Shown: positions 1 to 60,701 of the stretch, piece after piece
How the letters are laid out: each line of letters begins with the position of its first letter
How positions within the stretch are numbered: position 1 is the stretch's first letter
NCBI GenBank assembly: GCA_024278765.1
Contig: JAJRSM010000007.1
Location: 1-60,701 of the forward strand
Source: Deltaproteobacteria bacterium
GTDB taxonomy: Bacteria; Desulfobacterota; GWC2-55-46; DRQE01
Reading direction: 5' to 3'
Length of the DNA stretch: 60,701 nt
The notes under the pieces: generated by a model
Told to the model about the DNA's origin: nothing
Databases searched by the model: none
What the model saw: only the letters and a program-made list of their open reading frames with translations
Program-made: the position numbers and the translations under genes

Positions 1-140
1 ACCATAATAAGACTTATTGCCTCGCGCTTGAACTCACGGTCAAAACTCTTACGACCTCGTTTCTCTTCCATCTGAACACCTCCTATGGTAGCTTTTTATC
101 ACTAACCTTTCGATGTGTCCACTAAACAGGGGCAATAGCA
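1..140 (-). mobile_element. IS3-family element, left end (IRL plus start of orfA), truncated by window edge
   Basis: Minus strand reads TGCTATTGCCCCTGTTTAGTGGACA from 140, then AGGAGG RBS and ATG at 71: MEEKRGRKSFDREFKREAISLIM, a typical IS3 OrfA N-terminus. Confidence 0.85.
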
Positions 141-174
141 ACTCGTGGGGGTTCGAATCCCCCCTTCGGCACCA
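141..174 (+). tRNA. 3' fragment of a tRNA, probably Leu (T-arm, acceptor 3' strand, CCA)
   Basis: GGGGGTTCGAATCCCCC CTTCGGC A CCA; acceptor strand complements GCCGAAG and discriminator is A, typical of tRNA-Leu; 5' part is displaced by the IS. Confidence 0.75.
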
Positions 175-180
175 AATTAA

Positions 181-214
181 GAAAGGGCGGTCTGTGTAAA
201 CAGATCGCCCTTTC
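181..214. terminator. Hairpin terminator after the tRNA 3' end
   Basis: GAAAGGGCGGTCTG-TGTAAA-CAGATCGCCCTTTC inverted repeat. Confidence 0.7.
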
Positions 215-254
215 TAATTTCGTATTGTGGAGGATTCGTTTGTCCCACTAGTCT

Positions 255-395
255 CAACTCGTGGGGGGTTCGACAAATACGCAGGATAGCGGATTTGACT
301 TGCCGAAGGGTCGCAGACCCGGAGGCAAGCCTGTAAGGAGTCAACGCCCGAAGAGTCGAGGGCAGGATGGCCGAGGGTAATCCCCCCAAAGGCCA
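255..395 (+). repeat. Second tRNA 3'-end copy with a ~106-bp structured insertion in the T-loop
   Basis: CAACTCGTGGGGGGTTCGA (255-273) repeats 139-157; ATCCCCCC resumes at ~380; insert contains hairpins. Confidence 0.7.
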
Positions 396-451
396 CAAAA
401 TATAAAACAACTTAATAAGTGTCTACTTTCTCTTTCCAGCTATCCAACCAA

Positions 452-2476
452 TCATTTTAGTGCTTTATTTATATGTTCAATCAGTGTTTTCCACTGATCA
501 CACTCATCAGACGATAAATCCGCTGCTTCGTGTGTACGAGTCCAGCGAAGGAAAGCCTTGGCCAACCTATATTTAGAAAAATCGCTAACTTTACCAGATA
601 ATATATCGACTATGCGCCGAGTTGGTTGAGCAGATGCAACAGTGCTAACATCCCATCCAAGATCGTCTTTAGCTACTTTGATTAGAGTGTCTCTTAGCAT
701 ATCCTCCACCTCTGGTCTAGCTACATCACCAGTGTATGCGTCTTTAGTACGCAGTATAGCCTTATTCCCAAGAGTATGAACCAAGTTATCTTGTTGAGCC
801 GCAAGATCACCTGCAGCATCAGAGTCTAACAATGCGGCCACTTTTAGTTTTTGGGAGTGAAGGATAGTCGCATAATAAACAACCTTACTAGCACTATTGG
901 AAGGCACTAACGCAATTTTATCATTTAAACTAACTACTTCACCATCTCTCAAGAGTTGAGACGTTGCATCTAAATACCAGTAATCTGTTAAACCCTCAAG
1001 CACAAGGTTCCTCTTTTGAGCAAACAGACTCTGAGCTAGATCGTAGCCAAGTGCTTCCTGAAGCGGAAGAAGAGCTGCAATATCATCTGCGATGACCTTA
1101 GTATGGACTTTAGTACCAACCTTCCGATCAGTCATCTCTACAACTCGAACAAGGTCAAGTTCATCGGGACCTACCAAAAAAGGCGAATGAGTCGTATATA
1201 GTGTTTGGTTAGTCTCTGCCAGCCGAGAGATGGTTATCCGAAAATCACGTTGCTTGAGCCCATGTAGACTGAGTCCCGGCTCATCGAGCAATAAAATGGC
1301 GTTTTCGTGCCCATCCACAGCCTCTGCAAAGAACACAACAAAGAATGAGACCAACCACTGAAACCCTTCAGACCTTTGATCCAACTCAATCTCAACACCA
1401 AGGGAGTCTTCAACAACAACCTTGAGGTACTGTGCATCTGCCTGAACTCGCAAACGATCAGCTTCAGATCTAGTTGGATCCGGCAACCACACTTTGTTAA
1501 TTTCGTCGGTAAGACGAACACTCGCAGCATTGAGTTGAAATCTACGCTTGTCAAGCTGGTCCCTGTATTGCTTAAGAGCTTCAGGGTTATCAGCTAATGG
1601 CTCTGAAACTTTTCCAAGATTGGATAGCTCCCTAGCACTAAACCCAAGGAGCTTCATAAGACACTCGTTTCCATAGTCATACTGAGTGTCGTCCAGAACC
1701 CCAGTCTCAATTCTACTGGCTAAGTGTTCAAGATGTATAAGAGGCCTAACTCGAAAATAATTATTAAACAGCACAAATACTGGCAGTCGCTCTCTTAGTA
1801 TTTTAACTGCTTTACTGCGCTTACTTGCAACGCCAACAGCTTCTTTAAGACTATCAAAACGTTGTTCTTCTTTGGTATTTGTCTCATCGATATAAGTAAA
1901 TATATTGTCAAGCCACGTACTCAGTGTCTCCGCCTTACCTATATTAATCTTCGTCAGCTCGCTCCACCCTTCAGTGATAGCTTTTAACTGATCGCCAGAC
2001 GTCTCAGGCTCCGTAGAACCTTCTTCGGCTGAAGGAATACGAGGATCAACGTGTGAACACAGTCGTATAAGGTTCTTTTTAATATCGTTATAGGTAATTA
2101 ATTCAGGGGCTCCTTCCAATCTTTGCCAGAAGCTGTTGTCAAGCCTACGTCCAAATACATAGACACAGTCCTCAAATCCTTTAGGCATTTCCTTTTGATC
2201 TTCAGGCTCAAGAGTGAAGCGAGCTTCGACCACAGTAACTTCAGCCGGGTCGACCTTTCCTGTGGTAATATCGTTAAACTTAGAGCGAGGGTAGTCCCGC
2301 AATGAATCGAACCCATCAATATCATCAGGCGCATTAATCTGCTGGAGAGCTTTAAACACCGCAGTTTTTCCAGCCTCATTAGGGCCAACCAGAATAGTCT
2401 TTGCCTCTTCAACCTCGAACCAACCAGTATCTATTATACTGCGATAGTTTTGTACTCGTACCTTACTTAACCACAT
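452..2476 (-). CDS. OLD-family ATP-dependent nuclease (ABC-type ATPase + TOPRIM)
   Basis: NYRSI, Walker A GPNEAGKT, signature-like SEGFQW, Walker B LLLDEPG, TTHSP, TOPRIM VLEGLTD and LLDSD; AAGGAG RBS supports start MWLSK at 2476. Confidence 0.85.
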   Translation of the reverse strand: MWLSKVRVQNYRSIIDTGWFEVEEAKTILVGPNEAGKTAVFKALQQINAPDDIDGFDSLRDYPRSKFNDITTGKVDPAEVTVVEARFTLEPEDQKEMPKGFEDCVYVFGRRLDNSFWQRLEGAPELITYNDIKKNLIRLCSHVDPRIPSAEEGSTEPETSGDQLKAITEGWSELTKINIGKAETLSTWLDNIFTYIDETNTKEEQRFDSLKEAVGVASKRSKAVKILRERLPVFVLFNNYFRVRPLIHLEHLASRIETGVLDDTQYDYGNECLMKLLGFSARELSNLGKVSEPLADNPEALKQYRDQLDKRRFQLNAASVRLTDEINKVWLPDPTRSEADRLRVQADAQYLKVVVEDSLGVEIELDQRSEGFQWLVSFFVVFFAEAVDGHENAILLLDEPGLSLHGLKQRDFRITISRLAETNQTLYTTHSPFLVGPDELDLVRVVEMTDRKVGTKVHTKVIADDIAALLPLQEALGYDLAQSLFAQKRNLVLEGLTDYWYLDATSQLLRDGEVVSLNDKIALVPSNSASKVVYYATILHSQKLKVAALLDSDAAGDLAAQQDNLVHTLGNKAILRTKDAYTGDVARPEVEDMLRDTLIKVAKDDLGWDVSTVASAQPTRRIVDILSGKVSDFSKYRLAKAFLRWTRTHEAADLSSDECDQWKTLIEHINKALK

Positions 2477-2577
2477 GTCTGCTCCTTCTGCTAAACTCTT
2501 TAAGTTGTAAGTACCTCTTGAAAACAAAACCTCTAGTGTCTGCTGCAGTATATAATATTTTAACAAAACATACAAAC

Positions 2578-3200
2578 TCTCTCCCTACCTCTCTCACCAA
2601 GGGAGGGGTAGCACCCCCCTACAAAAAGACCAAATAAAGAAGGCAACCCTAAAGGGTCGCCCTATGAAAAAGACAGATGCTGAAATAAATTCGGTATGAC
2701 AAAAAAGATAAATCCTCCTCTATCCCCCTTTTTCAAAGGGGGATGTAAAGACAGATGCTGAATCTAGTTCAGCATGACAAATAGGTGATTTTGCATTCGG
2801 GGCGAGGACGCACCGAATGATCCAAAAAACCAGATTGCTTCGTCGCTACTCTCCTCGCAATGACACCTGTTTTTGCCTTACCTTTAAAAACCCCTCGGGG
2901 GTATGTGGTCGTATGCAGGGCTAAGGAAGCTCATTCGAGGGGTGGGTAAAATGCCGAGGAAGGGAGCATCCAGCCGCAGGCTGGTGCGAGATAGGGCAGG
3001 CATTTTACGAGGTGTCCGAATGACGAGGTTGCCCGCCCTGTAGAGGCCTTTGCTCTCACGCAGTGAGCCGCCCCGGCAGGAACAAACCATGAACTAGAAA
3101 AAATATCCATGAGCATAGCTCACAAAACAAATCCCCCTCAGTCCCCCTTTTTCAAAGGGGGCGGTAAAGACAGATGCTGAACTAAATTCAGCATGACAAA
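2578..3200. repeat. Mosaic of REP/MITE-like palindromic repeats
   Basis: AGACAGATGCTGAA..TTCAGCATGACAAA-like units at 2671, 2749, 3168; CCCCCTTTTTCAAAGGGGG twice; GCAACCCTAAAGGGT at 2643; CAGATTGC..CTCCTCGCAATGAC at ~2832. Confidence 0.8.
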
Positions 3201-3237
3201 TTAAAAAAATATCTTCCTGCCGAAGGCAGTCTGCTGT

Positions 3238-3488
3238 CCGCAGGTGCTCGCCGCACGGGCAGATATATTAATATAGCTCCTTGCTACTACGCTCGGCACG
3301 AGAACCAGCTACTTTACTATGCCCCGAAGGGGCTATGCCTGCGGTGCAACCGGTGCCACACCGCAGGGTGCTCGCCGCACGGGCAGATACATTAATATAA
3401 TCCTTTACTACGCTCGGCACGAGAACTAGCTACTTTACTATGCCCCGAAGGGGCTATGCCTCCGGTGCAACCGGTGCCCCACCACAGG
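3238..3488. repeat. Two ~124-bp tandem direct repeats overlapping the hemG 3' end
   Basis: GGTGCTCGCCGCACGGGCAGATA..TACTTTACTATGCCCCGAAGGGGCTATGCCT at 3243 and 3367. Confidence 0.9.
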
Positions 3489-4958
3489 TGGCAACCACCT
3501 TCTTTGCCGTTGCCTCGGCCTCTCTGGTGGTATCGCTTATGCCGATGCCGTAATAGGCAGAGCCGGTAAGGTAAAGGCCGGGATGTTTTTCGGTAAGGGC
3601 CTTTATATCAGCAACACGTTCGGCATGACCGATTATGTACTGGGGCATGGCTTTGCGCCAGCGGAAGATCTTAAATAGTACAGGCTCTGCGTCTATTCCC
3701 ATCATGGCCTTTAGTTCGGCCTTTACCATACCCTTCATCTCGGTATCGTCTAGCTCTACGAGATGGCCCTGCGCGCGCCACCTACAAAGCAGCGCATAAG
3801 GATCTTATCGTCCGGGGCGCGGCCCGCCCACTTAATTGAGCTCCACGACGCAGCCATTATCCCGCGCTCTTCAGAGCCCGGGACGACAAAACCAAAACCG
3901 TCCATTGGGTGCTTAATGTCTTTTTTGTTATATCCGATCGAAATCGTAGCAGTTGACGCATACGGGATGGTCAAGAGCTTTTTTGATAACTCCAGATCAA
4001 TCTTACGTACCAGCTGCGCTGAAATATAAGCGGGAGTTGCTACAACGACCACAGCGGCATCTATCACACGTCCGGTATCAGTCGTTACCTGATAACCACC
4101 GTTGGTCTCGGTCATATCCGAGACCGAGGTCTCCCGTAATAACTCGACATCTTTTATCTCTGCAAGCAGCTTATCGACTAATTCGCCAAGGCCGTTTTTA
4201 AGGGTGACGAACATCGTCATACGTGGTTTTGTCGAGGGCGTGCCGGATGATGCGCCCTTAGGGGTCGCGCTTTTAGCTGCGTCCTTGACGCTTTTGGCTT
4301 CGCCGGCGGCAGTTTTTTTCTTCATCGAGGCCATACGCGCTACCATGCCCTTGACGAGGCTGCCGTACTGTTCTTCGAGCTCGACGAACTTCGGGAAGCT
4401 ACTCCTGATACTCATCGTATCGGGGTCTCCGGCATGTACGCCTGCAACCAGCGGCTCTGCGATCTTATCCAGAGCCTCTTTACCGAGACGACGCGTAACG
4501 AACTCTCCGAGGCTTTCATCGGCGTTGCCCTTTTTCTTCGGGATAAACGGCTCGATAGCCATACGCAGTTTACCACGCAGGGTCAGGAGAGAACTCGTAA
4601 GCAGCGGAATCATCTTGGTCGGAACCATTAGGATGACGCCCTCGGGCAAGAGGTGCAGCTTACCACGCGAGAAGACGTAGGTCTTACCGCGCGGCTTTGA
4701 GGTCGGCAGAATACTGGAGTCCAGACCGAGCCTGCGGCAGAGTTGTAAGGCCCAGGGCTTCTCGGACAAAAAACAATCAGGGCCTCCTTCAATAAGGAAG
4801 CCCTGTATATGCTCGGTACGGATGTTACCACCCGGACGCTCGCCTTTGTCGATCAGTGTTACATCTATATTCTTACCGGCCTCTCTGGCCTCTTGCAGGA
4901 TATGGTAACAGGTCGTAAGCCCTGCGATACCGCCCCCTATAACGACTACTCGGCTCAT
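3454..4958 (-). pseudogene. hemG: HemG/HemY (proto/coproporphyrinogen oxidase) split by an apparent frameshift near 3770
   Basis: GGGIAGL FAD motif, EGGPD, GFGFVVP in 3756-4958; RWRKAMPQY and GIGISD C-terminus in 3454-3738 in another frame. Confidence 0.85.
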
Positions 4959-5905
4959 ACAGGCTGTACTTCGCTCTGGTTCGCCTCTGTAGGCTTATTG
5001 CATACGATATGCGCAAGCATCTCGATGAACTTCGGGCTGGCATTAAGCCCGCGTGTACGCCCGTATCTGAGCCCCATCCCCTCTGCCATCTTCTTTACAC
5101 TCGTATCGAGGTCAAAGAGCGTCTCGACGTTATCAGCGACAAAGCTTAAGGGGACGACGATCAGACCTTCTTTACCGTAGGCACTCGCCTCAATGACGAT
5201 CGACTCAACATCAGGACCGAGCCATTCTCCGCTCGGGCCCTGGCTCTGATAGGCTACCCGGAACTCAAAGTTGACATAATGATTAATGGCAAAGGTCGTC
5301 TCACGCACAAGCCTCTGATAACTATCACCCTTAAGGGCTGCGACCGGCAGGCTATGCGCAGTATAGATCAAGTGCGCGTGCTTTGGCTCGGTAAAGGCCT
5401 TTAGTTCTTCATCAAGGTTCTCAACGATTGCCTCAATAAAGAGCGGATGACAATGCCAATTTTCTATATACTCGACCGAAAGCGGCTTACCGCTGTCTTC
5501 AATCGCTGCGGCAACGGCCTTTTTATAGCCACCCATCGTAACAGGGACCGCAAAGGGCGTCATTACGATAGCCTGAACCTCACGAAGCCCGGCGGCCTGA
5601 ATCTCTGCAATGGCCTCTGTGATGAATGGCACCCAGTTAAGCATCCCGAGAAAGACCTTATAGACCTCGCCGTCGTTCTGTGCGTTAAGTTTTTCTTCCA
5701 GAGCAGCGGCCTGCCCCTGGCTTATCTCCAGCATAGGAGACTTACCGCCGATGACCTCATACCGCTCCTCTATCTCTTCAATAAGGTTCTGCGATACCTC
5801 TCTACCCTTTAGGATATTTTTAACAAATGGTCCGACACTCTCTATACTATCAGCCCCTCCGAATGCGAGCAGCAAGACACCTTTAGTAGGCTTTACCTCT
5901 GACAT
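4955..5905 (-). CDS. hemH: Ferrochelatase
   Basis: LLLAFGG, IGGKSP, TAHSLP, YQS, WLGP, FVADNVETL; lies between hemE and hemG. Confidence 0.9.
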   Translation of the reverse strand: MSEVKPTKGVLLLAFGGADSIESVGPFVKNILKGREVSQNLIEEIEERYEVIGGKSPMLEISQGQAAALEEKLNAQNDGEVYKVFLGMLNWVPFITEAIAEIQAAGLREVQAIVMTPFAVPVTMGGYKKAVAAAIEDSGKPLSVEYIENWHCHPLFIEAIVENLDEELKAFTEPKHAHLIYTAHSLPVAALKGDSYQRLVRETTFAINHYVNFEFRVAYQSQGPSGEWLGPDVESIVIEASAYGKEGLIVVPLSFVADNVETLFDLDTSVKKMAEGMGLRYGRTRGLNASPKFIEMLAHIVCNKPTEANQSEVQPV

Positions 5906-5937
5906 AACAATCTCCTTATATTTCCTATTTTATTACG

Positions 5938-6978
5938 TTACTTTACTTCTGTGGTCGTCTGCGTGAACTCATGTACGCAGTCTATTAGAGCCCTTACGTG
6001 ATCGACCGGCGTCTCAACGATTATTCCGTGGCCTAGATTAAATATATGCCCCGGACGTCCGCCTGCCCTTTCTATAATCTCTTTTGCGCGTTTTCTAATC
6101 TCTGGGATGGAAGAGAAAAGGACAACAGGGTCGATATTACCCTGAATACCTACGTCATATCCGATAGTACTCCAGGCCTTATCAAGAGGGATACGCCAGT
6201 CTACGCTTATCACATCACCACCGGCTGCGCGAATGGTATCAAGATACGAACTGGTATTGGTCGAAAAGTTAATCACCGGCACATCGGTTACCGAGTCGAT
6301 AACACGCTTTGTATAGGGCAGAACAAATTCTTTATACTCATCAGGGCCAAGACACCCTACCCAAGAATCAAAGATCTGAACAGCCTGTACGCCTGCCTTT
6401 ATCTGAGCGGCGAGGTAACGCTTTATTATCTCGGTTATCTTATCCATCAGGATATGCCAGAGCTTTGGCTCACGGTACATAAGCCCCTTTGCATGGACAT
6501 AGTTGCGTGACCCACCACCCTCGATTATATAGCTGGCGAGCGTAAAGGGCGCACCAGAGAAACCAATCAGCGGAACCTTGCCGTTCAGTTCACCCTGGAC
6601 CATCTTTATGGCATCAAGCAGATACGGGACGTCTTCCTCTGGCTCGATGATACGGATATCCTCGATATCCTTAGCGCTCCTGACGGGGTTGCTGATAACA
6701 GGCCCCATATCCTTTGCGAACTCAAGGTTGATCCCCATACCCTCGAGCGGCAGGAGAATATCGGCAAAGATAATCGCTGCATCCAGATCAAAGGCCTTGA
6801 TAGGCTGGAGCGTTACCTCGCAGGCAAGCTCCGGGGTACGACACATCTCAAGAAAGGTATGCTTTTCCTTGAGGTCTCTGTATTCCTTCATATAGCGTCC
6901 GGCCTGACGCATTAGCCACACCGGGGTGTGAGAAACCGGCTCTCTCCTACAGGCCTTTAAAAACGTATCATTCGACAT
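5938..6978 (-). CDS. hemE: Uroporphyrinogen decarboxylase
   Basis: PVWLMRQAGRYM, GAPFTLASY, QIFDSW, IFNLGHG. Confidence 0.97.
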   Translation of the reverse strand: MSNDTFLKACRREPVSHTPVWLMRQAGRYMKEYRDLKEKHTFLEMCRTPELACEVTLQPIKAFDLDAAIIFADILLPLEGMGINLEFAKDMGPVISNPVRSAKDIEDIRIIEPEEDVPYLLDAIKMVQGELNGKVPLIGFSGAPFTLASYIIEGGGSRNYVHAKGLMYREPKLWHILMDKITEIIKRYLAAQIKAGVQAVQIFDSWVGCLGPDEYKEFVLPYTKRVIDSVTDVPVINFSTNTSSYLDTIRAAGGDVISVDWRIPLDKAWSTIGYDVGIQGNIDPVVLFSSIPEIRKRAKEIIERAGGRPGHIFNLGHGIIVETPVDHVRALIDCVHEFTQTTTEVK

Positions 6979-7135
6979 AAGTAGTAACCGTCCTTTGCTG
7001 TTATATTTAACTAAATTGACTATTTATTATATTGAAAAAAACCCTTTATTACAAGGTTTTATCTGAAAGTCCGCCAAGGCTTGCTCATTAATGCTAATAT
7101 TGTACTTTATCAGGCCTTATTAAGCTAAAAGCACC

Positions 7136-7975
7136 TCAAACAAGCTGTTTTTCGTCTTTTTGGGCCTTGGTTTTGGCATTGGTTTTCTCTTCTGTAGAGC
7201 CCGCTTCATTATCAGCCGGCAGTGCAGCACCACGCCCAAAGGCCTGATCAATACTGGTGAGGATACCACGTATCATATTGGCCTCCTTCTCCATCAAAGA
7301 CGTACGGCCAAAGAGCCTCTTAAAGTTGCGCATAATAGTCTCGAGTAGATAATCTCCGTGCTTTCTGTGGTCTCCGTAACCAAGCTTTCTGAGCGTATCC
7401 TCCAGATGCGCATACATATTAAGGACGACCTCGCGCTCTGCGAGCTCAAAGGGCGGCTCAACTGGATCAACCGAGGTAAATAGGCAATGACAGACCGCAA
7501 AGACCGCATGAGAAAGATTAAGTGAGGGCTGGTCCTTATGGGTCGGTATCTCTAGGAGGAGATCACAGAGGTCTATCTCTTCGTTTTTAAGACCTTTGTC
7601 TTCTCTGCCAAAAAGAATCGCTACCTTATTGGCAGGACCAAGACTTATTATCTTCTCAGTTGCTTCGACAAGCGAGAAGATAGGAAATCTCAACTTACCT
7701 GTGCGCCGGGTCGTCCCGACGACCATCTTTGCGTCTTTTAGGGCCGCCTCGATTGTAGGAAAAAACCTTGCCTTACCAAGCACATCCATCGCGTTACAGG
7801 CCAGATAAAGGGCCTCTTCGGTCTGATGATCCACCGGGTCGTCAGCTGGCGTAACTATACGCAGATCGCTCAGACCGGTATTCTTCATCACCCTTGCCGT
7901 ACTGCCGATATTACCCGGGGTTCTGGGTTCTACCAATATAATACTTATATTTTTAAGGGCTTTTTTTGTCTGCAT
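7136..7975 (-). CDS. trmJ: SPOUT RNA methyltransferase, TrmJ/LasT family
   Basis: PGNIGSTARVMKNTG, FGREDKGL, SLNLSHAV. Confidence 0.85.
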   Translation of the reverse strand: MQTKKALKNISIILVEPRTPGNIGSTARVMKNTGLSDLRIVTPADDPVDHQTEEALYLACNAMDVLGKARFFPTIEAALKDAKMVVGTTRRTGKLRFPIFSLVEATEKIISLGPANKVAILFGREDKGLKNEEIDLCDLLLEIPTHKDQPSLNLSHAVFAVCHCLFTSVDPVEPPFELAEREVVLNMYAHLEDTLRKLGYGDHRKHGDYLLETIMRNFKRLFGRTSLMEKEANMIRGILTSIDQAFGRGAALPADNEAGSTEEKTNAKTKAQKDEKQLV

Positions 7976-8019
7976 TAGAGATAATTTATACCGGGTGAGC
8001 TAATTTTTTAAAAAATTTA

Positions 8020-8056
8020 AAAAAGGTCGGGCTGCAAGTTTTTTGCAGCCCGACCT
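8020..8056 (-). terminator. Intrinsic terminator after htpX
   Basis: AGGTCGGGCTGCAA..TTGCAGCCCGACCT with an A-run on the left (U-tail on minus strand). Confidence 0.8.
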
Positions 8057-8084
8057 CTCAAGGTTAATGTTTTCTATAAAGACC

Positions 8085-8939
8085 TTACGCCTCTGCCATG
8101 GCCTTTAGCCTCTTTATGCGCTCTGCCATCGGCGGATGGGTCGAAAACAATTTACGCATACCGCCCTTACCAGATAGCGGACTTACGATAAACATATGGG
8201 CCGTTGCGTCATTTACCTTTGGCATAGGGATCTTCTTATTATAGTATTCGAGCTTTTCCAGAGCCTTTGCCAGATATAGCGGATGGCCCGTGATATCTGC
8301 CCCACCTTTATCTGCGGCGTATTCCCTTGAACGGGAAATCGCCATCTGAATAATCATCGCTGCAAGCGGGCCGACTATCATCATTACAATAAGGACAGCA
8401 GGGTGACCGCCACCGCCTTCTCTGTTGTTTCTGCCGCCACTAAACAGCGAAGCCCACATCGCCATCTGAGCCATATAACTTATAGCTCCGGCAACGGTCG
8501 CCGCTACGGTTGATATCAGAATGTCGCGGTTTTTAATATGGCTTAACTCGTGGCCTATTACCCCGCCAAGCTCCTCTCTGGACAGAAGCTTCATAAGTCC
8601 GCTTGTAACAGCAACGGCAGAATGAGACGGATTGCGCCCGGTGGCAAATGCATTTGGCGTATCCTTATCCATCATATAGACCTTTGGCATCGGTAGTTCG
8701 GCATTCTCGGCGAGCACCCTAACGGTAGCGTAAAGATCTGGCTGATCTTCTTCGGTTACCTGCTTTGCCCTATACATCTTAAGAACAATCTTATCGCTGA
8801 ACCAATAGGTACCGAAATTCATAACGCCTGCGAAGACCAGTCCGATTATAGCACCGGAACGCCCACCCAGAGCAGCACCGGAGAATATCAACAGGGCCGC
8901 AAGGCCTGCCAAAAGTATAGTTGTCTTTACATAACTCAT
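8085..8939 (-). CDS. htpX: Zinc metalloprotease HtpX
   Basis: PNAFATGR, HELSH, SRSREY.AD, STHPP. Confidence 0.95.
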   Translation of the reverse strand: MSYVKTTILLAGLAALLIFSGAALGGRSGAIIGLVFAGVMNFGTYWFSDKIVLKMYRAKQVTEEDQPDLYATVRVLAENAELPMPKVYMMDKDTPNAFATGRNPSHSAVAVTSGLMKLLSREELGGVIGHELSHIKNRDILISTVAATVAGAISYMAQMAMWASLFSGGRNNREGGGGHPAVLIVMMIVGPLAAMIIQMAISRSREYAADKGGADITGHPLYLAKALEKLEYYNKKIPMPKVNDATAHMFIVSPLSGKGGMRKLFSTHPPMAERIKRLKAMAEA

Positions 8940-8995
8940 ATAATAAAACCTCCCTCAGATATCTAGATATAATATAGGCACACAGCCTCAGAACG

Positions 8996-9877
8996 TCAAG
9001 AGCTCACCTCTATTGTAGGCCTGCCGGATCTACCTAAAAGCTCCTCAATAGCCCCTTTGATCGCTGCGATATCAACGCCCGTATTCATGCAATAGCCATG
9101 CGGCCTTTTATTGATAACAGCCAGAACAGGCAGTGGGTACGCATCCTGCACCCCGCTTGTAAGGTCTCGCTCACAGGCAACAGCAACTACTGCGTCAGGA
9201 CGAAACTCCTTAAGTTTACGACGAGCAATCGTGCCGCCTGTTAAAACAAATAATTTTATACCGTATTCATTGGAAAGCGTCAAGAGCTCGGCTATCTCAC
9301 AACGGCCACACCTAACGCAGTTTGCAACGTCCTTTGTGACCTTTACCTTGCAGTCCTCCCACTGGATACAATGCGGCATCAAGATAATTATCTTCTCAGG
9401 ATTAAAACGCCGCCCGCCTGCGACCATCGAGCGGACCATACGGTTATTTATCTCTACAAAGGCACGCTCTATCTTGATCCTCGGTATCTTGAATAGGCCG
9501 CCAAAGAGAACCATCGCGGGAAGAAATAACTTAACCAGAAATCCCCTGTATCTGGACGACGGCGTAACGCTGCGCCCACCTATAAGAGAGAGTGCTATCC
9601 CTATCGCACCCCAGAAGACAATACCGCAGACGACGATAATAATAGCCGCCAGCACATACGGAAGTACGGGATGGATATTACCGAGCCCGACCGTCGGTAC
9701 GTACCAGAAAAAGAAACCCACAACAAGCAAGCCAACGGCGCAGAGCCCGAGAAGAAGCAGGAAGACCCCCTTCTCAAACTTATACTCTACGCTTCCCGTC
9801 ACCTCTGGTGCGTCACCACCTGCCTCAGGCAGGCCCGGACCTGTCTGAGACGAAGCATCTTCACGCCCTTTATCCAA
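8996..9877 (-). CDS. DUF116-family Cys-rich membrane protein
   Basis: N-terminal TM helices, PHC, CVRCGRC, TGGT, AVACERDL; typical position after fmt. Confidence 0.8.
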   Translation of the reverse strand: MDKGREDASSQTGPGLPEAGGDAPEVTGSVEYKFEKGVFLLLLGLCAVGLLVVGFFFWYVPTVGLGNIHPVLPYVLAAIIIVVCGIVFWGAIGIALSLIGGRSVTPSSRYRGFLVKLFLPAMVLFGGLFKIPRIKIERAFVEINNRMVRSMVAGGRRFNPEKIIILMPHCIQWEDCKVKVTKDVANCVRCGRCEIAELLTLSNEYGIKLFVLTGGTIARRKLKEFRPDAVVAVACERDLTSGVQDAYPLPVLAVINKRPHGYCMNTGVDIAAIKGAIEELLGRSGRPTIEVSS

Positions 9878-10823
9878 GCCTCTCTCCCCCTGCCAACTTA
9901 TAACCCATCAAAAATTCCTTTGCGGTCATACGCCTCTTACCCTCAAGCTGAAGCTCTTCGATTATATACTCGCCGCCTAAGCAACCAACCGATATTTCAT
10001 TGCTACTAATATTCGTTATTACGCCGAGGCCTGAATCTACTCCTGCTTCCATTGCCACGCGCCCCTTGTGAATCTTCAATGTTTTACCATTGATTGTCGT
10101 ATATGCTCCAGGCCACGGACTGAGCCCTCGCAGCCGGTTATTAATCTCAGTAGGAGTCAAGGTCCAATCGATCAGACCATCGGCCTTTTTAAGCATCGGG
10201 GCGTAACTGGCCTTTGCACTATCCTGCGCAGTAGCCTTTAGATCGCCTTTTAGAAGTCGCCTTAAGGTCTCTACCAGAAGCGGCGCACCGTCACTTGCCA
10301 TACGCTCGCTCAGCTCTCCTGCCGTCTCGCCCGTGCCTATCTCCAGAGTGCTCGTAAGCAGCATATCGCCGGTATCCATACCCTCGTCCATAAACATAGT
10401 GGTCGTCCCTGTGACCTTATCGCCGTTTATTATCGCACGATTTATCGGCCCAGCCCCTCTATATGCCGGCAAAAGAGATGCATGCAGATTAATCGCACCG
10501 AGCCTTGGCACCTCCAAGACGGCCTTTGGCAGGATCTTACCGTAGGCAACGACAACAATAAAATCAGGTGCAAGTGACGTGATCTCCTCTAAAAATGCAT
10601 CACCTAGCCGCTCCGGTTCGATTACTTTAATACTGCTTTCCTGCGCTCGTACCTTAACAGGGGTCGGCGCGGCTTTGCGCCCGCGCCCCTTTGGCCGCTC
10701 CGGACGAGTCACAACCCCGACCAGATCAAAGCCCGCCTCTATAAGTGCCGCAAGGCTTGGCACAGCAAACTCTGGCGTACCCATAAAAAGCACCTTAATA
10801 CCCCGCACCTCAACACTACTCAA
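9870..10823 (-). CDS. fmt: Methionyl-tRNA formyltransferase
   Basis: FMGTPEFA, HASLLPAYRGAGPI, MDTGD. Confidence 0.97.
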   Translation of the reverse strand: MSSVEVRGIKVLFMGTPEFAVPSLAALIEAGFDLVGVVTRPERPKGRGRKAAPTPVKVRAQESSIKVIEPERLGDAFLEEITSLAPDFIVVVAYGKILPKAVLEVPRLGAINLHASLLPAYRGAGPINRAIINGDKVTGTTTMFMDEGMDTGDMLLTSTLEIGTGETAGELSERMASDGAPLLVETLRRLLKGDLKATAQDSAKASYAPMLKKADGLIDWTLTPTEINNRLRGLSPWPGAYTTINGKTLKIHKGRVAMEAGVDSGLGVITNISSNEISVGCLGGEYIIEELQLEGKRRMTAKEFLMGYKLAGGERLG

Positions 10824-10850
10824 GCTCGCTACTCTCGGCCTTTACCATCA

Positions 10851-11462
10851 CTAGTCTTCACCCTCACTGGCCATAAACCTCTTATACTTCCTGATCAAGA
10901 GACTTCGCTTAAGCCTGCTGACCCTATCTATAAAGACCACGCCATCGAGGTGATCTATCTCATGCTGCAATGCTATCGCAATAAGGCCCGCAGCCTTTAT
11001 TACGACAGGCAGACCATTTTCGTCAAGGGCCTTCAACTGGATACACGCATGCCTTCTAACATCTGCTACGATGCCGGGTAGGCTCAGACATCCTTCTTCA
11101 AAGACGACCTCACCATCAGCACTTATTATCTCCGGATTTACTAGCTTTAGCAAATACCGGGCATGTCCTGGCTGACCATCTTCGCCCTCATTAGCCAGCT
11201 CCTCAACGGCTCGCTCTGCCTTTATCTCTGATACACTCTTTATCTCTGCATCCGCTCCGACCTCTTTATCCGGAACATCTAAAACGATAACACGGCGAGC
11301 AACACCAATCTGAGTTGCGGCGAGGCCAAGGCCGGCCTCTTTATACATCGTCTCGATTAAATCTGCTATAAGTGCACGGACGTCGTCATCTACCTCGTCA
11401 ACAACAGCCGCCTTGACCTTAAGTGCCGGATCAGGATATTTCAAAACCTCTCTCAAAGCCAC
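10851..11462 (-). CDS. def: Peptide deformylase
   Basis: GLGLAATQIG, EGCLS, QHEIDHLDG. Confidence 0.97.
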   Translation of the reverse strand: MALREVLKYPDPALKVKAAVVDEVDDDVRALIADLIETMYKEAGLGLAATQIGVARRVIVLDVPDKEVGADAEIKSVSEIKAERAVEELANEGEDGQPGHARYLLKLVNPEIISADGEVVFEEGCLSLPGIVADVRRHACIQLKALDENGLPVVIKAAGLIAIALQHEIDHLDGVVFIDRVSRLKRSLLIRKYKRFMASEGED

Positions 11463-11533
11463 TGAAAATATCTCCTTAAATAAAAACTTAATATTATATT
11501 ATACCCTAAAGAGAGCTCTTTTAATAGCAGAAG

Positions 11534-13984
11534 CTAGACCGTCATTAACGGGTCTATATCGACCACAAGTCCTATACCCGACGGCGGCTTACCAAGGCCC
11601 GACAATAATAACCGCAGAAAGCGATTCATAAGCTTTGCATCCCCAGCCTTTACAAGCATCTGCAAGCGATACCGCCCCTTTATCCTCGCAATCAGCATAG
11701 GGGCCGGGCCAAGCACCATGACCTCGCCCCTTACCTGTTGCTCACTTGCCCGTGCTGCCCTCTGTAAAGTCTTAGAAAACCGCAGGACCGCAACCTCACT
11801 AGGGCCCTCTATCCGAATGGCAGTAAGCCTCTTCTTCGGCGGATAGCCAAGCTCGTCTCTAAGGGCTAGCTCGGCCTCGAAAAACCCCTCGTAGTCATGG
11901 CCGGCGGCACTCTTTAAGCAATCATTATGAGGGCTAAGGGTCTGAACAACAACACGGGCCGGTTTTTCTCCTCTACCGGCCCTACCAGAGGCCTGCGAGA
12001 TAAGCTGAAAGGTCCGCTCGGCACTTCTGAAATCCGGCATATTCAGAGACGTATCTGCTGATATCACACCAACTAGCGTTACTTCTGGGAAATGATGCCC
12101 CTTTGAGACCATCTGCGTACCGATCAAGACATCAATACGACCAGCCTCAACGTCACCGAGAATCCGCATAAGAGAGCCCTTACGACGCGTCGTGTCTCTA
12201 TCGAGTCGCGCTACGCGCGCCTCGGGAAAGAGCCTGCGCACCTCTTCTTCGACCTTTTCCGTACCAAGGCCCGGGCTTGCAAGCTCGCCGCTCTTGCAAG
12301 AAGGACAGGCCGCAGGCGTCGCCATCGTCATATCGCAGTAATGGCACTTAAGCAGGTTATCACCCTTATGGCGCGTCAGGCTAACCTCGCAGTTGGTGCA
12401 TCTGATGACCTCACCGCAGTCCCTACATATAAAAAAATTAGAAAACCCCCGTCTATTAAGAAAAAGAATTACCTGCTCTTTTTTGTCCAGAGCTTCCTGC
12501 ATTAAATGCTCCAGCCGCTCGGAGATGACATCCTTTATCCCTCTCATATCAAGCAACTCTATCTCCGGCAAAGTCCCGCCACCGACCCGCCCACTTAGGC
12601 GCAACGGCGTTATACGCCCTTCCCTTGCATTGGTAAAACTCTCAAGCGAAGGCGTTGCAGAACCCAGCACAACCGTAGCCCCCAAGATCTTACCGAGCAT
12701 CAAGGCAGCGTCCCGTGCATTATAGCGAGGACTCTCAGACTGCTTATACGACGGGTCATGCTCTTCGTCAACAATAATAACGCCGATATTTTTTAAAGGC
12801 GCAAACAAGGCCGAACGAGCTCCGATTACAATATCGGCCTGACCGGAACGAATCTTTTGCCACTGATCATATCGTTCGCCTTCAGACAAAGAGCTATGAA
12901 CAACAGCGACCCTACCCGGAAAGAGCCCCGTCAGATAAGAAAACAACGTACCTGTTAGGGCTATCTCAGGAACCAGGACCAGAGCGTGCCGCCCGCTCTT
13001 TACGACCTCTTCTATTACCTTAAGATATACAAGCGTCTTTCCGCTCCCTGTTATGCCGTACAAAAGATAAGGCGCAAAACCCTTGCCAAGCCCTGAAAAG
13101 ATCTTCTCTATTGCAACCGTCTGCTCCTGCGTCGGAACGAAATCAGAGGGACGCGCCGCTAGCCCTGCAAAGGGATCTCGCTCTACCGCGACCTCACCAA
13201 CCACGGCGACGCCTTTTTCTTTCAGGCCCTTTACCGCAGAATCTACCGAGCCGAAATTATCTCTTAACACCTTAAAAGTAGTCTTGCCGTGCTCAGCCAA
13301 AAACTCAGCGACCTTCATCTGGAGCGGAGACCTTTTTAAATCACCTAACGCAGTTTCAATATCAACGGCCAACTCAACCGTTCTCTCTGTCTTGGCCTTT
13401 GCTCCGCCCTTTATCTTTAGTTCTTCTTTTATCAGGCCGTCACGTTTGAGCCGCCCTACAAAGCCATAAAAACCCGCCTGTTTTATTTTTTTCTGAAGCG
13501 TGGCCACGGCCACGCCCGTGCCTACGGCGTTAAGCAGCGAAGCTGCCTTTCCTGCGTTGCCTTCAGCAAGCATCTGCTCGCCCTCTTTAGTCAGGCTCAG
13601 ATGCCTGCAACTCTTCAGGTTCAGCATCGGCGGATGGATCAGCGGGAAGACCTCGCCCGGAGCTGCCATATAATAAGTAGATATCCAACGGAGGAATTTA
13701 AGATGTTTTGCGTCAAAGAGCGGGGCGGTATCGAGAATATCCTGAATACGCTTTGTCTTTACCTCGGCATCCAGATTAGCTTCTTTTTTAAGGACCACGA
13801 CGTAGGCCGTAATAACACGGCCTGCGAAAGGGACCAAGACCCTTTGACCGACCTTTATATGAGGGCGCAGCTGCTCGGGCACCTCATAGGTGAAGAAGCC
13901 GTCGAGCGGCAAAGGTACTGCTAGATCAGCGTAGATAGTCAAAATAATATACTTTTTTATTGGTTTTTTTAGACTATGGGTCAA
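11534..13984 (-). CDS. priA: Primosomal protein N' (true start may be a few codons downstream)
   Basis: GITGSGKT, DEEHD, four CxxC motifs, GRAGR. Confidence 0.96.
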   Translation of the reverse strand: MTHSLKKPIKKYIILTIYADLAVPLPLDGFFTYEVPEQLRPHIKVGQRVLVPFAGRVITAYVVVLKKEANLDAEVKTKRIQDILDTAPLFDAKHLKFLRWISTYYMAAPGEVFPLIHPPMLNLKSCRHLSLTKEGEQMLAEGNAGKAASLLNAVGTGVAVATLQKKIKQAGFYGFVGRLKRDGLIKEELKIKGGAKAKTERTVELAVDIETALGDLKRSPLQMKVAEFLAEHGKTTFKVLRDNFGSVDSAVKGLKEKGVAVVGEVAVERDPFAGLAARPSDFVPTQEQTVAIEKIFSGLGKGFAPYLLYGITGSGKTLVYLKVIEEVVKSGRHALVLVPEIALTGTLFSYLTGLFPGRVAVVHSSLSEGERYDQWQKIRSGQADIVIGARSALFAPLKNIGVIIVDEEHDPSYKQSESPRYNARDAALMLGKILGATVVLGSATPSLESFTNAREGRITPLRLSGRVGGGTLPEIELLDMRGIKDVISERLEHLMQEALDKKEQVILFLNRRGFSNFFICRDCGEVIRCTNCEVSLTRHKGDNLLKCHYCDMTMATPAACPSCKSGELASPGLGTEKVEEEVRRLFPEARVARLDRDTTRRKGSLMRILGDVEAGRIDVLIGTQMVSKGHHFPEVTLVGVISADTSLNMPDFRSAERTFQLISQASGRAGRGEKPARVVVQTLSPHNDCLKSAAGHDYEGFFEAELALRDELGYPPKKRLTAIRIEGPSEVAVLRFSKTLQRAARASEQQVRGEVMVLGPAPMLIARIKGRYRLQMLVKAGDAKLMNRFLRLLLSGLGKPPSGIGLVVDIDPLMTV

Positions 13985-14005
13985 GGGTATCTAAAACAAG
14001 CAAGA

Positions 14006-15424
14006 CTACTCGACCCACTCGTCTTGGATATCACCGTAATCTACCTGGGTCTGGTCCTCAAACCTTGCATGCTCGTGCATAAAGGTCAGATGCACATCGC
14101 CGGTCGGGCCGTTACGCTGCTTCCTTACAAGTATCTCGGCCTTGCGCCTAACGCCGCAGGTACAGAGATCAGCCGGGCAATCGCAGGGCTTATATACCGA
14201 TTCCCTGTAGACGAACATAACTACGTCTGCATCTTGCTCGATAGCTCCGGACTCTCTCAGGTCAGACAAGACCGGTTTGCTATCCTCGCGCTGCTCGGTA
14301 CGCCGGGATAACTGCGACAGAGCTATGACCGGGATTTTAAGATCCTTTGCAAGGGCCTTTAAAGACCTTGATATCTCACTAATCTCTTGCTCGCGACTAT
14401 CGACACGCCCCTTGCCGCGCATAAGCTGCAAGTAATCTATAACTATAAGCTTTAGGCCAAGCTCATTTTTCCACCTGCGACACTTTGCACGCAACTCCAG
14501 AGAGCTCTGCGCCGGAGTGTCGTCTATATAGATCGGAGCTTCTGATAGAGTCCCGGCGGCTGTCGCGAGCCTTGACCAGTCCTCGTCATTTAAGCGGCCA
14601 TTGCGAAGCCTTTGCAGATCGACCTTTGCACGAGAAGCGAGCATCCTCTGGGTAAGCTGTTCTTTACTCATCTCTAGCGAGAAAAATGCCACCGGATCGC
14701 CTTGATCTATCGCTGCATTCTCGGCGATATTAAGGGCAAAGGCCGTCTTTCCCATACTCGGCCTTCCGGCAAGTATAATAAGGTCCGAGGGCTGCAAGCC
14801 CGAGGTTATCTTATCCAGATCCTTATACCCACTGGCAACACCAGTTATATGATTCTTATTAGCGTAGAGCTTTTCTACGGTCTCAAAGGTATCTTTAATT
14901 ATGTCTTTAAGGGCGTAATAAGATTTCTTCGCGCGATCCTGCGAGACACGAAAGATTATAGTCTCGGCCTCGTCGATAAAATCCTCGATAGAGTCGCCGC
15001 CCTCATAGCCGCGCGTCACAATCTGGGTAGCCGCTCCGATAAGCTCACGCAAAAGACAACGCTCTTTAACGATCCTTGCATAATAATTTATATTAGCTGC
15101 CGTAGGGGTAGCCTCGACAATAGACGCTATATACGATATACCGCCGACAGAGTCGAGCACATCAGAGTCGGAGAAAAGATCTGATAAGGTGATAATATCT
15201 ACAGGGGTATTACGCTCAAAGAGCGTCGCCATCCCCTTAAACAGGGCGGCATGTACAGGGCTATAAAAATCAGTCCCATCCGGGCGGAGGAGTTCAAGGA
15301 CCTTGTTTATGCCGTCTGTATCCAGAAGCACCCCGCCAAGGACTGCCTTCTCGGCCTCCAGATTATGAGGCAAGACCTTATAACGCTTGTCTTTCTCTTC
15401 CTGTAAACTTACCGCCATAACCAA
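14006..15424 (-). CDS. dnaB: Replicative DNA helicase
   Basis: GRPSMGKT, IDYLQLM, LSDLRESGAIEQDAD, KQRNGP. Confidence 0.97.
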   Translation of the reverse strand: MVMAVSLQEEKDKRYKVLPHNLEAEKAVLGGVLLDTDGINKVLELLRPDGTDFYSPVHAALFKGMATLFERNTPVDIITLSDLFSDSDVLDSVGGISYIASIVEATPTAANINYYARIVKERCLLRELIGAATQIVTRGYEGGDSIEDFIDEAETIIFRVSQDRAKKSYYALKDIIKDTFETVEKLYANKNHITGVASGYKDLDKITSGLQPSDLIILAGRPSMGKTAFALNIAENAAIDQGDPVAFFSLEMSKEQLTQRMLASRAKVDLQRLRNGRLNDEDWSRLATAAGTLSEAPIYIDDTPAQSSLELRAKCRRWKNELGLKLIVIDYLQLMRGKGRVDSREQEISEISRSLKALAKDLKIPVIALSQLSRRTEQREDSKPVLSDLRESGAIEQDADVVMFVYRESVYKPCDCPADLCTCGVRRKAEILVRKQRNGPTGDVHLTFMHEHARFEDQTQVDYGDIQDEWVE

Positions 15425-15535
15425 ACCCCGTAACTCTCAAATAAAAAAACCGTCTGAGACTCTTTACCTAAGCCATCCAAGATGGCCAGTAGCAGTCCCA
15501 GACGGTTCTGTTTTGTTCTATATTATTCTATAACT

Positions 15536-16108
15536 CTATGCTTTTTCTGTTGACTCAGCGGAAGCTGCCTCTGTTGCTGCAGCTTCATCAGTAGAAGCTG
15601 CACCTGCTTCCGGGGCTACATCTGCTTCTGGCTCAGCTACTTCCTCTACAGGGGCTTTCTTCGGTGCCTCGTCCTCGACAGAGACATTAAGCACTGCCTT
15701 AATTCCGGGATGAAGCTTAAAAGGAACCTTATAAGAACCAAGGGATTTGATAGGATCGCCAAGGACGATCTTCTTTCTATCTATCTCAAAGTTCTGTGCC
15801 TTGAGCTCGGCCTCTATATCCATAGATGTAACCGAACCAAAGAGCTTACCTTCCTCGCCGACCTTTCTCTTAAATACTAGCTGCAGGGCCTCAAGCGCGT
15901 CTTTCTGAGAATTAGCATCGCCTCTGAGCTTCTCGGCCTTCTTTTCCCAGCCCTCACGCTCGCTCTCAAACTGCTTTCTATTTCCCTTGGTAGCCACAAT
16001 GGCTATACCTCTGGGAATAAGATAGTTCCTTGCGTAACCAGGAGCGACATTTACTATCTCTCCTGTATTACCAAGCTTTTCCATATCGTTTTTAAGTATT
16101 ATCTGCAT
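15536..16108 (-). CDS. rplI: 50S ribosomal protein L9
   Basis: GYARNYLIP, KLFGSVT; acidic Ala/Glu tail. Confidence 0.97.
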   Translation of the reverse strand: MQIILKNDMEKLGNTGEIVNVAPGYARNYLIPRGIAIVATKGNRKQFESEREGWEKKAEKLRGDANSQKDALEALQLVFKRKVGEEGKLFGSVTSMDIEAELKAQNFEIDRKKIVLGDPIKSLGSYKVPFKLHPGIKAVLNVSVEDEAPKKAPVEEVAEPEADVAPEAGAASTDEAAATEAASAESTEKA

Positions 16109-16210
16109 CTCGTTAAAACTCCTTTAACCGTCACAGGCCAACTCTAATAAAGCTACAGACACGACCATTACAAAAGATCATAAAGTAACCCAGGTCGGAC
16201 AGGCGGATTA

Positions 16211-16549
16211 TCAGTCTAGTGATACTGTTGAAAAAGGTATTATAGCCAGTACGCGAGCACGCTTTACGGCGGTGCTGATTTGTCTCTGATGTTTGGCACA
16301 TGCCCCGCTTAACCTGCGAGGTACGATCTTGCCTCTCTCTGAGAGAAAAGGCCTTAAGGCCTTTGCGTCTTTATAATCTATAGAAAGCTTAGGCTCTGCA
16401 CAATAACGACAGACACGCCTTCTGCTAAAGTTTCTTCTTCCTGCAAAACGCCCTGCCGGTCTCTGTGGCCTACCGCCGGGTCCTGATGGCCTGCGTGCCG
16501 GTCCGCCTGACGGCGCACCTCCTGATGGTCTTCCGCTTCCGTTAGGCAT
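16211..16549 (-). CDS. rpsR: 30S ribosomal protein S18 (Zn-ligand CxxC...CxxH type)
   Basis: [24 protein letters not shown]; GGAGG RBS before MPNGSG at 16549. Confidence 0.93.
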
Positions 16550-16952
16550 TGTCGGCACCTCCCTCTGGCTTAGCAGCCTCTGCTGCTTCTGCTGGTTTAG
16601 CAGCCTCGGCTGGCTTAACAACCTCGGCCTCAACCGGTTTGACTGCTCTCTTCTTAAGTACAACTGTCTGAAAACGCATTACATTTTCGTTGTGCTTAAA
16701 CATAAGCTCCAACTCTTCTACGAGCGGGCCTGCACCGGCGGCCTCACCCCTGCTGAAACTAAGAACGACATAATGCCCGTCATTCCTCTTTGCGATTGGG
16801 TAAGCCAACCTGCGCCTTCCCCATTCATCTACTTCCACGTCCTCTGCGCCATGCTTACCAACCAGTTCCAGTGCCTTGGCTGTAATACCCTTAATAGCCT
16901 CTTCACCGATCTCTGGATTGATAATATAGACGGTCTCGAAATGTCTATCCAT
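16542..16952 (-). CDS. rpsF: 30S ribosomal protein S6
   Basis: [19 protein letters not shown]. Confidence 0.95.
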
Positions 16953-17020
16953 CTTTTCTCCTTTTGGATCCCCGCTCTTTAATAGAGTCGGGTTCGCCCT
17001 TATCAGGCAAGGTTTTTTCT
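16953..17020 (-). promoter_or_regulatory. Putative S6:S18 autoregulatory leader
   Basis: Minus strand CCTTGC...AACCCGACTCT-ATTAA-AGAGCGGG next to the AAGGAG RBS of rpsF; position and layout fit, not model-tested. Confidence 0.45.
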
Positions 17021-17113
17021 ACTACATAGTACTTTTCAGCCCCTTGTAGAGCCAAAGAGTATTTATACTACAAAGAAAGTCCTAAATCAAGGACTTTCCT
17101 CTCTCTATCGTGG

Positions 17114-18202
17114 TCAAACATTAAAGCGGAAGTGCATTACATCGCCGTCACAGACGAGATAGTCCTTACCTTCTACCTTTAAGAGGCCTTTTTCCTTACA
17201 TCCGGCCTCGCCTTTATTGGCAACGAAGTCCGCACAGGCCATAACCTCTGCGCGAATAAAGCCCTTTTCAAAATCTGTGTGTATAACGCCTGCTGCCTGC
17301 GGGGCCTTTGCACCCTTTGGCACGGTCCACGCGCGTACTTCTTTCTCGCCTGCGGTAAAGAATGTTATCAAGCCGAGCGTATCATGGGCGCGTGCCGCGA
17401 GCAGGTCTAGCCCTGATTCTTCGATACCTAAGTCTTCCAGAAACTCCGCACGCTCATCGCCGGCCATCTCCGCAAGCTCCGACTCAATCTTACCGGATAG
17501 TGAGACAAAGCCTGCGCCTTCTTTATCTGCTATGGCCTTTACTTTAAGGGCCTCAGGGCAGAGCCCTCCGATATCGTCTTCGCTCATATTGGCTATATAT
17601 ATTATAGGCTTAGCTGTCAAAAGATTGAGGTCTGCGACCCCCTCCAGGACGCCTTCGGGAAGCGTCCTTACGGGCTGGCCGGCTTCTAGCTGCACCTTAA
17701 CCTTCTGGCAGGCATCCAGTGCCTTTACGCTATCTTTATCGCCGGATTTAACGAGCTTTGGGAGTTTAAGCAGGCGTTTCTCGACTGCGTCCAGGTCTGC
17801 GAGCATAAGCTCGGTACTTATCGTATCTATATCGCTATCAGGGTCTACTTTACCATCGACATGCACGACATCGGGATCTTCAAAACACCTGACGACATGA
17901 GCCAGCATATCGACTGCACGAATATGGCCGAGGAACTGATTGCCAAGGCCCTCGCCCTTGCTCGCACCCTTTACAAGCCCTGCTATATCCACAAACTCAA
18001 CGGTCGTTGGCATAATTCGCTCAGGACTTACTATCGCAGCGAGTGCATCCATGCGCTTATCACGCAGAGGTACCATCCCTACATTTGGCTCAATCGTACA
18101 GAAGGGGTAGTTCGATGCCGCTGCCCCTGCACTTGTCATAGCATTAAAGATCGTTGATTTACCGACGTTGGGTAGTCCTACTATTCCACAATTAAATCCC
18201 AT
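17114..18202 (-). CDS. ychF: Redox-regulated ATPase YchF
   Basis: GIVGLPNVGKST, NYPFCTIEPN, DIAGLV, GFIRAEV. Confidence 0.97.
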   Translation of the reverse strand: MGFNCGIVGLPNVGKSTIFNAMTSAGAAASNYPFCTIEPNVGMVPLRDKRMDALAAIVSPERIMPTTVEFVDIAGLVKGASKGEGLGNQFLGHIRAVDMLAHVVRCFEDPDVVHVDGKVDPDSDIDTISTELMLADLDAVEKRLLKLPKLVKSGDKDSVKALDACQKVKVQLEAGQPVRTLPEGVLEGVADLNLLTAKPIIYIANMSEDDIGGLCPEALKVKAIADKEGAGFVSLSGKIESELAEMAGDERAEFLEDLGIEESGLDLLAARAHDTLGLITFFTAGEKEVRAWTVPKGAKAPQAAGVIHTDFEKGFIRAEVMACADFVANKGEAGCKEKGLLKVEGKDYLVCDGDVMHFRFNV

Positions 18203-18275
18203 TTCCAGTTCACCTTTCAGGCCTTGTTTTTTATTTAAGAAGGCGGGCCTTTAAAACCCTCTTAAAAAGCTACAC

Positions 18276-20294
18276 CTAAAGAAGCGGAGCTATAACCAAC
18301 GAGACTATCGCTATTAATTTTATCAAAATATTCATCGCAGGGCCGGAGGTATCTTTAAACGGATCGCCGACGGTATCGCCGACGACCGAGGCCTTATGCG
18401 TATCACTACCCTTACCGCCGTAAGCACCCTTTTCTATATATTTTTTTGCATTATCCCATGCACCACCGGCATTAGACATAAAGAGTGCCAAGAGCACCCC
18501 TACGACCGTCACCCCACCAAGCATTCCGCCAAGTGCTTCCGGGCCTAGCAAAAAACCCGTTAATACAGGCACCAGTATTGCGATCAGCCCCGGAGCTATC
18601 ATCTCACGAAGTGCTGCGTCTGTACTTATATTAATGCACCTCTGGATATCGGGCTTTACACCAGGACGACCTTCCAGAAGCCCTGGAATACTGCGAAACT
18701 GACCACGTATCTCCTCTACCATCTTAACAGCAGCACGCCCCACGCTTGTCATCGTAAGGGCCGCTATAAGAAACGGCAGGGCCGCGCCCAAAAAAAGCCC
18801 TATAACAACCAGCGACTCTGTAATATCTATTATAAATGGCTCGCCACGGACCTTACTGATCGCCAGCGTATAGGCCGAAAAGAGAGCCAAGGCAGTAAGT
18901 GCCGCCGACCCTATCGCAAAGCCCTTACCTATAGCAGCCGTTGTATTCCCTATCTCATCGAGGCCATCGGTAACCGCCCTTACCTCCTCGCCAAGCCCGC
19001 TCATCTCGCTAATGCCACCTGCGTTATCGGCTATAGGGCCGTAAGCATCGACGCTCATAACCATACCGGTCGTCGCCAGCATCCCCACAGCAGCGATCCC
19101 TATCCCGTAGATACCGCCGTGATAATGCGCGATAAAAATCGCAATCACAATAGCAATAATCGGTAAGACAACACTCTCAAAACCCGTGGCAAGGCCGGTT
19201 ATCAGGTTCGTCCCAGCCCCTGTACGGCTGGAGCTTGCGATACGCTGCACGGGCATGCCCCCGGTATAGTACTCAGCTGTAAGCCCAATAGCAACGCCTG
19301 CCAAGCACCCCGTCAAAACCGCATAATAAAGGCTAACAGATACGCCCGCAAGCCCAATCATAAACCACGCGCCGATAAGAAATAAAATAGCCGCACTCAA
19401 GGTCGCCAGCCGCAAAGCCATCGCAGGACGCAAAGCGTCCATAAAACGCATTCCGCCGATACCTACGACAGAGGCCAAAAGTCCGACGACGGCCAGCATT
19501 ATCGGCAGAGATATCAATGCGCTGGCAGTCCCCAGAGCCTCTACCCTGGAACCGGCCAGTGCCGTAGCTCCGATTGCTATAGTAGCGATAATCGAGCCGA
19601 CATAAGACTCGAACAGGTCTGCGCCAAGCCCTGCGACGTCCCCTACATTATCCCCGACATTATCGGCGATAACGCCCGGGTTGCGAGGATCGTCCTCAGG
19701 GATACCGGCCTCTATCTTACCGGCCAGATCCGCTCCGACATCAGCGGACTTTGTAAAGATCCCGCCGCCAAGCCTGGCAAAAAGTGCTGTGGTCGAAGCA
19801 CCCATTGCAAAGCCGTTTATTATATAGGCCGACTCGGGAGTACCAAAATAAATAAAAAAGACGCCTAACCCAAGCAAACCAAGGGCCGATACAGAGAGCC
19901 CCATAACAGAGCCGCCCATAAAAGCGACAAAGAGGGCCTTTCTCGGACTCGGTGCTGAACTTCGAGCCGCCTCGGCGGTACGCAGATTAGCTCGCGTCGC
20001 GGCCTTCATACCGAAAAAAACCGCCAGCATCGCCAGCACAGATCCGGCAAAATAGGCAAGTCCAGATTCAAAACCTATAAAATAAGCGATAATAATCGCA
20101 ATAACAACAATTACACAGACAAGTATAGAGTACTGACGTTTAAGGTAGATCATAGCCCCGTCATGAATCATCGAGGCTACCTCGACCATCTTTTCATTAC
20201 CGACAGGCTGGCTCTTTACATAGAGATATATAAGAAAGGTCAATACAAGGACGCCTAACGCCACAAAGGGCGATGCTGCTACTATCCCTTCCAT
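18276..20294 (-). CDS. hppA: Membrane ion-translocating pyrophosphatase, K+-dependent type
   Basis: DVGADLAGKIE, DNVGDNVGD, GNTTAA (Ala determinant), GDTVGDPFKD. Confidence 0.95.
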   Translation of the reverse strand: MEGIVAASPFVALGVLVLTFLIYLYVKSQPVGNEKMVEVASMIHDGAMIYLKRQYSILVCVIVVIAIIIAYFIGFESGLAYFAGSVLAMLAVFFGMKAATRANLRTAEAARSSAPSPRKALFVAFMGGSVMGLSVSALGLLGLGVFFIYFGTPESAYIINGFAMGASTTALFARLGGGIFTKSADVGADLAGKIEAGIPEDDPRNPGVIADNVGDNVGDVAGLGADLFESYVGSIIATIAIGATALAGSRVEALGTASALISLPIMLAVVGLLASVVGIGGMRFMDALRPAMALRLATLSAAILFLIGAWFMIGLAGVSVSLYYAVLTGCLAGVAIGLTAEYYTGGMPVQRIASSSRTGAGTNLITGLATGFESVVLPIIAIVIAIFIAHYHGGIYGIGIAAVGMLATTGMVMSVDAYGPIADNAGGISEMSGLGEEVRAVTDGLDEIGNTTAAIGKGFAIGSAALTALALFSAYTLAISKVRGEPFIIDITESLVVIGLFLGAALPFLIAALTMTSVGRAAVKMVEEIRGQFRSIPGLLEGRPGVKPDIQRCINISTDAALREMIAPGLIAILVPVLTGFLLGPEALGGMLGGVTVVGVLLALFMSNAGGAWDNAKKYIEKGAYGGKGSDTHKASVVGDTVGDPFKDTSGPAMNILIKLIAIVSLVIAPLL

Positions 20295-20361
20295 TACTGC
20301 CCCCTACTCAATAACAATACCAGCCTCCCTGCGACCACGCGGCGCAAGAAGCAACTCTACA

Positions 20362-20958
20362 TCATAGCTTATCAGGATCTACGGGTTTCTCTTCAACCGG
20401 TCTTCTATTGTACTCGTTCATCGCCTCTTTAAAACCTCTCCTAACTGCCATCTCTATCGCACCGGCTCCGCGCCGTATCTCGTGGTCGATAACCTCTAAC
20501 TCAGAATCGTCAAAAGGACTTAGTACATAATCAACCAGTACGCCCTGGCCCCTGCCGCCAACCCCCATACGCAACCGCTTAAACTCGGCACCGCCAAGCT
20601 CTGCCATAATCGACTCAATACCGTTATGCCCACCGCTGCCGCCGCCTTGCCTTAGCTGAATCCTGCCCGGGGCCAGATCCACATCATCATATACGACAAA
20701 AAGAGAATCCATCTGAAGATTATTGCTGGCAAGGACCTCCCTGACTGCCTCGCCGCTCAGGTTCATAAATGTCAGGGGCTTAACAAGCAAGACCTCTTCT
20801 TGCCCCATACGCATACGTCCCCAGAGATAACTCCCTGCGTTCTTATCGACCTTGACCCCGCGCAGATCCGCAAGCTTATCAATAGTCATAAAGCCGATAT
20901 TGTGCCTAGTATATAGATATGACGGCCCGGGATTACCAAGCCCAACTACAACGTACAT
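20362..20958 (-). CDS. pth: Peptidyl-tRNA hydrolase
   Basis: GLGNPG, TRHNIGF, FMNLSG, GGHNG. Confidence 0.96.
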   Translation of the reverse strand: MYVVVGLGNPGPSYLYTRHNIGFMTIDKLADLRGVKVDKNAGSYLWGRMRMGQEEVLLVKPLTFMNLSGEAVREVLASNNLQMDSLFVVYDDVDLAPGRIQLRQGGGSGGHNGIESIMAELGGAEFKRLRMGVGGRGQGVLVDYVLSPFDDSELEVIDHEIRRGAGAIEMAVRRGFKEAMNEYNRRPVEEKPVDPDKL

Positions 20959-21050
20959 TTAAAACCACACAAGGAGATCACCCGATAATTTAGACTAAAC
21001 AGTCCCTACTAAACAGTATAGACCTGTTATCTCGCTACTGACAAGAATAA

Positions 21051-21570
21051 AAAAGGGGCGGATGCCCCTCTAAGGGGGGCATCCGCCCCTCCAAAGTCCA
21101 AAGCAGAAAGCAGTACCCCAAAAAAACAGAACCCTATGCTTATACCTACCCACAACGCAAAAAGGGGGCATCCGCCCCTCCAAAGTCCAAAGCAGAAAAT
21201 AATGCCAAAAAGATGAATCTTAGGTTAGTTATTTACAATCCTACAACGTAGAAAGGGGGGCTTCGCCCCTCTAAAATCCAAATCCAAAATCAATGCCCAA
21301 AAGATTGATCCTAGATTTGCTATTTACAACCCCACAACGTAGAAAAGGGGGCATTCGCCCCTATAAGGGGGCATCCGCCCCTATAAAGTCCAAAGCAGAG
21401 ATCAGAACCAAAAGAGCACCATAACTCTTGCTACTCCTTCCTACAACGTAGAAAGAGGGGCATCCGCCCCTATAAAATCCAAATCGAAGATCAGCACCAA
21501 TAAACAACACCTTGCCCTAGACTACATTCCTTACTACAACGCAAAAAAGGAGGCAAATGCCTCCCTTTTT
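21051..21570. repeat. ~90-bp-period degenerate repeat array with GGGGCATCCGCCCC-type hairpins
   Basis: Hairpins at ~21075, 21164, 21255, 21347/21367, 21457, most preceded by C(C/T)ACAACG(C/T)A.AAA and followed by AAA(G/A)TCCAAA; ends in terminator AAAAAAGGAGGCA-AA-TGCCTCCCTTTTT. Confidence 0.85.
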
Positions 21571-21596
21571 GTTATATAAAATAAAAACTAATAAGA

Positions 21597-22262
21597 TCAG
21601 TCCTTCTTCTCTTCGCCCTCAGTGCCCTCTGCCTTATCGTCTTTAAGGCTCTCGGCAAGCTCTGCCTCGGCCTCTTCAGAGGTCTTCTCAACAACTGTTC
21701 TTGGTATAGCGATAAGCACGACCGTAAGCTCAGGGTCTTCCATAAGCTTTACGCCCTCAGGCATACTCAAGTCCTTCAAGTGATAGGACTGACCATTTTC
21801 GAGAGAAGTAACATCGACCTCTATTGACTCAGGAAGTACGGATGGCAAACACTCAACCTTTACTGAGCGATGCTCCTGCTGAAGGATACCGCCCTGCTGC
21901 GCGACACCGAATGATTTACCTGTTAAGACAATCGGCACCTCGGCGTGAATCTCATGATCCATCAGAACATTTATCAGATCAATATGCACTAGGGTTTCTT
22001 TTGCAGGATGCCTATCAAGCTTCTTGATCAGGACCGTTCTGTTTTCTTTATCCCCGTCGATTGCGAGATTAATAAACATATTACCGCTACTATGCGTACT
22101 AAGTGCCTTGGAGACATCACGCGTACTCATCTTTAAGCTCACTGTATTTTTAATGCCCGGCCCGTATAGGACCGCTGGTACAAAACCTTCTTTACGAAGC
22201 CTGCCATTCTTTTCTTTTCCGAGTTCTGGGCGTGGCCATGCCGTTAAATTAACCTGTTCCAT
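21597..22262 (-). CDS. rplY: 50S ribosomal protein L25/Ctc
   Basis: RLRKEGFVPAVLYG, HIDL, GGILQ, long Ctc form. Confidence 0.93.
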   Translation of the reverse strand: MEQVNLTAWPRPELGKEKNGRLRKEGFVPAVLYGPGIKNTVSLKMSTRDVSKALSTHSSGNMFINLAIDGDKENRTVLIKKLDRHPAKETLVHIDLINVLMDHEIHAEVPIVLTGKSFGVAQQGGILQQEHRSVKVECLPSVLPESIEVDVTSLENGQSYHLKDLSMPEGVKLMEDPELTVVLIAIPRTVVEKTSEEAEAELAESLKDDKAEGTEGEEKKD

Positions 22263-22312
22263 TTCCTTTCTACTCCTCCCTTACAGTTAAACCCTTTTAC
22301 GGGAAATATATT

Positions 22313-23254
22313 CTATACAAAAAGAGAGCTCACAGACTCTCCGCAGTGTATCCTCTTTATCGCCTCTGCCAGCAGACGTCCTGCTGAAAGGTACTTTACC
22401 TTACTCGAGTTATTACCGTTGCGCCGTGGCACGGTATTTGTAACGACTAACTCTTCAAGGTCTGACTTATCTATTCTTTCAATGGCAGGCCCCGATAAGA
22501 CACCGTGGCTACAGCAGGCATAAACGACCTTCGCACCGTGCTCCTTAAGTGCCGTTGCTGCCTGCGTCAGTGTTCCAGCCGTATCTACCATATCATCGAG
22601 AAGTATCGCGGTCTTACCCTTAACGTCGCCTATAACATGCATAACCTTAGAAACATTTGCCTCAGGACGTCTTTTATCTACTATAGCAAGCCCTGCGTGA
22701 ATCCGCTTTGCAAAAGCCCTGGCTCGTTCAACACCACCGGCATCCGGCGAGACTATAACTACGTCATCATTGCTAAACTTCTCATTCATATAATCAAGCA
22801 AAACGGGAGTCGCGTAAATATTATCGACCGGAATATTGAAAAATCCCTGGATCTGACCAGCATGAAGATCCATACATACCACTCGTGTAGCTCCGGCCAC
22901 CTGAATAAGATCTGCCACGAGCTTTGCCGAGATCGGAGTGCGCGGAGCGACCTTCCTGTCTTGACGTGAATAACCGTAATAAGGTATTACCGCTGTGATC
23001 GAACGGGCCGAGGCCCTCTTAAAGGCATCGAGCATAAGCAGCAGTTCCATAAGATGGTCATTGGTAGGAGGCGAAGTCGACTGGATAACATAGGTATCCT
23101 GCCCCCTGACGCTCTCTTTAATATTTACATTGACCTCGCCGTCACTAAACTTCTTTATCTCAGAAGAACTAAGCTCCATGCCTAACCCTTCGCATATCTC
23201 AGCTGCAAGCTCTTTATTAGAATTTCCACTAAATATCTTGACTCTCTCCAGCAC
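22313..23254 (-). CDS. prs: Ribose-phosphate pyrophosphokinase
   Basis: [31 protein letters not shown]. Confidence 0.97.
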
Positions 23255-23377
23255 CTCTTACTCCTCGGTAAATATTTATCTAAAAGACCAATAACAGCAC
23301 TGATAATTATACAGACAAATTACAGAAATATTTAAAACTATAAAAAACTCTAAGACCCGAAAAATATTTAGATTAAA

Positions 23378-23452
23378 TGGCTGGGGCGGCAGGATTCGAA
23401 CCTACGCATGCGGGGATCAAAACCCCGTGCCTTGCCGCTTGGCTACGCCCCA
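23378..23452 (-). tRNA. tRNA-Gln(TTG)
   Basis: TGGGGCGTAGCCAAGCGGCAAGGCACGGGG TT TTG AT CCCCG..GGTTCGAATCC..CCCCAGCCA; canonical ispE-tRNAGln-prs context. Confidence 0.96.
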
Positions 23453-23547
23453 ATAAAAGATCTTATAAAAGGGATCGCCCCTAACAACCACTTAAGTCCA
23501 TGCCCCTTGGCAACAAACCGTCTTTGATAAAAAAACCGGCTGCCAGA

Positions 23548-24435
23548 CTAAATCCCATGCACAGCTATAATTCTAAAATTACGTCCTGCAAGGCCTTTCT
23601 TTAATACCGCTAATGCCTGATCAACTCGCGCCCTAGTCAGGTAAAGACCAAATACAGTCGGCCCGCTTCCGCTCATCAATACGCCATCTGCGCCACTTTT
23701 GCGTAACGCCAAAAGAAGCTCGGCAATCTCCGGGTGCTCGGCAACGACTGCCAAGGCCAGATCATTCTCTAATAAATCCAGAACATTAGAGGGACGCTCT
23801 AAAAGGAGACCACCAATGTAGCATAGCCTTTCAGCAGACTCCTCATAATCTTTGATCTTAATATTATGTGGCGTTTCTGTCAAGGTTAAATTACTATAGG
23901 CCCAGCCGGCACTGACACCAAAACCCGGATTTATAAGGATATAAGAGTATTCAGGTAGCTTAACGGCCCGAAGCAGCTCGCCGCGTCCACTTGCGACGGC
24001 TGCGCTTTGCATAAGAAAAAAAGGCAGGTCTGAGCCCAGATCAGCAGCGATTTCAAAGAGTTTCGCACGACCGAGCAGCCCGCCTAACGCCTCGTTCAGC
24101 CCCATTAAGGTCGAGGCACCGTCGCTACTGCCCCCGCCAAGCCCGGCTGCGACAGGAATATTCTTTTCTATATGAATATGGATCTTTCTCTCGATTCCGG
24201 CCACGTCCAGATAGGCCCGCGCTGCCTTATGCACAAGGTTGCGCCCGTCAATGGGAATATCAGGGTCGTCGCAGGTAATGGTAATCCCCGCCCCGTCATC
24301 AATTGTTATTGTGATCAAATCCGATAGCGTGAGCGGCTGCATAAGAGAGGATATCTCATGAAAGCCGTCCTCGCGTCTTGAGATTACTCTGAGCGAGAGG
24401 TTTAACTTTGCAGGGGCAAGGACTTTTATCTTCAT
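23548..24435 (-). CDS. ispE: 4-diphosphocytidyl-2-C-methyl-D-erythritol kinase
   Basis: APAKLNL, KNIPVAAGLGGGSSD, MSGSGPTVFG; start MKIKV chosen. Confidence 0.95.
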   Translation of the reverse strand: MKIKVLAPAKLNLSLRVISRREDGFHEISSLMQPLTLSDLITITIDDGAGITITCDDPDIPIDGRNLVHKAARAYLDVAGIERKIHIHIEKNIPVAAGLGGGSSDGASTLMGLNEALGGLLGRAKLFEIAADLGSDLPFFLMQSAAVASGRGELLRAVKLPEYSYILINPGFGVSAGWAYSNLTLTETPHNIKIKDYEESAERLCYIGGLLLERPSNVLDLLENDLALAVVAEHPEIAELLLALRKSGADGVLMSGSGPTVFGLYLTRARVDQALAVLKKGLAGRNFRIIAVHGI

Positions 24436-24587
24436 AGGAATATTAGCTGAAAAAATGGCATATAACAGGGTTAAGAACTTGATCTTCAGAGCGATCACCG
24501 CAGCGCAAGAAACACCTACTTTGTGCTTCTTGCCCCTCTAGCCCCATCGCCACACTATACACTATAGGTTAAACCCATCTGCCCGGC

Positions 24588-26465
24588 TTACTTTATTACA
24601 ACAAAAAAGAAAATATTTACCAATACAACCAGCCCGATAATTACGGCAAAGGCATAGTCGCGGACCATTCCTGTCTGGAAACGCCTGAGCACCCCGGCAA
24701 GACCGGTCATAAAGCCAGCCACCCCATTGACCAAGCCGTCTACGATACGCTGGTCAAACCTAAGGCTCTGCTTCGACGACCAGATCGAATAGGACGATGC
24801 ACTACGGGCGACCCACCTGACAACGCCGTCGATTACGTCATAGTCAAAGACAAAACATTTATTGGCTATCCACTGCCCGGGCCTGACAAAGAGCGGCATA
24901 TAGATCGTACTCACAACCGTATCAACAGGGGTAACAATGGTCTTTGCAACAAGCTGATAAAAGACCTTTGCGCCCTTACGGTAGATCCAGTCAAAGTCAA
25001 GGTTAATCATATGCTTACCCTTGATCATTTTAAGCAGCAGATAAAAGCCGAACCAGGTAAAGAGCATCAACTGTACGGTCCAGACGACATGGTCGATGGT
25101 ATACGGGCTATAATTACCACCGTATGGAAGCAAGCTGTAAAGCCCCTGCGGCCAGACACCGACGACAATACAGGCGATTGCAGCAAGCGTCATACCGATC
25201 ATCATATTGCGCGGCGGCTCCTGCTTTGGCACATCCAGATTCTTTGTCTTATCTTTACCGAAAAAGACAAGATAAGGCATCTTAAGCGTCGTCGAGAGGA
25301 ATGTACCGGCGGCAGCTATCATCAGTAAGATCCAGGGGATCGTCAGTTGCTGCTCGGCAGCAGCCGAGAGGATCATCGGTTTACTGGCAAAACCAGCAAA
25401 GAGCGGCGCACCGGAGAGGGCAAAGCCGCCTATCATAAAGAATATAAGGGTTATCGGCATCTTCTTATAGAGATTACCGGTATCTTTCAGGTTTCTCTTA
25501 CCTGTGACATATATAACCGAGCCAGAGGCCATAAAAAGCAGCCCCATATAGAGGATATGCGTAAAGCCCAGAGCCACGGCACCGTCTACGGCAAGCTTTG
25601 TGCCGATCCCTATACCGACGACCATGTATCCGATCTGACTCATAATATGATGGGCAAAGAGTTTACGCATATCCGATTCAACCGTAGCGTAGGCAACGGC
25701 GTATAGTGCCATAATAGCACCTATCCAGATAAGGATATCGGCCCCGGCAAAGCCCCTGACCAGCGCATAGACCGCTGTCTTTGTCGTAAAGGTAGCCATA
25801 AGAACACCACCAGGTATGGTTGACTCAGGGTAGGCATCAGGCAGCCAGCCGCCAAGCAGCGGGAAGCCAGCATTGATGGCAAAGCCCAGCAGTATCAGGC
25901 CTGTCGGCAGGGTCGGCCACCCTGAAAACTCCATAAGGTTAAAGGCAAGCGTGTGGTTCTCAAAGTAGTAAAGCAGTATCCCACCCATCAGTATCACGCC
26001 ACCGGTAGCATGGACGAGTATATATCTATAAGCGGCCTTATAAGAACGCTTGTTTTTATTAAATGTTACGAGGTAGACCGATGCAAAGGCCATTATCTCC
26101 CAGAAACACAAGAAAGATAAAAGGTCTCCTGCAAAGACCGCACCCAGAGCACTACCTGCGTAGAAGAAACCCGCGATATGATGGCCGTTCTCCTTCTGCC
26201 GCATGCCGTAGATCATGGCTATAAAGAGCATAAGCGTGAAGATAAAGGCAAAGCACTTGGCAAGCTTATCAACTCGCCCGAAGACGACCTGTTCATTTAA
26301 GAACGTATAGACCCCATACGTGCCTTCCGGCGTAAGCACTACGCTTATAAAGGCCAGCAGCGGCAAAAGCAGCAGATAGCCCTGCTTGATCTTTCCCTTT
26401 GGCATAAAAGGAATCAAAAGCGAGCCGATAATAACTATAAGTCCCGGGTGTACCCAGTTAATCAT
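24588..26465 (-). CDS. MrpD-type antiporter-like subunit with NuoL-like C-terminal helix/anchor
   Basis: WEIM, WLPDAYP, TTKT, SQIGYM, GFASK; C-terminus ends FQTGMVRDYAFAVIIG. Confidence 0.85.
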   Translation of the reverse strand: MINWVHPGLIVIIGSLLIPFMPKGKIKQGYLLLLPLLAFISVVLTPEGTYGVYTFLNEQVVFGRVDKLAKCFAFIFTLMLFIAMIYGMRQKENGHHIAGFFYAGSALGAVFAGDLLSFLCFWEIMAFASVYLVTFNKNKRSYKAAYRYILVHATGGVILMGGILLYYFENHTLAFNLMEFSGWPTLPTGLILLGFAINAGFPLLGGWLPDAYPESTIPGGVLMATFTTKTAVYALVRGFAGADILIWIGAIMALYAVAYATVESDMRKLFAHHIMSQIGYMVVGIGIGTKLAVDGAVALGFTHILYMGLLFMASGSVIYVTGKRNLKDTGNLYKKMPITLIFFMIGGFALSGAPLFAGFASKPMILSAAAEQQLTIPWILLMIAAAGTFLSTTLKMPYLVFFGKDKTKNLDVPKQEPPRNMMIGMTLAAIACIVVGVWPQGLYSLLPYGGNYSPYTIDHVVWTVQLMLFTWFGFYLLLKMIKGKHMINLDFDWIYRKGAKVFYQLVAKTIVTPVDTVVSTIYMPLFVRPGQWIANKCFVFDYDVIDGVVRWVARSASSYSIWSSKQSLRFDQRIVDGLVNGVAGFMTGLAGVLRRFQTGMVRDYAFAVIIGLVVLVNIFFFVVIK

Positions 26466-26670
26466 AGTAGTCCTCCTTACGTCTGAGGAAGAGATCGGCT
26501 ATCTTATTGGAAACGACTAAAAGCAATATAGTCGATGCAAAAGCAAAGAGCGCGTAAAAGGCAGGGATATTATCCCACCAATAATAGACGTGAGCTCTCG
26601 GCATAAAGACATCGATGACCAGCGATAGTCCCATTAGAAAGAACAAAACATATTTTATTTTATTAAACAT
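26458..26670 (-). CDS. Small two-TM membrane protein coupled to the antiporter-like subunit
   Basis: Two hydrophobic stretches, W.NIPAFY, ends RRKEDYYD; GTGAGGT RBS; overlaps next start. Confidence 0.75.
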   Translation of the reverse strand: MFNKIKYVLFFLMGLSLVIDVFMPRAHVYYWWDNIPAFYALFAFASTILLLVVSNKIADLFLRRKEDYYD

Positions 26671-26712
26671 ACCTGTTACCTCACCACATCAGCTACTAAA
26701 GACCGCCCGACT

Positions 26713-26778
26713 TTCAGGGCTTATACCCTCTTCAGGGCTTATACCCTCTTGAGGGCTTATACCCTCTCTTGAGGGCTT
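26713..26778. repeat. 18-bp tandem hairpin repeat x3.5
   Basis: TT(C/G)AGGGCTTATACCCTC at 26713, 26731, 26749, plus a partial copy. Confidence 0.9.
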
Positions 26779-28257
26779 TTAAACCACACCCACCAGGAAG
26801 GCCTCTATTATAGATATAAAGAAATGCGGATATATCCCAAAAAATACCGTTAGTACGGCCGTAATCGTAAGCGGAACGACGACAAAGGGCGGTGCCTCTT
26901 TGATCTTATCAAAATGAGGATCGCCGACAGGTGCTGGTTTAAAGTACGCCCTATAAATAATCGGCAGAAAATACGCTGCATTCAAGACAGTACTTGCAAG
27001 AAGCACCATCAGAAGCCCGACCGATTCGACCTCCATCGTACCCATAGTCCAAAACCATTTACTGGTAAAGCCTGCGACTCCAGGCACGCCTATCATCGAT
27101 AAAGAGCCGATAGTAAAGGCCGCCATAGTAAAGGGCATCTTCGTGGCTATGCCGTCGAGCTGATCGATTTTCTTGATATGCGAGGCGACATAGATAGAGC
27201 CCGCGCAGAAAAAGAGCGTAATCTTAGAGACCGCATGGTTACCGATATGCAAAATACCGCCAAGCGCACCGCTTGAAGACATAAGGGCTACGCCAAATAT
27301 TATATAGGCCAGCTGGCTTATAGTAGAATAGGCGAGCCTGGCCTTAAGGTCGTTTTTAGTAAGCGCAATAATAGAGGCAAGCGTAATAGTGATCGAAGCA
27401 AATATCGCCGTCGGTATCCCGAGGTTAAAGAAGTCCATGACCTCGTAACCATATACGCAGGTAAGAACTCTAACGACCGAGAAGACACCGACCTTAACAA
27501 CAGCCACGGCATGCAAAAGCGCACTGACCGGCGTCGGCGCGACCATGGCCCCGGGCAACCAGTTATGAAACGGCATAAGCCCTGATTTAGCAAACCCTGC
27601 AATAAAGCAGATATAGCTTATTGTTACCAGGAATGCCGGCATCCCGGTGTTATATATTCCGCCGACCTTAAAGTCCAGCGTACCTGTTGTCATATAAGTT
27701 ATGACAATGGCCGCAAGCAACGCGGTCTTTGCGAGCCCTACCAGATAGACTACATACTTGTGGCCGCCTGCAAATGCCGCATCGTCCTCATGATGGGCGA
27801 CCAGCGGATAGGTCGTAACACTTAATACCTCATAGAAGATATAGAGTACAAATAAGTTAGCACCAAAGGCAACACCAATGGCCGAGCAGATCGCTATGGC
27901 AAAGCAGCTAAAGTAACGGGTCTGACTTTTTTCCTTCTCGGCCCGCATATATCCGATGGAATAGGCCGTCGCTATTATCCACAAAAACGAGGCGATCAAG
28001 GCAAAGAAGACACCAAGGCCATCTACGCGCAGCTTAAACTCTATCCCCGGTAAGATGGTAAAGGCCGTATACTCTATTATCCCGCCCGACATTACAAACG
28101 GCAGCATGGAGACGACTATCAAGAAGGTAGTAATCGCTGCGATAAAGCTCCATGCCTCGCGCAGGTTCGGGCTCTTACTCGATAGCAAGATGAGTATTAC
28201 CGAGATAGCAGGTATAAGGGTCGCCAGTAGCGGCTTTATAGATACAATTGTTTCCAT
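26779..28257 (-). CDS. MrpD-family antiporter-like subunit
   Basis: FYEVL, PFHNWLPGAMVAPTPVSALLHAVAVVKVG, RLAYSTISQL, GFTSKW. Confidence 0.88.
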   Translation of the reverse strand: METIVSIKPLLATLIPAISVILILLSSKSPNLREAWSFIAAITTFLIVVSMLPFVMSGGIIEYTAFTILPGIEFKLRVDGLGVFFALIASFLWIIATAYSIGYMRAEKEKSQTRYFSCFAIAICSAIGVAFGANLFVLYIFYEVLSVTTYPLVAHHEDDAAFAGGHKYVVYLVGLAKTALLAAIVITYMTTGTLDFKVGGIYNTGMPAFLVTISYICFIAGFAKSGLMPFHNWLPGAMVAPTPVSALLHAVAVVKVGVFSVVRVLTCVYGYEVMDFFNLGIPTAIFASITITLASIIALTKNDLKARLAYSTISQLAYIIFGVALMSSSGALGGILHIGNHAVSKITLFFCAGSIYVASHIKKIDQLDGIATKMPFTMAAFTIGSLSMIGVPGVAGFTSKWFWTMGTMEVESVGLLMVLLASTVLNAAYFLPIIYRAYFKPAPVGDPHFDKIKEAPPFVVVPLTITAVLTVFFGIYPHFFISIIEAFLVGVV

Positions 28258-28269
28258 AATTTCCTTTTG

Positions 28270-29712
28270 CTAAATTATACTGGATGCAAGTCTTGCCAGA
28301 TCAATCAATAAAGTCGGATAGACGCCGTGCCATATAGTAACAACTACCGTCAGTAATATTACAAAATACAGGCACGCCGGCTTGAACATCTTAAACTCGC
28401 CGTCGGGCTCTTTCATATACATAACCATTATGACTCTGATATAGAAGTAGGCCGCGACAGAACTCATCAAAACGGCAAAGATCGCAAGCGGGACCATCCC
28501 CTGACTTAAGAGTGCCTTAAAGACATAGAACTTACCCATAAAGCCTGCCATCGGCGGTATCCCCGCAAGCGAAAAGAGTAAGATCATCATCAGGAGTGCG
28601 ACCAGTTTATTGGTCTTGCCAAGCCCCCTGTAACTATCTAACTGATCGATCCGACCATTTACCGATAACAATATTATTATGGCAAAGGCCCCGATATTCA
28701 TCACGGCATAGACGGCCATATAAAAGAGCACGCTTGAGACGCCCTCTGCCGTACCGGCGATAAGGCCAAGCAGCGCGTAGCCCGCATGCGCGATACTGGA
28801 GTAAGCAAGCATCCTCTTTATGCTCTTCTGACTTATAGCAACGAGGTTTCCGTAACCCATGCTAAGGACGGAGATGACGATCAGGATAATGACCCACTGG
28901 TCATATAAAGGTTCAAGACCGACCATAAAGACCCTAACCATTACGGCAAACGACGCGGCCTTGACTCCTACCGACATAAAGGCCGTGATAGGAGTCGGTG
29001 CGCCTTCGTATGCATCCGGGGCCCACATATGGAACGGCACTCCGGCGATCTTAAAGGCAAAACCGGCAACCAACATAACAATCGCGATACTCAGGGCCGG
29101 AACACTCGTTACCGGGTCTTTCAAGGCCACGGCGATTCCGGCCAGATCCGTAGTGCCGGTCAAGCCATAAATAAACGATATTCCATAAAGCAATATTCCC
29201 GAGGAGAATGCACCTAGGATGATGTACTTCATCGCACCCTCGTTGGACTTGCGACTGCTTTGCTTGAAGCCCGCCAGGACATAAACAGGTATACTCATAA
29301 GCTCAAGGCCGACATAAATAGTCAAGAGATCGACCGCCGAAGCAAGTATCATCATCCCGGTGAGCGAGAAGAGCATCAGGATATAATACTCGCTCATATT
29401 TATATCTTTAGTCTTAACATACTGGAAGGACATTAACATAACCAGCACGGTCGCAACGTAGAAGATCATCTTAAAAAATACCGAGTAGAGATCTATCTTA
29501 TGCATATCTGCAAAGAAGCTCCCGCCGGCCAGATCCCCGGAGGCAATACAATACGTAGCAATAGCAGCGGCGATAATAGTAACAACCGAGATAACGCCTG
29601 CCAGCCCGCTACACTTCTTGATTAGCGGATCCAGGACCAACAATATGCAGGCCACGGCAACGAGTATAAGCTCCGGCAAAAGTGCCAGAACATCTAAAAG
29701 ACTAAAGATCAT
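28270..29712 (-). CDS. nuoN: NADH-quinone oxidoreductase subunit N
   Basis: SNEGAMKY, FKIAGVPFHMWAPDAYEGAP, KRMLAYSSIAHAGY. Confidence 0.95.
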   Translation of the reverse strand: MIFSLLDVLALLPELILVAVACILLVLDPLIKKCSGLAGVISVVTIIAAAIATYCIASGDLAGGSFFADMHKIDLYSVFFKMIFYVATVLVMLMSFQYVKTKDINMSEYYILMLFSLTGMMILASAVDLLTIYVGLELMSIPVYVLAGFKQSSRKSNEGAMKYIILGAFSSGILLYGISFIYGLTGTTDLAGIAVALKDPVTSVPALSIAIVMLVAGFAFKIAGVPFHMWAPDAYEGAPTPITAFMSVGVKAASFAVMVRVFMVGLEPLYDQWVIILIVISVLSMGYGNLVAISQKSIKRMLAYSSIAHAGYALLGLIAGTAEGVSSVLFYMAVYAVMNIGAFAIIILLSVNGRIDQLDSYRGLGKTNKLVALLMMILLFSLAGIPPMAGFMGKFYVFKALLSQGMVPLAIFAVLMSSVAAYFYIRVIMVMYMKEPDGEFKMFKPACLYFVILLTVVVTIWHGVYPTLLIDLARLASSII

Positions 29713-31280
29713 TTAATGGCTCCGCTTGCTGCTACCGCGCCTACCTGCTCAACCAGGTTGTCGACCGAGACATGCAGCAGATTCAAAAAGTCCATTGGAT
29801 GAAGCCCTACCCAGAAGACAAAGACCAGGAATGCAAGGATAGGGATTAACTCTCTGATATTAATATCCTTGATAGTACCTTTCTTTGGTGCCGGGTACTT
29901 CGGTGGTGTCGTTACCCCGCCGTGCCCAAAACCCTCGACAGGTGTGCCAAAGGCGATCCTCTTATACATCCAGAGCATGTATGCCGCACCCAGTGCTATA
30001 CCAAGGATCATAAAGACGATGTAAATCTTGTGTGTCTCGTAAGCACCGATCAGGATCATCAGCTCTCCGATAAAGCCGTTTGTCCCTGGAAAGCCCATCG
30101 CAGCTATCGAGAACAAGAATAAGAAGAAGGCATAAACAGGTACGAGCTTAGATGCCCATCCGTAACGGTCCAGCATCCTCGTATGCGTCCTCTCGTAGAT
30201 CATACCGACGCAGAGGAAAAGTGCGCTAGTCGTTATACCGTGGTTAAACATCTGTAAGATACCACCCTCGATTCCGTTCTTATTCAGCAGGAAGATACCG
30301 AGCGTAACAAAACCCATATGACTGACGCTGGAGTAGGCGATAAGTTTCTTCATATCGGTCTGCGCCAGAGCCAGGAAGGCACCGTAAATTATCGCGATTA
30401 TAGAGAGTATACAGAGCGGGACGCTAAAGTACTGCGAAGCATCCGGGAACATCGGCAACGAGAACCGCAGAAAACCGTATGCGCCCATCTTAAGCAAGAC
30501 TCCGGCAAGTATAATACTACCTGCCGTAGGGGCCTGCACGTGAGCGTCCGGCAGCCACGTATGGAACGGGAAGGTCGGAACCTTTACGGCAAATGCTACA
30601 AAGAACAAAATAAAGATAAATACCTGGAACTCAAAGCCGTAACTAACTGCGGCCATCGCCTGAATATCAAAGGTCTGCCCTGCATGATAATACAGGATGA
30701 TAATACCAACGAGCATAAGGGTACTGCCGGCGAGCATGTATATAAAGAGCTTAATGGCGGCGTAAAGTTTATTAACCCCGCCCCAGATACCGATTATCAG
30801 GTACATCGGAATAAGCATCGCCTCCCAGAAGATAAAGAAGAGAATAATATCCATTGAGCAGAAGACACCTATCATAGCCGTCTGCATGATAAGGATAAGG
30901 ATCATAAACTCTTTGACCTTGGTAGTAATCGCCTTCCATGATGCCAGAATACAGACCCAGCCAATAAAGGCCGCTAAGAAGACCATCAGCACACTAATAC
31001 CATCGATACCCAAACTATAGTTAATGTTCAGGGCAGGAATCCACGAGACCTTTTCCACAAATTGCATACTGTGGGTCGTTGTATCGAATCGCAGGACTAT
31101 AAAGATACCTAAGAACAACTCCACCAGCGTAGTAATAAGTGCAACCCACTTAACCACATTATCGTTCATCCCATTTTTGTTCTTAATTAGCAACAACAGG
31201 GCGACGCCTATAAGCGGTACAAAGATTATGGTGGTCAGCAAATGTGAGCCGACAAACGGTATGTCTAGTATCCAGTTCAT
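29709..31280 (-). CDS. nuoM: NADH-quinone oxidoreductase subunit M
   Basis: FWEAMLIPMY, PFHTWLPDAHVQAP, LLKMGAYG, YSSVSHMG. Confidence 0.95.
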   Translation of the reverse strand: MNWILDIPFVGSHLLTTIIFVPLIGVALLLLIKNKNGMNDNVVKWVALITTLVELFLGIFIVLRFDTTTHSMQFVEKVSWIPALNINYSLGIDGISVLMVFLAAFIGWVCILASWKAITTKVKEFMILILIMQTAMIGVFCSMDIILFFIFWEAMLIPMYLIIGIWGGVNKLYAAIKLFIYMLAGSTLMLVGIIILYYHAGQTFDIQAMAAVSYGFEFQVFIFILFFVAFAVKVPTFPFHTWLPDAHVQAPTAGSIILAGVLLKMGAYGFLRFSLPMFPDASQYFSVPLCILSIIAIIYGAFLALAQTDMKKLIAYSSVSHMGFVTLGIFLLNKNGIEGGILQMFNHGITTSALFLCVGMIYERTHTRMLDRYGWASKLVPVYAFFLFLFSIAAMGFPGTNGFIGELMILIGAYETHKIYIVFMILGIALGAAYMLWMYKRIAFGTPVEGFGHGGVTTPPKYPAPKKGTIKDINIRELIPILAFLVFVFWVGLHPMDFLNLLHVSVDNLVEQVGAVAASGAIK

Positions 31281-31291
31281 TACATTAGCTC

Positions 31292-31594
31292 CTATCCTTT
31301 AAGCGAGTCCATATCATCTGAGTTCAATACACGCCTGTTCCTTACAAGCGCGATCAAAATACCAAGGGCAACGGCTACTTCTGCTGCCGCTACCGTTATC
31401 GTGAATATCGCAAATATCTGCCCTCGTATGTCGTCCAAATAGTACGAGAAGGCAACAAGATTAATATTAACCGAGTTAAGCATCAACTCAATCGACATAA
31501 GTACAATAATAATATTTTTCCTGAGCAGCACGCCGGCCACCCCTATCATAAAGAGGATTAGGCCGAGCCCTATAAACCAGGTAAGCGGTATCAT
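31292..31594 (-). CDS. nuoK: NADH-quinone oxidoreductase subunit K
   Basis: [18 protein letters not shown]. Confidence 0.95.
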
Positions 31595-31595
31595 A

Positions 31596-32099
31596 TTAGT
31601 TCCACCTCTTTTTAGCCATGATAATAGCCCCTACCATCGCAGCCAAGAGCAATACAGAGATAATCTCAAAGGGCAAGAGGTAATGAGTAAAGAGTGCCAA
31701 GCCTATTACCTCGACCGTTGTCTCTGCTCCTGCCTCTGCCATCTGCATATGCGCAAAGCTTTTACCAAAGATCACAATCAAGAATTCTATAGCCATCACA
31801 GGCAGTATCACGTAGACGGGCCACCGCTTAAGTCCGGGAAAGGTCTCAAGACTCGCCTTCTTAATATCCAGCACCAGAACCACAAAGAGGAACAAAACCA
31901 TGACAGCACCGACATAAATAAATATCTGCACCACCGCCAGAAAAGGCGAGCGCAAGAGAACAAAGATGGCTGCCACCTGCAAAAGGCAGACGATCAATGA
32001 AAAGGCACTGTGCACAGGGTTTTTAAAGCAGACGACCCCGCCTGCCGCAGCAATGGCTACGACCGCAAATAATATAAAAAATAATCTTTCTAAGATCAT
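31596..32099 (-). CDS. nuoJ: NADH-quinone oxidoreductase subunit J
   Basis: [24 protein letters not shown]. Confidence 0.95.
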
Positions 32100-32108
32100 A
32101 CCTTGTCC

Positions 32109-32774
32109 CTACTTGTCTTTATCCGGGTTGCCGTCACCGTTGTTATCACATTTGTCGTCACATTTTTTCGGTATCGGCCACCAGTAACTATCGCTCTTCT
32201 CAAAAAGATTACCCTTGACCTTAGGCCCGCTCTTGTTGCGCTCGTAACGTGCCTTAACGACCATCCCACCCTTAAAGTTCTCTGGGATCTGCTGGGGCTT
32301 CAAGAGCTGCTCTTTATTCCTGACAGAATCTTCAAGCTTTATGCAGGCAAGTTCATAGTCCCTACCGAGCCGTACCGCAGTGGTCGGGCAGGCATCTTCA
32401 CAATAACCGCAGAAGAAACACCTGGCCAGGTCAACGCGCCAGACCTTCGCGACTCTATCGGCTATGCCACGCCCCGTATCATCTTCCATCGGAACGACCG
32501 TGATGCAATCAGTCGGACAGACCTTTACGCAGAGCTCGCAGGCCACACAGAGCTCGCGCCCCTGCTCGTCTCTGTTGAGCGTATGCGCCCCCCTGAACCT
32601 CTGGTACGGTATCCATTTTTCTTTATCCGGATACTGCATGGAGATAGTACGCGTAAAGTTATAGCGAATAGTAAGCGACATCCCCTTAATAAAATCCACA
32701 AAGAGGGTCTTCTTAATGATATCCACCACACCCGGCGTATCGCGCTCGACAACTTTTATATAGTCTTTCTTCAT
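32109..32774 (-). CDS. nuoI: NADH-quinone oxidoreductase subunit I
   Basis: RFRG, CVACELCVKVCP, CFFCGYCEDACP; ATG at 32774 overlaps the nuoH stop (ATGA). Confidence 0.93.
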   Translation of the reverse strand: MKKDYIKVVERDTPGVVDIIKKTLFVDFIKGMSLTIRYNFTRTISMQYPDKEKWIPYQRFRGAHTLNRDEQGRELCVACELCVKVCPTDCITVVPMEDDTGRGIADRVAKVWRVDLARCFFCGYCEDACPTTAVRLGRDYELACIKLEDSVRNKEQLLKPQQIPENFKGGMVVKARYERNKSGPKVKGNLFEKSDSYWWPIPKKCDDKCDNNGDGNPDKDK

Positions 32775-33799
32775 ATTTTCATAAACCCTGTAACAAGGAC
32801 ATTTACCAGAGAGATCGGTATAAGTATCTTCCAACCAATCGACATTAGCTGATCAAAACGATAACGAGGTAACGTAAATCGTATCCACATAAAGACGTAT
32901 ATCAAAAACCCTGTCTTACCTAAGAACCACAAGATCGGCGGCAACCCTATATTTAAGGGATCATCCCAGCCGCCAAGGAAGAAGACAACGGTAAGCATTG
33001 CTATGGCGACCATCGCGACGTACTCGCCAAGGGCGAAGTACGCAAATCTCATTCCACTGTACTCGACGTGATAACCGGCAGCGAGCGAGCCCTCGTCCTC
33101 GGGCAGATCAAACGGTATCCTGTTCATCTCGGCGATACCGGCGATGATAAAGATAAAGAACCAGATCGGGCCAACCGGAAGATAGAATATATTCCAGTTC
33201 CAGAAACCGCCTGTCTGACTCTATACTATAGTAACCAGGCTCATTGAGCCCGACATCATCACAACACCAACGGCTGCGAAGGTCATCGCGATCTCGTAGC
33301 TGATCATCTGAGCTGCGGCACGCATCCCGCCCATAAGCGCGTACTTACTATTCGAGGCCCATCCGCCAAAGATTATTCCGTAGACGGCAAGCCCTGATAC
33401 CGCTAGCACATAGACCACGCCGACATTCATATCCGAGATCCAGAAGGTCAACTCATAGTCAATAATCGGAATCGTAATCGATGGGGCAATCGGGATGGTA
33501 ACAAAGATAGCGAAGATCGGAACCATCATAATGATAGGCGCGATCTTAAAGAGCCACTTATCTGCCTTATCAGGAACGATATCTTCTTTGAAGATCATCT
33601 TTATCATATCAGCCATTGCCTGCATAAGCCCGTGCGGGCCGACCCGCATAGGGCCAAGCCTTACCTGCATATGGCCGGCGACCTTACGCTCAACCCAGGT
33701 CAGAATAACTGGCGCACCAAATAGCAGCATGCCGACTACTCCTACCTTTATGCAAATAACCACTACCTGAAATAACAAATCCATATCTATAATATTCAA
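32771..33799 (-). CDS. nuoH: NADH-quinone oxidoreductase subunit H, interrupted by one in-frame TAG at 33221-33223
   Basis: ERKVAG..GP.RVGP.G, RAAAQMISYE, then *SQTGGFWNWNIF..AEMNRIPFDLPE continuing in the same frame. Confidence 0.9.
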
Positions 33800-33836
33800 A
33801 CTCAGATCCCTCTTACATTAACTAAGATCAAAAGAC

Positions 33837-34313
33837 TTAATAACCGCGTTTTCTGCCCCACATATAATTAAGCATATCCATATAACGGGTATTCATACTA
33901 CGAACAATAGCGTGTACTGTATAGACGATATTCTTTAAGAGCTTATATACGACCCAAGGATGATTATCAACAAGCCCCTCGAAATCATTACGGTCAAGCG
34001 TTAAGACCTCGATATCCGAGATCGCAACAAGTGTCGCCGAATGCGGACGGTCATCAAGGAAACCCATCTCACCAAAGATATCCCCGTCCTTCATCACGAC
34101 CAGCGTAAAGAGCTCGCCGTCCGGGGCGATCCGGCAGGCCTTGACCTCGCCTTTTTTAAGGACATAAAGCTTAGAGCCCTTCTCGCTCTCAGCGCAGACC
34201 GTATCGCCACGCTTGAACTCCTTCTTATGCAGAATCTCGGCGATAACAGCAAGCTCAGCGTCATCAAGCTCAGCAAAAAAAGGTATTGTTCTAATAATCT
34301 TTGGATCTACCAT
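33837..34313 (-). CDS. Stand-alone cyclic-nucleotide-binding (CAP_ED) domain protein
   Basis: IPFFAEL, LYVLKKGEV, GDIFGEMG, PHSAT; no HTH; GGAGG RBS before MVDPK. Confidence 0.88.
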   Translation of the reverse strand: MVDPKIIRTIPFFAELDDAELAVIAEILHKKEFKRGDTVCAESEKGSKLYVLKKGEVKACRIAPDGELFTLVVMKDGDIFGEMGFLDDRPHSATLVAISDIEVLTLDRNDFEGLVDNHPWVVYKLLKNIVYTVHAIVRSMNTRYMDMLNYMWGRKRGY

Positions 34314-34358
34314 GCTACTAACCTCCCCGACACCCCTCATTGGGCTCGGCTAATGGTT

Positions 34359-36875
34359 TTAAGACGTTATCTTAACCAGTGGTATTGTCTCGCCACGCTT
34401 GAAAAATCTATTTATCGGTTTATCCTCATAATTTTCTGCTATAAATACCACCCCAGCAGGAGTGCCCTTGCTAATCTTCAGGCGGAAACTATCGAGATAA
34501 CCCTCACTGGCGACATTAATATTCTGCCCGTCTTCTAGGCCCAAGGCCTTGGCAGTCTCAGGCCCTACCTCTGCCACTGGCTCTTTTAAAAGGCTACCAA
34601 GTATATCAGAATAAGAAGACAGATTGCCGGAATAAAAAAGATGATTTCCTGTTATAAGCCGCAGCGGATACTCCTCGGTTGGCACTGCCCCCGGGCTCTC
34701 TGCCACGTTAAAAAAGGCCTCAAGGCTAACGTCTGTAGAGATAACGCTGCCGCAGTCCTTACCTGTTGATTTATTATCGATATTCAGGTAGCTAGGCACT
34801 ACCTTCTGAATACAACCAAAGATATCCGTACAGCCGTCGTCCATAAAGCCCTTGGATACCGTTGATGCGATATCCCCCATAATATCAAGGTCAATACGCG
34901 CCCCGCCCGGAGGTGACTGAATCGGAGCAAGGTTCTGTACCCTTCCCACCTGATTGGTAAATGTCCCGGTCTTCTCACCGGCAAGAGCACCGGGAAGGAT
35001 CAGGTCGGCCTTTAGAGCCGTATCCGTCATAAAGGTCTCCTGAACAATCAGGAAGCCGACTTTGGACAAAGCATCTTCGGCAAAGGCCCTATCCGGATAC
35101 ATCCCTGCGATATCCTCACCAATTACATACATAAGATCCATCTCGCCGGCTGCCGCGGCCTCTAACATACCGTAGCAATCAAGACCTTTTTCATCATCAG
35201 AAAGAGGACTGAAGCCCGGACCAAGACTTGGATGAACGCCCATGCCCCACGCGCCACGCTGATTGGCCCTGTCGAGGATCGGCAGGATGCGAAGCCTCTT
35301 ACCCATCGCCTCCAGAGCGAGCTTTAAGAGCCTGAGCCCTCTAGCCCCTTGGTCGAGCTTTAGAATATCGGTTCCGGCCAAAATACTTATCGTCTCGGAA
35401 CGCTTTAACCTCATTGAGAGTTGGCGAAGTTCGTCTACGGTAACACCGGCAAGCTTCGCCAGTTCAGCGATAGAGACCTTACTGCTTAGTCCCACTTCCT
35501 CAAGACTTGCCAACCCGCCCGCATCACCTTCATAAAGACACAGAATAAGGGCGTTAAGAAACTTTGCCAGCTCACCGGGGGTATGCCTAAGAGACTGATG
35601 CGCCGTTGCGTCAAGCTTCATGGCACGAGGTGATACGATAACAAGGTTAGACCTTCCGCTATCGGTAACGTGCCTTACTATATAATCAATAACAGGGTTT
35701 TCTTCCGAAAGCTGCGTGCCCAGAACAAAGACGGTATCAGAGTTTACTGCCTTATAGATAGTCCGCCCACCTTCATTAATAGCCGTGGCAGCCATATAAG
35801 CCCCTGCCGTATCCCCAGACCAGCGTGAAGTGGAATCTAGGTTTGGCGTACCCATCGCCTCGCGCATCAGCTTTTGAAAAAAGAATAGCTCTTCATTAGG
35901 CAAAGACGCCGTGGCAACACCACCACGCTTCTCTGGCGAGGTCTTTGCGAACTCGGCACTTATCATGCCCATGGCCTCGGACCAGCTAATCTCCTCAAAA
36001 CCGTCGCCCTTTTTTCTAAGCGGCTTGGTAAGTCTCTTATCACTATTTAAAATATCATATCCAAAACGTCCTCTGGCGCACATCAGCCAGTCATTAAAAC
36101 CAAGGCCCTTAAAGGCAATAGAACGCACGACCTCGCCGTCACGTTCCTGCAAAGTAGTCTTACAGCCTGTAGCGCAGTACGGGCATACAGATATAGCACT
36201 CTTCAGATCCCAAGGCCTTGCCTTATACCTGTAAGGCAACCTCATAAAGCAACCAACAGGACAGACCTCTATACACATGCCACAGCTATCGCAATCAAGC
36301 TCGCCCTTTCTAAAGCTCGTCTCCTCCTGATAAGCCCCTCGCCCTACCGAGCCCAGAACGCCCCTGCCAACGACCTCTCGACAGACCCTGACGCATCTAA
36401 CACATTGCACGCACCTATTGGAGTTCTTAATAATAACAGGGCTTATTATATAGTCCTTCACGTGAAGGCTAATCTTTTTCTCTTCAAATTTACTCTTTCT
36501 CTGCCCGTGCGAATAGACCATATCCTGCAACTCACACTCACCGGCCTTATCGCAGACAGGGCAATCCTTAGCGTGGTTACTGAGGAGAAACTCAAGCATA
36601 GATCTTCTGGCCGATACAACAGTCTCGCTATTGGTAGCGATCTTCATCCCGTCCATAACAGGGGTTATGCAGGCAGGCTGAAGCTTTTTCTGCCCCTCAA
36701 TCTCTACTATACACATCCTGCAAGAGCCGATCCCGGAAAGACGCGCCTGATAGCAGAAAGTAGGTATAGTAACATCTACCTCTTTGGCCGCGTCAAGAAT
36801 AAGCGTGCCAAAAGGTACGCGGACCTCTTTACCGTCTATCTCAAGGATTAATTTATCGTCTACTGCTTCAACCAT
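34359..36875 (-). CDS. nuoG: NADH-quinone oxidoreductase subunit G
   Basis: IPTFC, CRMC, H..DCPVCDKAGECELQD, CVQCVRC, CPVG, CPYCATGC. Confidence 0.92.
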   Translation of the reverse strand: MVEAVDDKLILEIDGKEVRVPFGTLILDAAKEVDVTIPTFCYQARLSGIGSCRMCIVEIEGQKKLQPACITPVMDGMKIATNSETVVSARRSMLEFLLSNHAKDCPVCDKAGECELQDMVYSHGQRKSKFEEKKISLHVKDYIISPVIIKNSNRCVQCVRCVRVCREVVGRGVLGSVGRGAYQEETSFRKGELDCDSCGMCIEVCPVGCFMRLPYRYKARPWDLKSAISVCPYCATGCKTTLQERDGEVVRSIAFKGLGFNDWLMCARGRFGYDILNSDKRLTKPLRKKGDGFEEISWSEAMGMISAEFAKTSPEKRGGVATASLPNEELFFFQKLMREAMGTPNLDSTSRWSGDTAGAYMAATAINEGGRTIYKAVNSDTVFVLGTQLSEENPVIDYIVRHVTDSGRSNLVIVSPRAMKLDATAHQSLRHTPGELAKFLNALILCLYEGDAGGLASLEEVGLSSKVSIAELAKLAGVTVDELRQLSMRLKRSETISILAGTDILKLDQGARGLRLLKLALEAMGKRLRILPILDRANQRGAWGMGVHPSLGPGFSPLSDDEKGLDCYGMLEAAAAGEMDLMYVIGEDIAGMYPDRAFAEDALSKVGFLIVQETFMTDTALKADLILPGALAGEKTGTFTNQVGRVQNLAPIQSPPGGARIDLDIMGDIASTVSKGFMDDGCTDIFGCIQKVVPSYLNIDNKSTGKDCGSVISTDVSLEAFFNVAESPGAVPTEEYPLRLITGNHLFYSGNLSSYSDILGSLLKEPVAEVGPETAKALGLEDGQNINVASEGYLDSFRLKISKGTPAGVVFIAENYEDKPINRFFKRGETIPLVKITS

Positions 36876-36895
36876 AACTTATTAAAAATACCTCT

Positions 36896-38170
36896 TTAAA
36901 AGCCGCCCTTAACCATGCACCGGCCATTTTCAACGTGATAGACAAACTCTTCTCTGAAGTGCTTCAAGCAACCCCGCAAGGCCATCACAGCACCGTCACC
37001 AAGCGGACAGAAGGTACGGCCAAAGATATTGTCGCAGAGCCTTTCAAGCTCTTCAACATCCCCGGGACGCCCCTCGCCGTTCTCCATGCGTTCAAGTATC
37101 TGCGTCATCCAGATAGTACCCTCACGACACGGTGTGCATTTACCGCAGGACTCATGGCTGAAAAACCTATTGATTATATAAGATGTCCTTACCATACAGG
37201 TAGTATCATCCATAACAATAACAGCACCAGAGCCGAGCATGCTACCAGCCTGCGCCATAGTATCAAAGTCCATGGAAAGGTCCAGATCCTTTTCAACAAG
37301 CATCGGTGCCGTAACACCACCCGGGATCACGGCCTTGAACTTCCGACCAGCCTTTATGCCACCACAGACCTCATAGATTATCTCTCTGCCCGTTGTACCC
37401 ATCGGCAACTCATAGACGCCGGGCTTTTCAATATGACCGCTTACACAAAAAAGCTTTGGCCCCGGGCTCTTCTCAGGCCCCATATTCGCGAACCACTTAG
37501 AGCCCTTCCTGATAATCCCCGGAATACACGCCAAGCTCTCAACATTATTGATGACCGTAGGCTTACCGTTCAAGCCAGCAAGTGCCGGAAACGGAGGCTT
37601 CTTACGAGGCTGGCCCCGGTAACCCTCAATAGATTCCAGGAGTGCCGTCTCCTCACCACATATATATGCCCCGTAACCCCTGTGTACATACATATCAAGC
37701 GAGAAATCCGTGCCCATTATATTCTTACCGAGATAACCTTTTTCGTAGGCCTCTTCTATTGCCTGCTCCAGGATCTGCGCACCGTACTCAAACTCACCCC
37801 TAATATAGATATATGATTTATCCGAATTTATCGCATGGCAGGTTATAGCCATCCCTTCTATAAGTAGATGCGGATCTTTCTCAATGATAATCCTATCCTT
37901 AAACGTCCCGGGCTCACCCTCATCGGCGTTACAGCAGAGGTACTTCTGGAGTGACGGATCCTTCGGAATAAAGCTCCACTTAAGGCCAGCCGGAAAACCC
38001 GCACCGCCTCTACCACGAAGCCCCGAGTCCTTTACCAGCTGAACGAGATCATCTCGTCCCATAGCAAGGGCCTTACGAAGGTCTTCGTAACCACCACCGG
38101 CCAGATAGGTATCTAGCTTATGGGAGTTCGGTTTATCGACATTATGTAGGAGTATCTTTTCCACAGCCAT
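36896..38170 (-). CDS. nuoF: NADH-quinone oxidoreductase subunit F
   Basis: GRGGAGFP, NADEGEPG, YICGEET, ESCGKCTPCREG. Confidence 0.97.
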   Translation of the reverse strand: MAVEKILLHNVDKPNSHKLDTYLAGGGYEDLRKALAMGRDDLVQLVKDSGLRGRGGAGFPAGLKWSFIPKDPSLQKYLCCNADEGEPGTFKDRIIIEKDPHLLIEGMAITCHAINSDKSYIYIRGEFEYGAQILEQAIEEAYEKGYLGKNIMGTDFSLDMYVHRGYGAYICGEETALLESIEGYRGQPRKKPPFPALAGLNGKPTVINNVESLACIPGIIRKGSKWFANMGPEKSPGPKLFCVSGHIEKPGVYELPMGTTGREIIYEVCGGIKAGRKFKAVIPGGVTAPMLVEKDLDLSMDFDTMAQAGSMLGSGAVIVMDDTTCMVRTSYIINRFFSHESCGKCTPCREGTIWMTQILERMENGEGRPGDVEELERLCDNIFGRTFCPLGDGAVMALRGCLKHFREEFVYHVENGRCMVKGGF

Positions 38171-38637
38171 TACTCAAAACCATCCAGTATCTCTATTACG
38201 TTACGCTCGGTGAGATCCTCATAGAACTCTTCATTTACCTGCATCATCGGGGCTGTGCCGCAACTGCCAAGACACTGCACCCGAGAAAGCGTATACCGCT
38301 TATCCGCCGTGGTCTCACCGACCTTTATCTTAAGATGCCTCTCTATAACCGTTATGATATGCTCGGCCCCTACCAGAGCGCACGGCAGATTTTCACAGAC
38401 CTGTACGTGGTACTTACCAACAGGACGCTCGACATTATACATAGTATAAAAACCGCCGATCTCATCAAGCTCTATAGGCTTCATATCCAGCATCTCGGCG
38501 ATCTCAATAAGGTCTTCCTTAGTAAGATGACCGATCTCACGCTGAACTATCTGCATAGCCGTCATCGAGACCGAGTGCAGGTCAGAGTAATTGCCGTATA
38601 TCTTCTTTATTTTTTCTTTTGCGCAATCCGAGAGCAT
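38170..38637 (-). CDS. nuoE: NADH-quinone oxidoreductase subunit E
   Basis: FYTMY, CENLPC, CLGSC..AP. Confidence 0.95.
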   Translation of the reverse strand: MLSDCAKEKIKKIYGNYSDLHSVSMTAMQIVQREIGHLTKEDLIEIAEMLDMKPIELDEIGGFYTMYNVERPVGKYHVQVCENLPCALVGAEHIITVIERHLKIKVGETTADKRYTLSRVQCLGSCGTAPMMQVNEEFYEDLTERNVIEILDGFE

Positions 38638-38674
38638 TTTTCAACATCCATAAAACTATTTTTCTGCAAATCAG

Positions 38675-39895
38675 CTACTTATCACATTCCCCAAATACAG
38701 GATCCAGACTCGATATGATAGCAACGACATCTGCCATATACTCGCCCTTTGCCAAGTGGTGCGTTGACTGAAGATTAACAAATGTCGGAGACCTGATCTT
38801 AAGCCTCTCGGGCTTTTCTCCGCCGTTACTCTTAATATAAAAACCAAGCTCGCCTTTAGGTGCTTCTATCGCGTGATAGGCCTCGCCTTCAGAAACCTTA
38901 AAGCCGTGCGAGACATATTTAAAGTGATGGATAAGTTCTTCCATATTGTTATAGACCTCGTCTTTTGGCGGAGGTACTATCTCCGGCATATCCACGACAA
39001 CAGGGCCTTCCGGGAGCTTTTCAAGGCACTGGCTTATTATACGTATGGTCTGGCGCATCTCGGCGATCCTTACCAGATAGCGGTCAAAACAATCACCTAC
39101 CGAGCCGACCGGGACCTCAAAGTCAAGCTTGTCGTAGATAAGATACGGCTCATCTTTACGAATATCCCAAGGAACACCGCTTGCTCGCAGATTAGGGCCA
39201 GTAAGCCCCAGATCAATCGCATCATTGGCAGAGACTATCCCGACATTCTTATTCCTCTTTATCCAAACCCTGTTGCCTGTTATAAGCCTCTCGTACTCAT
39301 CGATACGCTCGGGCATATACTCCATAAGTTCTTTGCATTTTGTAAGAAACTCTTCGTTTGCATCCCACCGCACGCCGCCGATCCTCATATAACTGAGCGT
39401 CATACGCGCCCCGCAGATCATCTCAAAGAGATCCATTATCATCTCTCTTTCTCTGAAGGCATACAGAAGCACCGTCATAGCCCCGAGATCAACGCCCCAC
39501 GCGCCGATACAGACCAGATGCCCGGCAAGCCTAGAGAGCTCGGCGCAAAGCACACGCAAGTACTGTGCACGCTCAGGGACCTCCAGATCCATTACCTTCT
39601 CTACTGCCAGCACATAGCCCAGATTATTGCTCATCGAGCTCATATAATCGAGTCTATCGGTATAAGGGACAAACTGATGATAGAGCAGGTTCTCGGCAAT
39701 CTTTTCGGTCCCTCTATGCAGATAACCAATATCAGGATCAGCCCACGTAACCTTCTCGCCCTGAAGACCCAGAAGCAGATGCAACACGCCATGCGCAGAA
39801 GGATGCTGAGGACCGAAACTAAGGGTCATCTCCTTAGTACTTACGGCCTCTTCGTCATCAAATTCATCTCGAATATTTTTTTTATCGTCTATCAT
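38675..39895 (-). CDS. nuoD: NADH-quinone oxidoreductase subunit D
   Basis: GPQHPSAHGVL, GYLHRG.EK, EAPKGE. Confidence 0.96.
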   Translation of the reverse strand: MIDDKKNIRDEFDDEEAVSTKEMTLSFGPQHPSAHGVLHLLLGLQGEKVTWADPDIGYLHRGTEKIAENLLYHQFVPYTDRLDYMSSMSNNLGYVLAVEKVMDLEVPERAQYLRVLCAELSRLAGHLVCIGAWGVDLGAMTVLLYAFREREMIMDLFEMICGARMTLSYMRIGGVRWDANEEFLTKCKELMEYMPERIDEYERLITGNRVWIKRNKNVGIVSANDAIDLGLTGPNLRASGVPWDIRKDEPYLIYDKLDFEVPVGSVGDCFDRYLVRIAEMRQTIRIISQCLEKLPEGPVVVDMPEIVPPPKDEVYNNMEELIHHFKYVSHGFKVSEGEAYHAIEAPKGELGFYIKSNGGEKPERLKIRSPTFVNLQSTHHLAKGEYMADVVAIISSLDPVFGECDK

Positions 39896-39915
39896 AATAT
39901 ACTGTTCAAGCTGCC

Positions 39916-40428
39916 TTATCTTTCTTCGCCATTAGGGTTATATTTGTCTTTATATCCTCTAAGCGGAAAATCTTTCCTTAGCGGAAAACCATCAAAGTCC
40001 TCCGGCAAATAAATCCGCCTAAGATCCGGATGACCTTTAAATACAATCCCAAACATATCGTATGCCTCTCGCTCCGCCCAACCGGCACTGCGCCAGACCT
40101 TGGTCACGGAATCAATCTCTTCATTCTCTTTAACCCGTACCCTCAAGCGAAGCCTCAACCTACTTTCCATCGCCAGTAACTGATATATAACCTCAAAGCG
40201 CGGGCAGCTCTCGCCACTTTCCGCACCTATCAGATCACTCAAAGCATTCATCTTAAAGTCTGGCTCACTCTTAAGTGAATGGCAGACGCCGAGGATTGCT
40301 TCCTTTTTTATCGTATACGTCACCTCGGCCCTGACGCGGTCTACGACTGTACCGAGGATATCGGCAGCGAACCTCTTTTTAAAGGTTACGATCAGTGTAT
40401 TCTCTTCTAATTCCGTAAGCTCTCTCAC
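39916..40428 (-). CDS. nuoC: NADH-quinone oxidoreductase subunit C
   Basis: [27 protein letters not shown]. Confidence 0.95.
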
Positions 40429-40964
40429 GCGCCGCCACCTCCTCGCCTTCTAAGGAGTTCGGGGTTTTCCTTCCTGATCTTCTCCTGCAACTGCAAAAAA
40501 GCATAGAGTAGAGCGTCAGGGCGCGGAGGACAACCCGGGACAAATACATCAACAGGGATGACAAGCTCTGTACCCTGAACGACTGAATATGTATTATAAG
40601 GGCCACCTGCCGAGGCACAGCCGCCCATTGCGATCACCCAGCGAGGCTCTGACATCTGATCATAAAGACGCTTAACAGCCGGTGCTATCTTCTTGGTCAT
40701 AGTCCCGGCGACGACCATCACATCGGACTGGCGTGGAGAGGGCCTGAAGATTATACCCATCCTATCAAGGTCGTAACGCGAACAGGCCGTTGCCATCATC
40801 TCGATAGCGCAACAGGCCAGACCAAAGGTCAAGGGCCATAGCGAAGACTGACGCCCCCAACTGGAGACGGCATTCGTGACCGGATTCTCTCTAATCATCT
40901 GAGAGATTTGATCTAAGGTTGTAAACTGCGCTACACCTTCAACTGGATTACCTTTAACTAGCAT
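40425..40964 (-). CDS. nuoB: NADH-quinone oxidoreductase subunit B
   Basis: [22 protein letters not shown]. Confidence 0.96.
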
Positions 40965-41012
40965 AGACTCCTTCCAATAAATTCCTAACGTCTTTACAGC
41001 ACCCGGATCAAA

Positions 41013-41378
41013 CTACAGCCAATCAAGAGCGCCCTTGCCCCACGCATATACAAGTCCCACAGAGAGTATCCCGATAAAGACGAACATCTCTATGAAGGCT
41101 AGCGTTGCGATGGTCGGATCCCCAAGGATCACGGCCCACGGAAATAGAAACAAGGTCTCGACATCAAATAATATAAATAGGATTGCGATAACAAAGAAGT
41201 GGACTTTATAATGACCGGTATTGGACTCACCTTTACTCTCAATACCACACTCCCATGACGTAAGCTTCTCAGCATAGGGGTTCTTTGGTCTTACAAGTGA
41301 GCTGACAAACAGTACTCCAATCGCCACAACGGTGATGAAGCCTGTCATAAAAAGTACTGGCACGTAAGTAAGAAGCAT
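41013..41378 (-). CDS. nuoA: NADH-quinone oxidoreductase subunit A
   Basis: WECG, FDVETLFLFPWA, KGALDW. Confidence 0.95.
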   Translation of the reverse strand: MLLTYVPVLFMTGFITVVAIGVLFVSSLVRPKNPYAEKLTSWECGIESKGESNTGHYKVHFFVIAILFILFDVETLFLFPWAVILGDPTIATLAFIEMFVFIGILSVGLVYAWGKGALDWL

Positions 41379-41492
41379 ATTCTCTTTCCCTTAGTAAGTT
41401 TAGTAAACCAGTATAAGCGGTGTTATTAAGGTATTCAAGTTACTGGGGCATACTACAGGCTACTTTCCCCATAATACTCATTATGCAAGGGG

Positions 41493-41545
41493 ATACTAAA
41501 ACACAGGGCTAGGATTGTCAAGGATAAAAATGTATACAGTATACG
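41493..41545 (-). promoter_or_regulatory. Sigma70-type nuo promoter with an adjacent palindrome
   Basis: TTGACA (41521-41516), 17 bp, TAGTAT (41498-41493); TGTATACAGTATAC at 41531-41544. Confidence 0.6.
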
Positions 41546-41660
41546 GACAAATAAATACTAAACGCGCCTTCCCTATTAGGCTTTAGCAATTTTCTGTGAT
41601 AGAGAATTGCTAAGACTAGCCATAAAAAACAAAGTTAAAATAAAAAAATCAGTTAAGCGC

Positions 41661-42470
41661 CTAAAAAATATCCTGCCGCATATCTCTAAATATATGATTT
41701 TTAGGGGTTATTTTCTTATCCCTAGCATCTGCAACATTAATATTGGCCATTGCAAAAGCCGTGCGCCTACTCGCGGCCCGCAAAAGAACCTCGCCTCGCG
41801 GCGTTACTATCTGACTCTTTCCTATAAAGGTCAGGGCATCACCAGCGCCTCTATCTTCCGTACCTACTCTATTGGCTGTAATTGCAAAAACCCTGTTTTC
41901 CAGACAGCGGGTAATCATTGCCTGCGGACAATTTGGCAAGACCAGATTAGACGGATGACATAATATATCAACCCCTTTAAGGGCCAGAGCCCGTGCTACC
42001 TCAGGGTAGATCCAGTCATAACAGATCATCATTCCGATTCGCGCCTTACCGATATTTACGACCTCAAGCGGGATATCCCCTGGGTTAAAGATTGACTTTT
42101 CATTCCAGAATAGATGGGCCTTACGGTAGACCGATATAAGGCCCTTAGGGCCGATCAAGACAGGCGAATTATAGAGTTTTTTGCCACAACGCTCGGCCAG
42201 GCCGGCAACGATATGCAGATTACGCTCTTTTGCCAGAGCAGAGAGCCTCTGTACGCTATAGCCACTTTTCAAATCTTCTGCCAACGTACGCAACTCTTTT
42301 TTAGAGGTAAATTGATAGCCAGTCGAGAAGAGCTCTGGCAAGACCAAAAGCTCAAGACCTGCTGTATCACTACGCCCGAGCCTTTTGATAACCCTATCCA
42401 GATTACCACACAGATCACCAAAGACAGGTTTGGTCTGCAAAAACCCTACCTTTATAACAGCCATAGCCAC
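41661..42470 (-). CDS. Carbon-nitrogen hydrolase (nitrilase superfamily)
   Basis: LPELFSTGY, YRKAHLF, ICYDW (Glu-Lys-Cys triad). Confidence 0.92.
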   Translation of the reverse strand: MAMAVIKVGFLQTKPVFGDLCGNLDRVIKRLGRSDTAGLELLVLPELFSTGYQFTSKKELRTLAEDLKSGYSVQRLSALAKERNLHIVAGLAERCGKKLYNSPVLIGPKGLISVYRKAHLFWNEKSIFNPGDIPLEVVNIGKARIGMMICYDWIYPEVARALALKGVDILCHPSNLVLPNCPQAMITRCLENRVFAITANRVGTEDRGAGDALTFIGKSQIVTPRGEVLLRAASRRTAFAMANINVADARDKKITPKNHIFRDMRQDIF

Positions 42471-42594
42471 GACCTCTCAATATGTTTTGCTTTACTTTGC
42501 TAGAGTATACATGACAAAAAGGCAAGCTGCAAAGACAAAGTAATAGAACTTTAAAAGACGCCCCCTCCTTTAAAGATTAAAAGATAGGGGCTCT

Positions 42595-43410
42595 TCAAAC
42601 AACCACCTGCTTACTGCCTTTACAACGTCCCTTAAGGCCCTTTACTGCCAGCAAAACAAAGAATATCAGACTTAACAATAATATAATAAGTGGAGAGGTA
42701 GGCAGGTCGTATAAATATGACAGGATTATCCCAAAAACACTCACCACAACGCCGACGCACCAGCCGCCGAGCAAGACCACGCCCGGCCTTCTGGTATAAA
42801 GCCTACCGATAAGGGCTGGGATAACAAGCATGGCAAAGACAAGAAGTATGCCACCAAGCTTTACCGAGCTTACCAGTACAAAAGCAAAACTCAGGAAGAA
42901 TATAAACTCCCATATATAGCCCCCCTTGCCCTCTCGTGTCAGCTCAAAGAACCTGCGCCTAAAGACAAGATGGATCACCCCAATAATGAAGTAGAGGATA
43001 AAGGAATAGAGAATATCACGCGGAGCGAGCCAGAGGATATTCCCGCTTAAGATGGCCTTGAACTCTTCCAGCCCATGAGGAGAACTACTCAAGACCAGAA
43101 TACTGGCCGAGAGCGAGAAGATATACAGCACCCCGATAAAGGCCTCTATATTGGTAATGCGCGCTATATACCGGGACAAAGAAAGTATTGCGGCACCGAT
43201 AACGGCAAAGCCAACTGAGAAGAGATAGCTTCCATTATCACCAAGCCCAATCAAAAACGATACGGCTATACCAAGCCCAATGAACTGAGCAAGTGATAGA
43301 TCTACAAAGATAATCCCTCGCTCCAGCATATGCACACCAAAATAGGTATGTATCGCGATAAGCATTACACATGCCAAAAACGGGTATGTTAAAAAACCAA
43401 TTGTCTCCAC
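42595..43410 (-). CDS. Metal ABC transporter permease (ZnuB/MntB-like)
   Basis: Polytopic; H.YFG.H, RGIIFVDLSLAQ, GILLVFAMLVIPA; AGGAGG RBS before GTG at 43410. Confidence 0.85.
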   Translation of the reverse strand: METIGFLTYPFLACVMLIAIHTYFGVHMLERGIIFVDLSLAQFIGLGIAVSFLIGLGDNGSYLFSVGFAVIGAAILSLSRYIARITNIEAFIGVLYIFSLSASILVLSSSPHGLEEFKAILSGNILWLAPRDILYSFILYFIIGVIHLVFRRRFFELTREGKGGYIWEFIFFLSFAFVLVSSVKLGGILLVFAMLVIPALIGRLYTRRPGVVLLGGWCVGVVVSVFGIILSYLYDLPTSPLIILLLSLIFFVLLAVKGLKGRCKGSKQVVV

Positions 43411-43550
43411 GATTCCTCCTATTTTAAAGACCCGAATGACATTTAAGCCCGAAGGGCCTTTAAATATCGAAAACACAGACCATCTACTTGCTGGACGTTA
43501 AGCCCAAAGGGCCTTGAAGCCCGAAGGGCCGTCTAATTTTCAACAGACTA

Positions 43551-44480
43551 TTATCTACCTAAAGAACTTAAAGGCCGAATGGCCCGGATGGCCCGGATGA
43601 CCCGGTCCATAAACTCAAACCAGTCTTCATCTGTATTGGTAAGACCAGCCCCCACGTCATGGGGCAGGTCAATTATATTAGTACCGGTCTCTCTAGCCAA
43701 CCAGCGAGCCTGGCGACGACCATAGTAGCTAGCGGTCAAGATCGCTGCCACGTGATTATCCTTTGTTAGCCCGACCAACCTTTGGATATAACCGCTAGAG
43801 GGCGGTACGCCCGGGCGGGGCTCTATATAACCTATTATTTCAAAACTAAAATCACGGGCCAGATACTCAAAGAGCTTATGAAAGGCGATAAAGTTATTGC
43901 CTTTAAGGCTAGCACCACTCCATTCTTTACGTTTTTCCACCATCTTTGCTTTAAAAGCCTCTAGGTTATCTTTAAAAAAAGCAGCGTTTTCAGGGTCAGC
44001 GACGGCGAATGCCGCTGCAAGCCCCCCTGCCACACGCAGGACATTGCCGGGCGAGAAGTGATAATGCGGGTTGCCTTCGGAGTGGACATCTCCCATGCTG
44101 CGATCTACCAGAGCACCAGCGCCTATTATCTCTGCAATATCAAGAAACCTTGACGCATCTATATTACCTGCCCGTCCCGTGGCTATCGCCCGGTTGCGCG
44201 AAGACTCTATCAAGATCGGTAGATATCCGGCCTCTAACCCAAGGCCATTATAAATAAGGATATCGGCGCGACGCACCGCCAACAACATACTAGGCTTTGG
44301 CTGAATAAAATGCGGATCAAGCGAGGGCCTAACCAGCACTTTGACCTCTACCCTGCCACCTCCGATATCACGCGCAACGCTCCCTATCCGCGGCAGCGTT
44401 GCAACTACATTCAGAGCCGCCATGGCCGGGGTGGCCGTAAAGAATAACAACAGACTTAACATAAATATTATTCGTTTCAT
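43551..44480 (-). CDS. Metal ABC transporter substrate-binding protein (ZnuA/TroA-like)
   Basis: Signal peptide, DPHF, GDVH..GNPHY, AFH, EPRPGVPP. Confidence 0.9.
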   Translation of the reverse strand: MKRIIFMLSLLLFFTATPAMAALNVVATLPRIGSVARDIGGGRVEVKVLVRPSLDPHFIQPKPSMLLAVRRADILIYNGLGLEAGYLPILIESSRNRAIATGRAGNIDASRFLDIAEIIGAGALVDRSMGDVHSEGNPHYHFSPGNVLRVAGGLAAAFAVADPENAAFFKDNLEAFKAKMVEKRKEWSGASLKGNNFIAFHKLFEYLARDFSFEIIGYIEPRPGVPPSSGYIQRLVGLTKDNHVAAILTASYYGRRQARWLARETGTNIIDLPHDVGAGLTNTDEDWFEFMDRVIRAIRAIRPLSSLGR

Positions 44481-44550
44481 TGATTACTCTCCTATATTCA
44501 ACACAACCACAGACGACATATAAGCCGCCTGCGGTTAGAAATGGTAGTGA

Positions 44551-46005
44551 TTAGAATGAATGCGCTCCGTGCGCGCCTATCCCGAGGATTAGCTGCAAAT
44601 ACAACTCATGGTTGGTCTCACCGGTCCTTGCCATCTCGTCGTAGTTGTACTGCAACCTGAGCCTCGTAAATTCGGTCGGGTTGAACTCAAGGCTGCCTGT
44701 CATACGCTCAGGGCTTGCGCCAAAGTCCTGATTTACGCCGTCCTTTATAAAGTCATCTTCAAAAAGGTCTAGGGCCTCGTACCTCGCACCTACTCTCCAC
44801 CGACCGAACTGATAGAAACCCTGCACGTAAAGGCCGTCCTGGCTACGCACAAGCCGCTCTACGCCGCTCGGATCAGTAGCGTCCGCGTAGTACCTGCCCG
44901 CTTGCCTACGAAGCAGATACTCCGTCTGCAGCGTCAGGGCCTTATCCTTAGACGGCCTCCACTTGTAGGTTAGCTCAGCGCCATATATCGTCGAGTCTGC
45001 TTTAAACTCACTATCACGCGCGATTGATCCGGTCTTTGTCTCTCCGCCCGCGACGGAAAATCCGGCAAGGACGGTACTGTTAACCCCTAAGTCCTTTGAG
45101 ACCTTCGCGAATGCCGCGTAGGCATGGGCGCCGTCTTCTGCGCCGTCGCCAAAGAGGACCTCATTGCTACCCTGCAAGAGCTCAAAGCCAAGCAGGGTAT
45201 AAATTGGCAGGGCCGGCATATACGTAAACTGTGCACCCTTTTCAACGAGTCCTTCCTCTCCAAAGAAGGCCAGGTAAGGCAACGGGGAATCAACAAAGTT
45301 CCACGCGTGCTGATGAAAGGCGTTGAAGCGGCCAAAGCCGCTCTTGAACTTACCTCCCTTGAGTTGCATGCCTCTTGGCAGAGCGGTCGTGACAAAATAC
45401 GCCTCTTCGACCTCAAGACCCGTCTCATTTATAGGGATCTTCGTATAGAGTTTCAGGTAAGGGTCGACCGGGGCAAATATAGCAAGCTCGACGCTCCTCA
45501 GGTTAAAGCCCTCTTTTCGGGCAGAGCCTGCCTCTTCGTTAAGGATACGGTAGCCGGGTATCTCGCGCGCATCGAGCTCGGCATCCGAGAGATTAGTACT
45601 ATAAAAGAAGGTATCCATATTAAGGCTTATTGACGGGTTCATCGAACTTTGAGAGCGGGGGGGACTTTGGAAACCGGAGGAACCGGGGACGTTCCTGGAA
45701 TTATTACCCAAGACCCCCCTGGACGCAGAGGCGACTATACGACTTACTAACCGGCCCTTATCTTCATCTTCCGGTAAGAGCCTGCCGTTAATAAGTTGCC
45801 GACGCGCGGCCTTGCCGTCTTTGAATTCCGGCTTAAGCCCTTGCCGAAGGCTCTGAATCACCGCCTCCTGGTTCTTTATTAACTTCCCTTGAGCCGCAAT
45901 GGCCCGCTCCAGTTTATTGACCCTCTCTTCTAAACTAATATTGCCTGCAAAAGCAGTTGTAGTAATTAAAAGCACCGCTACCAGTGCCGAAAAAAATATC
46001 TTCAT
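44551..46005 (-). CDS. Outer-membrane beta-barrel of the metal-uptake (zinc-regulated porin-like) type
   Basis: Signal peptide, coiled coil, NPSISL, EEAY, FGRFN..H.H.W.F.D.PL, C-terminal GAHGAHSF; AGGAGG RBS before MKIFF. Confidence 0.8.
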   Translation of the reverse strand: MKIFFSALVAVLLITTTAFAGNISLEERVNKLERAIAAQGKLIKNQEAVIQSLRQGLKPEFKDGKAARRQLINGRLLPEDEDKGRLVSRIVASASRGVLGNNSRNVPGSSGFQSPPRSQSSMNPSISLNMDTFFYSTNLSDAELDAREIPGYRILNEEAGSARKEGFNLRSVELAIFAPVDPYLKLYTKIPINETGLEVEEAYFVTTALPRGMQLKGGKFKSGFGRFNAFHQHAWNFVDSPLPYLAFFGEEGLVEKGAQFTYMPALPIYTLLGFELLQGSNEVLFGDGAEDGAHAYAAFAKVSKDLGVNSTVLAGFSVAGGETKTGSIARDSEFKADSTIYGAELTYKWRPSKDKALTLQTEYLLRRQAGRYYADATDPSGVERLVRSQDGLYVQGFYQFGRWRVGARYEALDLFEDDFIKDGVNQDFGASPERMTGSLEFNPTEFTRLRLQYNYDEMARTGETNHELYLQLILGIGAHGAHSF

Positions 46006-46198
46006 AAATTCCTCCTGTTGGAGATTAAACTGCACAAAGGCAGATATCAAACACAGCCATAGGCTCGCTGTCGTACCCTGATAAGACTCAGGGGCAACCG
46101 CAGGCTGGGCGTAAATATGCCAGAATTAAACGCAGCAATAGACGCAGAAAGACTCACGCCTTACCACTCTCATTTTTCTTTTTTCAGGGTAATCCGTC

Positions 46199-46528
46199 TT
46201 AGACGGCAGGAGGTGCTCTTGGTGCGGAACTTCTTGATACGAGTCTATATACAACTCTCTCACCTTCAAGCTCAAGCGTGGCGAGATAATCAGCATATAC
46301 CGCTAGATCAACACCCGCTTCAGTGGTAAGAGCAGGGCTATGGGCAACGGTGGCGCAGGTTACGCAATCCATATTATGCGAGCGGGCATCATCATGGTGA
46401 TGAACAGCACCCACCATAAAGGTAAAGAGCATCGCTAAAACAACTACGCTGTGCAACGCCTTAGATCGCATATTGATTCGTCTAAACATAAGGTAAAAGA
46501 TCATACCAAAAAGACCCTTCATATTCAA
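46199..46528 (-). CDS. DUF2946/CruR-like small exported protein ending in RAPP (start uncertain, possibly 46471)
   Basis: Hydrophobic N-terminus, HHH..H..CVTC, C-terminal APRAPPAV. Confidence 0.75.
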   Translation of the reverse strand: MNMKGLFGMIFYLMFRRINMRSKALHSVVVLAMLFTFMVGAVHHHDDARSHNMDCVTCATVAHSPALTTEAGVDLAVYADYLATLELEGERVVYRLVSRSSAPRAPPAV

Positions 46529-46566
46529 GAACAGGAATAAGAAACAAGGGCACTCTTTTGCTCAGG

Positions 46567-47259
46567 CTACTTCAGCATAGCCCTAAAGAGCTCGTGAGAC
46601 TCTGCGCTATTCCACTTGCGAGCACCGGTTATTTTGCCAACAAACCGCCCGTCCCGCCCGATCACATAGGTCATTGGAAGTACAGTTACAAGATAAAGCC
46701 TACGCACGTGATTGTCATGGTCAAGAACAATATCCATTTTGATATTAGACTTTCTGATAAATTTGCCGACTATCTTCTTTGTCCACGCATATGACCCTCT
46801 ATCGACAGCTACGCCGATCACACGAAGCCCCTTGCCTTCCATATCAGCACGCAGTTCACCGAGCATCGGCATTTCTTTGCGGCACACCTTGCACCAAGTA
46901 GCCCAAAAATGCAGCAATACAAGATCGCCTTTGAGATCGCCCATAACCAACGGCTTGCCGTCCATATCCTTGGGTGTAAACTCAGGGGCGAGCTTACGGA
47001 GCGTAAAATCAGGGGCGAGCTTACGCTCGCTGGGCATAACCATTCCAAAGGCCTTTGCCTGCACCTTATAGCTCTCTATCTTGTGATTCGCTACTAAGAC
47101 CTCTCCAGCCAAGACCGCAGTCGGGATAAATGCCCTAATAAATATAAAAAGACATAAAATAAAAGCTACTATATATTTTCTAAAGAAGTTATCCTTCCCC
47201 GCCTGACAAACCATAACTACCTCGCGTTGTTTATTAAATATTTTCCTATAAGCTTCCAT
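46567..47259 (-). CDS. TlpA-like thiol-disulfide oxidoreductase (start uncertain)
   Basis: FWATWCKVCRKEMP, LPMTYVI; N-terminal TM; 27-bp duplication encoding RKLAP(D/E)FT. Confidence 0.88.
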   Translation of the reverse strand: MEAYRKIFNKQREVVMVCQAGKDNFFRKYIVAFILCLFIFIRAFIPTAVLAGEVLVANHKIESYKVQAKAFGMVMPSERKLAPDFTLRKLAPEFTPKDMDGKPLVMGDLKGDLVLLHFWATWCKVCRKEMPMLGELRADMEGKGLRVIGVAVDRGSYAWTKKIVGKFIRKSNIKMDIVLDHDNHVRRLYLVTVLPMTYVIGRDGRFVGKITGARKWNSAESHELFRAMLK

Positions 47260-47495
47260 TCTTCTTCACTCATGGAAGGCACTCCTCGCTCCTTCATTAC
47301 CTGGCGCATCCGGGGTAGCCAGCTCTCCCACTGAGTGGCCGTAAAACGTTTTGGATGCGCCAGCGCATGGCACGTAGCACACCTATTACGGTAAAGGCTC
47401 GCCGCCTCTGAGCCATCATTAGGGATAGGGGTTGGCAAGGCTACGCAGCCTAAGAGTCCTACCATTAAAACAACCACCCAAAAAAACCTTGCCAT
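47217..47495 (-). CDS. Monoheme c-type cytochrome lipoprotein
   Basis: Lipobox LLGC, CATCH, W...LPRM (candidate Met ligand). Confidence 0.82.
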   Translation of the reverse strand: MARFFWVVVLMVGLLGCVALPTPIPNDGSEAASLYRNRCATCHALAHPKRFTATQWESWLPRMRQVMKERGVPSMSEEEWKLIGKYLINNAR

Positions 47496-47528
47496 GCCCC
47501 ACCTCCTTAAAACCGATCTTAATTTCGA

Positions 47529-48707
47529 CTAAAAACCAAGCCTATTCTTACCATTCCTCTCGCTACCCACATACCTCTTGCTTTTTTTCGTAGGTATCTC
47601 GATATACCAAGTTAGCATCACCGAATAATCCTCTTCAAGCTGACGTCCATACATGTCCTGATATATTGGTGTGCTCACGCCGAGTGCAATTATGTGTAGC
47701 GGCTTTGGCTGCCACTGAAGCTCTGCCGTAACCGCAACGGTCTTACCCCCGTAGTTATCAGGGTCCCATGCAGGCGACATATAACCACTGCTCGCATCAA
47801 AGCGAGTCTTTCTACCTGACTCACCGGTTAGGGCCTGATCTGCCTCTCCGTCGATACGGCCTTTGTACCTGGCGTTTAACTGAAGCCCGGCGACCAGATT
47901 ATAGGTAAGCTGGCGCATACCGTAGAGATCCAACCTGAACTCATCACCATATTGCCAGCCCTGCGAATTGTCATATAATCTGGCCGTATAGATGGCATTA
48001 ACGCCCCACCACCACGGTGAAAGCGAGCCCTCATATAACAGCCCAATACTCGGGTCAAATGTCCCCGTACCAAGCTGCATGGCATAAGGCAGCAGCTCGC
48101 CTCGGCGTTCCGCCAAAGGATGATTGGTATTATTCTCACTGATCGAACCTGCCGGCAGGCTAAGCCCCATAACGAGCGATACCTGACTCTTTGGAATATC
48201 AGGGTCATCGGTATAGAGTCTGTACTTTCCCATCAGCATAACGTCGCCGATACCGCCGGACTCCATCGTATAACTTTCTTTTCCGGTCATGTTCCGCATC
48301 GGCTGGTTAAACTTCATACCCATGCTATTTTCCTTCCACATAAGCATCGCACCGAGAAAGATATCGTCGCTATAGCTATAGCCAACGGTCATATTCACCA
48401 TGCTCATATCCATATACGACGGGGCCGCCATAAACTCCGAGCCCATACCGCCGCTAACCAGTGACTTTTCACTTAGAGAATCAGTCCCGTCTCGCATCCC
48501 CTCCATACGCATAAACATAGGGCTAAGCTTCACACGCAGTTCATAGGTGGCGGGCACGCCGCCGCCCGGTATATTAAGCGGCATATTACCACCGCACTTT
48601 GCGCAGCACAGCCCAACGTAGGCCTCTGCAACAACCGGCATAACCAGTAACAAAATAATAACTAAAAACACAGACGATATTCGCCTAAGGTGTTTACTAA
48701 GATACAT
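47529..48707 (-). CDS. Met/Cys-rich outer-membrane transporter-like beta-barrel
   Basis: Signal peptide then CCAKCGGNMP; GIGDV and QLGTGTFD motifs of SphA/MetA-pathway-like barrels; GGAGG RBS before MYLSK. Confidence 0.7.
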   Translation of the reverse strand: MYLSKHLRRISSVFLVIILLLVMPVVAEAYVGLCCAKCGGNMPLNIPGGGVPATYELRVKLSPMFMRMEGMRDGTDSLSEKSLVSGGMGSEFMAAPSYMDMSMVNMTVGYSYSDDIFLGAMLMWKENSMGMKFNQPMRNMTGKESYTMESGGIGDVMLMGKYRLYTDDPDIPKSQVSLVMGLSLPAGSISENNTNHPLAERRGELLPYAMQLGTGTFDPSIGLLYEGSLSPWWWGVNAIYTARLYDNSQGWQYGDEFRLDLYGMRQLTYNLVAGLQLNARYKGRIDGEADQALTGESGRKTRFDASSGYMSPAWDPDNYGGKTVAVTAELQWQPKPLHIIALGVSTPIYQDMYGRQLEEDYSVMLTWYIEIPTKKSKRYVGSERNGKNRLGF

Positions 48708-48871
48708 ATTTAAAGACCTCCCGAAAAGGCAGCTAAACCACGGGCAGCTCTGGCAACAAACGCTTGTGCACAATCAAATACGCACAAAAAAACGCATCTA
48801 TACCCAGCCGCAGCCGCAGCGGTAATTAATAAAATATTTTTAAAATTTACTAGAATTACTAAAGAAAGGCT

Positions 48872-49540
48872 TTAGTGCTTGGGAGGTTTCTGAGGTGTAT
48901 CACCATATAATTCATCATAGATAAAGGCCAACGCAACTGAAAGATACTCAGTCGCAAAGGTCCTGACAGGGGGCATATACTGCGCCGGCACGTAGCTCTC
49001 GGCGACCGAGAGGAAGGCGGCAACCGCGCCATCGCTCTTTTGACAACCAACACAGCCACAATCAAGAAGGACCTTGCAATTGCCCTTTTTATCAAGCTCA
49101 ATGTCAGCATCGCCTTTAATATGGGCATGGCCTGTATCATGCGCCCCTTTTGCGTCATACAGATCCGATAGATGAACGCCCGTGCCGGTATGCGTATCTT
49201 TATCCAGATGAACGCCCGTGCCAGTATGCGTATCTTTATCCAGATGAACGCCCGTGCCAGTATGCGTATCTTTATCCAGATGAACGCCCGTGCCAGTATG
49301 CGTATCTTTATCCAAATGAACGCCCGTGCCAGTATGCGTATCTTTATCCAGATGAACACCCGTGTCTGCGCCTTTCTCATGCTTAGAATGAGACTCTGAC
49401 GTTAGATGAGCACCCTCGGAAGCGTCATCTTCTACATGCACACCCTCACCAAGACCCGAGACTATCCCGGCCTCAGAGACAGAGACAACAGCAAGAGCAG
49501 CAAAGACCGCAAAGAAGGCTATCAAAAAGAGTTTTTTCAT
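48872..49540 (-). CDS. Secreted His-rich tandem-repeat protein ending in KPPKH
   Basis: Signal peptide MKKLFLIAFF..SEA, (HLDKDTHTGTGV)x5, CKVLLDCGCVGC, C-terminal PQKPPKH. Confidence 0.75.
   Translation of the reverse strand: MKKLFLIAFFAVFAALAVVSVSEAGIVSGLGEGVHVEDDASEGAHLTSESHSKHEKGADTGVHLDKDTHTGTGVHLDKDTHTGTGVHLDKDTHTGTGVHLDKDTHTGTGVHLDKDTHTGTGVHLSDLYDAKGAHDTGHAHIKGDADIELDKKGNCKVLLDCGCVGCQKSDGAVAAFLSVAESYVPAQYMPPVRTFATEYLSVALAFIYDELYGDTPQKPPKH
49170..49364. repeat. 36-bp coding tandem repeat, 5 copies plus a partial
   Basis: AGATGAACGCCCGTGCCAGTATGCGTATCTTTATCC at 49170, 49206, 49242, 49278, 49314; partial at 49350. Confidence 0.97.
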
Positions 49541-49716
49541 GATTTTAATCTTAACACACAACAAAACCACAAACAAGACACTCGCTATCTTGTTTGTAAA
49601 TTAAAAAACTATCTCTCGTTTCCACATAGATCGACAAATATTTACATAACTAAAGATGATTGAGATTTTTGTATGATATGTCATATAAAACAAAAGGCCA
49701 CAAAGTTTATCGCAAA

Positions 49717-49779
49717 CGTCCACGAGACGCCCATAAATATCCAGCCATTAATAGTTATCTAACGCCTCCTTCCGTCTCA
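49717..49779. repeat. 63-bp direct repeat, copy 1
   Basis: CGTCCACGAGACGCCCATAAATATCCAGCC..CCTCCTTCCGTCTCA, near-identical to 52329-52391. Confidence 0.92.
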
Positions 49780-49856
49780 GCCGAATTACAAAAATACAAA
49801 TAACAAAACAAATTAAATCTCCCTTTAGATTCCCCCATAAAAAAAAAGAGATCAAA

Positions 49857-50115
49857 ATCAGATTGCCGCGTCGGCTTACGCCTCCTCGCAACGACATAGT
49901 AAGTGGCGCAACCCACCCATAAACTACCGAGCTAACGTAGGGCGAGGCTTTAGCCTTGCCGGTGCTCTTCTGTCTCTATACTAAAAAGACGCAACCCTAA
50001 AGGGTGCTGCGCACAGCAAATGTATTAACTTCGTACTACGCGCTGCATCAACCATCCTAATGTACTTTACCGCCCCGTAGTCGCTTTGCCCCCACGCATG
50101 TGGGCTGCCCTACGA
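49857..50115. repeat. REP/MITE-like cluster with a nested 100-bp insert
   Basis: CAGATTGC..CTCCTCGCAACGAC, GTAGGGCGAGGCTTTAGCCTTGC, GCAACCCTAAAGGGT[50006-50105]TGCCCTAC. Confidence 0.7.
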
Positions 50116-50304
50116 TAAAACAAAAGCAAAAAAGTTAAGAGCCACATTCACCTTGACCGCATTAATCAAAAATTATATATTGTTAAATATTTATACAAAC
50201 CAAGGCTAAACACACTGCGACCTCCGTAACATCCATCACCCCTAATGCGCATCAAGGCCTTGCTAAATTACTTTAAAGATACCCGCAAACCCGAGAGGCA
50301 GTGA

Positions 50305-51117
50305 ATGAAAAATAACTTTGGCCCGCCCATAGAAGGAATCGAAGAAGCAAAGACCGTTGTATATACAGGGGTGGTCTTGCTGATAGTGCTCGCTATTATA
50401 TACCTTGTACTTCACAGCGCGTATAAGGGACACTCTTACAACAAAGACGACGCAGGAGAGTTCTTCAACAAGCTCGGAGCTGCCAAGGCATCCGTTATGA
50501 CGGCCTCGCCGGCCTCAGCCGATATAAAAAAATCACTCAAAGAGCTGCAAGAATTAAAGAGCACGGTACTATCTCAGGAATTCACAGAAAAAATCAACTA
50601 CCTCTACGGCTTCACCCAGACCTTTAAAAGCGCCACCACGCTCAATGCCAATGACCTGCGCCTGACAAAGATAAAGACCGAGCTTGACAGTATCGAAAAG
50701 ATGGCCCTGTCGCTATCGCGTAACGATGGTTTTTTCTGGGTCGTAGGGCCGCTGCGCTGGCTGGAGGTCATCTTCTGGGGAGAGTTCGGGGTGATCGTCG
50801 GAATACTCGTCTGGGTCTGCACGCAGCTTAAGGCCAACAGCTATTCAAAGGCAACCTATATGCGTGAGAAGTTCTGGTACCTTACCGAGATAGCCATAGG
50901 TCCGGTAGTCGTCATATCGGTCTTCTTCATATTAAAAGTACTGCTAGAGAGCCTGTCCGGCAGCCCGTATTCTCAAGACGATATAAGAGGCTCGATACAT
51001 ATAACGCTCGGAGTATCCTTCGCACTCGGGCTATACATCAGAAGAAGCCTCGGCATCTTTAACTTTATAAAGGATAAACTGCCGAACCCGGATAAGAAAG
51101 AAGCAAGAAAGGTCTAA
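50305..51117 (+). CDS. Hypothetical membrane protein (about 4 TM)
   Basis: 270-aa ORF with GAGG RBS, one N-terminal TM, helical soluble part, three C-terminal TMs; family not recognised. Confidence 0.7.
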   Translation: MKNNFGPPIEGIEEAKTVVYTGVVLLIVLAIIYLVLHSAYKGHSYNKDDAGEFFNKLGAAKASVMTASPASADIKKSLKELQELKSTVLSQEFTEKINYLYGFTQTFKSATTLNANDLRLTKIKTELDSIEKMALSLSRNDGFFWVVGPLRWLEVIFWGEFGVIVGILVWVCTQLKANSYSKATYMREKFWYLTEIAIGPVVVISVFFILKVLLESLSGSPYSQDDIRGSIHITLGVSFALGLYIRRSLGIFNFIKDKLPNPDKKEARKV

Positions 51118-51201
51118 AAACAAGAGAAAAGAAAACACTTTCTTTTCTGCCAAAAGAACTGAAAAACATTTAAATAATCAATATTCTAATAAAGATTACG
51201 A

Positions 51202-51230
51202 TTGACATATTTTTACAAAATATATATCTT
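51202..51230 (+). promoter_or_regulatory. Sigma70-type promoter
   Basis: TTGACA (51202-51207), 17 bp, TATCTT (51225-51230). Confidence 0.65.
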
Positions 51231-51236
51231 AAATAT

Positions 51237-51330
51237 AGAGTGATAAGACCATTGTGGGTTGTCTGTAGTGTTCCCTTCCGGAGGTTGATAAAGCTATGGC
51301 GCAACAAGCCTGCAGGGCACGCTCTTTTTT
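51237..51330 (+). ncRNA. Putative ~90-nt hairpin RNA or attenuating leader
   Basis: Starts just after the promoter; nested pairings AGAGTG/CGCTCT, TTGTGGGTTGT/ACAAGCCTGCAG, CTGTAGT/GCTATGG; ends in a T-run. Confidence 0.45.
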
Positions 51331-51364
51331 ATTTTTCAGGTAAATAGTACAATAGGAGTTACTT

Positions 51365-52266
51365 TTGGACACTAATCAAATCAAAGATCTAAATAAATTA
51401 AATAAAAAATCTGGGAATGCAGAACCTGTGATTTTCATTCAGAAACTAATGGGCTATTCCCCTATAAACCCGATGCGCCTTTTTTCAACCCTGATGAATA
51501 TATAAACCCTAAACACCCAAAGGTAATAACCGTAGGTATAAATCCCGGCTGGAACAACAACTTTGAATTCGAAAAATGGGTAAAAATCTATGAAGAGACA
51601 GACTATGATAAGGTCTCCAGTAAATTTGTTAACCAAGTAGAAGAAGAAAATAAAAGCAACATACACAGAGACCCGTACAGAACTGGCATAACCAAGACCT
51701 TTAATATCGTCAATAAACATTTAAAAATATACACAGAAGAAGATATCAGAAAAGAAGATATAGCAGAAGAAGATATCAAACGAGAAGCTATATATAAATA
51801 TGCCCTCTGGAACAACCTCTCATACTGTGCATCACAAAGGCCAAACGAAAGGTCATTTGATAGCAAAAATATAACCTGCAACACATATACCGAGGAGATA
51901 CCTAACTGCCTTGAACACGGCTACTTAAGAGATATGATAGAAATAATCAAGCCAGAACTAGTACTTTTTTTTGGTTCAAATAACTATATTTACTACAAAG
52001 TCCTCATAAAAAAACTCTTCAAAAAACAACCCTTCAAAACAGACCCGTGCAGCAAACCTGAATCTTTCAAGTCAATAAGTAAAGAATATACAGCTCATAA
52101 AAGGGGCGATAAAGATATCAAGACTACTATTGCTGCTGGCATAATAGATACAAAGCCTTTTAAAACAAAGGCTATCTTTATTCCCCACCCTAACTATCCT
52201 ATTACCGATGAGAACAGAAAAAAAGCATTAAAAGAAATCTGTGAATGGATAAAGAATCCAGAATAA
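51365..52266 (+). pseudogene. Uracil-DNA-glycosylase-superfamily gene, frameshifted in an A6 run (51404-51409)
   Basis: AGGAG RBS + TTG 51365; frame from 51409 is open to 52266: IWECRTC, KVITVGINPG, NLSYC, EIPNC, IKPELVLFFG, IPHP. Confidence 0.72.
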
Positions 52267-52328
52267 CCCCCCTACCTCTTCTTCAAAAAAATATTATAAA
52301 AGCAAAAAATGACAAGACTCGTTACGAG

Positions 52329-52391
52329 CGTCCACGAGACGCCCATAAATATCCAGCCGTTAATAGTCATCTAGATCCTCCTTCCGTCTCA
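52329..52391. repeat. 63-bp direct repeat, copy 2
   Basis: Near-identical to 49717-49779. Confidence 0.92.
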
Positions 52392-52403
52392 AACAACCCA
52401 AAA

Positions 52404-53963
52404 CTAATCGCCGCAATTACCATTGGCCCTCCGTCTCGTCCATGCCGCCCTGACTATCAATATATGAGCTATAAAAAGAACTATTAAAAACCCGCGAGCC
52501 GCCCATACGCCAGCACCACTCTTACCTAGGATCTTTGGCAGGTCCTGATACCCCCAGGCAAAGAGGATAATAACCAGAAAGGCCGGAGTTACGTACTTCA
52601 TCAGGTAGAAAAAAAACCTCGGCACCTTTATATGCGCACCCCTGTTTATCTCATCCCACGCACGCTCGCCGCCAAGGACCCACATAAATATTACCATCTC
52701 AAAGAGCGCGAGAATAACCAAAGCGAATGTAGCGACCCAAAAATCCAGCTCATCGAGTGCTCCCTTGACAAACATAGGTAACGTTACCGTCACTAAAAAA
52801 AAGACGCCCAACCAGAAGACCGCCTTCTTTCGTTTCCAGTTGAATTCGTCTTCAAGGAAGGCAATCACCGGCTGAGATAGCGCAACGACCGAGGTGATTC
52901 CGGCAATAAATAAAAGCAGAAACCACAAAAACCCAAAAAACTGCCCTGCTGGCATATGCGTAAAGACCGCAGGCATACTGATAAAGCCCAGACCAAAGGC
53001 CCCGCCCTCGGCTATCTCTTTTGCCCCTGATGCGCCGAAAAATATTACGGCCGAGACAATCGCAATAGTAGATCCAAAGATAACCTCGGCAAATTGATTA
53101 AGGCTCGCCGCCGATAGGCCGTCCAGAGCGATATCGTCATTTTTATTAACGTAGCTCGCATAGGTAATTACCGCCCCCAGCCCCAGCGACAATGTGAAAA
53201 AGACCTGACCCGCCGCGGCCAACCAGACCTTGCTATTTAAGAGTCCGCTCAAGTCCGGCTCCCAAAGAAAGCTAAAACCCGTGGTGACGGTCAAAGCAGG
53301 ATCGGTCGGAGACTCAAGGGTTACAACCCGCACAAGGAGCACCAAGGCCATCAGGAACAAAGCCGGAATTGCAATCTTACTGAGTTTTTCGATACCGCCG
53401 CTGATCCCCTTACCCAGCACCCAGAGGCCAAGGCCGAGGGTAATGATAAAGAAGATATAGACCATCGGGTGCGGCGTCATAAAGACGCCGGTCGTATCAG
53501 ATCCTATAAGAGAGCCGAGATAGTTCTGGAAAGGTTTGAGGAATTCCGCCGGAGAGCCGGCGACAAGTGCCGTCTCTGCCGTCGGCAGATAATTAAACAA
53601 AGACGATAGGCTAAAGGCCAGAGTCCAGGAGCAGATATATATATAGTAGATTAAAACAACAAGCGGCAGGAAGATGCCAAGGATGCCGATATATTTTGCC
53701 AACCTGTGTTTCCAGATTGCATCAAAGATACCCGGGGTAGAACCGTGCCCCCTGATACCTCCGTAACGCCCCAGCCCCCACTCTACCCACATCAGCGGAA
53801 TACCGAGGACGATAAAACAGATAAAATATGGGATCATAAACGCGCCGCCGCCGTTCTCAGCGGCCTGCACAGGAAAGCGCAGAAAATTACCAAGCCCTAT
53901 GGCATTACCGGCCATCGCCAGTATCAACCCAATTCTAGAGCCCCATTGTTCACGTCTTGCCAT
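52404..53963 (-). CDS. Neurotransmitter:sodium symporter family transporter (LeuT-like)
   Basis: REQWGSRIGLILAMAGNAIGLGNFLRFP, GQVFFTLSLG, 12 predicted TM. Confidence 0.93.
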   Translation of the reverse strand: MARREQWGSRIGLILAMAGNAIGLGNFLRFPVQAAENGGGAFMIPYFICFIVLGIPLMWVEWGLGRYGGIRGHGSTPGIFDAIWKHRLAKYIGILGIFLPLVVLIYYIYICSWTLAFSLSSLFNYLPTAETALVAGSPAEFLKPFQNYLGSLIGSDTTGVFMTPHPMVYIFFIITLGLGLWVLGKGISGGIEKLSKIAIPALFLMALVLLVRVVTLESPTDPALTVTTGFSFLWEPDLSGLLNSKVWLAAAGQVFFTLSLGLGAVITYASYVNKNDDIALDGLSAASLNQFAEVIFGSTIAIVSAVIFFGASGAKEIAEGGAFGLGFISMPAVFTHMPAGQFFGFLWFLLLFIAGITSVVALSQPVIAFLEDEFNWKRKKAVFWLGVFFLVTVTLPMFVKGALDELDFWVATFALVILALFEMVIFMWVLGGERAWDEINRGAHIKVPRFFFYLMKYVTPAFLVIILFAWGYQDLPKILGKSGAGVWAARGFLIVLFIAHILIVRAAWTRRRANGNCGD

Positions 53964-54047
53964 AGAAGATAAAACCCCGGTAAACGCCTTTGATGTCTAT
54001 TGCCCGAAAAACCGAAACCCATATAAAGACAATACTGAATTGTATAG

Positions 54048-54677
54048 TTACTTTTTACGCTGCGTAACCCTGTACATATCCATAACCTTACTAAGAGAAA
54101 ACTCGCGTGGCAGAAGTTTTATAATCTTCTTTTCATCTGCATTTATCTTAAGCTCCAGAAAACGGAAGTTTTGCAGCTTTTTAAACTCTTCCTCTACAAG
54201 CCTCTCTTCTATCCCAAAGAGACGCATGATGGTCTTTACGGTCGTATCATAGAGAATATCTGTATTGTGCTCTGAGACAAGGCCAAGCACCTCGCAGACC
54301 CCGGCAGTAAGCTCCGGCATCTCTATGACCTTCTCTGTCGTAAGCTTTAGCCGCTCGGCCATGGCGTTTAAGATATTAACGACGATCCCGGGAGAGCCGT
54401 CAAGGGTCTGCTTAAAGGTCTCTCTATCTACCTCAATGACCTCTGCGAATTCAACGGCCTTTATCGTAGCGGTCCTTTTATCATCAAGCAACAGAGCCAT
54501 CTCGCCAAAGACATGTACCGGCTCTATGACGGCAACGGTCGTATCCTCACCGTCGCGCCCGCCTACAAGGACCTGCACCTTACCCTTCTTAAGGATATAG
54601 GCCTTCTGCCCGATACTTCCCTGAAGGAATATCGTCTCGCCCTTATAAAACTCTCTTACGGTGTAATCTTTACTCAC
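54048..54677 (-). CDS. Cyclic-nucleotide-binding domain protein
   Basis: AYILKKGKV, FGEMALL, RTAT; C-terminal extra domain. Confidence 0.85.
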   Translation of the reverse strand: MSKDYTVREFYKGETIFLQGSIGQKAYILKKGKVQVLVGGRDGEDTTVAVIEPVHVFGEMALLLDDKRTATIKAVEFAEVIEVDRETFKQTLDGSPGIVVNILNAMAERLKLTTEKVIEMPELTAGVCEVLGLVSEHNTDILYDTTVKTIMRLFGIEERLVEEEFKKLQNFRFLELKINADEKKIIKLLPREFSLSKVMDMYRVTQRKK

Positions 54678-54958
54678 TAGAAACCACCAAGGTTAAATAC
54701 AACCGGCAACCAAAACAAAGCCTTCAATAGGTTATGGCAAAACCGCCGCACCACTTAACTTTATACTGCAGATCCAAGGGGTTGTCAAACAAGGAACACA
54801 GCGCAACAACGGCTGAAGCAAAGGAAAAATAAAGTAAAGCAGGTAATCCTACAGATCGAGTTAGAAGTGAAAGAACAATAAGAAAACAGCTGGAATGGAA
54901 TTTTAAAGTCCTAACCTGTCAACCTTACAGACAACGTGGAAAAGACCATTTAAAAAAA

Positions 54959-55792
54959 CTACATCTCATCATACGGGAACTGACCACCCCATTTGCTGCA
55001 CCGTGCCTGCACCTGACACTCCCTGCAAAAGGGTATGGGAATGGCTACTCCGTCCTTTAAAACCCCCTCCAGCATATCGAGCGTATAGCCGTTAGCGTCA
55101 AAAGAGAGTTCACGCTCAAGCGTCGTGCAGCTCTTCATATTATCGACCTCATGCTGCGAGACCTCGGGGTGTATATTCTTGTGCCAGAACTTTTTTATCG
55201 AGGGTATACGAGGGTCATCGCCAAAGGCCATATAATCATCGCACCTACTGCTATCGAGCCAGTACGGTTCCTGCTCGTTATTAATAGCACCTACCGGACA
55301 GGCATCACGGCAATCCGAGCAACCATCACACATATCCCAAAACCCTGTGGTATTGGTAACGACCTCTGGATGCCCTGTGATCTCGCCGTCAAAACCAATG
55401 ACGCAGATCTTCATATCAAAGCCGAATTTATTACTGTATATAAGAGAGTTCTTGGCCCGCACCCCGAGCCCTGCGCTAACAGCGGCCTGTTTAAAGTTCG
55501 TATAGATCGGCAACCAGTCCTGTAAACCTGCTTTTTTAAATATCGCATCGGCCTCTTTATAAAGGGTATAGTCCCAGGAATCCGGCGAGCTCCTAACAAG
55601 CACGATTGAGTTGACGACCGCAAGAAAATGTATGTTGTTTGTATAGTCGGCACCGTACTCCTGCGCCTTGCCCTTTATAGGTGAATAGGCACAGAACTTG
55701 AGTTGTTCTTTGGTAAGAAAACCCACGTCCCACTTATCTTCTGGAAAAAGGCTACGTATATCCGAAAACTTTATCTTCTTTATCTCATCCAT
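54959..55792 (-). CDS. QueG/reductive-dehalogenase-like 4Fe-4S dicluster protein
   Basis: KQAAVSAGLG.RAKNSL, CDGCSDCRDACPVGAI, SRC, CRECQ...C. Confidence 0.75.
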   Translation of the reverse strand: MDEIKKIKFSDIRSLFPEDKWDVGFLTKEQLKFCAYSPIKGKAQEYGADYTNNIHFLAVVNSIVLVRSSPDSWDYTLYKEADAIFKKAGLQDWLPIYTNFKQAAVSAGLGVRAKNSLIYSNKFGFDMKICVIGFDGEITGHPEVVTNTTGFWDMCDGCSDCRDACPVGAINNEQEPYWLDSSRCDDYMAFGDDPRIPSIKKFWHKNIHPEVSQHEVDNMKSCTTLERELSFDANGYTLDMLEGVLKDGVAIPIPFCRECQVQARCSKWGGQFPYDEM

Positions 55793-56039
55793 CTATCATC
55801 TCCAGCCGTCTGAGACGGGTCACTGCGTAATTCATAAAACCGAATTTATCATAACATTTCAACAGATTTACCTATAGATTTCAATAGTTTTATTTTAAAT
55901 ATTGATTATTACATAAGGCTCGCCCCTAAAAACCAGCGTCTTTTCAGAGCAATCAGAGTTACAAACTAGATTTCATATAATGAACTCTGTATAATAACTT
56001 ATTGATTTTACGGTAGAGGGCCGCCCGAGGCCCTTACTT

Positions 56040-56068
56040 TTGACGTAGAATGCTCAACAATCTAGATT
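56040..56068 (+). promoter_or_regulatory. tRNA promoter
   Basis: TTGACG, 17 bp, TAGATT just upstream of the tRNA-Pro 5' end. Confidence 0.6.
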
Positions 56069-56090
56069 AGGGCAAGATTAGGGCAAGAAT

Positions 56091-56131
56091 CGGGGCGTAG
56101 CGCAGTCCGGTAGCGCACCGCGTTCGGGACG
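56091..56131 (+). tRNA. 5' half of tRNA-Pro(CGG), truncated after the anticodon loop (island junction)
   Basis: CGGGGCGTAGCGCAGTCCGGTAGCGCA CCGCG TT CGG GA CG, then no T-arm or acceptor 3' strand. Confidence 0.85.
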
Positions 56132-56310
56132 GGCTATGAAGACCCTGATCCACCTTGACCGAAACCAGAGCAAAACCCTGAAGCCCTTTATTCAAGTGGC
56201 TTTGGACGAATCAACCTGAATCAAACCAAAACCGAAACAAAATCGGTTTTAATCGAAAAACAAATAACATTTATTCGAGTTTGCGGCAAAATTGCGGCGG
56301 TTATCCACAG

Positions 56311-56341
56311 AAAAGGGGAGGCATTGAGCCTCCCCTTTTTT
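56311..56341. terminator. Bidirectional intrinsic terminator
   Basis: AAAAGGGGAGGC-ATTGA-GCCTCCCCTTTT. Confidence 0.8.
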
Positions 56342-56517
56342 ATTTTCATTAACTTCAGCGCTAACGCCCATGCCATGCTTACAGCATGAACGCAATACGT
56401 CTTGTGAATTCGAATTAGTGGTTAATTTGCCCTAACCTTTAAAAAGCCAACTATATAAAAACTATACAATTTAAAAAAAGCGGTTAGCATAGAAAGATTC
56501 TACCCCTTGATTTAATT

Positions 56518-56568
56518 AACCGCCCAAAGGGGAATCGAACCCGCGTTTTCGCCGTGAGAGGGTGACGT
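56518..56568 (-). pseudogene. Degenerate 3' part of tRNA-Glu(CTC), att-like scar
   Basis: Minus strand ACGTCACC CT CTC AC GGCGA AAAC GCGGGTTCGATTCCCC; no D-arm, no CCA. Confidence 0.65.
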
Positions 56569-56759
56569 TAATTCAATGAAATCGCCGGGGTAGGGGGGCT
56601 TGTCCAAAATTTGACCAAGATTTTTTGCTATGAGTATCAATATTTTTGTTACCCACGGCAATGTGCGAGAAATTAATTGTGTCCTTCCTGAAGTCCGCAA
56701 TGGACTGAGCTAATGCAATATGGTATATTTCTTTCTCATATAAAAATAGTAGGTAACTA

Positions 56760-57755
56760 ATGGCAAGAGCGGATTTATTAATTCAACTCATTCAAACTGG
56801 ACTCCATAACGATTGGACTCGCTTTCGGAAAGTTATAGAGTCGATTATTGCCGAGGAACGTTCAAAGCAACACAAGGTGCTCGCTGGGAATTTAGAGGAC
56901 TTACTGCATAACACATCATCGGAGCCACCGCGTACCAACGGACCTATTGTTACCAATCAACGAGTGGAGAATCTTGTTCAGGAGGTCACTCCGCAACGCA
57001 AAATAGATGACCTGATCCTACCTATCGAAGTTCGACAGATCAGTCATGAACTAATACAGGAACACCGCCGTTGCGATTTATTGCGGTCGTACAACTTGGA
57101 GCCGCGTAATCGCGTGCTTCTGATCGGACCGCCTGGCAACGGAAAGACATCTCTTGCGGAAGCTATCGCTGAAGCACTTTTATTGCCGATGTTTGTCGTT
57201 CGTTATGACAGCGTTGTTGGAACCTATCTTGGTGAGACGGCAAACCGGCTCAGGCGACTCATTGATTATGCATCTACACGCAACTGCGTGCTCTTTTTCG
57301 ACGAGTTTGAGACCCTCGGCAAGGAGCGGGGAGATACGCATGAAACGGGTGAGATCAAACGCGTAGTCAGCTCGCTGCTTATGCAAATTGACACGCTACC
57401 CAGCCATGTGGTTGTTATAGGTGCGACCAATCATCCTGAGTTATTGGATCGTGCGGTGTGGCGACGTTTTCAAGTTCGTATGACATTGCCAGAACCCACC
57501 CGCGCACATTTGGCAAAATGGTTTAAAAAATTTGAAGAAAGGATCAATATTCCGCTTGGCTATGCCCCGGAAACACTAGCCAAGAAACTTCACGGAGTCA
57601 ATTTTAGTGAAGCAGAAGTATTTGGAGCCACTGTTTTTCGACAGTATGTTTTAGAGCAACCGGATTCCAATATGAAATCGATTGTTGGACGCACGTTGAA
57701 ATTATGGAATGCCATGTCGGTCAAAACAAAACAGCAGAATGGAGATAATGACTAA
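56760..57755 (+). CDS. ietA: IetA-like AAA+ ATPase
   Basis: GPPGNGKT, YLGET, FFDEFE, GEIKRVV, ATNH..LLD.AVWRRF; TAATG overlap with the S8 gene. Confidence 0.85.
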   Translation: MARADLLIQLIQTGLHNDWTRFRKVIESIIAEERSKQHKVLAGNLEDLLHNTSSEPPRTNGPIVTNQRVENLVQEVTPQRKIDDLILPIEVRQISHELIQEHRRCDLLRSYNLEPRNRVLLIGPPGNGKTSLAEAIAEALLLPMFVVRYDSVVGTYLGETANRLRRLIDYASTRNCVLFFDEFETLGKERGDTHETGEIKRVVSSLLMQIDTLPSHVVVIGATNHPELLDRAVWRRFQVRMTLPEPTRAHLAKWFKKFEERINIPLGYAPETLAKKLHGVNFSEAEVFGATVFRQYVLEQPDSNMKSIVGRTLKLWNAMSVKTKQQNGDND

Positions 57756-60337
57756 TGCCCAATCGACCATTATTGTTGTTCCCTACGCCAGAGAGTGTAG
57801 AGCGCACCAAACGACGGTCAGGGGCAGGAGGAATTCATAGGCCAACACATACACGGCAAGGGGAACGTTTATCACCTCTCTTTGCGCAGCTTCAGACTGC
57901 TTTTGACGAAAGGCGTGTTGAAGTGCAGCCAACCACGGCTGGAATTGATCCCGAGCAGGCCGTGGTTATCGAAACGATTGGCAGCATCGAAAATTTTGCC
58001 AATGCGGTCAAGCGAATTAATGGGCTTGAGTGGATGGGTGAAATCGAGGTTGATGAAATTGCACCTGATACTGATTTCTATGATGAAGATAAACCAGAGA
58101 AAGAATTAACAGGTCGGCTATACCTGGTTATGACAAACCAGGAAGCTCTTAATCAGATGCTTTATTTGTGGTCTCGCTATCAAACCGATCCAGAGATGAA
58201 GTTTCAGCGTGGTCTCACAAAGTTTCGTGATGTATTCCTTTGCCTGAAGAATATTCGACGTTGGGGTGTGCAGGATCGCCTGAAAGAGACAGGCGTGTTG
58301 GATGTTTGGCGCGAGGATTTAGCATATGACAACAATCAGGTGGTTTGTGTCGAAGTAGAACTATGGTTTCGTGGTTCAGAAGACAAACGCCAAGCTACCC
58401 AACAGTATGTCACTGAACTCATTAGTCGATTAGGAGGACAGGTTACAGGCCAATGTATCATACATGAGATTACTTACCACTCTCTTTTGGCTGAAGTGCC
58501 CGCTAACGCCGCACAGCGTATAATTGAGCATCCCGACGTGGATTTGATCCAATGCGATAGCGTTATGTTTTTTAGGCCGGTTGGGCAAATGGCGACCGGT
58601 AAAAAACCTGTTGAGGGTAACTTGATGGATTCCGAGTACGAAGAGCGGCCGCTTCCTGTGGGTGCCCCGATCATTGCCATCCTCGACGGCTTGCCCCTGA
58701 CAAACCATAACCTGCTTGCTGATCGACTGATCATTGACGACCCGGATGACTATGCCTCGCAATATAGCGTGGCAGAACGAGTACATGGTAGTTCAATGAG
58801 TTCGCTTGTGGTACACGGGGATTTAAGTTGTGATGAGCAACCTCTTACCCGACCTGTATATGTTCGTCCGATCATGAAGCCCATACAATGGCTTAGTTCG
58901 CCACGCCCGGAAGGAATTCCTAAGGATGTGCTTGTTGTTGACCTTATTCATCGTGCTGTTCGTCGCATGTTTGATGGCGATGGCACCGGCGGAGCGGCAG
59001 CTCCTAGTATAAAAGTAATCAACCTGTCTATCGCTGATCCCTGCAGACAATTTTCTCAAGTCATGAGTCCACTTGCGCGTTTATTGGACTGGTTGAGCGT
59101 GAAGCACGAAACACTCTTTGTCATCAGTGTGGGTAATGCATCCCCCGACATTAAAACCGATATGTCGAAAAATGATTTGAGTAGTCTTTCTGATAACGAC
59201 CGTGAAAAAATGATAGTAAAAAAGCTGTATGAAAACATGCGGCATAGAAAACTGTTGTCTCCGGCCGAAAGTATCAATGGTATTACCGTTGGGGCAGTAC
59301 ATGCAGATAGTGCTACTGCACCTCATCCTGACCATTTATTGAACCTATATAAAAATGTTTTACCAAGTCCTATATCTTCATTTGGCAGCGGATACAGGCG
59401 CTCCGTGAAGCCAGACCTTGTTTTCCCCGGTGGCAGGTTACTCTATGAAAAACCTGTGGGAACAACTGAAAAAACTGTTTTAACGGCAAATTATTTTCTG
59501 GGAGCACCTGGAATTAAAGTTGCCTCGCCCAGTAACGTCGCTGGTGATCTAAACAAAACAGCATACTCTTGTGGAACCAGCAACTCCGCTGCTCTGATTA
59601 GTCGTTCGGCTGGTATCTGTTACGATTCCTTGATTAACATTTTTGAAGATCAAGCCCCTAATCTTGAATATGAACCATTCATGGTGCCATTACTCAAAGC
59701 AATGGTCGTACATGGATGTTCTTGGGATGAAATTGGTCCTCGTCTTCAAACAATCCTTGAAACTCCTGAAAACAGCCGGCAACTAAAAAAGTGGATTACC
59801 CAATGGTTAGGCTATGGCGTGCCGGATGTTACAAAAGTGTTAGATTGCACAGAACAACGGGCGTCGCTTTTGGGGTTTGGTCAGCTCGACGACGAACAGG
59901 CCCACGTATTTAGTCTGCCTCTTCCTATGTCGCTGGGTGCCCGTCGTGAATGGCGAAGATTAACCGTAACCTTGGCGTGGCTATCTCCGGTTGCGACAAA
60001 TACACAACGTTATCGAACTGCGAATTTATGGTTTGAGGTTAATGGCGAAGCATTAGCTTCACAGAGACAGGATGCAGACTGGAATGCTGTGCGACGGGGG
60101 ACTGTTCAGCACGAAGTCTTCGAGGGTGAACGTGCCGTTCCAATCTCAAATGGTGATGTCTTATCTATCAAAGTGAATTGCCGCAAAGACGCTGCTAAGA
60201 TCAATGAACCGGTGTCTTACGGCTTGGTTGTGTCATTAGAGGTTGCTGAAGGTGTCGACATTGCAATCTACGAAGAAGTGCGTACACAAATTGCCGTTCC
60301 GATTCAGATTCAGCAACCTACTGGAGATGGTACTTGA
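57755..60337 (+). CDS. ietS: IetS-like S8 (subtilisin-like) serine protease
   Basis: Triad AILDG, HGSSM, GTSNS; INLS, SVGN, KPDLV, GYGVP; no signal peptide. Confidence 0.85.
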   Translation: MPNRPLLLFPTPESVERTKRRSGAGGIHRPTHTRQGERLSPLFAQLQTAFDERRVEVQPTTAGIDPEQAVVIETIGSIENFANAVKRINGLEWMGEIEVDEIAPDTDFYDEDKPEKELTGRLYLVMTNQEALNQMLYLWSRYQTDPEMKFQRGLTKFRDVFLCLKNIRRWGVQDRLKETGVLDVWREDLAYDNNQVVCVEVELWFRGSEDKRQATQQYVTELISRLGGQVTGQCIIHEITYHSLLAEVPANAAQRIIEHPDVDLIQCDSVMFFRPVGQMATGKKPVEGNLMDSEYEERPLPVGAPIIAILDGLPLTNHNLLADRLIIDDPDDYASQYSVAERVHGSSMSSLVVHGDLSCDEQPLTRPVYVRPIMKPIQWLSSPRPEGIPKDVLVVDLIHRAVRRMFDGDGTGGAAAPSIKVINLSIADPCRQFSQVMSPLARLLDWLSVKHETLFVISVGNASPDIKTDMSKNDLSSLSDNDREKMIVKKLYENMRHRKLLSPAESINGITVGAVHADSATAPHPDHLLNLYKNVLPSPISSFGSGYRRSVKPDLVFPGGRLLYEKPVGTTEKTVLTANYFLGAPGIKVASPSNVAGDLNKTAYSCGTSNSAALISRSAGICYDSLINIFEDQAPNLEYEPFMVPLLKAMVVHGCSWDEIGPRLQTILETPENSRQLKKWITQWLGYGVPDVTKVLDCTEQRASLLGFGQLDDEQAHVFSLPLPMSLGARREWRRLTVTLAWLSPVATNTQRYRTANLWFEVNGEALASQRQDADWNAVRRGTVQHEVFEGERAVPISNGDVLSIKVNCRKDAAKINEPVSYGLVVSLEVAEGVDIAIYEEVRTQIAVPIQIQQPTGDGT

Positions 60338-60562
60338 AGATTAGCAGGTGTACTATGTACGCTGCACTCAGCCTCTTCATCAAATGATTTAATGGATTAT
60401 CTTAAGAAATTATCTCTATAGTTTCCGTAAGTGATGTTCTACCTAGGAATTAAGCCCGCTTCTTTTTTCCACTCATATAGTTCGTAAACTGACAAAAGAA
60501 AGTAAACCGCAAAGAGCGCACTTTGCGCAGTTTGTCATAGCGACCAAAGAATGACTGAGAAT

Positions 60563-60701
60563 TGGACTTCCCTCAGTTTAGTAGACAACTACCCTTTACC
60601 TGATGAAGCCATTTCAAAGTCATGCGGGCTCAGCTGACCGAGGTAGCTGTGACGCCGGGTTTTGTTGTAAAAGACCTCGATGTAATCAAAGAGGTCAGCC
60701 T
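60563..60701 (-). mobile_element. IS3-family element, right end (orfB C-terminus plus IRR), truncated
   Basis: Minus strand ADLFDYIEVFYNKTRRHSYLGQLSPHDFE, stop at 60589-60591; terminal repeat TGGACTTCCCTCAGTTTAGTAGACA at 60563. Confidence 0.9.

Follow-up and report, generated by a model that had tools for sequence, protein, structure and literature searches.

The ion yield of complex I per NADH is fixed by its number of pump modules, which hence determines how close to equilibrium a respiratory chain operates, or how far it can be run in reverse. For the 2M complex I, Chadwick, Hemp, Fischer and Orphan reportedly described in 2018 that an added pump goes with a strap module of ~26 residues, and strap lengthening with an added pump is said to have arisen several times independently. 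In the published green complex I of rhizobia, the place of the single NuoL is taken by a pair of Mrp-type antiporter-like subunits. The work on 'Ca. Manganitrophaceae' (Yu, Chadwick, Lingappa and Leadbetter, 2022, mBio 13:e03421-21, PMC9040806) describes Complex_I_3, with two nuoM and five pumps, in which the D2 subunit ('MrpD2') carries an extra ~26-residue module in its lateral helix; it calls this five-pump form unique to Manganitrophaceae and also reports strap insertions in complexes without a matching extra pump.

The locus studied here lies in a stretch of 60,701 nucleotides (the window) from a MAG of 2.23 Mb in 123 contigs (100% complete), a member of a hydrothermal-vent order of Thermodesulfobacteriota. 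We put at roughly 80% the probability that it encodes a complete 14-subunit green-type NADH:quinone oxidoreductase with four pumps, in which a longer strap works without a fifth pump gene. The green complex I architecture is known; the strap with an extra 30-residue module but no fifth pump gene is unusual.

Operon layout and genome content

On the minus strand of the window, nuoA-K, nuoM and nuoN are followed by genes designated D1, S and D2:

41013..41378, minus strand, nuoA (PF00507, E 1.8e-33)
40425..40964, minus strand, nuoB (PF01058)
39916..40428, minus strand, nuoC (PF00329)
38675..39895, minus strand, nuoD (PF00346, E 5.9e-122)
38170..38637, minus strand, nuoE (PF01257)
36896..38170, minus strand, nuoF (PF01512 and PF10589)
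34359..36875, minus strand, nuoG (PF13510, PF10588, PF22117, PF00384)
33837..34340, minus strand, 167-aa cyclic-nucleotide-binding-domain protein, gene between nuoG and nuoH (PF00027, E 1.7e-23)
32771..33799, minus strand, nuoH, with one in-frame TAG at 33221-33223 (PF00146 in both halves)
32109..32834, minus strand, nuoI (4Fe-4S dicluster domains; alignable with nuoI of relatives)
31596..32099, minus strand, nuoJ (PF00499)
31292..31594, minus strand, nuoK (PF00420; NF004321 above cut-off)
29709..31280, minus strand, nuoM, single copy (TIGR01972, 606 bits; NuoM clade in trees)
28270..29712, minus strand, nuoN (TIGR01770, 471 bits; NuoN clade in tree)
26779..28257, minus strand, D1, 492-aa antiporter-like subunit (NF006236; PF00361 and PF00662)
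26458..26670, minus strand, S, 70-aa two-TM protein (conserved among 22 aligned homologues)
24588..26465, minus strand, D2, antiporter-like subunit of 625 aa that bears a lateral helix and a TM16 anchor (NF009310)
24675..24992, minus strand, predicted lateral helix of D2, residues 492-597 (AF2 helices 492-557 and 561-597)
24777..24866, minus strand, extra strap module R1 of D2, residues 534-563 (missing in 16/20 orthologues)
24687..24776, minus strand, strap module R2 of D2, residues 564-593 (copy common to all orthologues and NuoL)
24600..24665, minus strand, TM16 anchor of D2, residues 601-622 (AF2 helix; alignable with NuoL TM16)

The gene order given in the preliminary description (nuoJ-K-M-N, then genes for 492, 70 and 625 amino acids) was confirmed, with no gene in the 11 nt between nuoK and nuoM; nuoM and nuoN share 4 nt, the stop codon of S runs 8 nt into the start of D2, and 89 nt separate D2 from ispE. 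The halves of nuoH matched PF00146 at model positions 5-163 and 167-297, and its TAG codon, a feature that speaks against the enzyme proposed here, is GAG in a genome of the same genus (G001). The true start of nuoI is probably further downstream than called. A cNMP-binding gene was found at the nuoG-nuoH junction in 14/14 nuoEFG-type operons of relatives with this junction covered, and the synteny nuoEFG-cNMP-HIJK-M-N-D1-S-D2 was seen repeatedly across the Thermodesulfobacteriota order, in which the D1-S-D2 trio is the usual form. In one family of the order (f7), and in genomes G088 and G191, the trio occupies the nuoL slot; gene order was treated as variable within green complex I, not as defining it.

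Seven PF00361 genes were counted genome-wide, comprising the four in the window, which match the four antiporter-like subunits recognised previously, and three in an Mrp operon on another contig (C88). A canonical nuoL was not found in the whole genome, again as proposed earlier: the TIGR01974 cut-off lies at 407.5 bits, but the best match reached 203.7, with D1 at 196.7 and D2 at 157.9 bits, and a core tree placed both D1 and D2 outside the NuoL+MrpA clade. Contig C88 carries a full group-3-type Mrp operon (mrpEFG-(MbhD/E-like)-B-C-D) with paralogues of D1, S and D2 at its end, and mrpE, F, G, B and C, none of which adjoins the trio within the window, are located there. The converse possibility, that a nuoL resides elsewhere and the trio belongs to a separate Mrp complex, was not borne out, as the Mrp operon has its own paralogous trio. 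The D1 and D2 families are common to nuo and Mrp operons, and copies from the two interleave in trees.

A second nuoM or D2 might have been collapsed or lost during assembly of a MAG in 123 contigs, and the nearest relative contig (L071) does have a second D2 directly downstream. In the same-genus genome G001, however, a single nuoM lies in the order K-M-N and ispE comes immediately after D2; the layout also recurs on a 20.4-kb contig from a separate run (spanning 23400-33896), which bridges ispE-D2-S-D1-N-M-K-J-I-H and differs from the window solely in 171 intergenic letters in place of 127. Two further contigs bridge ispE and D2, and the genome counts of PF00361 (7 in the window's genome, 6 in G001) include no extra copy. 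An assembly artefact is thus very improbable.

D1, S and the composite subunit D2

D1 scored 694.9 bits against NF006236 (cut-off 663) and formed a clade of its own in the core tree; it has an N-terminal domain of the NuoL/MrpA type and NuoL-like channel residues, and lacks a lateral helix. No Pfam or NCBIfam family matched S, for which the 22 aligned homologues were drawn from both nuo and Mrp operons. In a model of the S-D2 complex, S is predicted to pack on D2 at TM15 and where the lateral helix begins (ipSAE 0.70/0.70/0.73, best control 0.00; at least 98% of contacts shared between runs; partner pLDDT at least 78), at a mark that was reached by 58/80 solved complexes and 2/110 mismatched pairs.

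D2 matched NF009310 over residues 1-562 with 636.3 bits (cut-off 564), and its AF2 model (pLDDT 84.8, but 50-69 in the lateral helix) was closest in fold to MrpA and NuoL. The C-terminus contains the motif FD..(I/V)DG.VNG ... QTG....Y followed by a terminal TM helix, and could be aligned with 12 canonical NuoL tails, including TM15, the lateral helix and TM16 with FD..IDG.VNG and QTG; a separate TIGR01974 match in this tail covered model positions 580-629. Identity to the 12 canonical NuoL was 34-42% in the tail of nuo-linked D2 and 25-29% in the core, against 11-16% and 27%, respectively, for the D2 paralogue of the Mrp operon; for D2 of the window, the tail averaged 36.5% (range 28-40%). The view that D2 joins a NuoL-like tail to a core of an Mrp-operon family was upheld.

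The tail also contains the tandem duplication with a 30-residue period pointed out in the preliminary description. FD motifs begin at residues 540 and 570, and residues 534-563 aligned ungapped with 564-593 at a BLOSUM62 score of 23, matched in 0/20,000 shuffles and compared with 10 for the next-best 30-mer in the protein; residues 534-563 are exactly the segment missing in 16 of the 20 aligned nuo-linked D2 orthologues. The helix is longer than that of standard NuoL, as had been claimed: the TM15-TM16 linker has 122 residues in the window, whereas ordinary orthologues have 90-92 and the 13 canonical NuoL that were measured have 77-80. The ordinary D2 strap of four-pump green enzymes is only ~12 residues longer than the strap of three-pump NuoL, indicating that strap length is not simply proportional to pump number. 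The strap is modular, with a unit of ~26-30 residues (~45 A if helical) that has been tandem-duplicated again and again in evolution.

Charged channel residues were compared at TM5 Glu, TM7/TM8 Lys, TM11 His/Lys and TM12 Lys/Glu, using E. coli reference positions verified in the K-12 sequence. The expected sets were present in D1, NuoM and NuoN. D2 keeps the Glu of TM5 and the Lys of both TM8 and TM12, and in its whole family Asn takes the place of the TM7 Lys (60/60). Two TM11 residues are replaced in the window's lineage, Lys by Met at residue 307 (K in 120/124 rows; replaced in this lineage alone) and His by Leu at residue 299 (H in 118/124 rows). The loss of two nearly invariant residues suggests that pumping by D2 may have been lost.

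In the arrangement that we propose, D1, S and D2 together would stand in for the single NuoL. D2 combines a core from a family shared with group-3 Mrp/Mbx-type modules with a last ~60 residues resembling the strap end and TM16 anchor of NuoL, and its lateral helix would strap a membrane arm in which N, M, D1 and D2 form four pump modules. How the subunits follow one another in this arm, and where the strap runs, is suggested by homology to solved structures of complex I and Mrp.

Strap repeat and pump number among relatives

All 12 four-pump relatives with countable nuoM, S. meliloti included, have one nuoM, no repeat and a linker of 90-92 residues, and the five other countable repeat-bearing genomes of the order (G003, G004, G012, G140, G150) all have two nuoM. 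The repeat thus accompanies a fifth antiporter gene in six other lineages, as a second nuoM (five genomes) or a D2 duplicate (L071); the window's genus, in three independent assemblies, and a single distant genome combine it with just four pump genes. This distribution is at odds with the earlier proposal that the duplication accommodates the fourth pump. A lineage-specific invention holding the fourth pump of a NuoL-less complex I would fit the long linker (122 against 77-80 residues), but 12/12 four-pump relatives do without it, the repeat elsewhere goes with a fifth pump gene, and the architecture has been published; we give this explanation hardly any credence.

In the D2 tree, the repeat occurs at three separate places. 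The two nuoM copies of G003 are sisters (97/89), and its two strap modules are identical at 19/30 positions. L071 begins inside nuoM, so its nuoM copies are not countable; its second D2 is a recent duplicate. With a dS of 0.16 between the two L071 copies (D2L and D2s) and ~1.0 between the window and either of them, the extra module long predates this duplication. D2s has Gln in place of TM8 Lys (K in 59/60 rows) and a dN/dS of ~0.38, so that it may be decaying rather than a functional fifth pump.

The module could be a vestige of a five-pump ancestor with a second nuoM or D2 and a long strap, left over when the pump gene was lost. The co-occurrence of repeat and second nuoM in 5/5 genomes favours such an origin, as do the position of the clade G004+G012 (repeat, two nuoM) as sister to the window-containing clade (support 88/96), the long branches of the window's nuoM and D2 and the disappearance of TM11 Lys and His from D2. 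The window's closest tree neighbours (G008, G009), however, have neither repeat nor second nuoM, so that this scenario costs more events; the nuoK-nuoM, nuoM-nuoN and D2-ispE junctions hold no gene remnant; and R1 of the window is no closer to R1 of other lineages (7-10/30 identical) than to their R2 (9-11/30). Moreover, R1 is identical at 27/30 residues between the window and L071, across a dS of ~1, and D2 as a whole is under strong constraint (dN 0.079, dS 1.0; dN/dS ~0.08), so that on sequence grounds the extra module looks functional. Overall, we regard a vestigial module as unlikely.

Less probable still is that the module docks a protein encoded elsewhere, such as the 508-aa MrpD-like subunit of C88 or a member of another family. 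The genome does offer a full Mrp operon with three more antiporter-like genes, from families shared and interleaved with those of nuo operons, but G008, G009 and G029 possess the same operon without the repeat, so that operon and repeat are not distributed together, and the tests made indicated no specific partner.

In the preferred reading, a functional strap in a four-pump enzyme, the strap of the window's genus, one module longer than in ordinary green complex I, may follow a less direct route or be anchored at a more distal point of the arm. This long-strap, four-pump state would be a starting point for five-pump enzymes. A more tentative extension, possible but in our judgement doubtful, is that the strap acts as a modular ruler whose evolution runs ahead of that of the pumps ('strap first, pump later'), a spare module being maintained by selection in a four-pump enzyme. 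If so, the spare module would ready such an enzyme to capture any newly duplicated antiporter gene, a nuoM in some lineages or D2 in the sister lineage, and the window's genus would be an intermediate in a transition from four to five pumps that took place at least three times in the order. Discussion of green-type and five-pump enzymes has so far concerned rhizobia and manganese oxidisers only. This order harbours four-pump, five-pump and 'long strap, four pumps' forms together, with recent shifts from one to another, and offers a natural series in which to ask whether the number of pumps is dictated by the length of the strap and whether the small S protein is a required assembly factor for the D1/D2 pair.

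Comparison with described complexes

An enzyme with D1-S-D2 in place of NuoL has been published as green complex I, and these three genes fill the nuoL position on Sinorhizobium plasmids, among them one of S. meliloti. The preliminary interpretation stands in its four pumps, missing nuoL, NuoL-like tail and longer helix; its independent route to four pumps and its duplication for the fourth pump do not. The gain from the window alone is modest, since the architecture is already published. No structure or biochemistry of any green complex I was found in the literature. The rhizobial complex resembles that of the window in having a small hypothetical gene between the two Mrp-type subunits and nuoEFG in the operon. 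D1 and D2 of the S. meliloti plasmid score above cut-off for the same equivalogs (NF006236, NF009310), with 44.6% identity between the D2 proteins (tblastn). The plasmid trio lies between nuoK and nuoM, whereas that of the window follows nuoN; the rearranged rhizobial operon runs J-K-D1-S-D2-M-N-A..G, nuoH and nuoI being encoded on the opposite strand, against A..K-M-N-D1-S-D2. Rhizobial D2 has 586 aa without the extra strap module, and the gene beside nuoG encodes a CBS-domain protein in rhizobia and a cNMP-binding protein in the window's order.

Group-3 Mrp and MBS/MBH modules (PDB 6u8y, 6cfw, 7qru, 6z16) are linked to the window through the D1, S and D2 paralogues of the genome's own Mrp operon, and the best solved-structure sequence matches were a 618-aa MBS chain (6u8y_X) for D2 and MbhH/MrpA for D1. 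The window trio is embedded in a nuo operon, and the tail of the D2 paralogue in the Mrp operon is of another kind, without the NuoL-type motif.

Complex_I_3 of Manganitrophaceae shares with the window a green-type D1/D2 pair with a lengthened D2 strap, but has two nuoM, whereas the window has one and only four antiporter-like genes. Our own alignment places the insert of Manganitrophaceae behind the conserved motif rather than ahead of it. The five-pump form is not confined to Manganitrophaceae, since the five two-nuoM relatives of the window have such operons. The 2M complex I, finally, combines a true NuoL strap with a second NuoM, and the window has neither NuoL nor second NuoM; it shares with 2M enzymes the extra strap module, here of 30 residues and carried on D2 instead of NuoL.

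The nuo operon and the identity of its complex

Every gene of interest lies on the minus strand. Scans against Pfam and NCBIfam identified nuoA, B, C, D, E, F and G and, 3' of nuoG, a gene for a 167-aa protein with a cyclic-nucleotide-binding domain, followed by nuoH, I, J and K. The gap between nuoK and nuoM is just 11 nt, and an ispE-like gene lies 89 nt beyond D2, the last of the antiporter-like subunit genes (hereafter pump genes: nuoM, nuoN, D1 and D2).

Table. Membrane-arm genes from nuoM onwards
nuoM: minus strand; 523 aa; TIGR01972, 606 bits
nuoN: minus strand; 480 aa; TIGR01770, 471 bits
D1: after nuoN; 492 aa; NF006236, 694.9 bits (cut-off 663); PF00662 N-terminal domain typical of NuoL/MrpA
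S: between D1 and D2; 70 aa, two TM helices; no Pfam or NCBIfam family
D2: after S; 625 aa; NF009310, 636.3 bits (cut-off 564), residues 1-562

The protein encoded between nuoG and nuoH (33837-34340, minus strand) consists of the cyclic-nucleotide-binding domain alone. Its gene is kept at the same site in all 14 nuoEFG-type operons of relatives in which that junction is covered, whereas in the S. meliloti operon discussed below a CBS-domain gene adjoins nuoG. The 167-aa protein is perhaps an accessory or regulatory subunit, and our literature search found no description of such a protein. A single in-frame TAG (33221-33223, minus strand) interrupts nuoH at codon 193, which is GAG (Glu) in the same-genus genome G001 and encodes Arg, Lys or Ser in relatives; the TAG may reflect an error of sequencing, variation between strains or a true nonsense mutation.

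The absence of a canonical nuoL, noted in the preliminary description, extends to the whole genome (2.23 Mb, 123 contigs, 100% complete). No PF00361 gene reached the cut-off of the NuoL model (407.5 bits), the best genome-wide score being 203.7 bits; across the phylum, by contrast, 69 of the 101 genomes sampled encode a canonical NuoL. There are seven PF00361 genes, four in the window and three on a second contig, C88, where they belong to the following operon:

Table. Mrp operon on contig C88 (locus L008, 6877-14509)
Leading genes: MnhE, MrpF, MnhG, MbhD/MbhE-like, MnhB, NuoK-like MrpC, 508-aa antiporter-like gene
Paralogous trio, after the 508-aa gene: 497 aa (NF006236), 73 aa, 603 aa (NF009310)

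By its gene content this is a complete, group-3-type Mrp operon, which is also found in G001, G008, G009, G023, G029 and G030. Its 603-aa D2 paralogue has a tail without the NuoL-type motif. We searched the genome for a nuoL elsewhere that would leave D1 and D2 to a separate Mrp complex; none was found, and a separate set of trio genes serves the Mrp complex, so that this alternative fails.

Judged from sequence, the complex is the published 'green complex I', in which two Mrp-type antiporter-like subunits replace NuoL, as described by Yu et al. (PMC9040806) and repeated in a review (PMC7415380). The main interpretation offered earlier, a four-pump arm with recruited Mrp-type subunits, was already in print. 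A tblastn search with D2 against plasmids matched 117 records, mostly from Sinorhizobium, Rhizobium and Ensifer. The S. meliloti plasmid NZ_CP141214.1 carries, in order, nuoJ, nuoK, genes for 487, 84 and 586 aa, nuoM, nuoN and then nuoA-G. The three intervening genes are annotated as 'monovalent cation/H+ antiporter subunit D family protein', 'hypothetical protein' and 'Na(+)/H(+) antiporter subunit D', respectively, and the 487-aa and 586-aa proteins score 849 and 793 bits on NF006236 and NF009310. Within the window's order, nuoEFG-cNMP-HIJK-M-N-D1-S-D2 is the common form, and 155 of 401 sampled genomes of the phylum carry a D2-family member, of which only those named here were inspected. A description of this layout in Desulfobacterota was not found in the literature search.

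Families, key residues and the small protein S

A core-only tree of 44 antiporter-like proteins was built by a quick method, and its deep branches between families had support below 80. D1-type and D2-type proteins each formed a separate, fully supported clade, distinct from those of NuoL+MrpA (97), NuoM, NuoN and MrpD, with copies from nuo and Mrp operons interleaved. The tree shows D1 and D2 to be distinct families. Since both clades lie outside that of MrpD, the term 'MrpD-type' in the preliminary description stands as an annotation label but not as a phylogenetic placement. Clusters with PF00361 genes of 684-704 aa and 482 aa (L077, L078 and L079; genomes G004, G088 and G140) were considered as canonical Mrp and rejected; from their gene sizes and neighbours they look like membrane modules of the Hyf/formate-hydrogenlyase type. 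They also contain a NuoH-sized gene and a 524-550-aa gene, and their proteins served only as extra rows in the core tree.

The axis residues of D1 are NuoL-like (Glu in TM5, Lys in TM7 and TM8, His-His-Lys in TM11, Lys in TM12). D1 terminates after TM14, whereas D2 runs on into TM15, a long helix and a final TM helix. The AF2 model of D2 (mean pLDDT 84.8, pTM 0.80; core above 90, tail 50-69) gave MrpA (7qru_A, 6z16_A), NuoL and NdhF as its best predicted fold matches. At the position of the TM7 Lys, D2 has Asn, as does the family (60 of 60 rows). Two substitutions in TM11 occur in this lineage alone: residue 307 (about 25545-25547), aligned with E. coli NuoL K342, is Met where 120 of 124 rows have Lys, and residue 299 (about 25569-25571) is Leu where 118 of 124 have His. 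The window's nuoM and D2 also lie on long branches in the trees. Clearly, remodelling of the membrane arm has taken place in this genus.

Over about 53 aligned columns, the tail of nuo-linked D2 is 34-42% identical to that of 12 canonical NuoL, against 25-29% in the core. Mrp-operon D2 paralogues are 11-16% identical to NuoL in the tail and about 27% in the core; the two kinds of D2 are 51-56% identical to each other in the core and 20% in the tail. This discordance fits the chimera that had been proposed for D2, but the NuoL-like tail is not peculiar to the window, being a trait of all green-type D2, rhizobia included. The tail would have been either swapped in from NuoL or shaped by the same docking surface.

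The protein S was kept in every D1-D2 pair examined, in nuo and Mrp operons alike, and its stop codon overlaps the start of D2. The 22 aligned homologues have in common a WD.(I/V)P motif and an EDYYD-like C-terminal end; in a protein atlas S matched only unnamed 'hypothetical protein' clusters. In a complex model S is predicted to pack on D2 residues 456-497 (TM15 and the start of the lateral helix), 367-390 and 257-262. The median run scored 0.70 and the best control 0.00, with at least 98% contact agreement between runs and a partner pLDDT of at least 78; 58 of 80 solved complexes attain the tool's mark, as do 2 of 110 mismatched pairs. The model supports binding of S to D2.

Strap length and pump number

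The lateral helix of D2 before the TM16 anchor (the strap) contains two modules, R1 (residues 534-563) and R2 (564-593), the latter common to all orthologues. Their ungapped BLOSUM62 score is 23, reached in none of 20 000 shuffles, and the next-best 30-mer in D2 scores 10, which confirms the 30-aa-period duplication reported previously. An alignment with 20 nuo-linked D2 orthologues of the order showed precisely R1 to be missing in 16. The helix is also longer than that of standard NuoL, as had been suggested, when the linker is counted as the residues between aligned anchors at the end of TM15 and the start of TM16:

Table. Length of the TM15-TM16 linker
Canonical NuoL (13 proteins): 77-80 residues
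Mrp-operon paralogues: 84 residues
Ordinary green D2, including S. meliloti: 90-92 residues
D2 of two-nuoM operons: 121 residues
D2 of the window: 122 residues

The duplication had been read as an adaptation to a fourth pump. This was not borne out: one nuoM is present in all 12 repeat-less relatives with a countable operon (G009, G029, G021; G017, G005, G025, G028, G010, G011; G008, G013; S. meliloti). Five more repeat-less relatives (G006, G020, G002, G016, G007) have contigs too short to enter the count. Elsewhere the repeat usually comes with a fifth pump gene. In family f1, G003 (L023) and G004 (L022) have the order K-M-M-N-D1-S-D2 and a 614-aa D2 with a 30-residue repeat, and in G012 (L068/L067/L015) the same D2 is found along with fragments of two nuoM on short contigs. 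Members of family f7 carry the trio in the nuoL slot and a D2 with a 26-residue repeat; two nuoM and nuoN follow the trio in G140 (L060+L069) and G150 (L062+L070), and the contigs of G148 and G130 stop after the first nuoM. In G191 the repeat is likewise present, probably with two nuoM, on two contigs. Thermodesulfobacteriota thus possess five-pump green-type operons (two nuoM, nuoN, D1 and a long-strap D2).

In a D2 tree of 25 rows, built without the partial G007 row and without the columns of the repeat, the repeat occurred at three separate spots: G003, G004 with G012, and the window. The window is sister to repeat-less G008 (99/95) and then to repeat-less G009, and G003 neighbours G013, a repeat-less member of its own genus. 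The two nuoM of G003 are mutual closest relatives (97/89) beside the single nuoM of G013, and its strap modules are identical to each other at 19 of 30 residues, which suggests that pump and strap module were duplicated together not long ago. Comparison of R1 across lineages did not lean towards one or several origins for that of the window.

Long straps in four-pump operons

The window combines the repeat with a single nuoM and a single D2. An assembly error was ruled out as the cause by the agreement of several independent assemblies. G001 has nuoB...K-M-N with one nuoM, and its D2 contig is colinear with window positions 26704-23375, placing D2 directly before ispE there too. A 20.4-kb contig of another public run covers 23400-24445 and 24573-33896, the sole difference being an intergenic stretch of 171 instead of 127 letters, and two shorter contigs from other runs bridge ispE and D2 likewise. 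No sequencing run contained more than 0.10 of the sampled words, and the contigs, which represent relatives of mixed likeness, were used for bridging only. D2 alone, searched against genome contigs, gave only one near-identical contig and one unrelated match.

The closest relative contig, UOEZ01000085.1 (L071), has the window's gene order, with proteins 86-91% identical. It starts inside nuoM, and its D2 region, after which comes ispE, is made up as follows:

4429-8384 of L071: D2L (622 aa, same repeat); 308 nt with a decayed copy of S; D2s (592 aa, without R1)

D2L and D2s differ by a dS of 0.16, evenly low along the gene, against about 1.0 between the window's D2 and either copy, so the long strap is far older than the extra gene in this lineage. 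In D2s the residues immediately preceding the FD motif are of the R1 type and those following it of the R2 type, which fits loss of one module from a D2L-like parent. With a dN/dS of about 0.38 and Gln at the TM8 Lys position, where 59 of 60 family members keep Lys, D2s may not be a working pump.

A second, unrelated case is G088 (L074/L076), from another family of the phylum, with an 11-subunit operon, nuoABCDHIJK-D1-S-D2-M-N, that is without nuoEFG. Its 609-aa D2 has a 26-residue repeat, it has one nuoM only, and its remaining PF00361 genes all lie in a hydrogenase-like cluster. The gene after nuoN, considered as a membrane partner, was rejected, being a formate-tetrahydrofolate ligase gene.

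We consider that the window encodes a working green-type complex I with four pump modules (probability roughly 0.8). By analogy with solved structures of complex I and Mrp, the subunits N, M, D1 and D2 would be aligned along the membrane arm with D2 distal, its helix running back along the other pumps to TM16 as anchor and S sitting at the root of the strap; following a hypothesis from the literature, four modules might raise the number of ions moved per cycle by one over canonical complex I. The spare module could be a leftover of a lost fifth pump. We hold this unlikely: R1 is identical to that of L071 at 27 of 30 positions (whole D2, 86.7%), dN/dS of D2 between the two is about 0.08, AF2 predicts R1 as helical, at low confidence and with a three-residue break at the R1/R2 border, and the hydrophobic moment of its first half matches R2, all of which argues against decay. 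The TM11 replacements in D2 and the long branches of nuoM and D2 nevertheless complicate the picture. That its partner is supplied in trans seems more improbable still. If the four-pump enzyme works, it is tentatively suggested, at somewhat less than even odds, that the spare module has a role in it and has served as a pre-adaptation.

Three points were absent from the literature found, in a search that covered neither the full text of Degli Esposti 2016 and Chadwick 2018 nor supplements: a green-type D2 with an extra strap module inside a four-pump operon; the presence side by side, within one order of vent bacteria, of four-pump, five-pump and mismatched forms between which there have been recent transitions; and a conserved small subunit predicted to lie on TM15 of D2. 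Yu et al. 2022 (PMC9040806) call unique to Manganitrophaceae a five-pump architecture that is of the same kind as the operons of the window's relatives. The Manganitrophaceae D2 (620-621 aa) differs in that its 26-residue insert aligns elsewhere, after the motif. Given this placement, the separate spots of the repeat in the D2 tree and the recent pair in G003, straps have been lengthened repeatedly by tandem duplication of the same unit. The mismatch between strap and pumps also has a counterpart, since the same paper reports it for NuoL in Manganitrophaceae, and its Fig. S2 concerns strap insertions without extra pumps.

Follow-up and report, generated by a model that had tools for sequence, protein, structure and literature searches.

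A His-repeat leader-like ORF ending in KPP as a candidate cis-acting leader of a Met-rich barrel gene in a Deltaproteobacteria bacterium

The leader-like ORF and its genomic surroundings

The window analysed in this work is the whole stretch of 60,701 nucleotides from a Deltaproteobacteria bacterium, and all the features described below lie on its reverse (-) strand. At 48875..49540 (stop codon 48872-48874) it carries a leader-like ORF, P0001, with a 222-aa product ending in PQKPPKH, which we call the KPP ORF. A first-pass annotation had placed the start of this feature at 48708, which is actually the first intergenic base and lies outside the gene; the anatomy it ascribed to the product is found as described. 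By inspection, the N-terminus (MKKLFLIAFFAVFAALAVVSVSEA followed by G; residues 1-24, ...SVSEA before G, 49469..49540) is signal-peptide-like, with MKK, a hydrophobic run and SEA before G, and the alignment shows that such an N-terminus is kept in the five full-length homologs. A near-perfect 36-bp tandem repeat (49170..49364, 5.4 copies, 97% matches) encodes five exact HLDKDTHTGTGV units. Further His residues bring the total to 19, and Cx5CxCxxC is present as C155-x5-C161-x-C163-xx-C166 (49043..49078; sequence and family alignment). The codons of Q217-K218-P219-P220 (CAG AAA CCT CCC) occupy 48881..48892. In the whole genome, 8 of 2173 crude ORFs have a PPxx-stop ending, and two of these eight are the KPP ORF and the RAPP ORF described below.

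On the 5' side of the leader gene, a consensus scan alone gives a promoter-like site at 49656..49684 (ATGACA-17-AATCAT, 9/12); the region holds 9 such sites, no excess over the mean of 7.1 in shuffles. The presumed 5' UTR contains a 14-bp hairpin with a U-rich tail and a terminator-like flag (49567..49599). Its arms are retained in the related contigs L007 and L002, where A-to-G changes keep the pairing only as G:U, and this suggests an RNA-level element. At the other end, RNA folding places the leader stop codon in a small hairpin (CUAAAG-CCUUU-CUUUAG, 48859..48875), which in alignment A2 shows one compensatory double change relative to L002 (CUAGAG/CUCUAG). The intergenic spacer (48708..48871) has internal hairpins, 16% C and 24% G. 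As had been annotated, the ORF lies directly upstream of the first barrel gene, but the spacer is 164 nt long, not 165, with the barrel ATG at 48707. Two further possibilities were weighed here. No intrinsic terminator was accepted for the spacer, where the one terminator-like hairpin (48788-48763) is weak and not conserved in L002; a Rho-dependent mechanism of the CruR type was ranked lower as the spacer is neither C-rich nor G-poor, which is weak evidence.

The first barrel gene (barrel 1, 47529..48707) encodes a 392-aa secreted protein with CCAKCGG after its signal peptide and 28 Met. It resembles the outer-membrane barrels of PF13557 (Phenol_MetA_deg / 'transporter'), with no Pfam or NCBIfam match by HMMER. 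It is followed by a small c-type cytochrome-like protein (CATCH; 47217..47495; matches below the curated cut-offs) and a TlpA-like thioredoxin-fold protein (AhpC-TSA/Redoxin, 1.4e-20; 46567..47259; start codon uncertain). Next comes a second leader, the CruR/DUF2946-like RAPP ORF (46199..46465; 22.9 bits against a cut-off of 23.7), which carries CVTC and, 45 residues on, RAPPAV-stop, the product ending in ...SSAPRAPPAV. Judged by its sequence, this ORF is a genuine CruR-like leader whose 45-residue spacing agrees with the published one; counted from the last Cys as far as PP, the distance is 47 residues in all four RAPP leaders of this lineage. The two ORFs thus stand in one gene string and in a similar layout, as had been noted, since the RAPP ORF likewise precedes a barrel gene, with a gap of 193 nt. 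That gene, barrel 2 (44551..46005), codes for a secreted protein of 484 aa whose N-terminal segment is coiled-coil-like, and beyond this gene lie a ZnuA-family periplasmic metal-binding protein (43551..44480; 4e-48) and an AztB/ZnuB-like metal ABC transporter permease (42595..43476). PDB sequence searches with both barrels returned nothing relevant, and an Rfam scan of 43000-53000 detected nothing of the riboswitch or leader type close to the operon, and only DUF3800-V RNA elsewhere. Overall, the KPP ORF heads a metal-related operon with an outer-membrane barrel downstream, which is the context of a CruR-type leader.

A rare family with a conserved C-terminus and a variable repeat array

The family of the KPP ORF is very rare, with 3 clusters among 1.84 billion representatives. 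We have collected six members, five of them close and one remote (P0008, 39% identity). The homologs are 161-210 aa long, and P0008 alone is shorter than 150 aa; since it has 125 aa and no His units, the conserved core is leader-sized. Scans of genomes and metagenome contigs yielded other DNA for the family from one species-level group only (L002, L007 and L008), and gene order is common to these three; covariation in the long spacer was therefore judged from two distinct sequences.

The first-pass annotation had proposed checking homolog C-termini for (R/K)PP, and the motif is kept in six of six, including the 39%-identical member. It reads QKPP in four, HKPP in one (P0007) and QRPP in one, with PP standing two residues before the stop in five members and five residues before it in the sixth, while in the alignment the residues around the invariant PP vary. 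All six members also share C155, C161, C163 and C166, the CXXC appearing as CVGC, CFGC or CAGC inside the invariant CxCxxC. The distance from the last Cys to PP is 52 residues in the five close members and 51 in P0008; counted from CXXC to the four-residue motif, it is 50 (49 in P0008). The C-terminal 100 residues are 81% identical to L002 (dN/dS 0.28) and still recognisable at 39% in P0008, and for the leader ORF against L002 the dN/dS is 0.25-0.28. These values indicate purifying selection on the leader ORF, at about the level seen for the RAPP leader (0.29).

The His/Asp array behaves differently from this end of the protein. Its units number 5, 4, 4, 1, 1 and 0 in the six members, with one each in P0005 and P0006 and none in P0008; in the species-level group to which P0005 belongs, L002 and L007 likewise have one. 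The units are homogenised inside each array. That is, near-identical units lie in frame and their number differs among relatives, as in a VNTR-type coding array.

The annotation had also called the ORF a homolog of the arrest peptides, and this is not borne out, as neither DUF2946 nor the RAPP ORF shows any detectable relationship in sequence to the KPP ORF. No family member matches PF11162/DUF2946 in Pfam even at E up to 10 (0 of 6), HHalign gives a probability of 0.4% against eight DUF2946-like leaders of this phylum, and an exhaustive HMMER search returned no DUF2946 protein. This last search did return P0009 (3069 aa, E 6e-4), which we regard as a Cys-rich repeat protein matched by chance. 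For the His-repeat protein, Pfam and NCBIfam gave nothing usable, i.e., TafF at 17 bits and Hexapep below the cut-off; the repeats match the hexapeptide repeat weakly (E 3e-4, also below the cut-off), which hints at a possible beta-solenoid. In the ESM atlas, all scores for query residues 125-222 are below 0.9 and count as leads only, with DUF6769 at 0.86 and a DUF2946-labelled cluster at 0.82 (rank 18).

Pairing of the terminal Pro codons with the barrel Shine-Dalgarno sequence

The barrel 1 Shine-Dalgarno (SD) sequence, GGGAGGU (48716..48722), is predicted by RNA folding to pair with ACCUCCC of the K-P-P codons (48881-48887) with a probability of 1.0, both in the window and in L002. Its core is the least accessible in the genome (rank 1 of 237 GGAGG-ATG genes). 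With a ribosome modelled on the PP codons, the ribosome-binding site (RBS) becomes cheaper to open, at a computed 6.8 in place of 13.6 kcal/mol, and the cost is likewise halved in five of five [KR]PP leaders; the SD core itself is only partly freed by the modelled footprint (unpaired 0.02-0.24 in the window, 0.01-0.41 in L002). On this wider RBS-window measure, with a slightly different sequence context, 13.6 kcal/mol is close to the 90th percentile of the genome (14.0). Actually, the helix is retained in 68-100 of 100 spacer shuffles, formed by its arms alone, so the spacer itself is dispensable for it. Coding and SD constraints would in part lead one to expect a CCUCC:GGAGG pairing, which forms in 68-72 of 100 spacer shuffles. 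Of the 12 leaders examined, 11 have CCT as their first Pro codon; in the genome as a whole, this holds for 255 of 989 PP dicodons. The SD of barrel 2 pairs in the same way with the RAPP codons, where sequestration ranks 10 of 237.

We have also found leaders of another kind in related genera. In G007 and G008, a Cys/His leader of 122 aa with the end [EH]RPPQTG stands before the barrel 1 orthologs, and its R-P-P-Q-T codons pair perfectly with the SD in a helix of 14 bp (z -3.76, 0 of 200 shuffles). A leader ending in ERPPKTS forms a 21-pair helix with the SD in G004, and in G029 the last codons of an ERPPSTIL leader pair with it (leaders compared: G007 L035:1061-1429, G008 L045, G004 L046 and G029 L040). 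Like the His family, these [EH]RPP leaders have a signal-peptide-like N-terminus, a Cys/His-rich mature part and SD-pairing 3'-terminal codons, with [KR]PP[QKS] three to four residues before the stop, and they share the kind of barrel downstream (CCxxCGG or CGxxCC after its signal peptide). They differ from P0001 in their length of 122-159 aa, in being without tandem repeats and in their shorter spacers (62-120 nt). HHalign compares them with the His family at a probability below 3%, with only a 25-residue C-terminal alignment at 2.6%. That is, the same helix recurs independently with leaders of no detectable homology in other genera. The barrel 1 orthologs of G056, and probably of G001, lack such a leader. 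As far as literature searches show, the [EH]RPP leaders are undescribed.

Interpretation and comparison with known systems

The explanation that we favour, and regard as somewhat probable, is that the KPP ORF is a cis-acting and probably metal-responsive leader, in which a ribosome dwelling at KPP would unmask the RBS of the barrel gene. The His-repeat gene looks like a long version of CutF/CruR because its Pro codons are predicted to pair with the barrel RBS and hide it, and the best explanation of the family is that it is new, unrelated in sequence to CutF/CruR, and controls translation of the Met-rich barrel gene. The earlier proposal of an elongated arrest-peptide leader is thereby retained in part: the CutF/CruR anatomy, the position and the predicted SD pairing agree with it, but the homology, the RAPP motif and the 47-residue spacing (52 here) do not. 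The leader reading is further favoured by the rarity of the PPxx-stop ending, the preference for CCT, the recurrence of the helix in other genera, the neighbouring RAPP leader and the purifying selection. Against it speak K/R at the second motif position, the failure of RPP to stall ribosomes in an E. coli reporter (PMC4176338), the length of the product, the only partial freeing of the SD core, the RBS cost near the 90th percentile, the helix kept in spacer shuffles and the barrel 1 orthologs that lack such a leader.

According to the computed structures, ACCUCCC of K-P-P would pair with GGGAGGU in the free mRNA and hide the barrel SD, while a ribosome on the K-P-P codons would occupy the anti-SD arm and roughly halve the cost of RBS opening. 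We infer further that the [QH][KR]PP end would slow or arrest the ribosome, so that barrel synthesis would track its dwell time, and that this time may be governed by metal that the nascent chain binds during its co-translational export. Because a fixed 52 residues separate CxCxxC from PP, this motif should have just left the exit tunnel as the ribosome decodes PP, at which point the His/Asp repeats would already be periplasmic. Changes in the 36-bp array would then alter the length of the exported sensor with the frame intact. As the operon carries ZnuA/ZnuB-type uptake genes, we favour the CruR polarity, in which metal would relieve the pause and shut off the channel; the opposite polarity of CutF is equally compatible with the sequence.

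Another view is that the product is a periplasmic His-rich metal-binding protein, i.e., a chaperone, buffer or 'sponge', working with the barrel and the ZnuA-type transporter, and that KPP and the pairing have no regulatory meaning. This seems unlikely to us, yet it agrees with several features. The mature part of 198 aa is rich in His (19), with the five His/Asp units and four conserved Cys, the whole C-terminal 100 residues are conserved, the weak hexapeptide-repeat matches below the cut-off would suit a beta-solenoid, and the protein is longer than the CutF-like leaders as described in PMC9973294. In addition, the 52-residue spacer is far better conserved than that of the RAPP leaders, so that a folded functional domain fits at least as well as a leader. 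On the other hand, the His units are dispensable across the family while CxCxxC, the 51-52 spacing and [KR]PP are kept. A purely metal-binding role leaves unexplained why PP is invariant at two to five residues before the stop amid variable neighbours, why exactly the PP codons give the strongest SD sequestration of 237, and why the same helix occurs with unrelated leaders in other genera. AlphaFold2 on the six-sequence alignment gave a mean pLDDT of 40 and no confident fold, which is weak evidence against this view. Actually, a metal-sponge role of the mature protein may coexist with a leader role.

The helix itself could also be read as plain translational coupling without metal sensing by a nascent chain, where a passing ribosome transiently opens the barrel RBS and the PP motif is a by-product, present because CCUCC complements GGAGG. 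The arms alone form the helix and survive spacer shuffles, the K/R codons (AAA/AAG/AGA) face UCU after GGAGG, and RPP is described as no intrinsic stall motif, giving no stalling in an E. coli reporter, unlike APP (Starosta et al. 2014, PMC4176338). We nevertheless hold this reading to be improbable. Each of the nine leaders in this bacterial family with pairing through the anti-SD reads it as Pro-Pro, while the RNA alone would permit any of the three frames or an untranslated spacer; according to PMC9426467, the RAPP peptide motif is also kept where organisms employ different Pro codons. Moreover, the Cys-to-PP spacing (52, 52, 52, 52, 52, 51) and the conserved Q/H before K/R are features of the peptide, and all the leaders carry signal-peptide-like N-termini and Cys/His motifs.

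A more elaborate form of the favoured leader model can be drawn, and we consider it quite doubtful. Here the KPP ORF would belong to a new family of arrest leaders, force-sensing and metal-gated, in which the 12-residue periplasmic repeats fold on metal as [QH][KR]PP is decoded, pull the nascent chain and release the pause. Because the paused codons are the anti-SD, their release would re-close the SD helix and shut the Met-rich uptake channel; gain and loss of 36-bp units would set the metal threshold by lineage, and the KPP and RAPP leaders would gate the two channels separately. Finally, the DNA of the three central 36-bp units is identical, so their copy number is beyond the reach of short-read assembly, but an assembly or annotation artefact in the array or the ORF is extremely unlikely, given that homologs from independent assemblies carry 4, 4, 1 and 1 units, the gene order is shared with L002, L007 and L008, dN/dS is well below 1 and the unit length is a multiple of 3.

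To our knowledge, metal sensing by nascent leaders (CruR, CutF) has been described only in 2022-2025 and has been tied to one Pfam family, DUF2946. The present locus suggests that it is wider, since in an uncultured lineage of Thermodesulfobacteriota several genera have [QHE][KR]PP leaders without detectable DUF2946 similarity in front of Met-rich outer-membrane barrels, with Pro codons that double as anti-SD. Such leaders would be missed by length filters such as <150 aa. The variable His-repeat array would be a natural handle for learning how a leader's exported part determines the response. If confirmed, the system would provide a compact, portable metal-responsive translational switch, and arrest-type leaders would be worth seeking by architecture (signal peptide, Cys/His, stop-adjacent PP and SD pairing) and not by homology.

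Among the known systems, CruR (Bp2923 of Bordetella pertussis, DUF2946/PF11162) is described as a copper-responsive upstream ORF with CXXC, RAPP and a 162-nt spacer that acts via Rho-dependent termination (PMC9426467). The KPP ORF is similar in being a probably exported ORF that heads a metal-uptake operon with an outer-membrane transporter gene downstream, in having CXXC at a fixed distance from a PP motif two to three residues before the stop, and in its spacer length (164 against 162 nt). They differ in length (222 aa against 145 aa), in the motif (QKPP in place of RAPP about three residues before the stop) and in the distance from CXXC to the motif, which is 50 residues here and 45 (+/- 1-2) in CruR. 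The His/Asp tandem array also sets the KPP ORF apart, and its predicted means of control is SD sequestration in place of Rho-dependent termination.

The RAPP-like ('RQH') arrest peptides, SecM, ApdA/ApdP and relatives, are described as families without overall similarity that are thought to have originated repeatedly, with the motif (R/Q/H)-(A/G/D)-(P/G/S)-(P/G) near the C-terminus (PMC10987492). Common to them and the KPP ORF are a variable spacer and a four-residue C-terminal motif that begins with R/Q/H (Q in the KPP ORF, H in P0007) and ends in PP, and the KPP ORF has a putative counterpart of their N-terminal export signal. At position 2 of the motif, the His family has K/R in six of six members where the RAPP-like peptides have A/G/D, and these peptides sit upstream of secA, secDF or yidC, while the KPP ORF precedes an outer-membrane barrel.

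CutF of the Rhodobacter capsulatus cutFOG operon is described as carrying a Sec signal peptide and ending in a Pro-rich stretch, with an SD-shielding stem-loop (PMC9973294; bioRxiv 10.1101/2025.02.05.636593). It shares with the KPP ORF a Cys metal motif, the Pro-rich end and an SD-shielding mRNA structure that would be opened by a lingering ribosome, which in the present case is seen in silico for a ribosome at the Pro motif; the N-terminus of the KPP ORF also resembles a Sec signal of the classical type. With respect to the operational definition of CutF-like proteins (Ozturk et al. 2023, PMC9973294), the KPP ORF has PP among its last 15 residues, a Cys/His metal motif and, no more than 1000 nt downstream, a gene on the same strand, while its 222 aa exceed the <150 aa of that definition. 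The mature CutF of about 90 aa ends in PPP, in comparison with QKPPKH at the end of the 222-aa product, and a detoxifying oxidase lies downstream of CutF where the KPP ORF has a barrel in an uptake context. Lastly, the CutF stem-loop is described as intergenic, whereas in the KPP ORF the Pro codons themselves are the predicted anti-SD arm.

The His gene, its product and its relatives

The His gene, the leader-like ORF of this locus, occupies 48875–49540 on the minus strand (stop codon 48872–48874) and encodes a 222-aa product. By inspection, this protein starts like a Sec signal peptide (MKK, a hydrophobic run, SEA|G). A degenerate His-rich stretch then precedes five exact HLDKDTHTGTGV units, which are encoded by a 36-bp tandem repeat of 5.4 copies (49170–49364, minus strand, 97% matches). 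Further His residues lie beyond the repeat units, giving 19 in total, and the protein carries the Cys motif C155-x5-C161-x-C163-xx-C166 and ends in ...PQKPPKH. On re-reading of the sequence, the signal-peptide-like start, the five units, the Cys motif and the KPP end described in the first-pass annotation all hold. Its coordinates, 48708..49540, do cover the gene but also take in the 164-nt spacer to barrel 1, a Met-rich outer-membrane barrel gene whose ATG lies at 48707 on the same strand.

An ending of the form PPxx-stop is found in 8 of 2173 crude ORFs of the genome, and both leaders of the locus are among these eight; PP falls within the last six residues in 24 of the 2173. A single sequence pair (the window and L002, a contig of the sister species-level group) yields dN/dS values of 0.28 over the C-terminal 103 codons and 0.25 over the N-terminal 38 codons of the His gene; the RAPP ORF has 0.29 and barrel 1 has 0.10.

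Apart from the window's own record, four relatives came up when 5.8 billion proteins were searched by word index. When a profile of the C-terminal 103 residues was run exhaustively with HMMER against 1.84 billion representatives, three clusters were obtained: P0006, the remote P0008, and a 3069-aa protein that is probably a spurious match. Among 77 whole genomes from the order, two carry the gene: the window's genome and one congener. The first-pass annotation had made its reading depend on a conserved C-terminal (R/K)PP, and in the aligned C-termini [KR]PP is indeed kept in 6/6 family members. CxCxxC is likewise invariant (6/6), and the residue before [KR] is always Q or H. The distance from the last Cys to the final PP is 52 residues (51 in P0008), and that from PP to the stop is two residues (five in P0008); the positions directly upstream of [QH][KR]PP are variable. 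The six members have 5, 4, 4, 1, 1 and 0 His units, homogenised inside each array and different between arrays. P0008 is 125 aa long and has no units, so the conserved core is a protein of leader size, to which this genus adds the array as an accessory. Repeat number may act as a tuner, as was proposed earlier, and the evidence for this consists of between-lineage variation in unit number.

At 49567–49599 (minus strand), 27 nt upstream of the ATG, there is a 14-bp hairpin with a U-rich tail. In L007 and L002, both of the sister group, A-to-G changes in its 5' arm leave pairing only as G:U. Because pairing is thereby preserved, the hairpin probably works at the RNA level within the 5' UTR and could be an attenuator or a stabiliser. 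The spacer upstream of the gene is 764 nt in the window versus 183 nt in L007, and the ~580 nt of extra intergenic DNA absent from L007 holds the first copy of a 93-nt direct repeat (49687–49779 and 52299–52391, 80% identity). Each copy overlaps a small plus-strand ORF with a similar peptide (...RPRDAHKYPA(I/V)NS(Y/H)L.PPSV), and the repeat could be a small element that is mobile or structured. A full-length match to the Rfam DUF3800-V RNA (RF02964) lies at 51231–51329 on the plus strand (60.5 bits, gathering score 37.4, E 8e-12).

The operon and the predicted pairing of leader codons with the barrel 1 SD

All on the minus strand, the His gene is followed by barrel 1 (47529–48707), a small cytochrome c-like protein gene, a TlpA-like thioredoxin-fold protein gene, the RAPP ORF (46199–46465, a small CruR/DUF2946-like leader ending in RAPPAV), barrel 2 (44551–46005), ZnuA and a ZnuB-like permease gene; the other species of the genus has the same order (L002). 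The barrel 1 product is 392 aa long, with CCAKCGG after the signal peptide and 28 Met (7%) in clustered M-x-M runs. HMMER gives no Pfam match for it; ESM features put it beside PF13557 clusters, and by these features alone it resembles the PF13557 'transporter' barrels. Directly behind the signal peptide, CC(A/S/G)KCGGNMP(L/M)NI is invariant in barrel 1 and its orthologs (L002, L034, L035, L036), and together with the Met runs this CC motif points to a channel that binds soft metals of the Cu(I) type. Barrel 2 of the sister species carries, after its N-terminal coiled-coil-like segment, a His/Cys-rich insert (…HDVEGHKHACEHHGDGGG…; L002:3275–3538, plus strand) that the window's barrel 2 does not have. 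Behind the ZnuA and ZnuB-like genes comes a nitrilase-like gene and no ABC ATPase gene (41661–43476, minus strand), so the ATPase of this transporter must be encoded elsewhere or missing.

The RNA evidence is the part that moves the case. In the MFE folds of both the window and L002, the K-P-P codons pair with barrel 1's Shine-Dalgarno (SD) sequence (ACCUCCC/GGGAGGU in the window), with a partition-function pairing probability of 1.0 in each. This genome has 237 genes whose ATG follows GGAGG at 4–9 nt and whose ORF is 100 aa or longer; of these, barrel 1 has the least accessible SD core (a mean unpaired probability of 0.0002), and barrel 2 ranks 10th. Opening the 24-nt RBS window of barrel 1 costs 13.6 kcal/mol (genome median 8.6, 90th percentile 14.0), which drops to 6.8 kcal/mol with a ribosome footprint on the PP codons, the SD core then being only partly unpaired (0.02–0.24). 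In a small hairpin containing the leader's stop codon, the window and L002 differ by one compensatory double change. The arms pair in 68–72 of 100 spacer shuffles, therefore the spacer is not required, and the CCUCC-GGAGG complementarity is partly a by-product of PP coding and of being an SD. As computed, the last leader codons would sequester the barrel 1 SD, and a ribosome on those codons would relieve it.

Similar leaders in other genera

Close orthologs of barrel 1 (57–59% identity) are present in three other genera. In G007 (L035:1061–1429) and G008 (L045), a 122-aa ORF lies upstream of the ortholog. It has a signal peptide, several Cys and His and the end [EH]RPPQTG, and its codons AGACCUCCACAAAC pair with the SD-containing GUUUGUGGAGGUCU in a perfect helix of 14 bp (z -3.76, 0/200 shuffles). 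The leader of G004 (L046) is 159 aa long and ends in ERPPKTS; its N-terminal 68 residues are related to the G007 leader (E 3e-5), and it joins the SD of a CGMACC-type barrel in a helix of 21 pairs. G029 belongs to a different family within the order; there, an open frame of 149 residues (L040, about 953–1399) ends in ERPPSTIL and precedes a 29%-identical barrel, whose SD pairs with the codons directly upstream of the PP. The barrels downstream of these [EH]RPP(Q/K/S)xx leaders, a second and a third kind of secreted Cys/His-rich leader, have CCxxCGG or CGxxCC behind the signal peptide. No leader precedes the barrel 1 ortholog in G056, nor is one found in G001 within the 213 nt before the contig end. 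Homology of the G007, G008, G004 and G029 leaders to the His family is not detectable; the findings suggest that both belong to a wider class of [KR]PP leaders.

Five [KR]PP leaders were quantified: all pair with a probability of 0.96 or higher, and in each of them the opening cost falls by half once a ribosome sits on PP. RAPP leaders of the same bacterial family show weaker SD pairing (0.85, about 0.45, 0.97, 0.62), and three leaders from more distant genomes show no such pairing (0.03–0.40). Eleven of 12 leaders begin PP with CCT, compared with 255 of 989 PP dicodons of the window's genome. Since the RAPP-barrel 2 module of G007 lies on a separate contig, the window's operon chains two modules that can exist apart.

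Proposed mechanism and relation to known leaders

We suggest that [QH][KR]PP would prolong ribosome dwell, and that metal binding to the exported nascent chain, with CxCxxC 52 residues behind PP and the His units farther out, would modulate it. The polarity we favour is metal = off, because ZnuA/ZnuB indicate uptake. Two points count against arrest: RPP alone did not stall in the E. coli reporter described in a passage of PMC4176338, and position 2 of the motif is unlike that of RAPP-like motifs. Two alternatives are serious, and both are compatible with a regulatory role. The protein could be a purely periplasmic metal-binding protein, as its length, His content and well-conserved spacer would suit, or there could be simple translational coupling with no sensing; yet both leave unexplained the fixed Cys-to-PP spacing plus the anti-SD reading frame in every leader of the lineage.

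In the titles, abstract openings and passages of the DUF2946/CutF/CruR literature, we have found no leader with a tandem His array and no [KR]PP leader family before PF13557-like barrels, two points on which the supplements of PMC9973294 could bear, and neither Pro codons that act as anti-SD nor an operon in which two leader types are chained.

In Bordetella pertussis, the DUF2946 upstream ORF CruR has CXXC and, at a spacing of 45 residues, RAPP, which lies three residues before its end; a 162-bp spacer separates it from a TonB-dependent transporter. When its nascent chain senses copper, the arrest is relieved and Rho termination can proceed (PMC9426467). The RAPP ORF has exactly these hallmarks (CXXC, 45-residue spacing, RAPP): CVTC, 45 residues, RAPP, two residues and the stop, as do 4/4 relatives, and its DUF2946 match is borderline (22.9 bits, cut-off 23.7). 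By sequence, DUF2946 membership is not detectable for the His protein: PF11162 matches 0/6 members at E up to 10, and HHalign of the family against eight DUF2946-like leaders of this phylum gives a probability of 0.4%. A minus-strand ORF in G242 (L020), ending in ...SPIAKPPQA, matches DUF2946 weakly (E 0.002) with AKPPQA, not RAPP; its PP codons are CCG CCT, its SD pairing is weak (0.40), and the next gene is TolC/OEP-like. RAPP-like arrest peptides, as excerpted from PMC10987492, share no overall similarity among themselves but the motif (R/Q/H)(A/G/D)(P/G/S)(P/G), and stall when its third residue occupies the P site. In CutF of Rhodobacter capsulatus, CxxxC is combined with a Sec signal peptide and a Pro-rich end, and copper-induced stalling lets the ribosome melt a stem-loop shielding the cutO SD (passages of PMC9973294; bioRxiv 10.1101/2025.02.05.636593); CutF-like proteins were filtered as <150 aa with PP in the last 15 residues, some clusters having His-only motifs (PMC9973294, in part). 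The His protein differs from CruR/DUF2946 in having QKPP instead of RAPP, and from RAPP leaders in a Cys-to-PP distance of 52 residues instead of 47, while its architecture, with a start that looks like a Sec signal, agrees with that of CutF-like proteins in everything save length.
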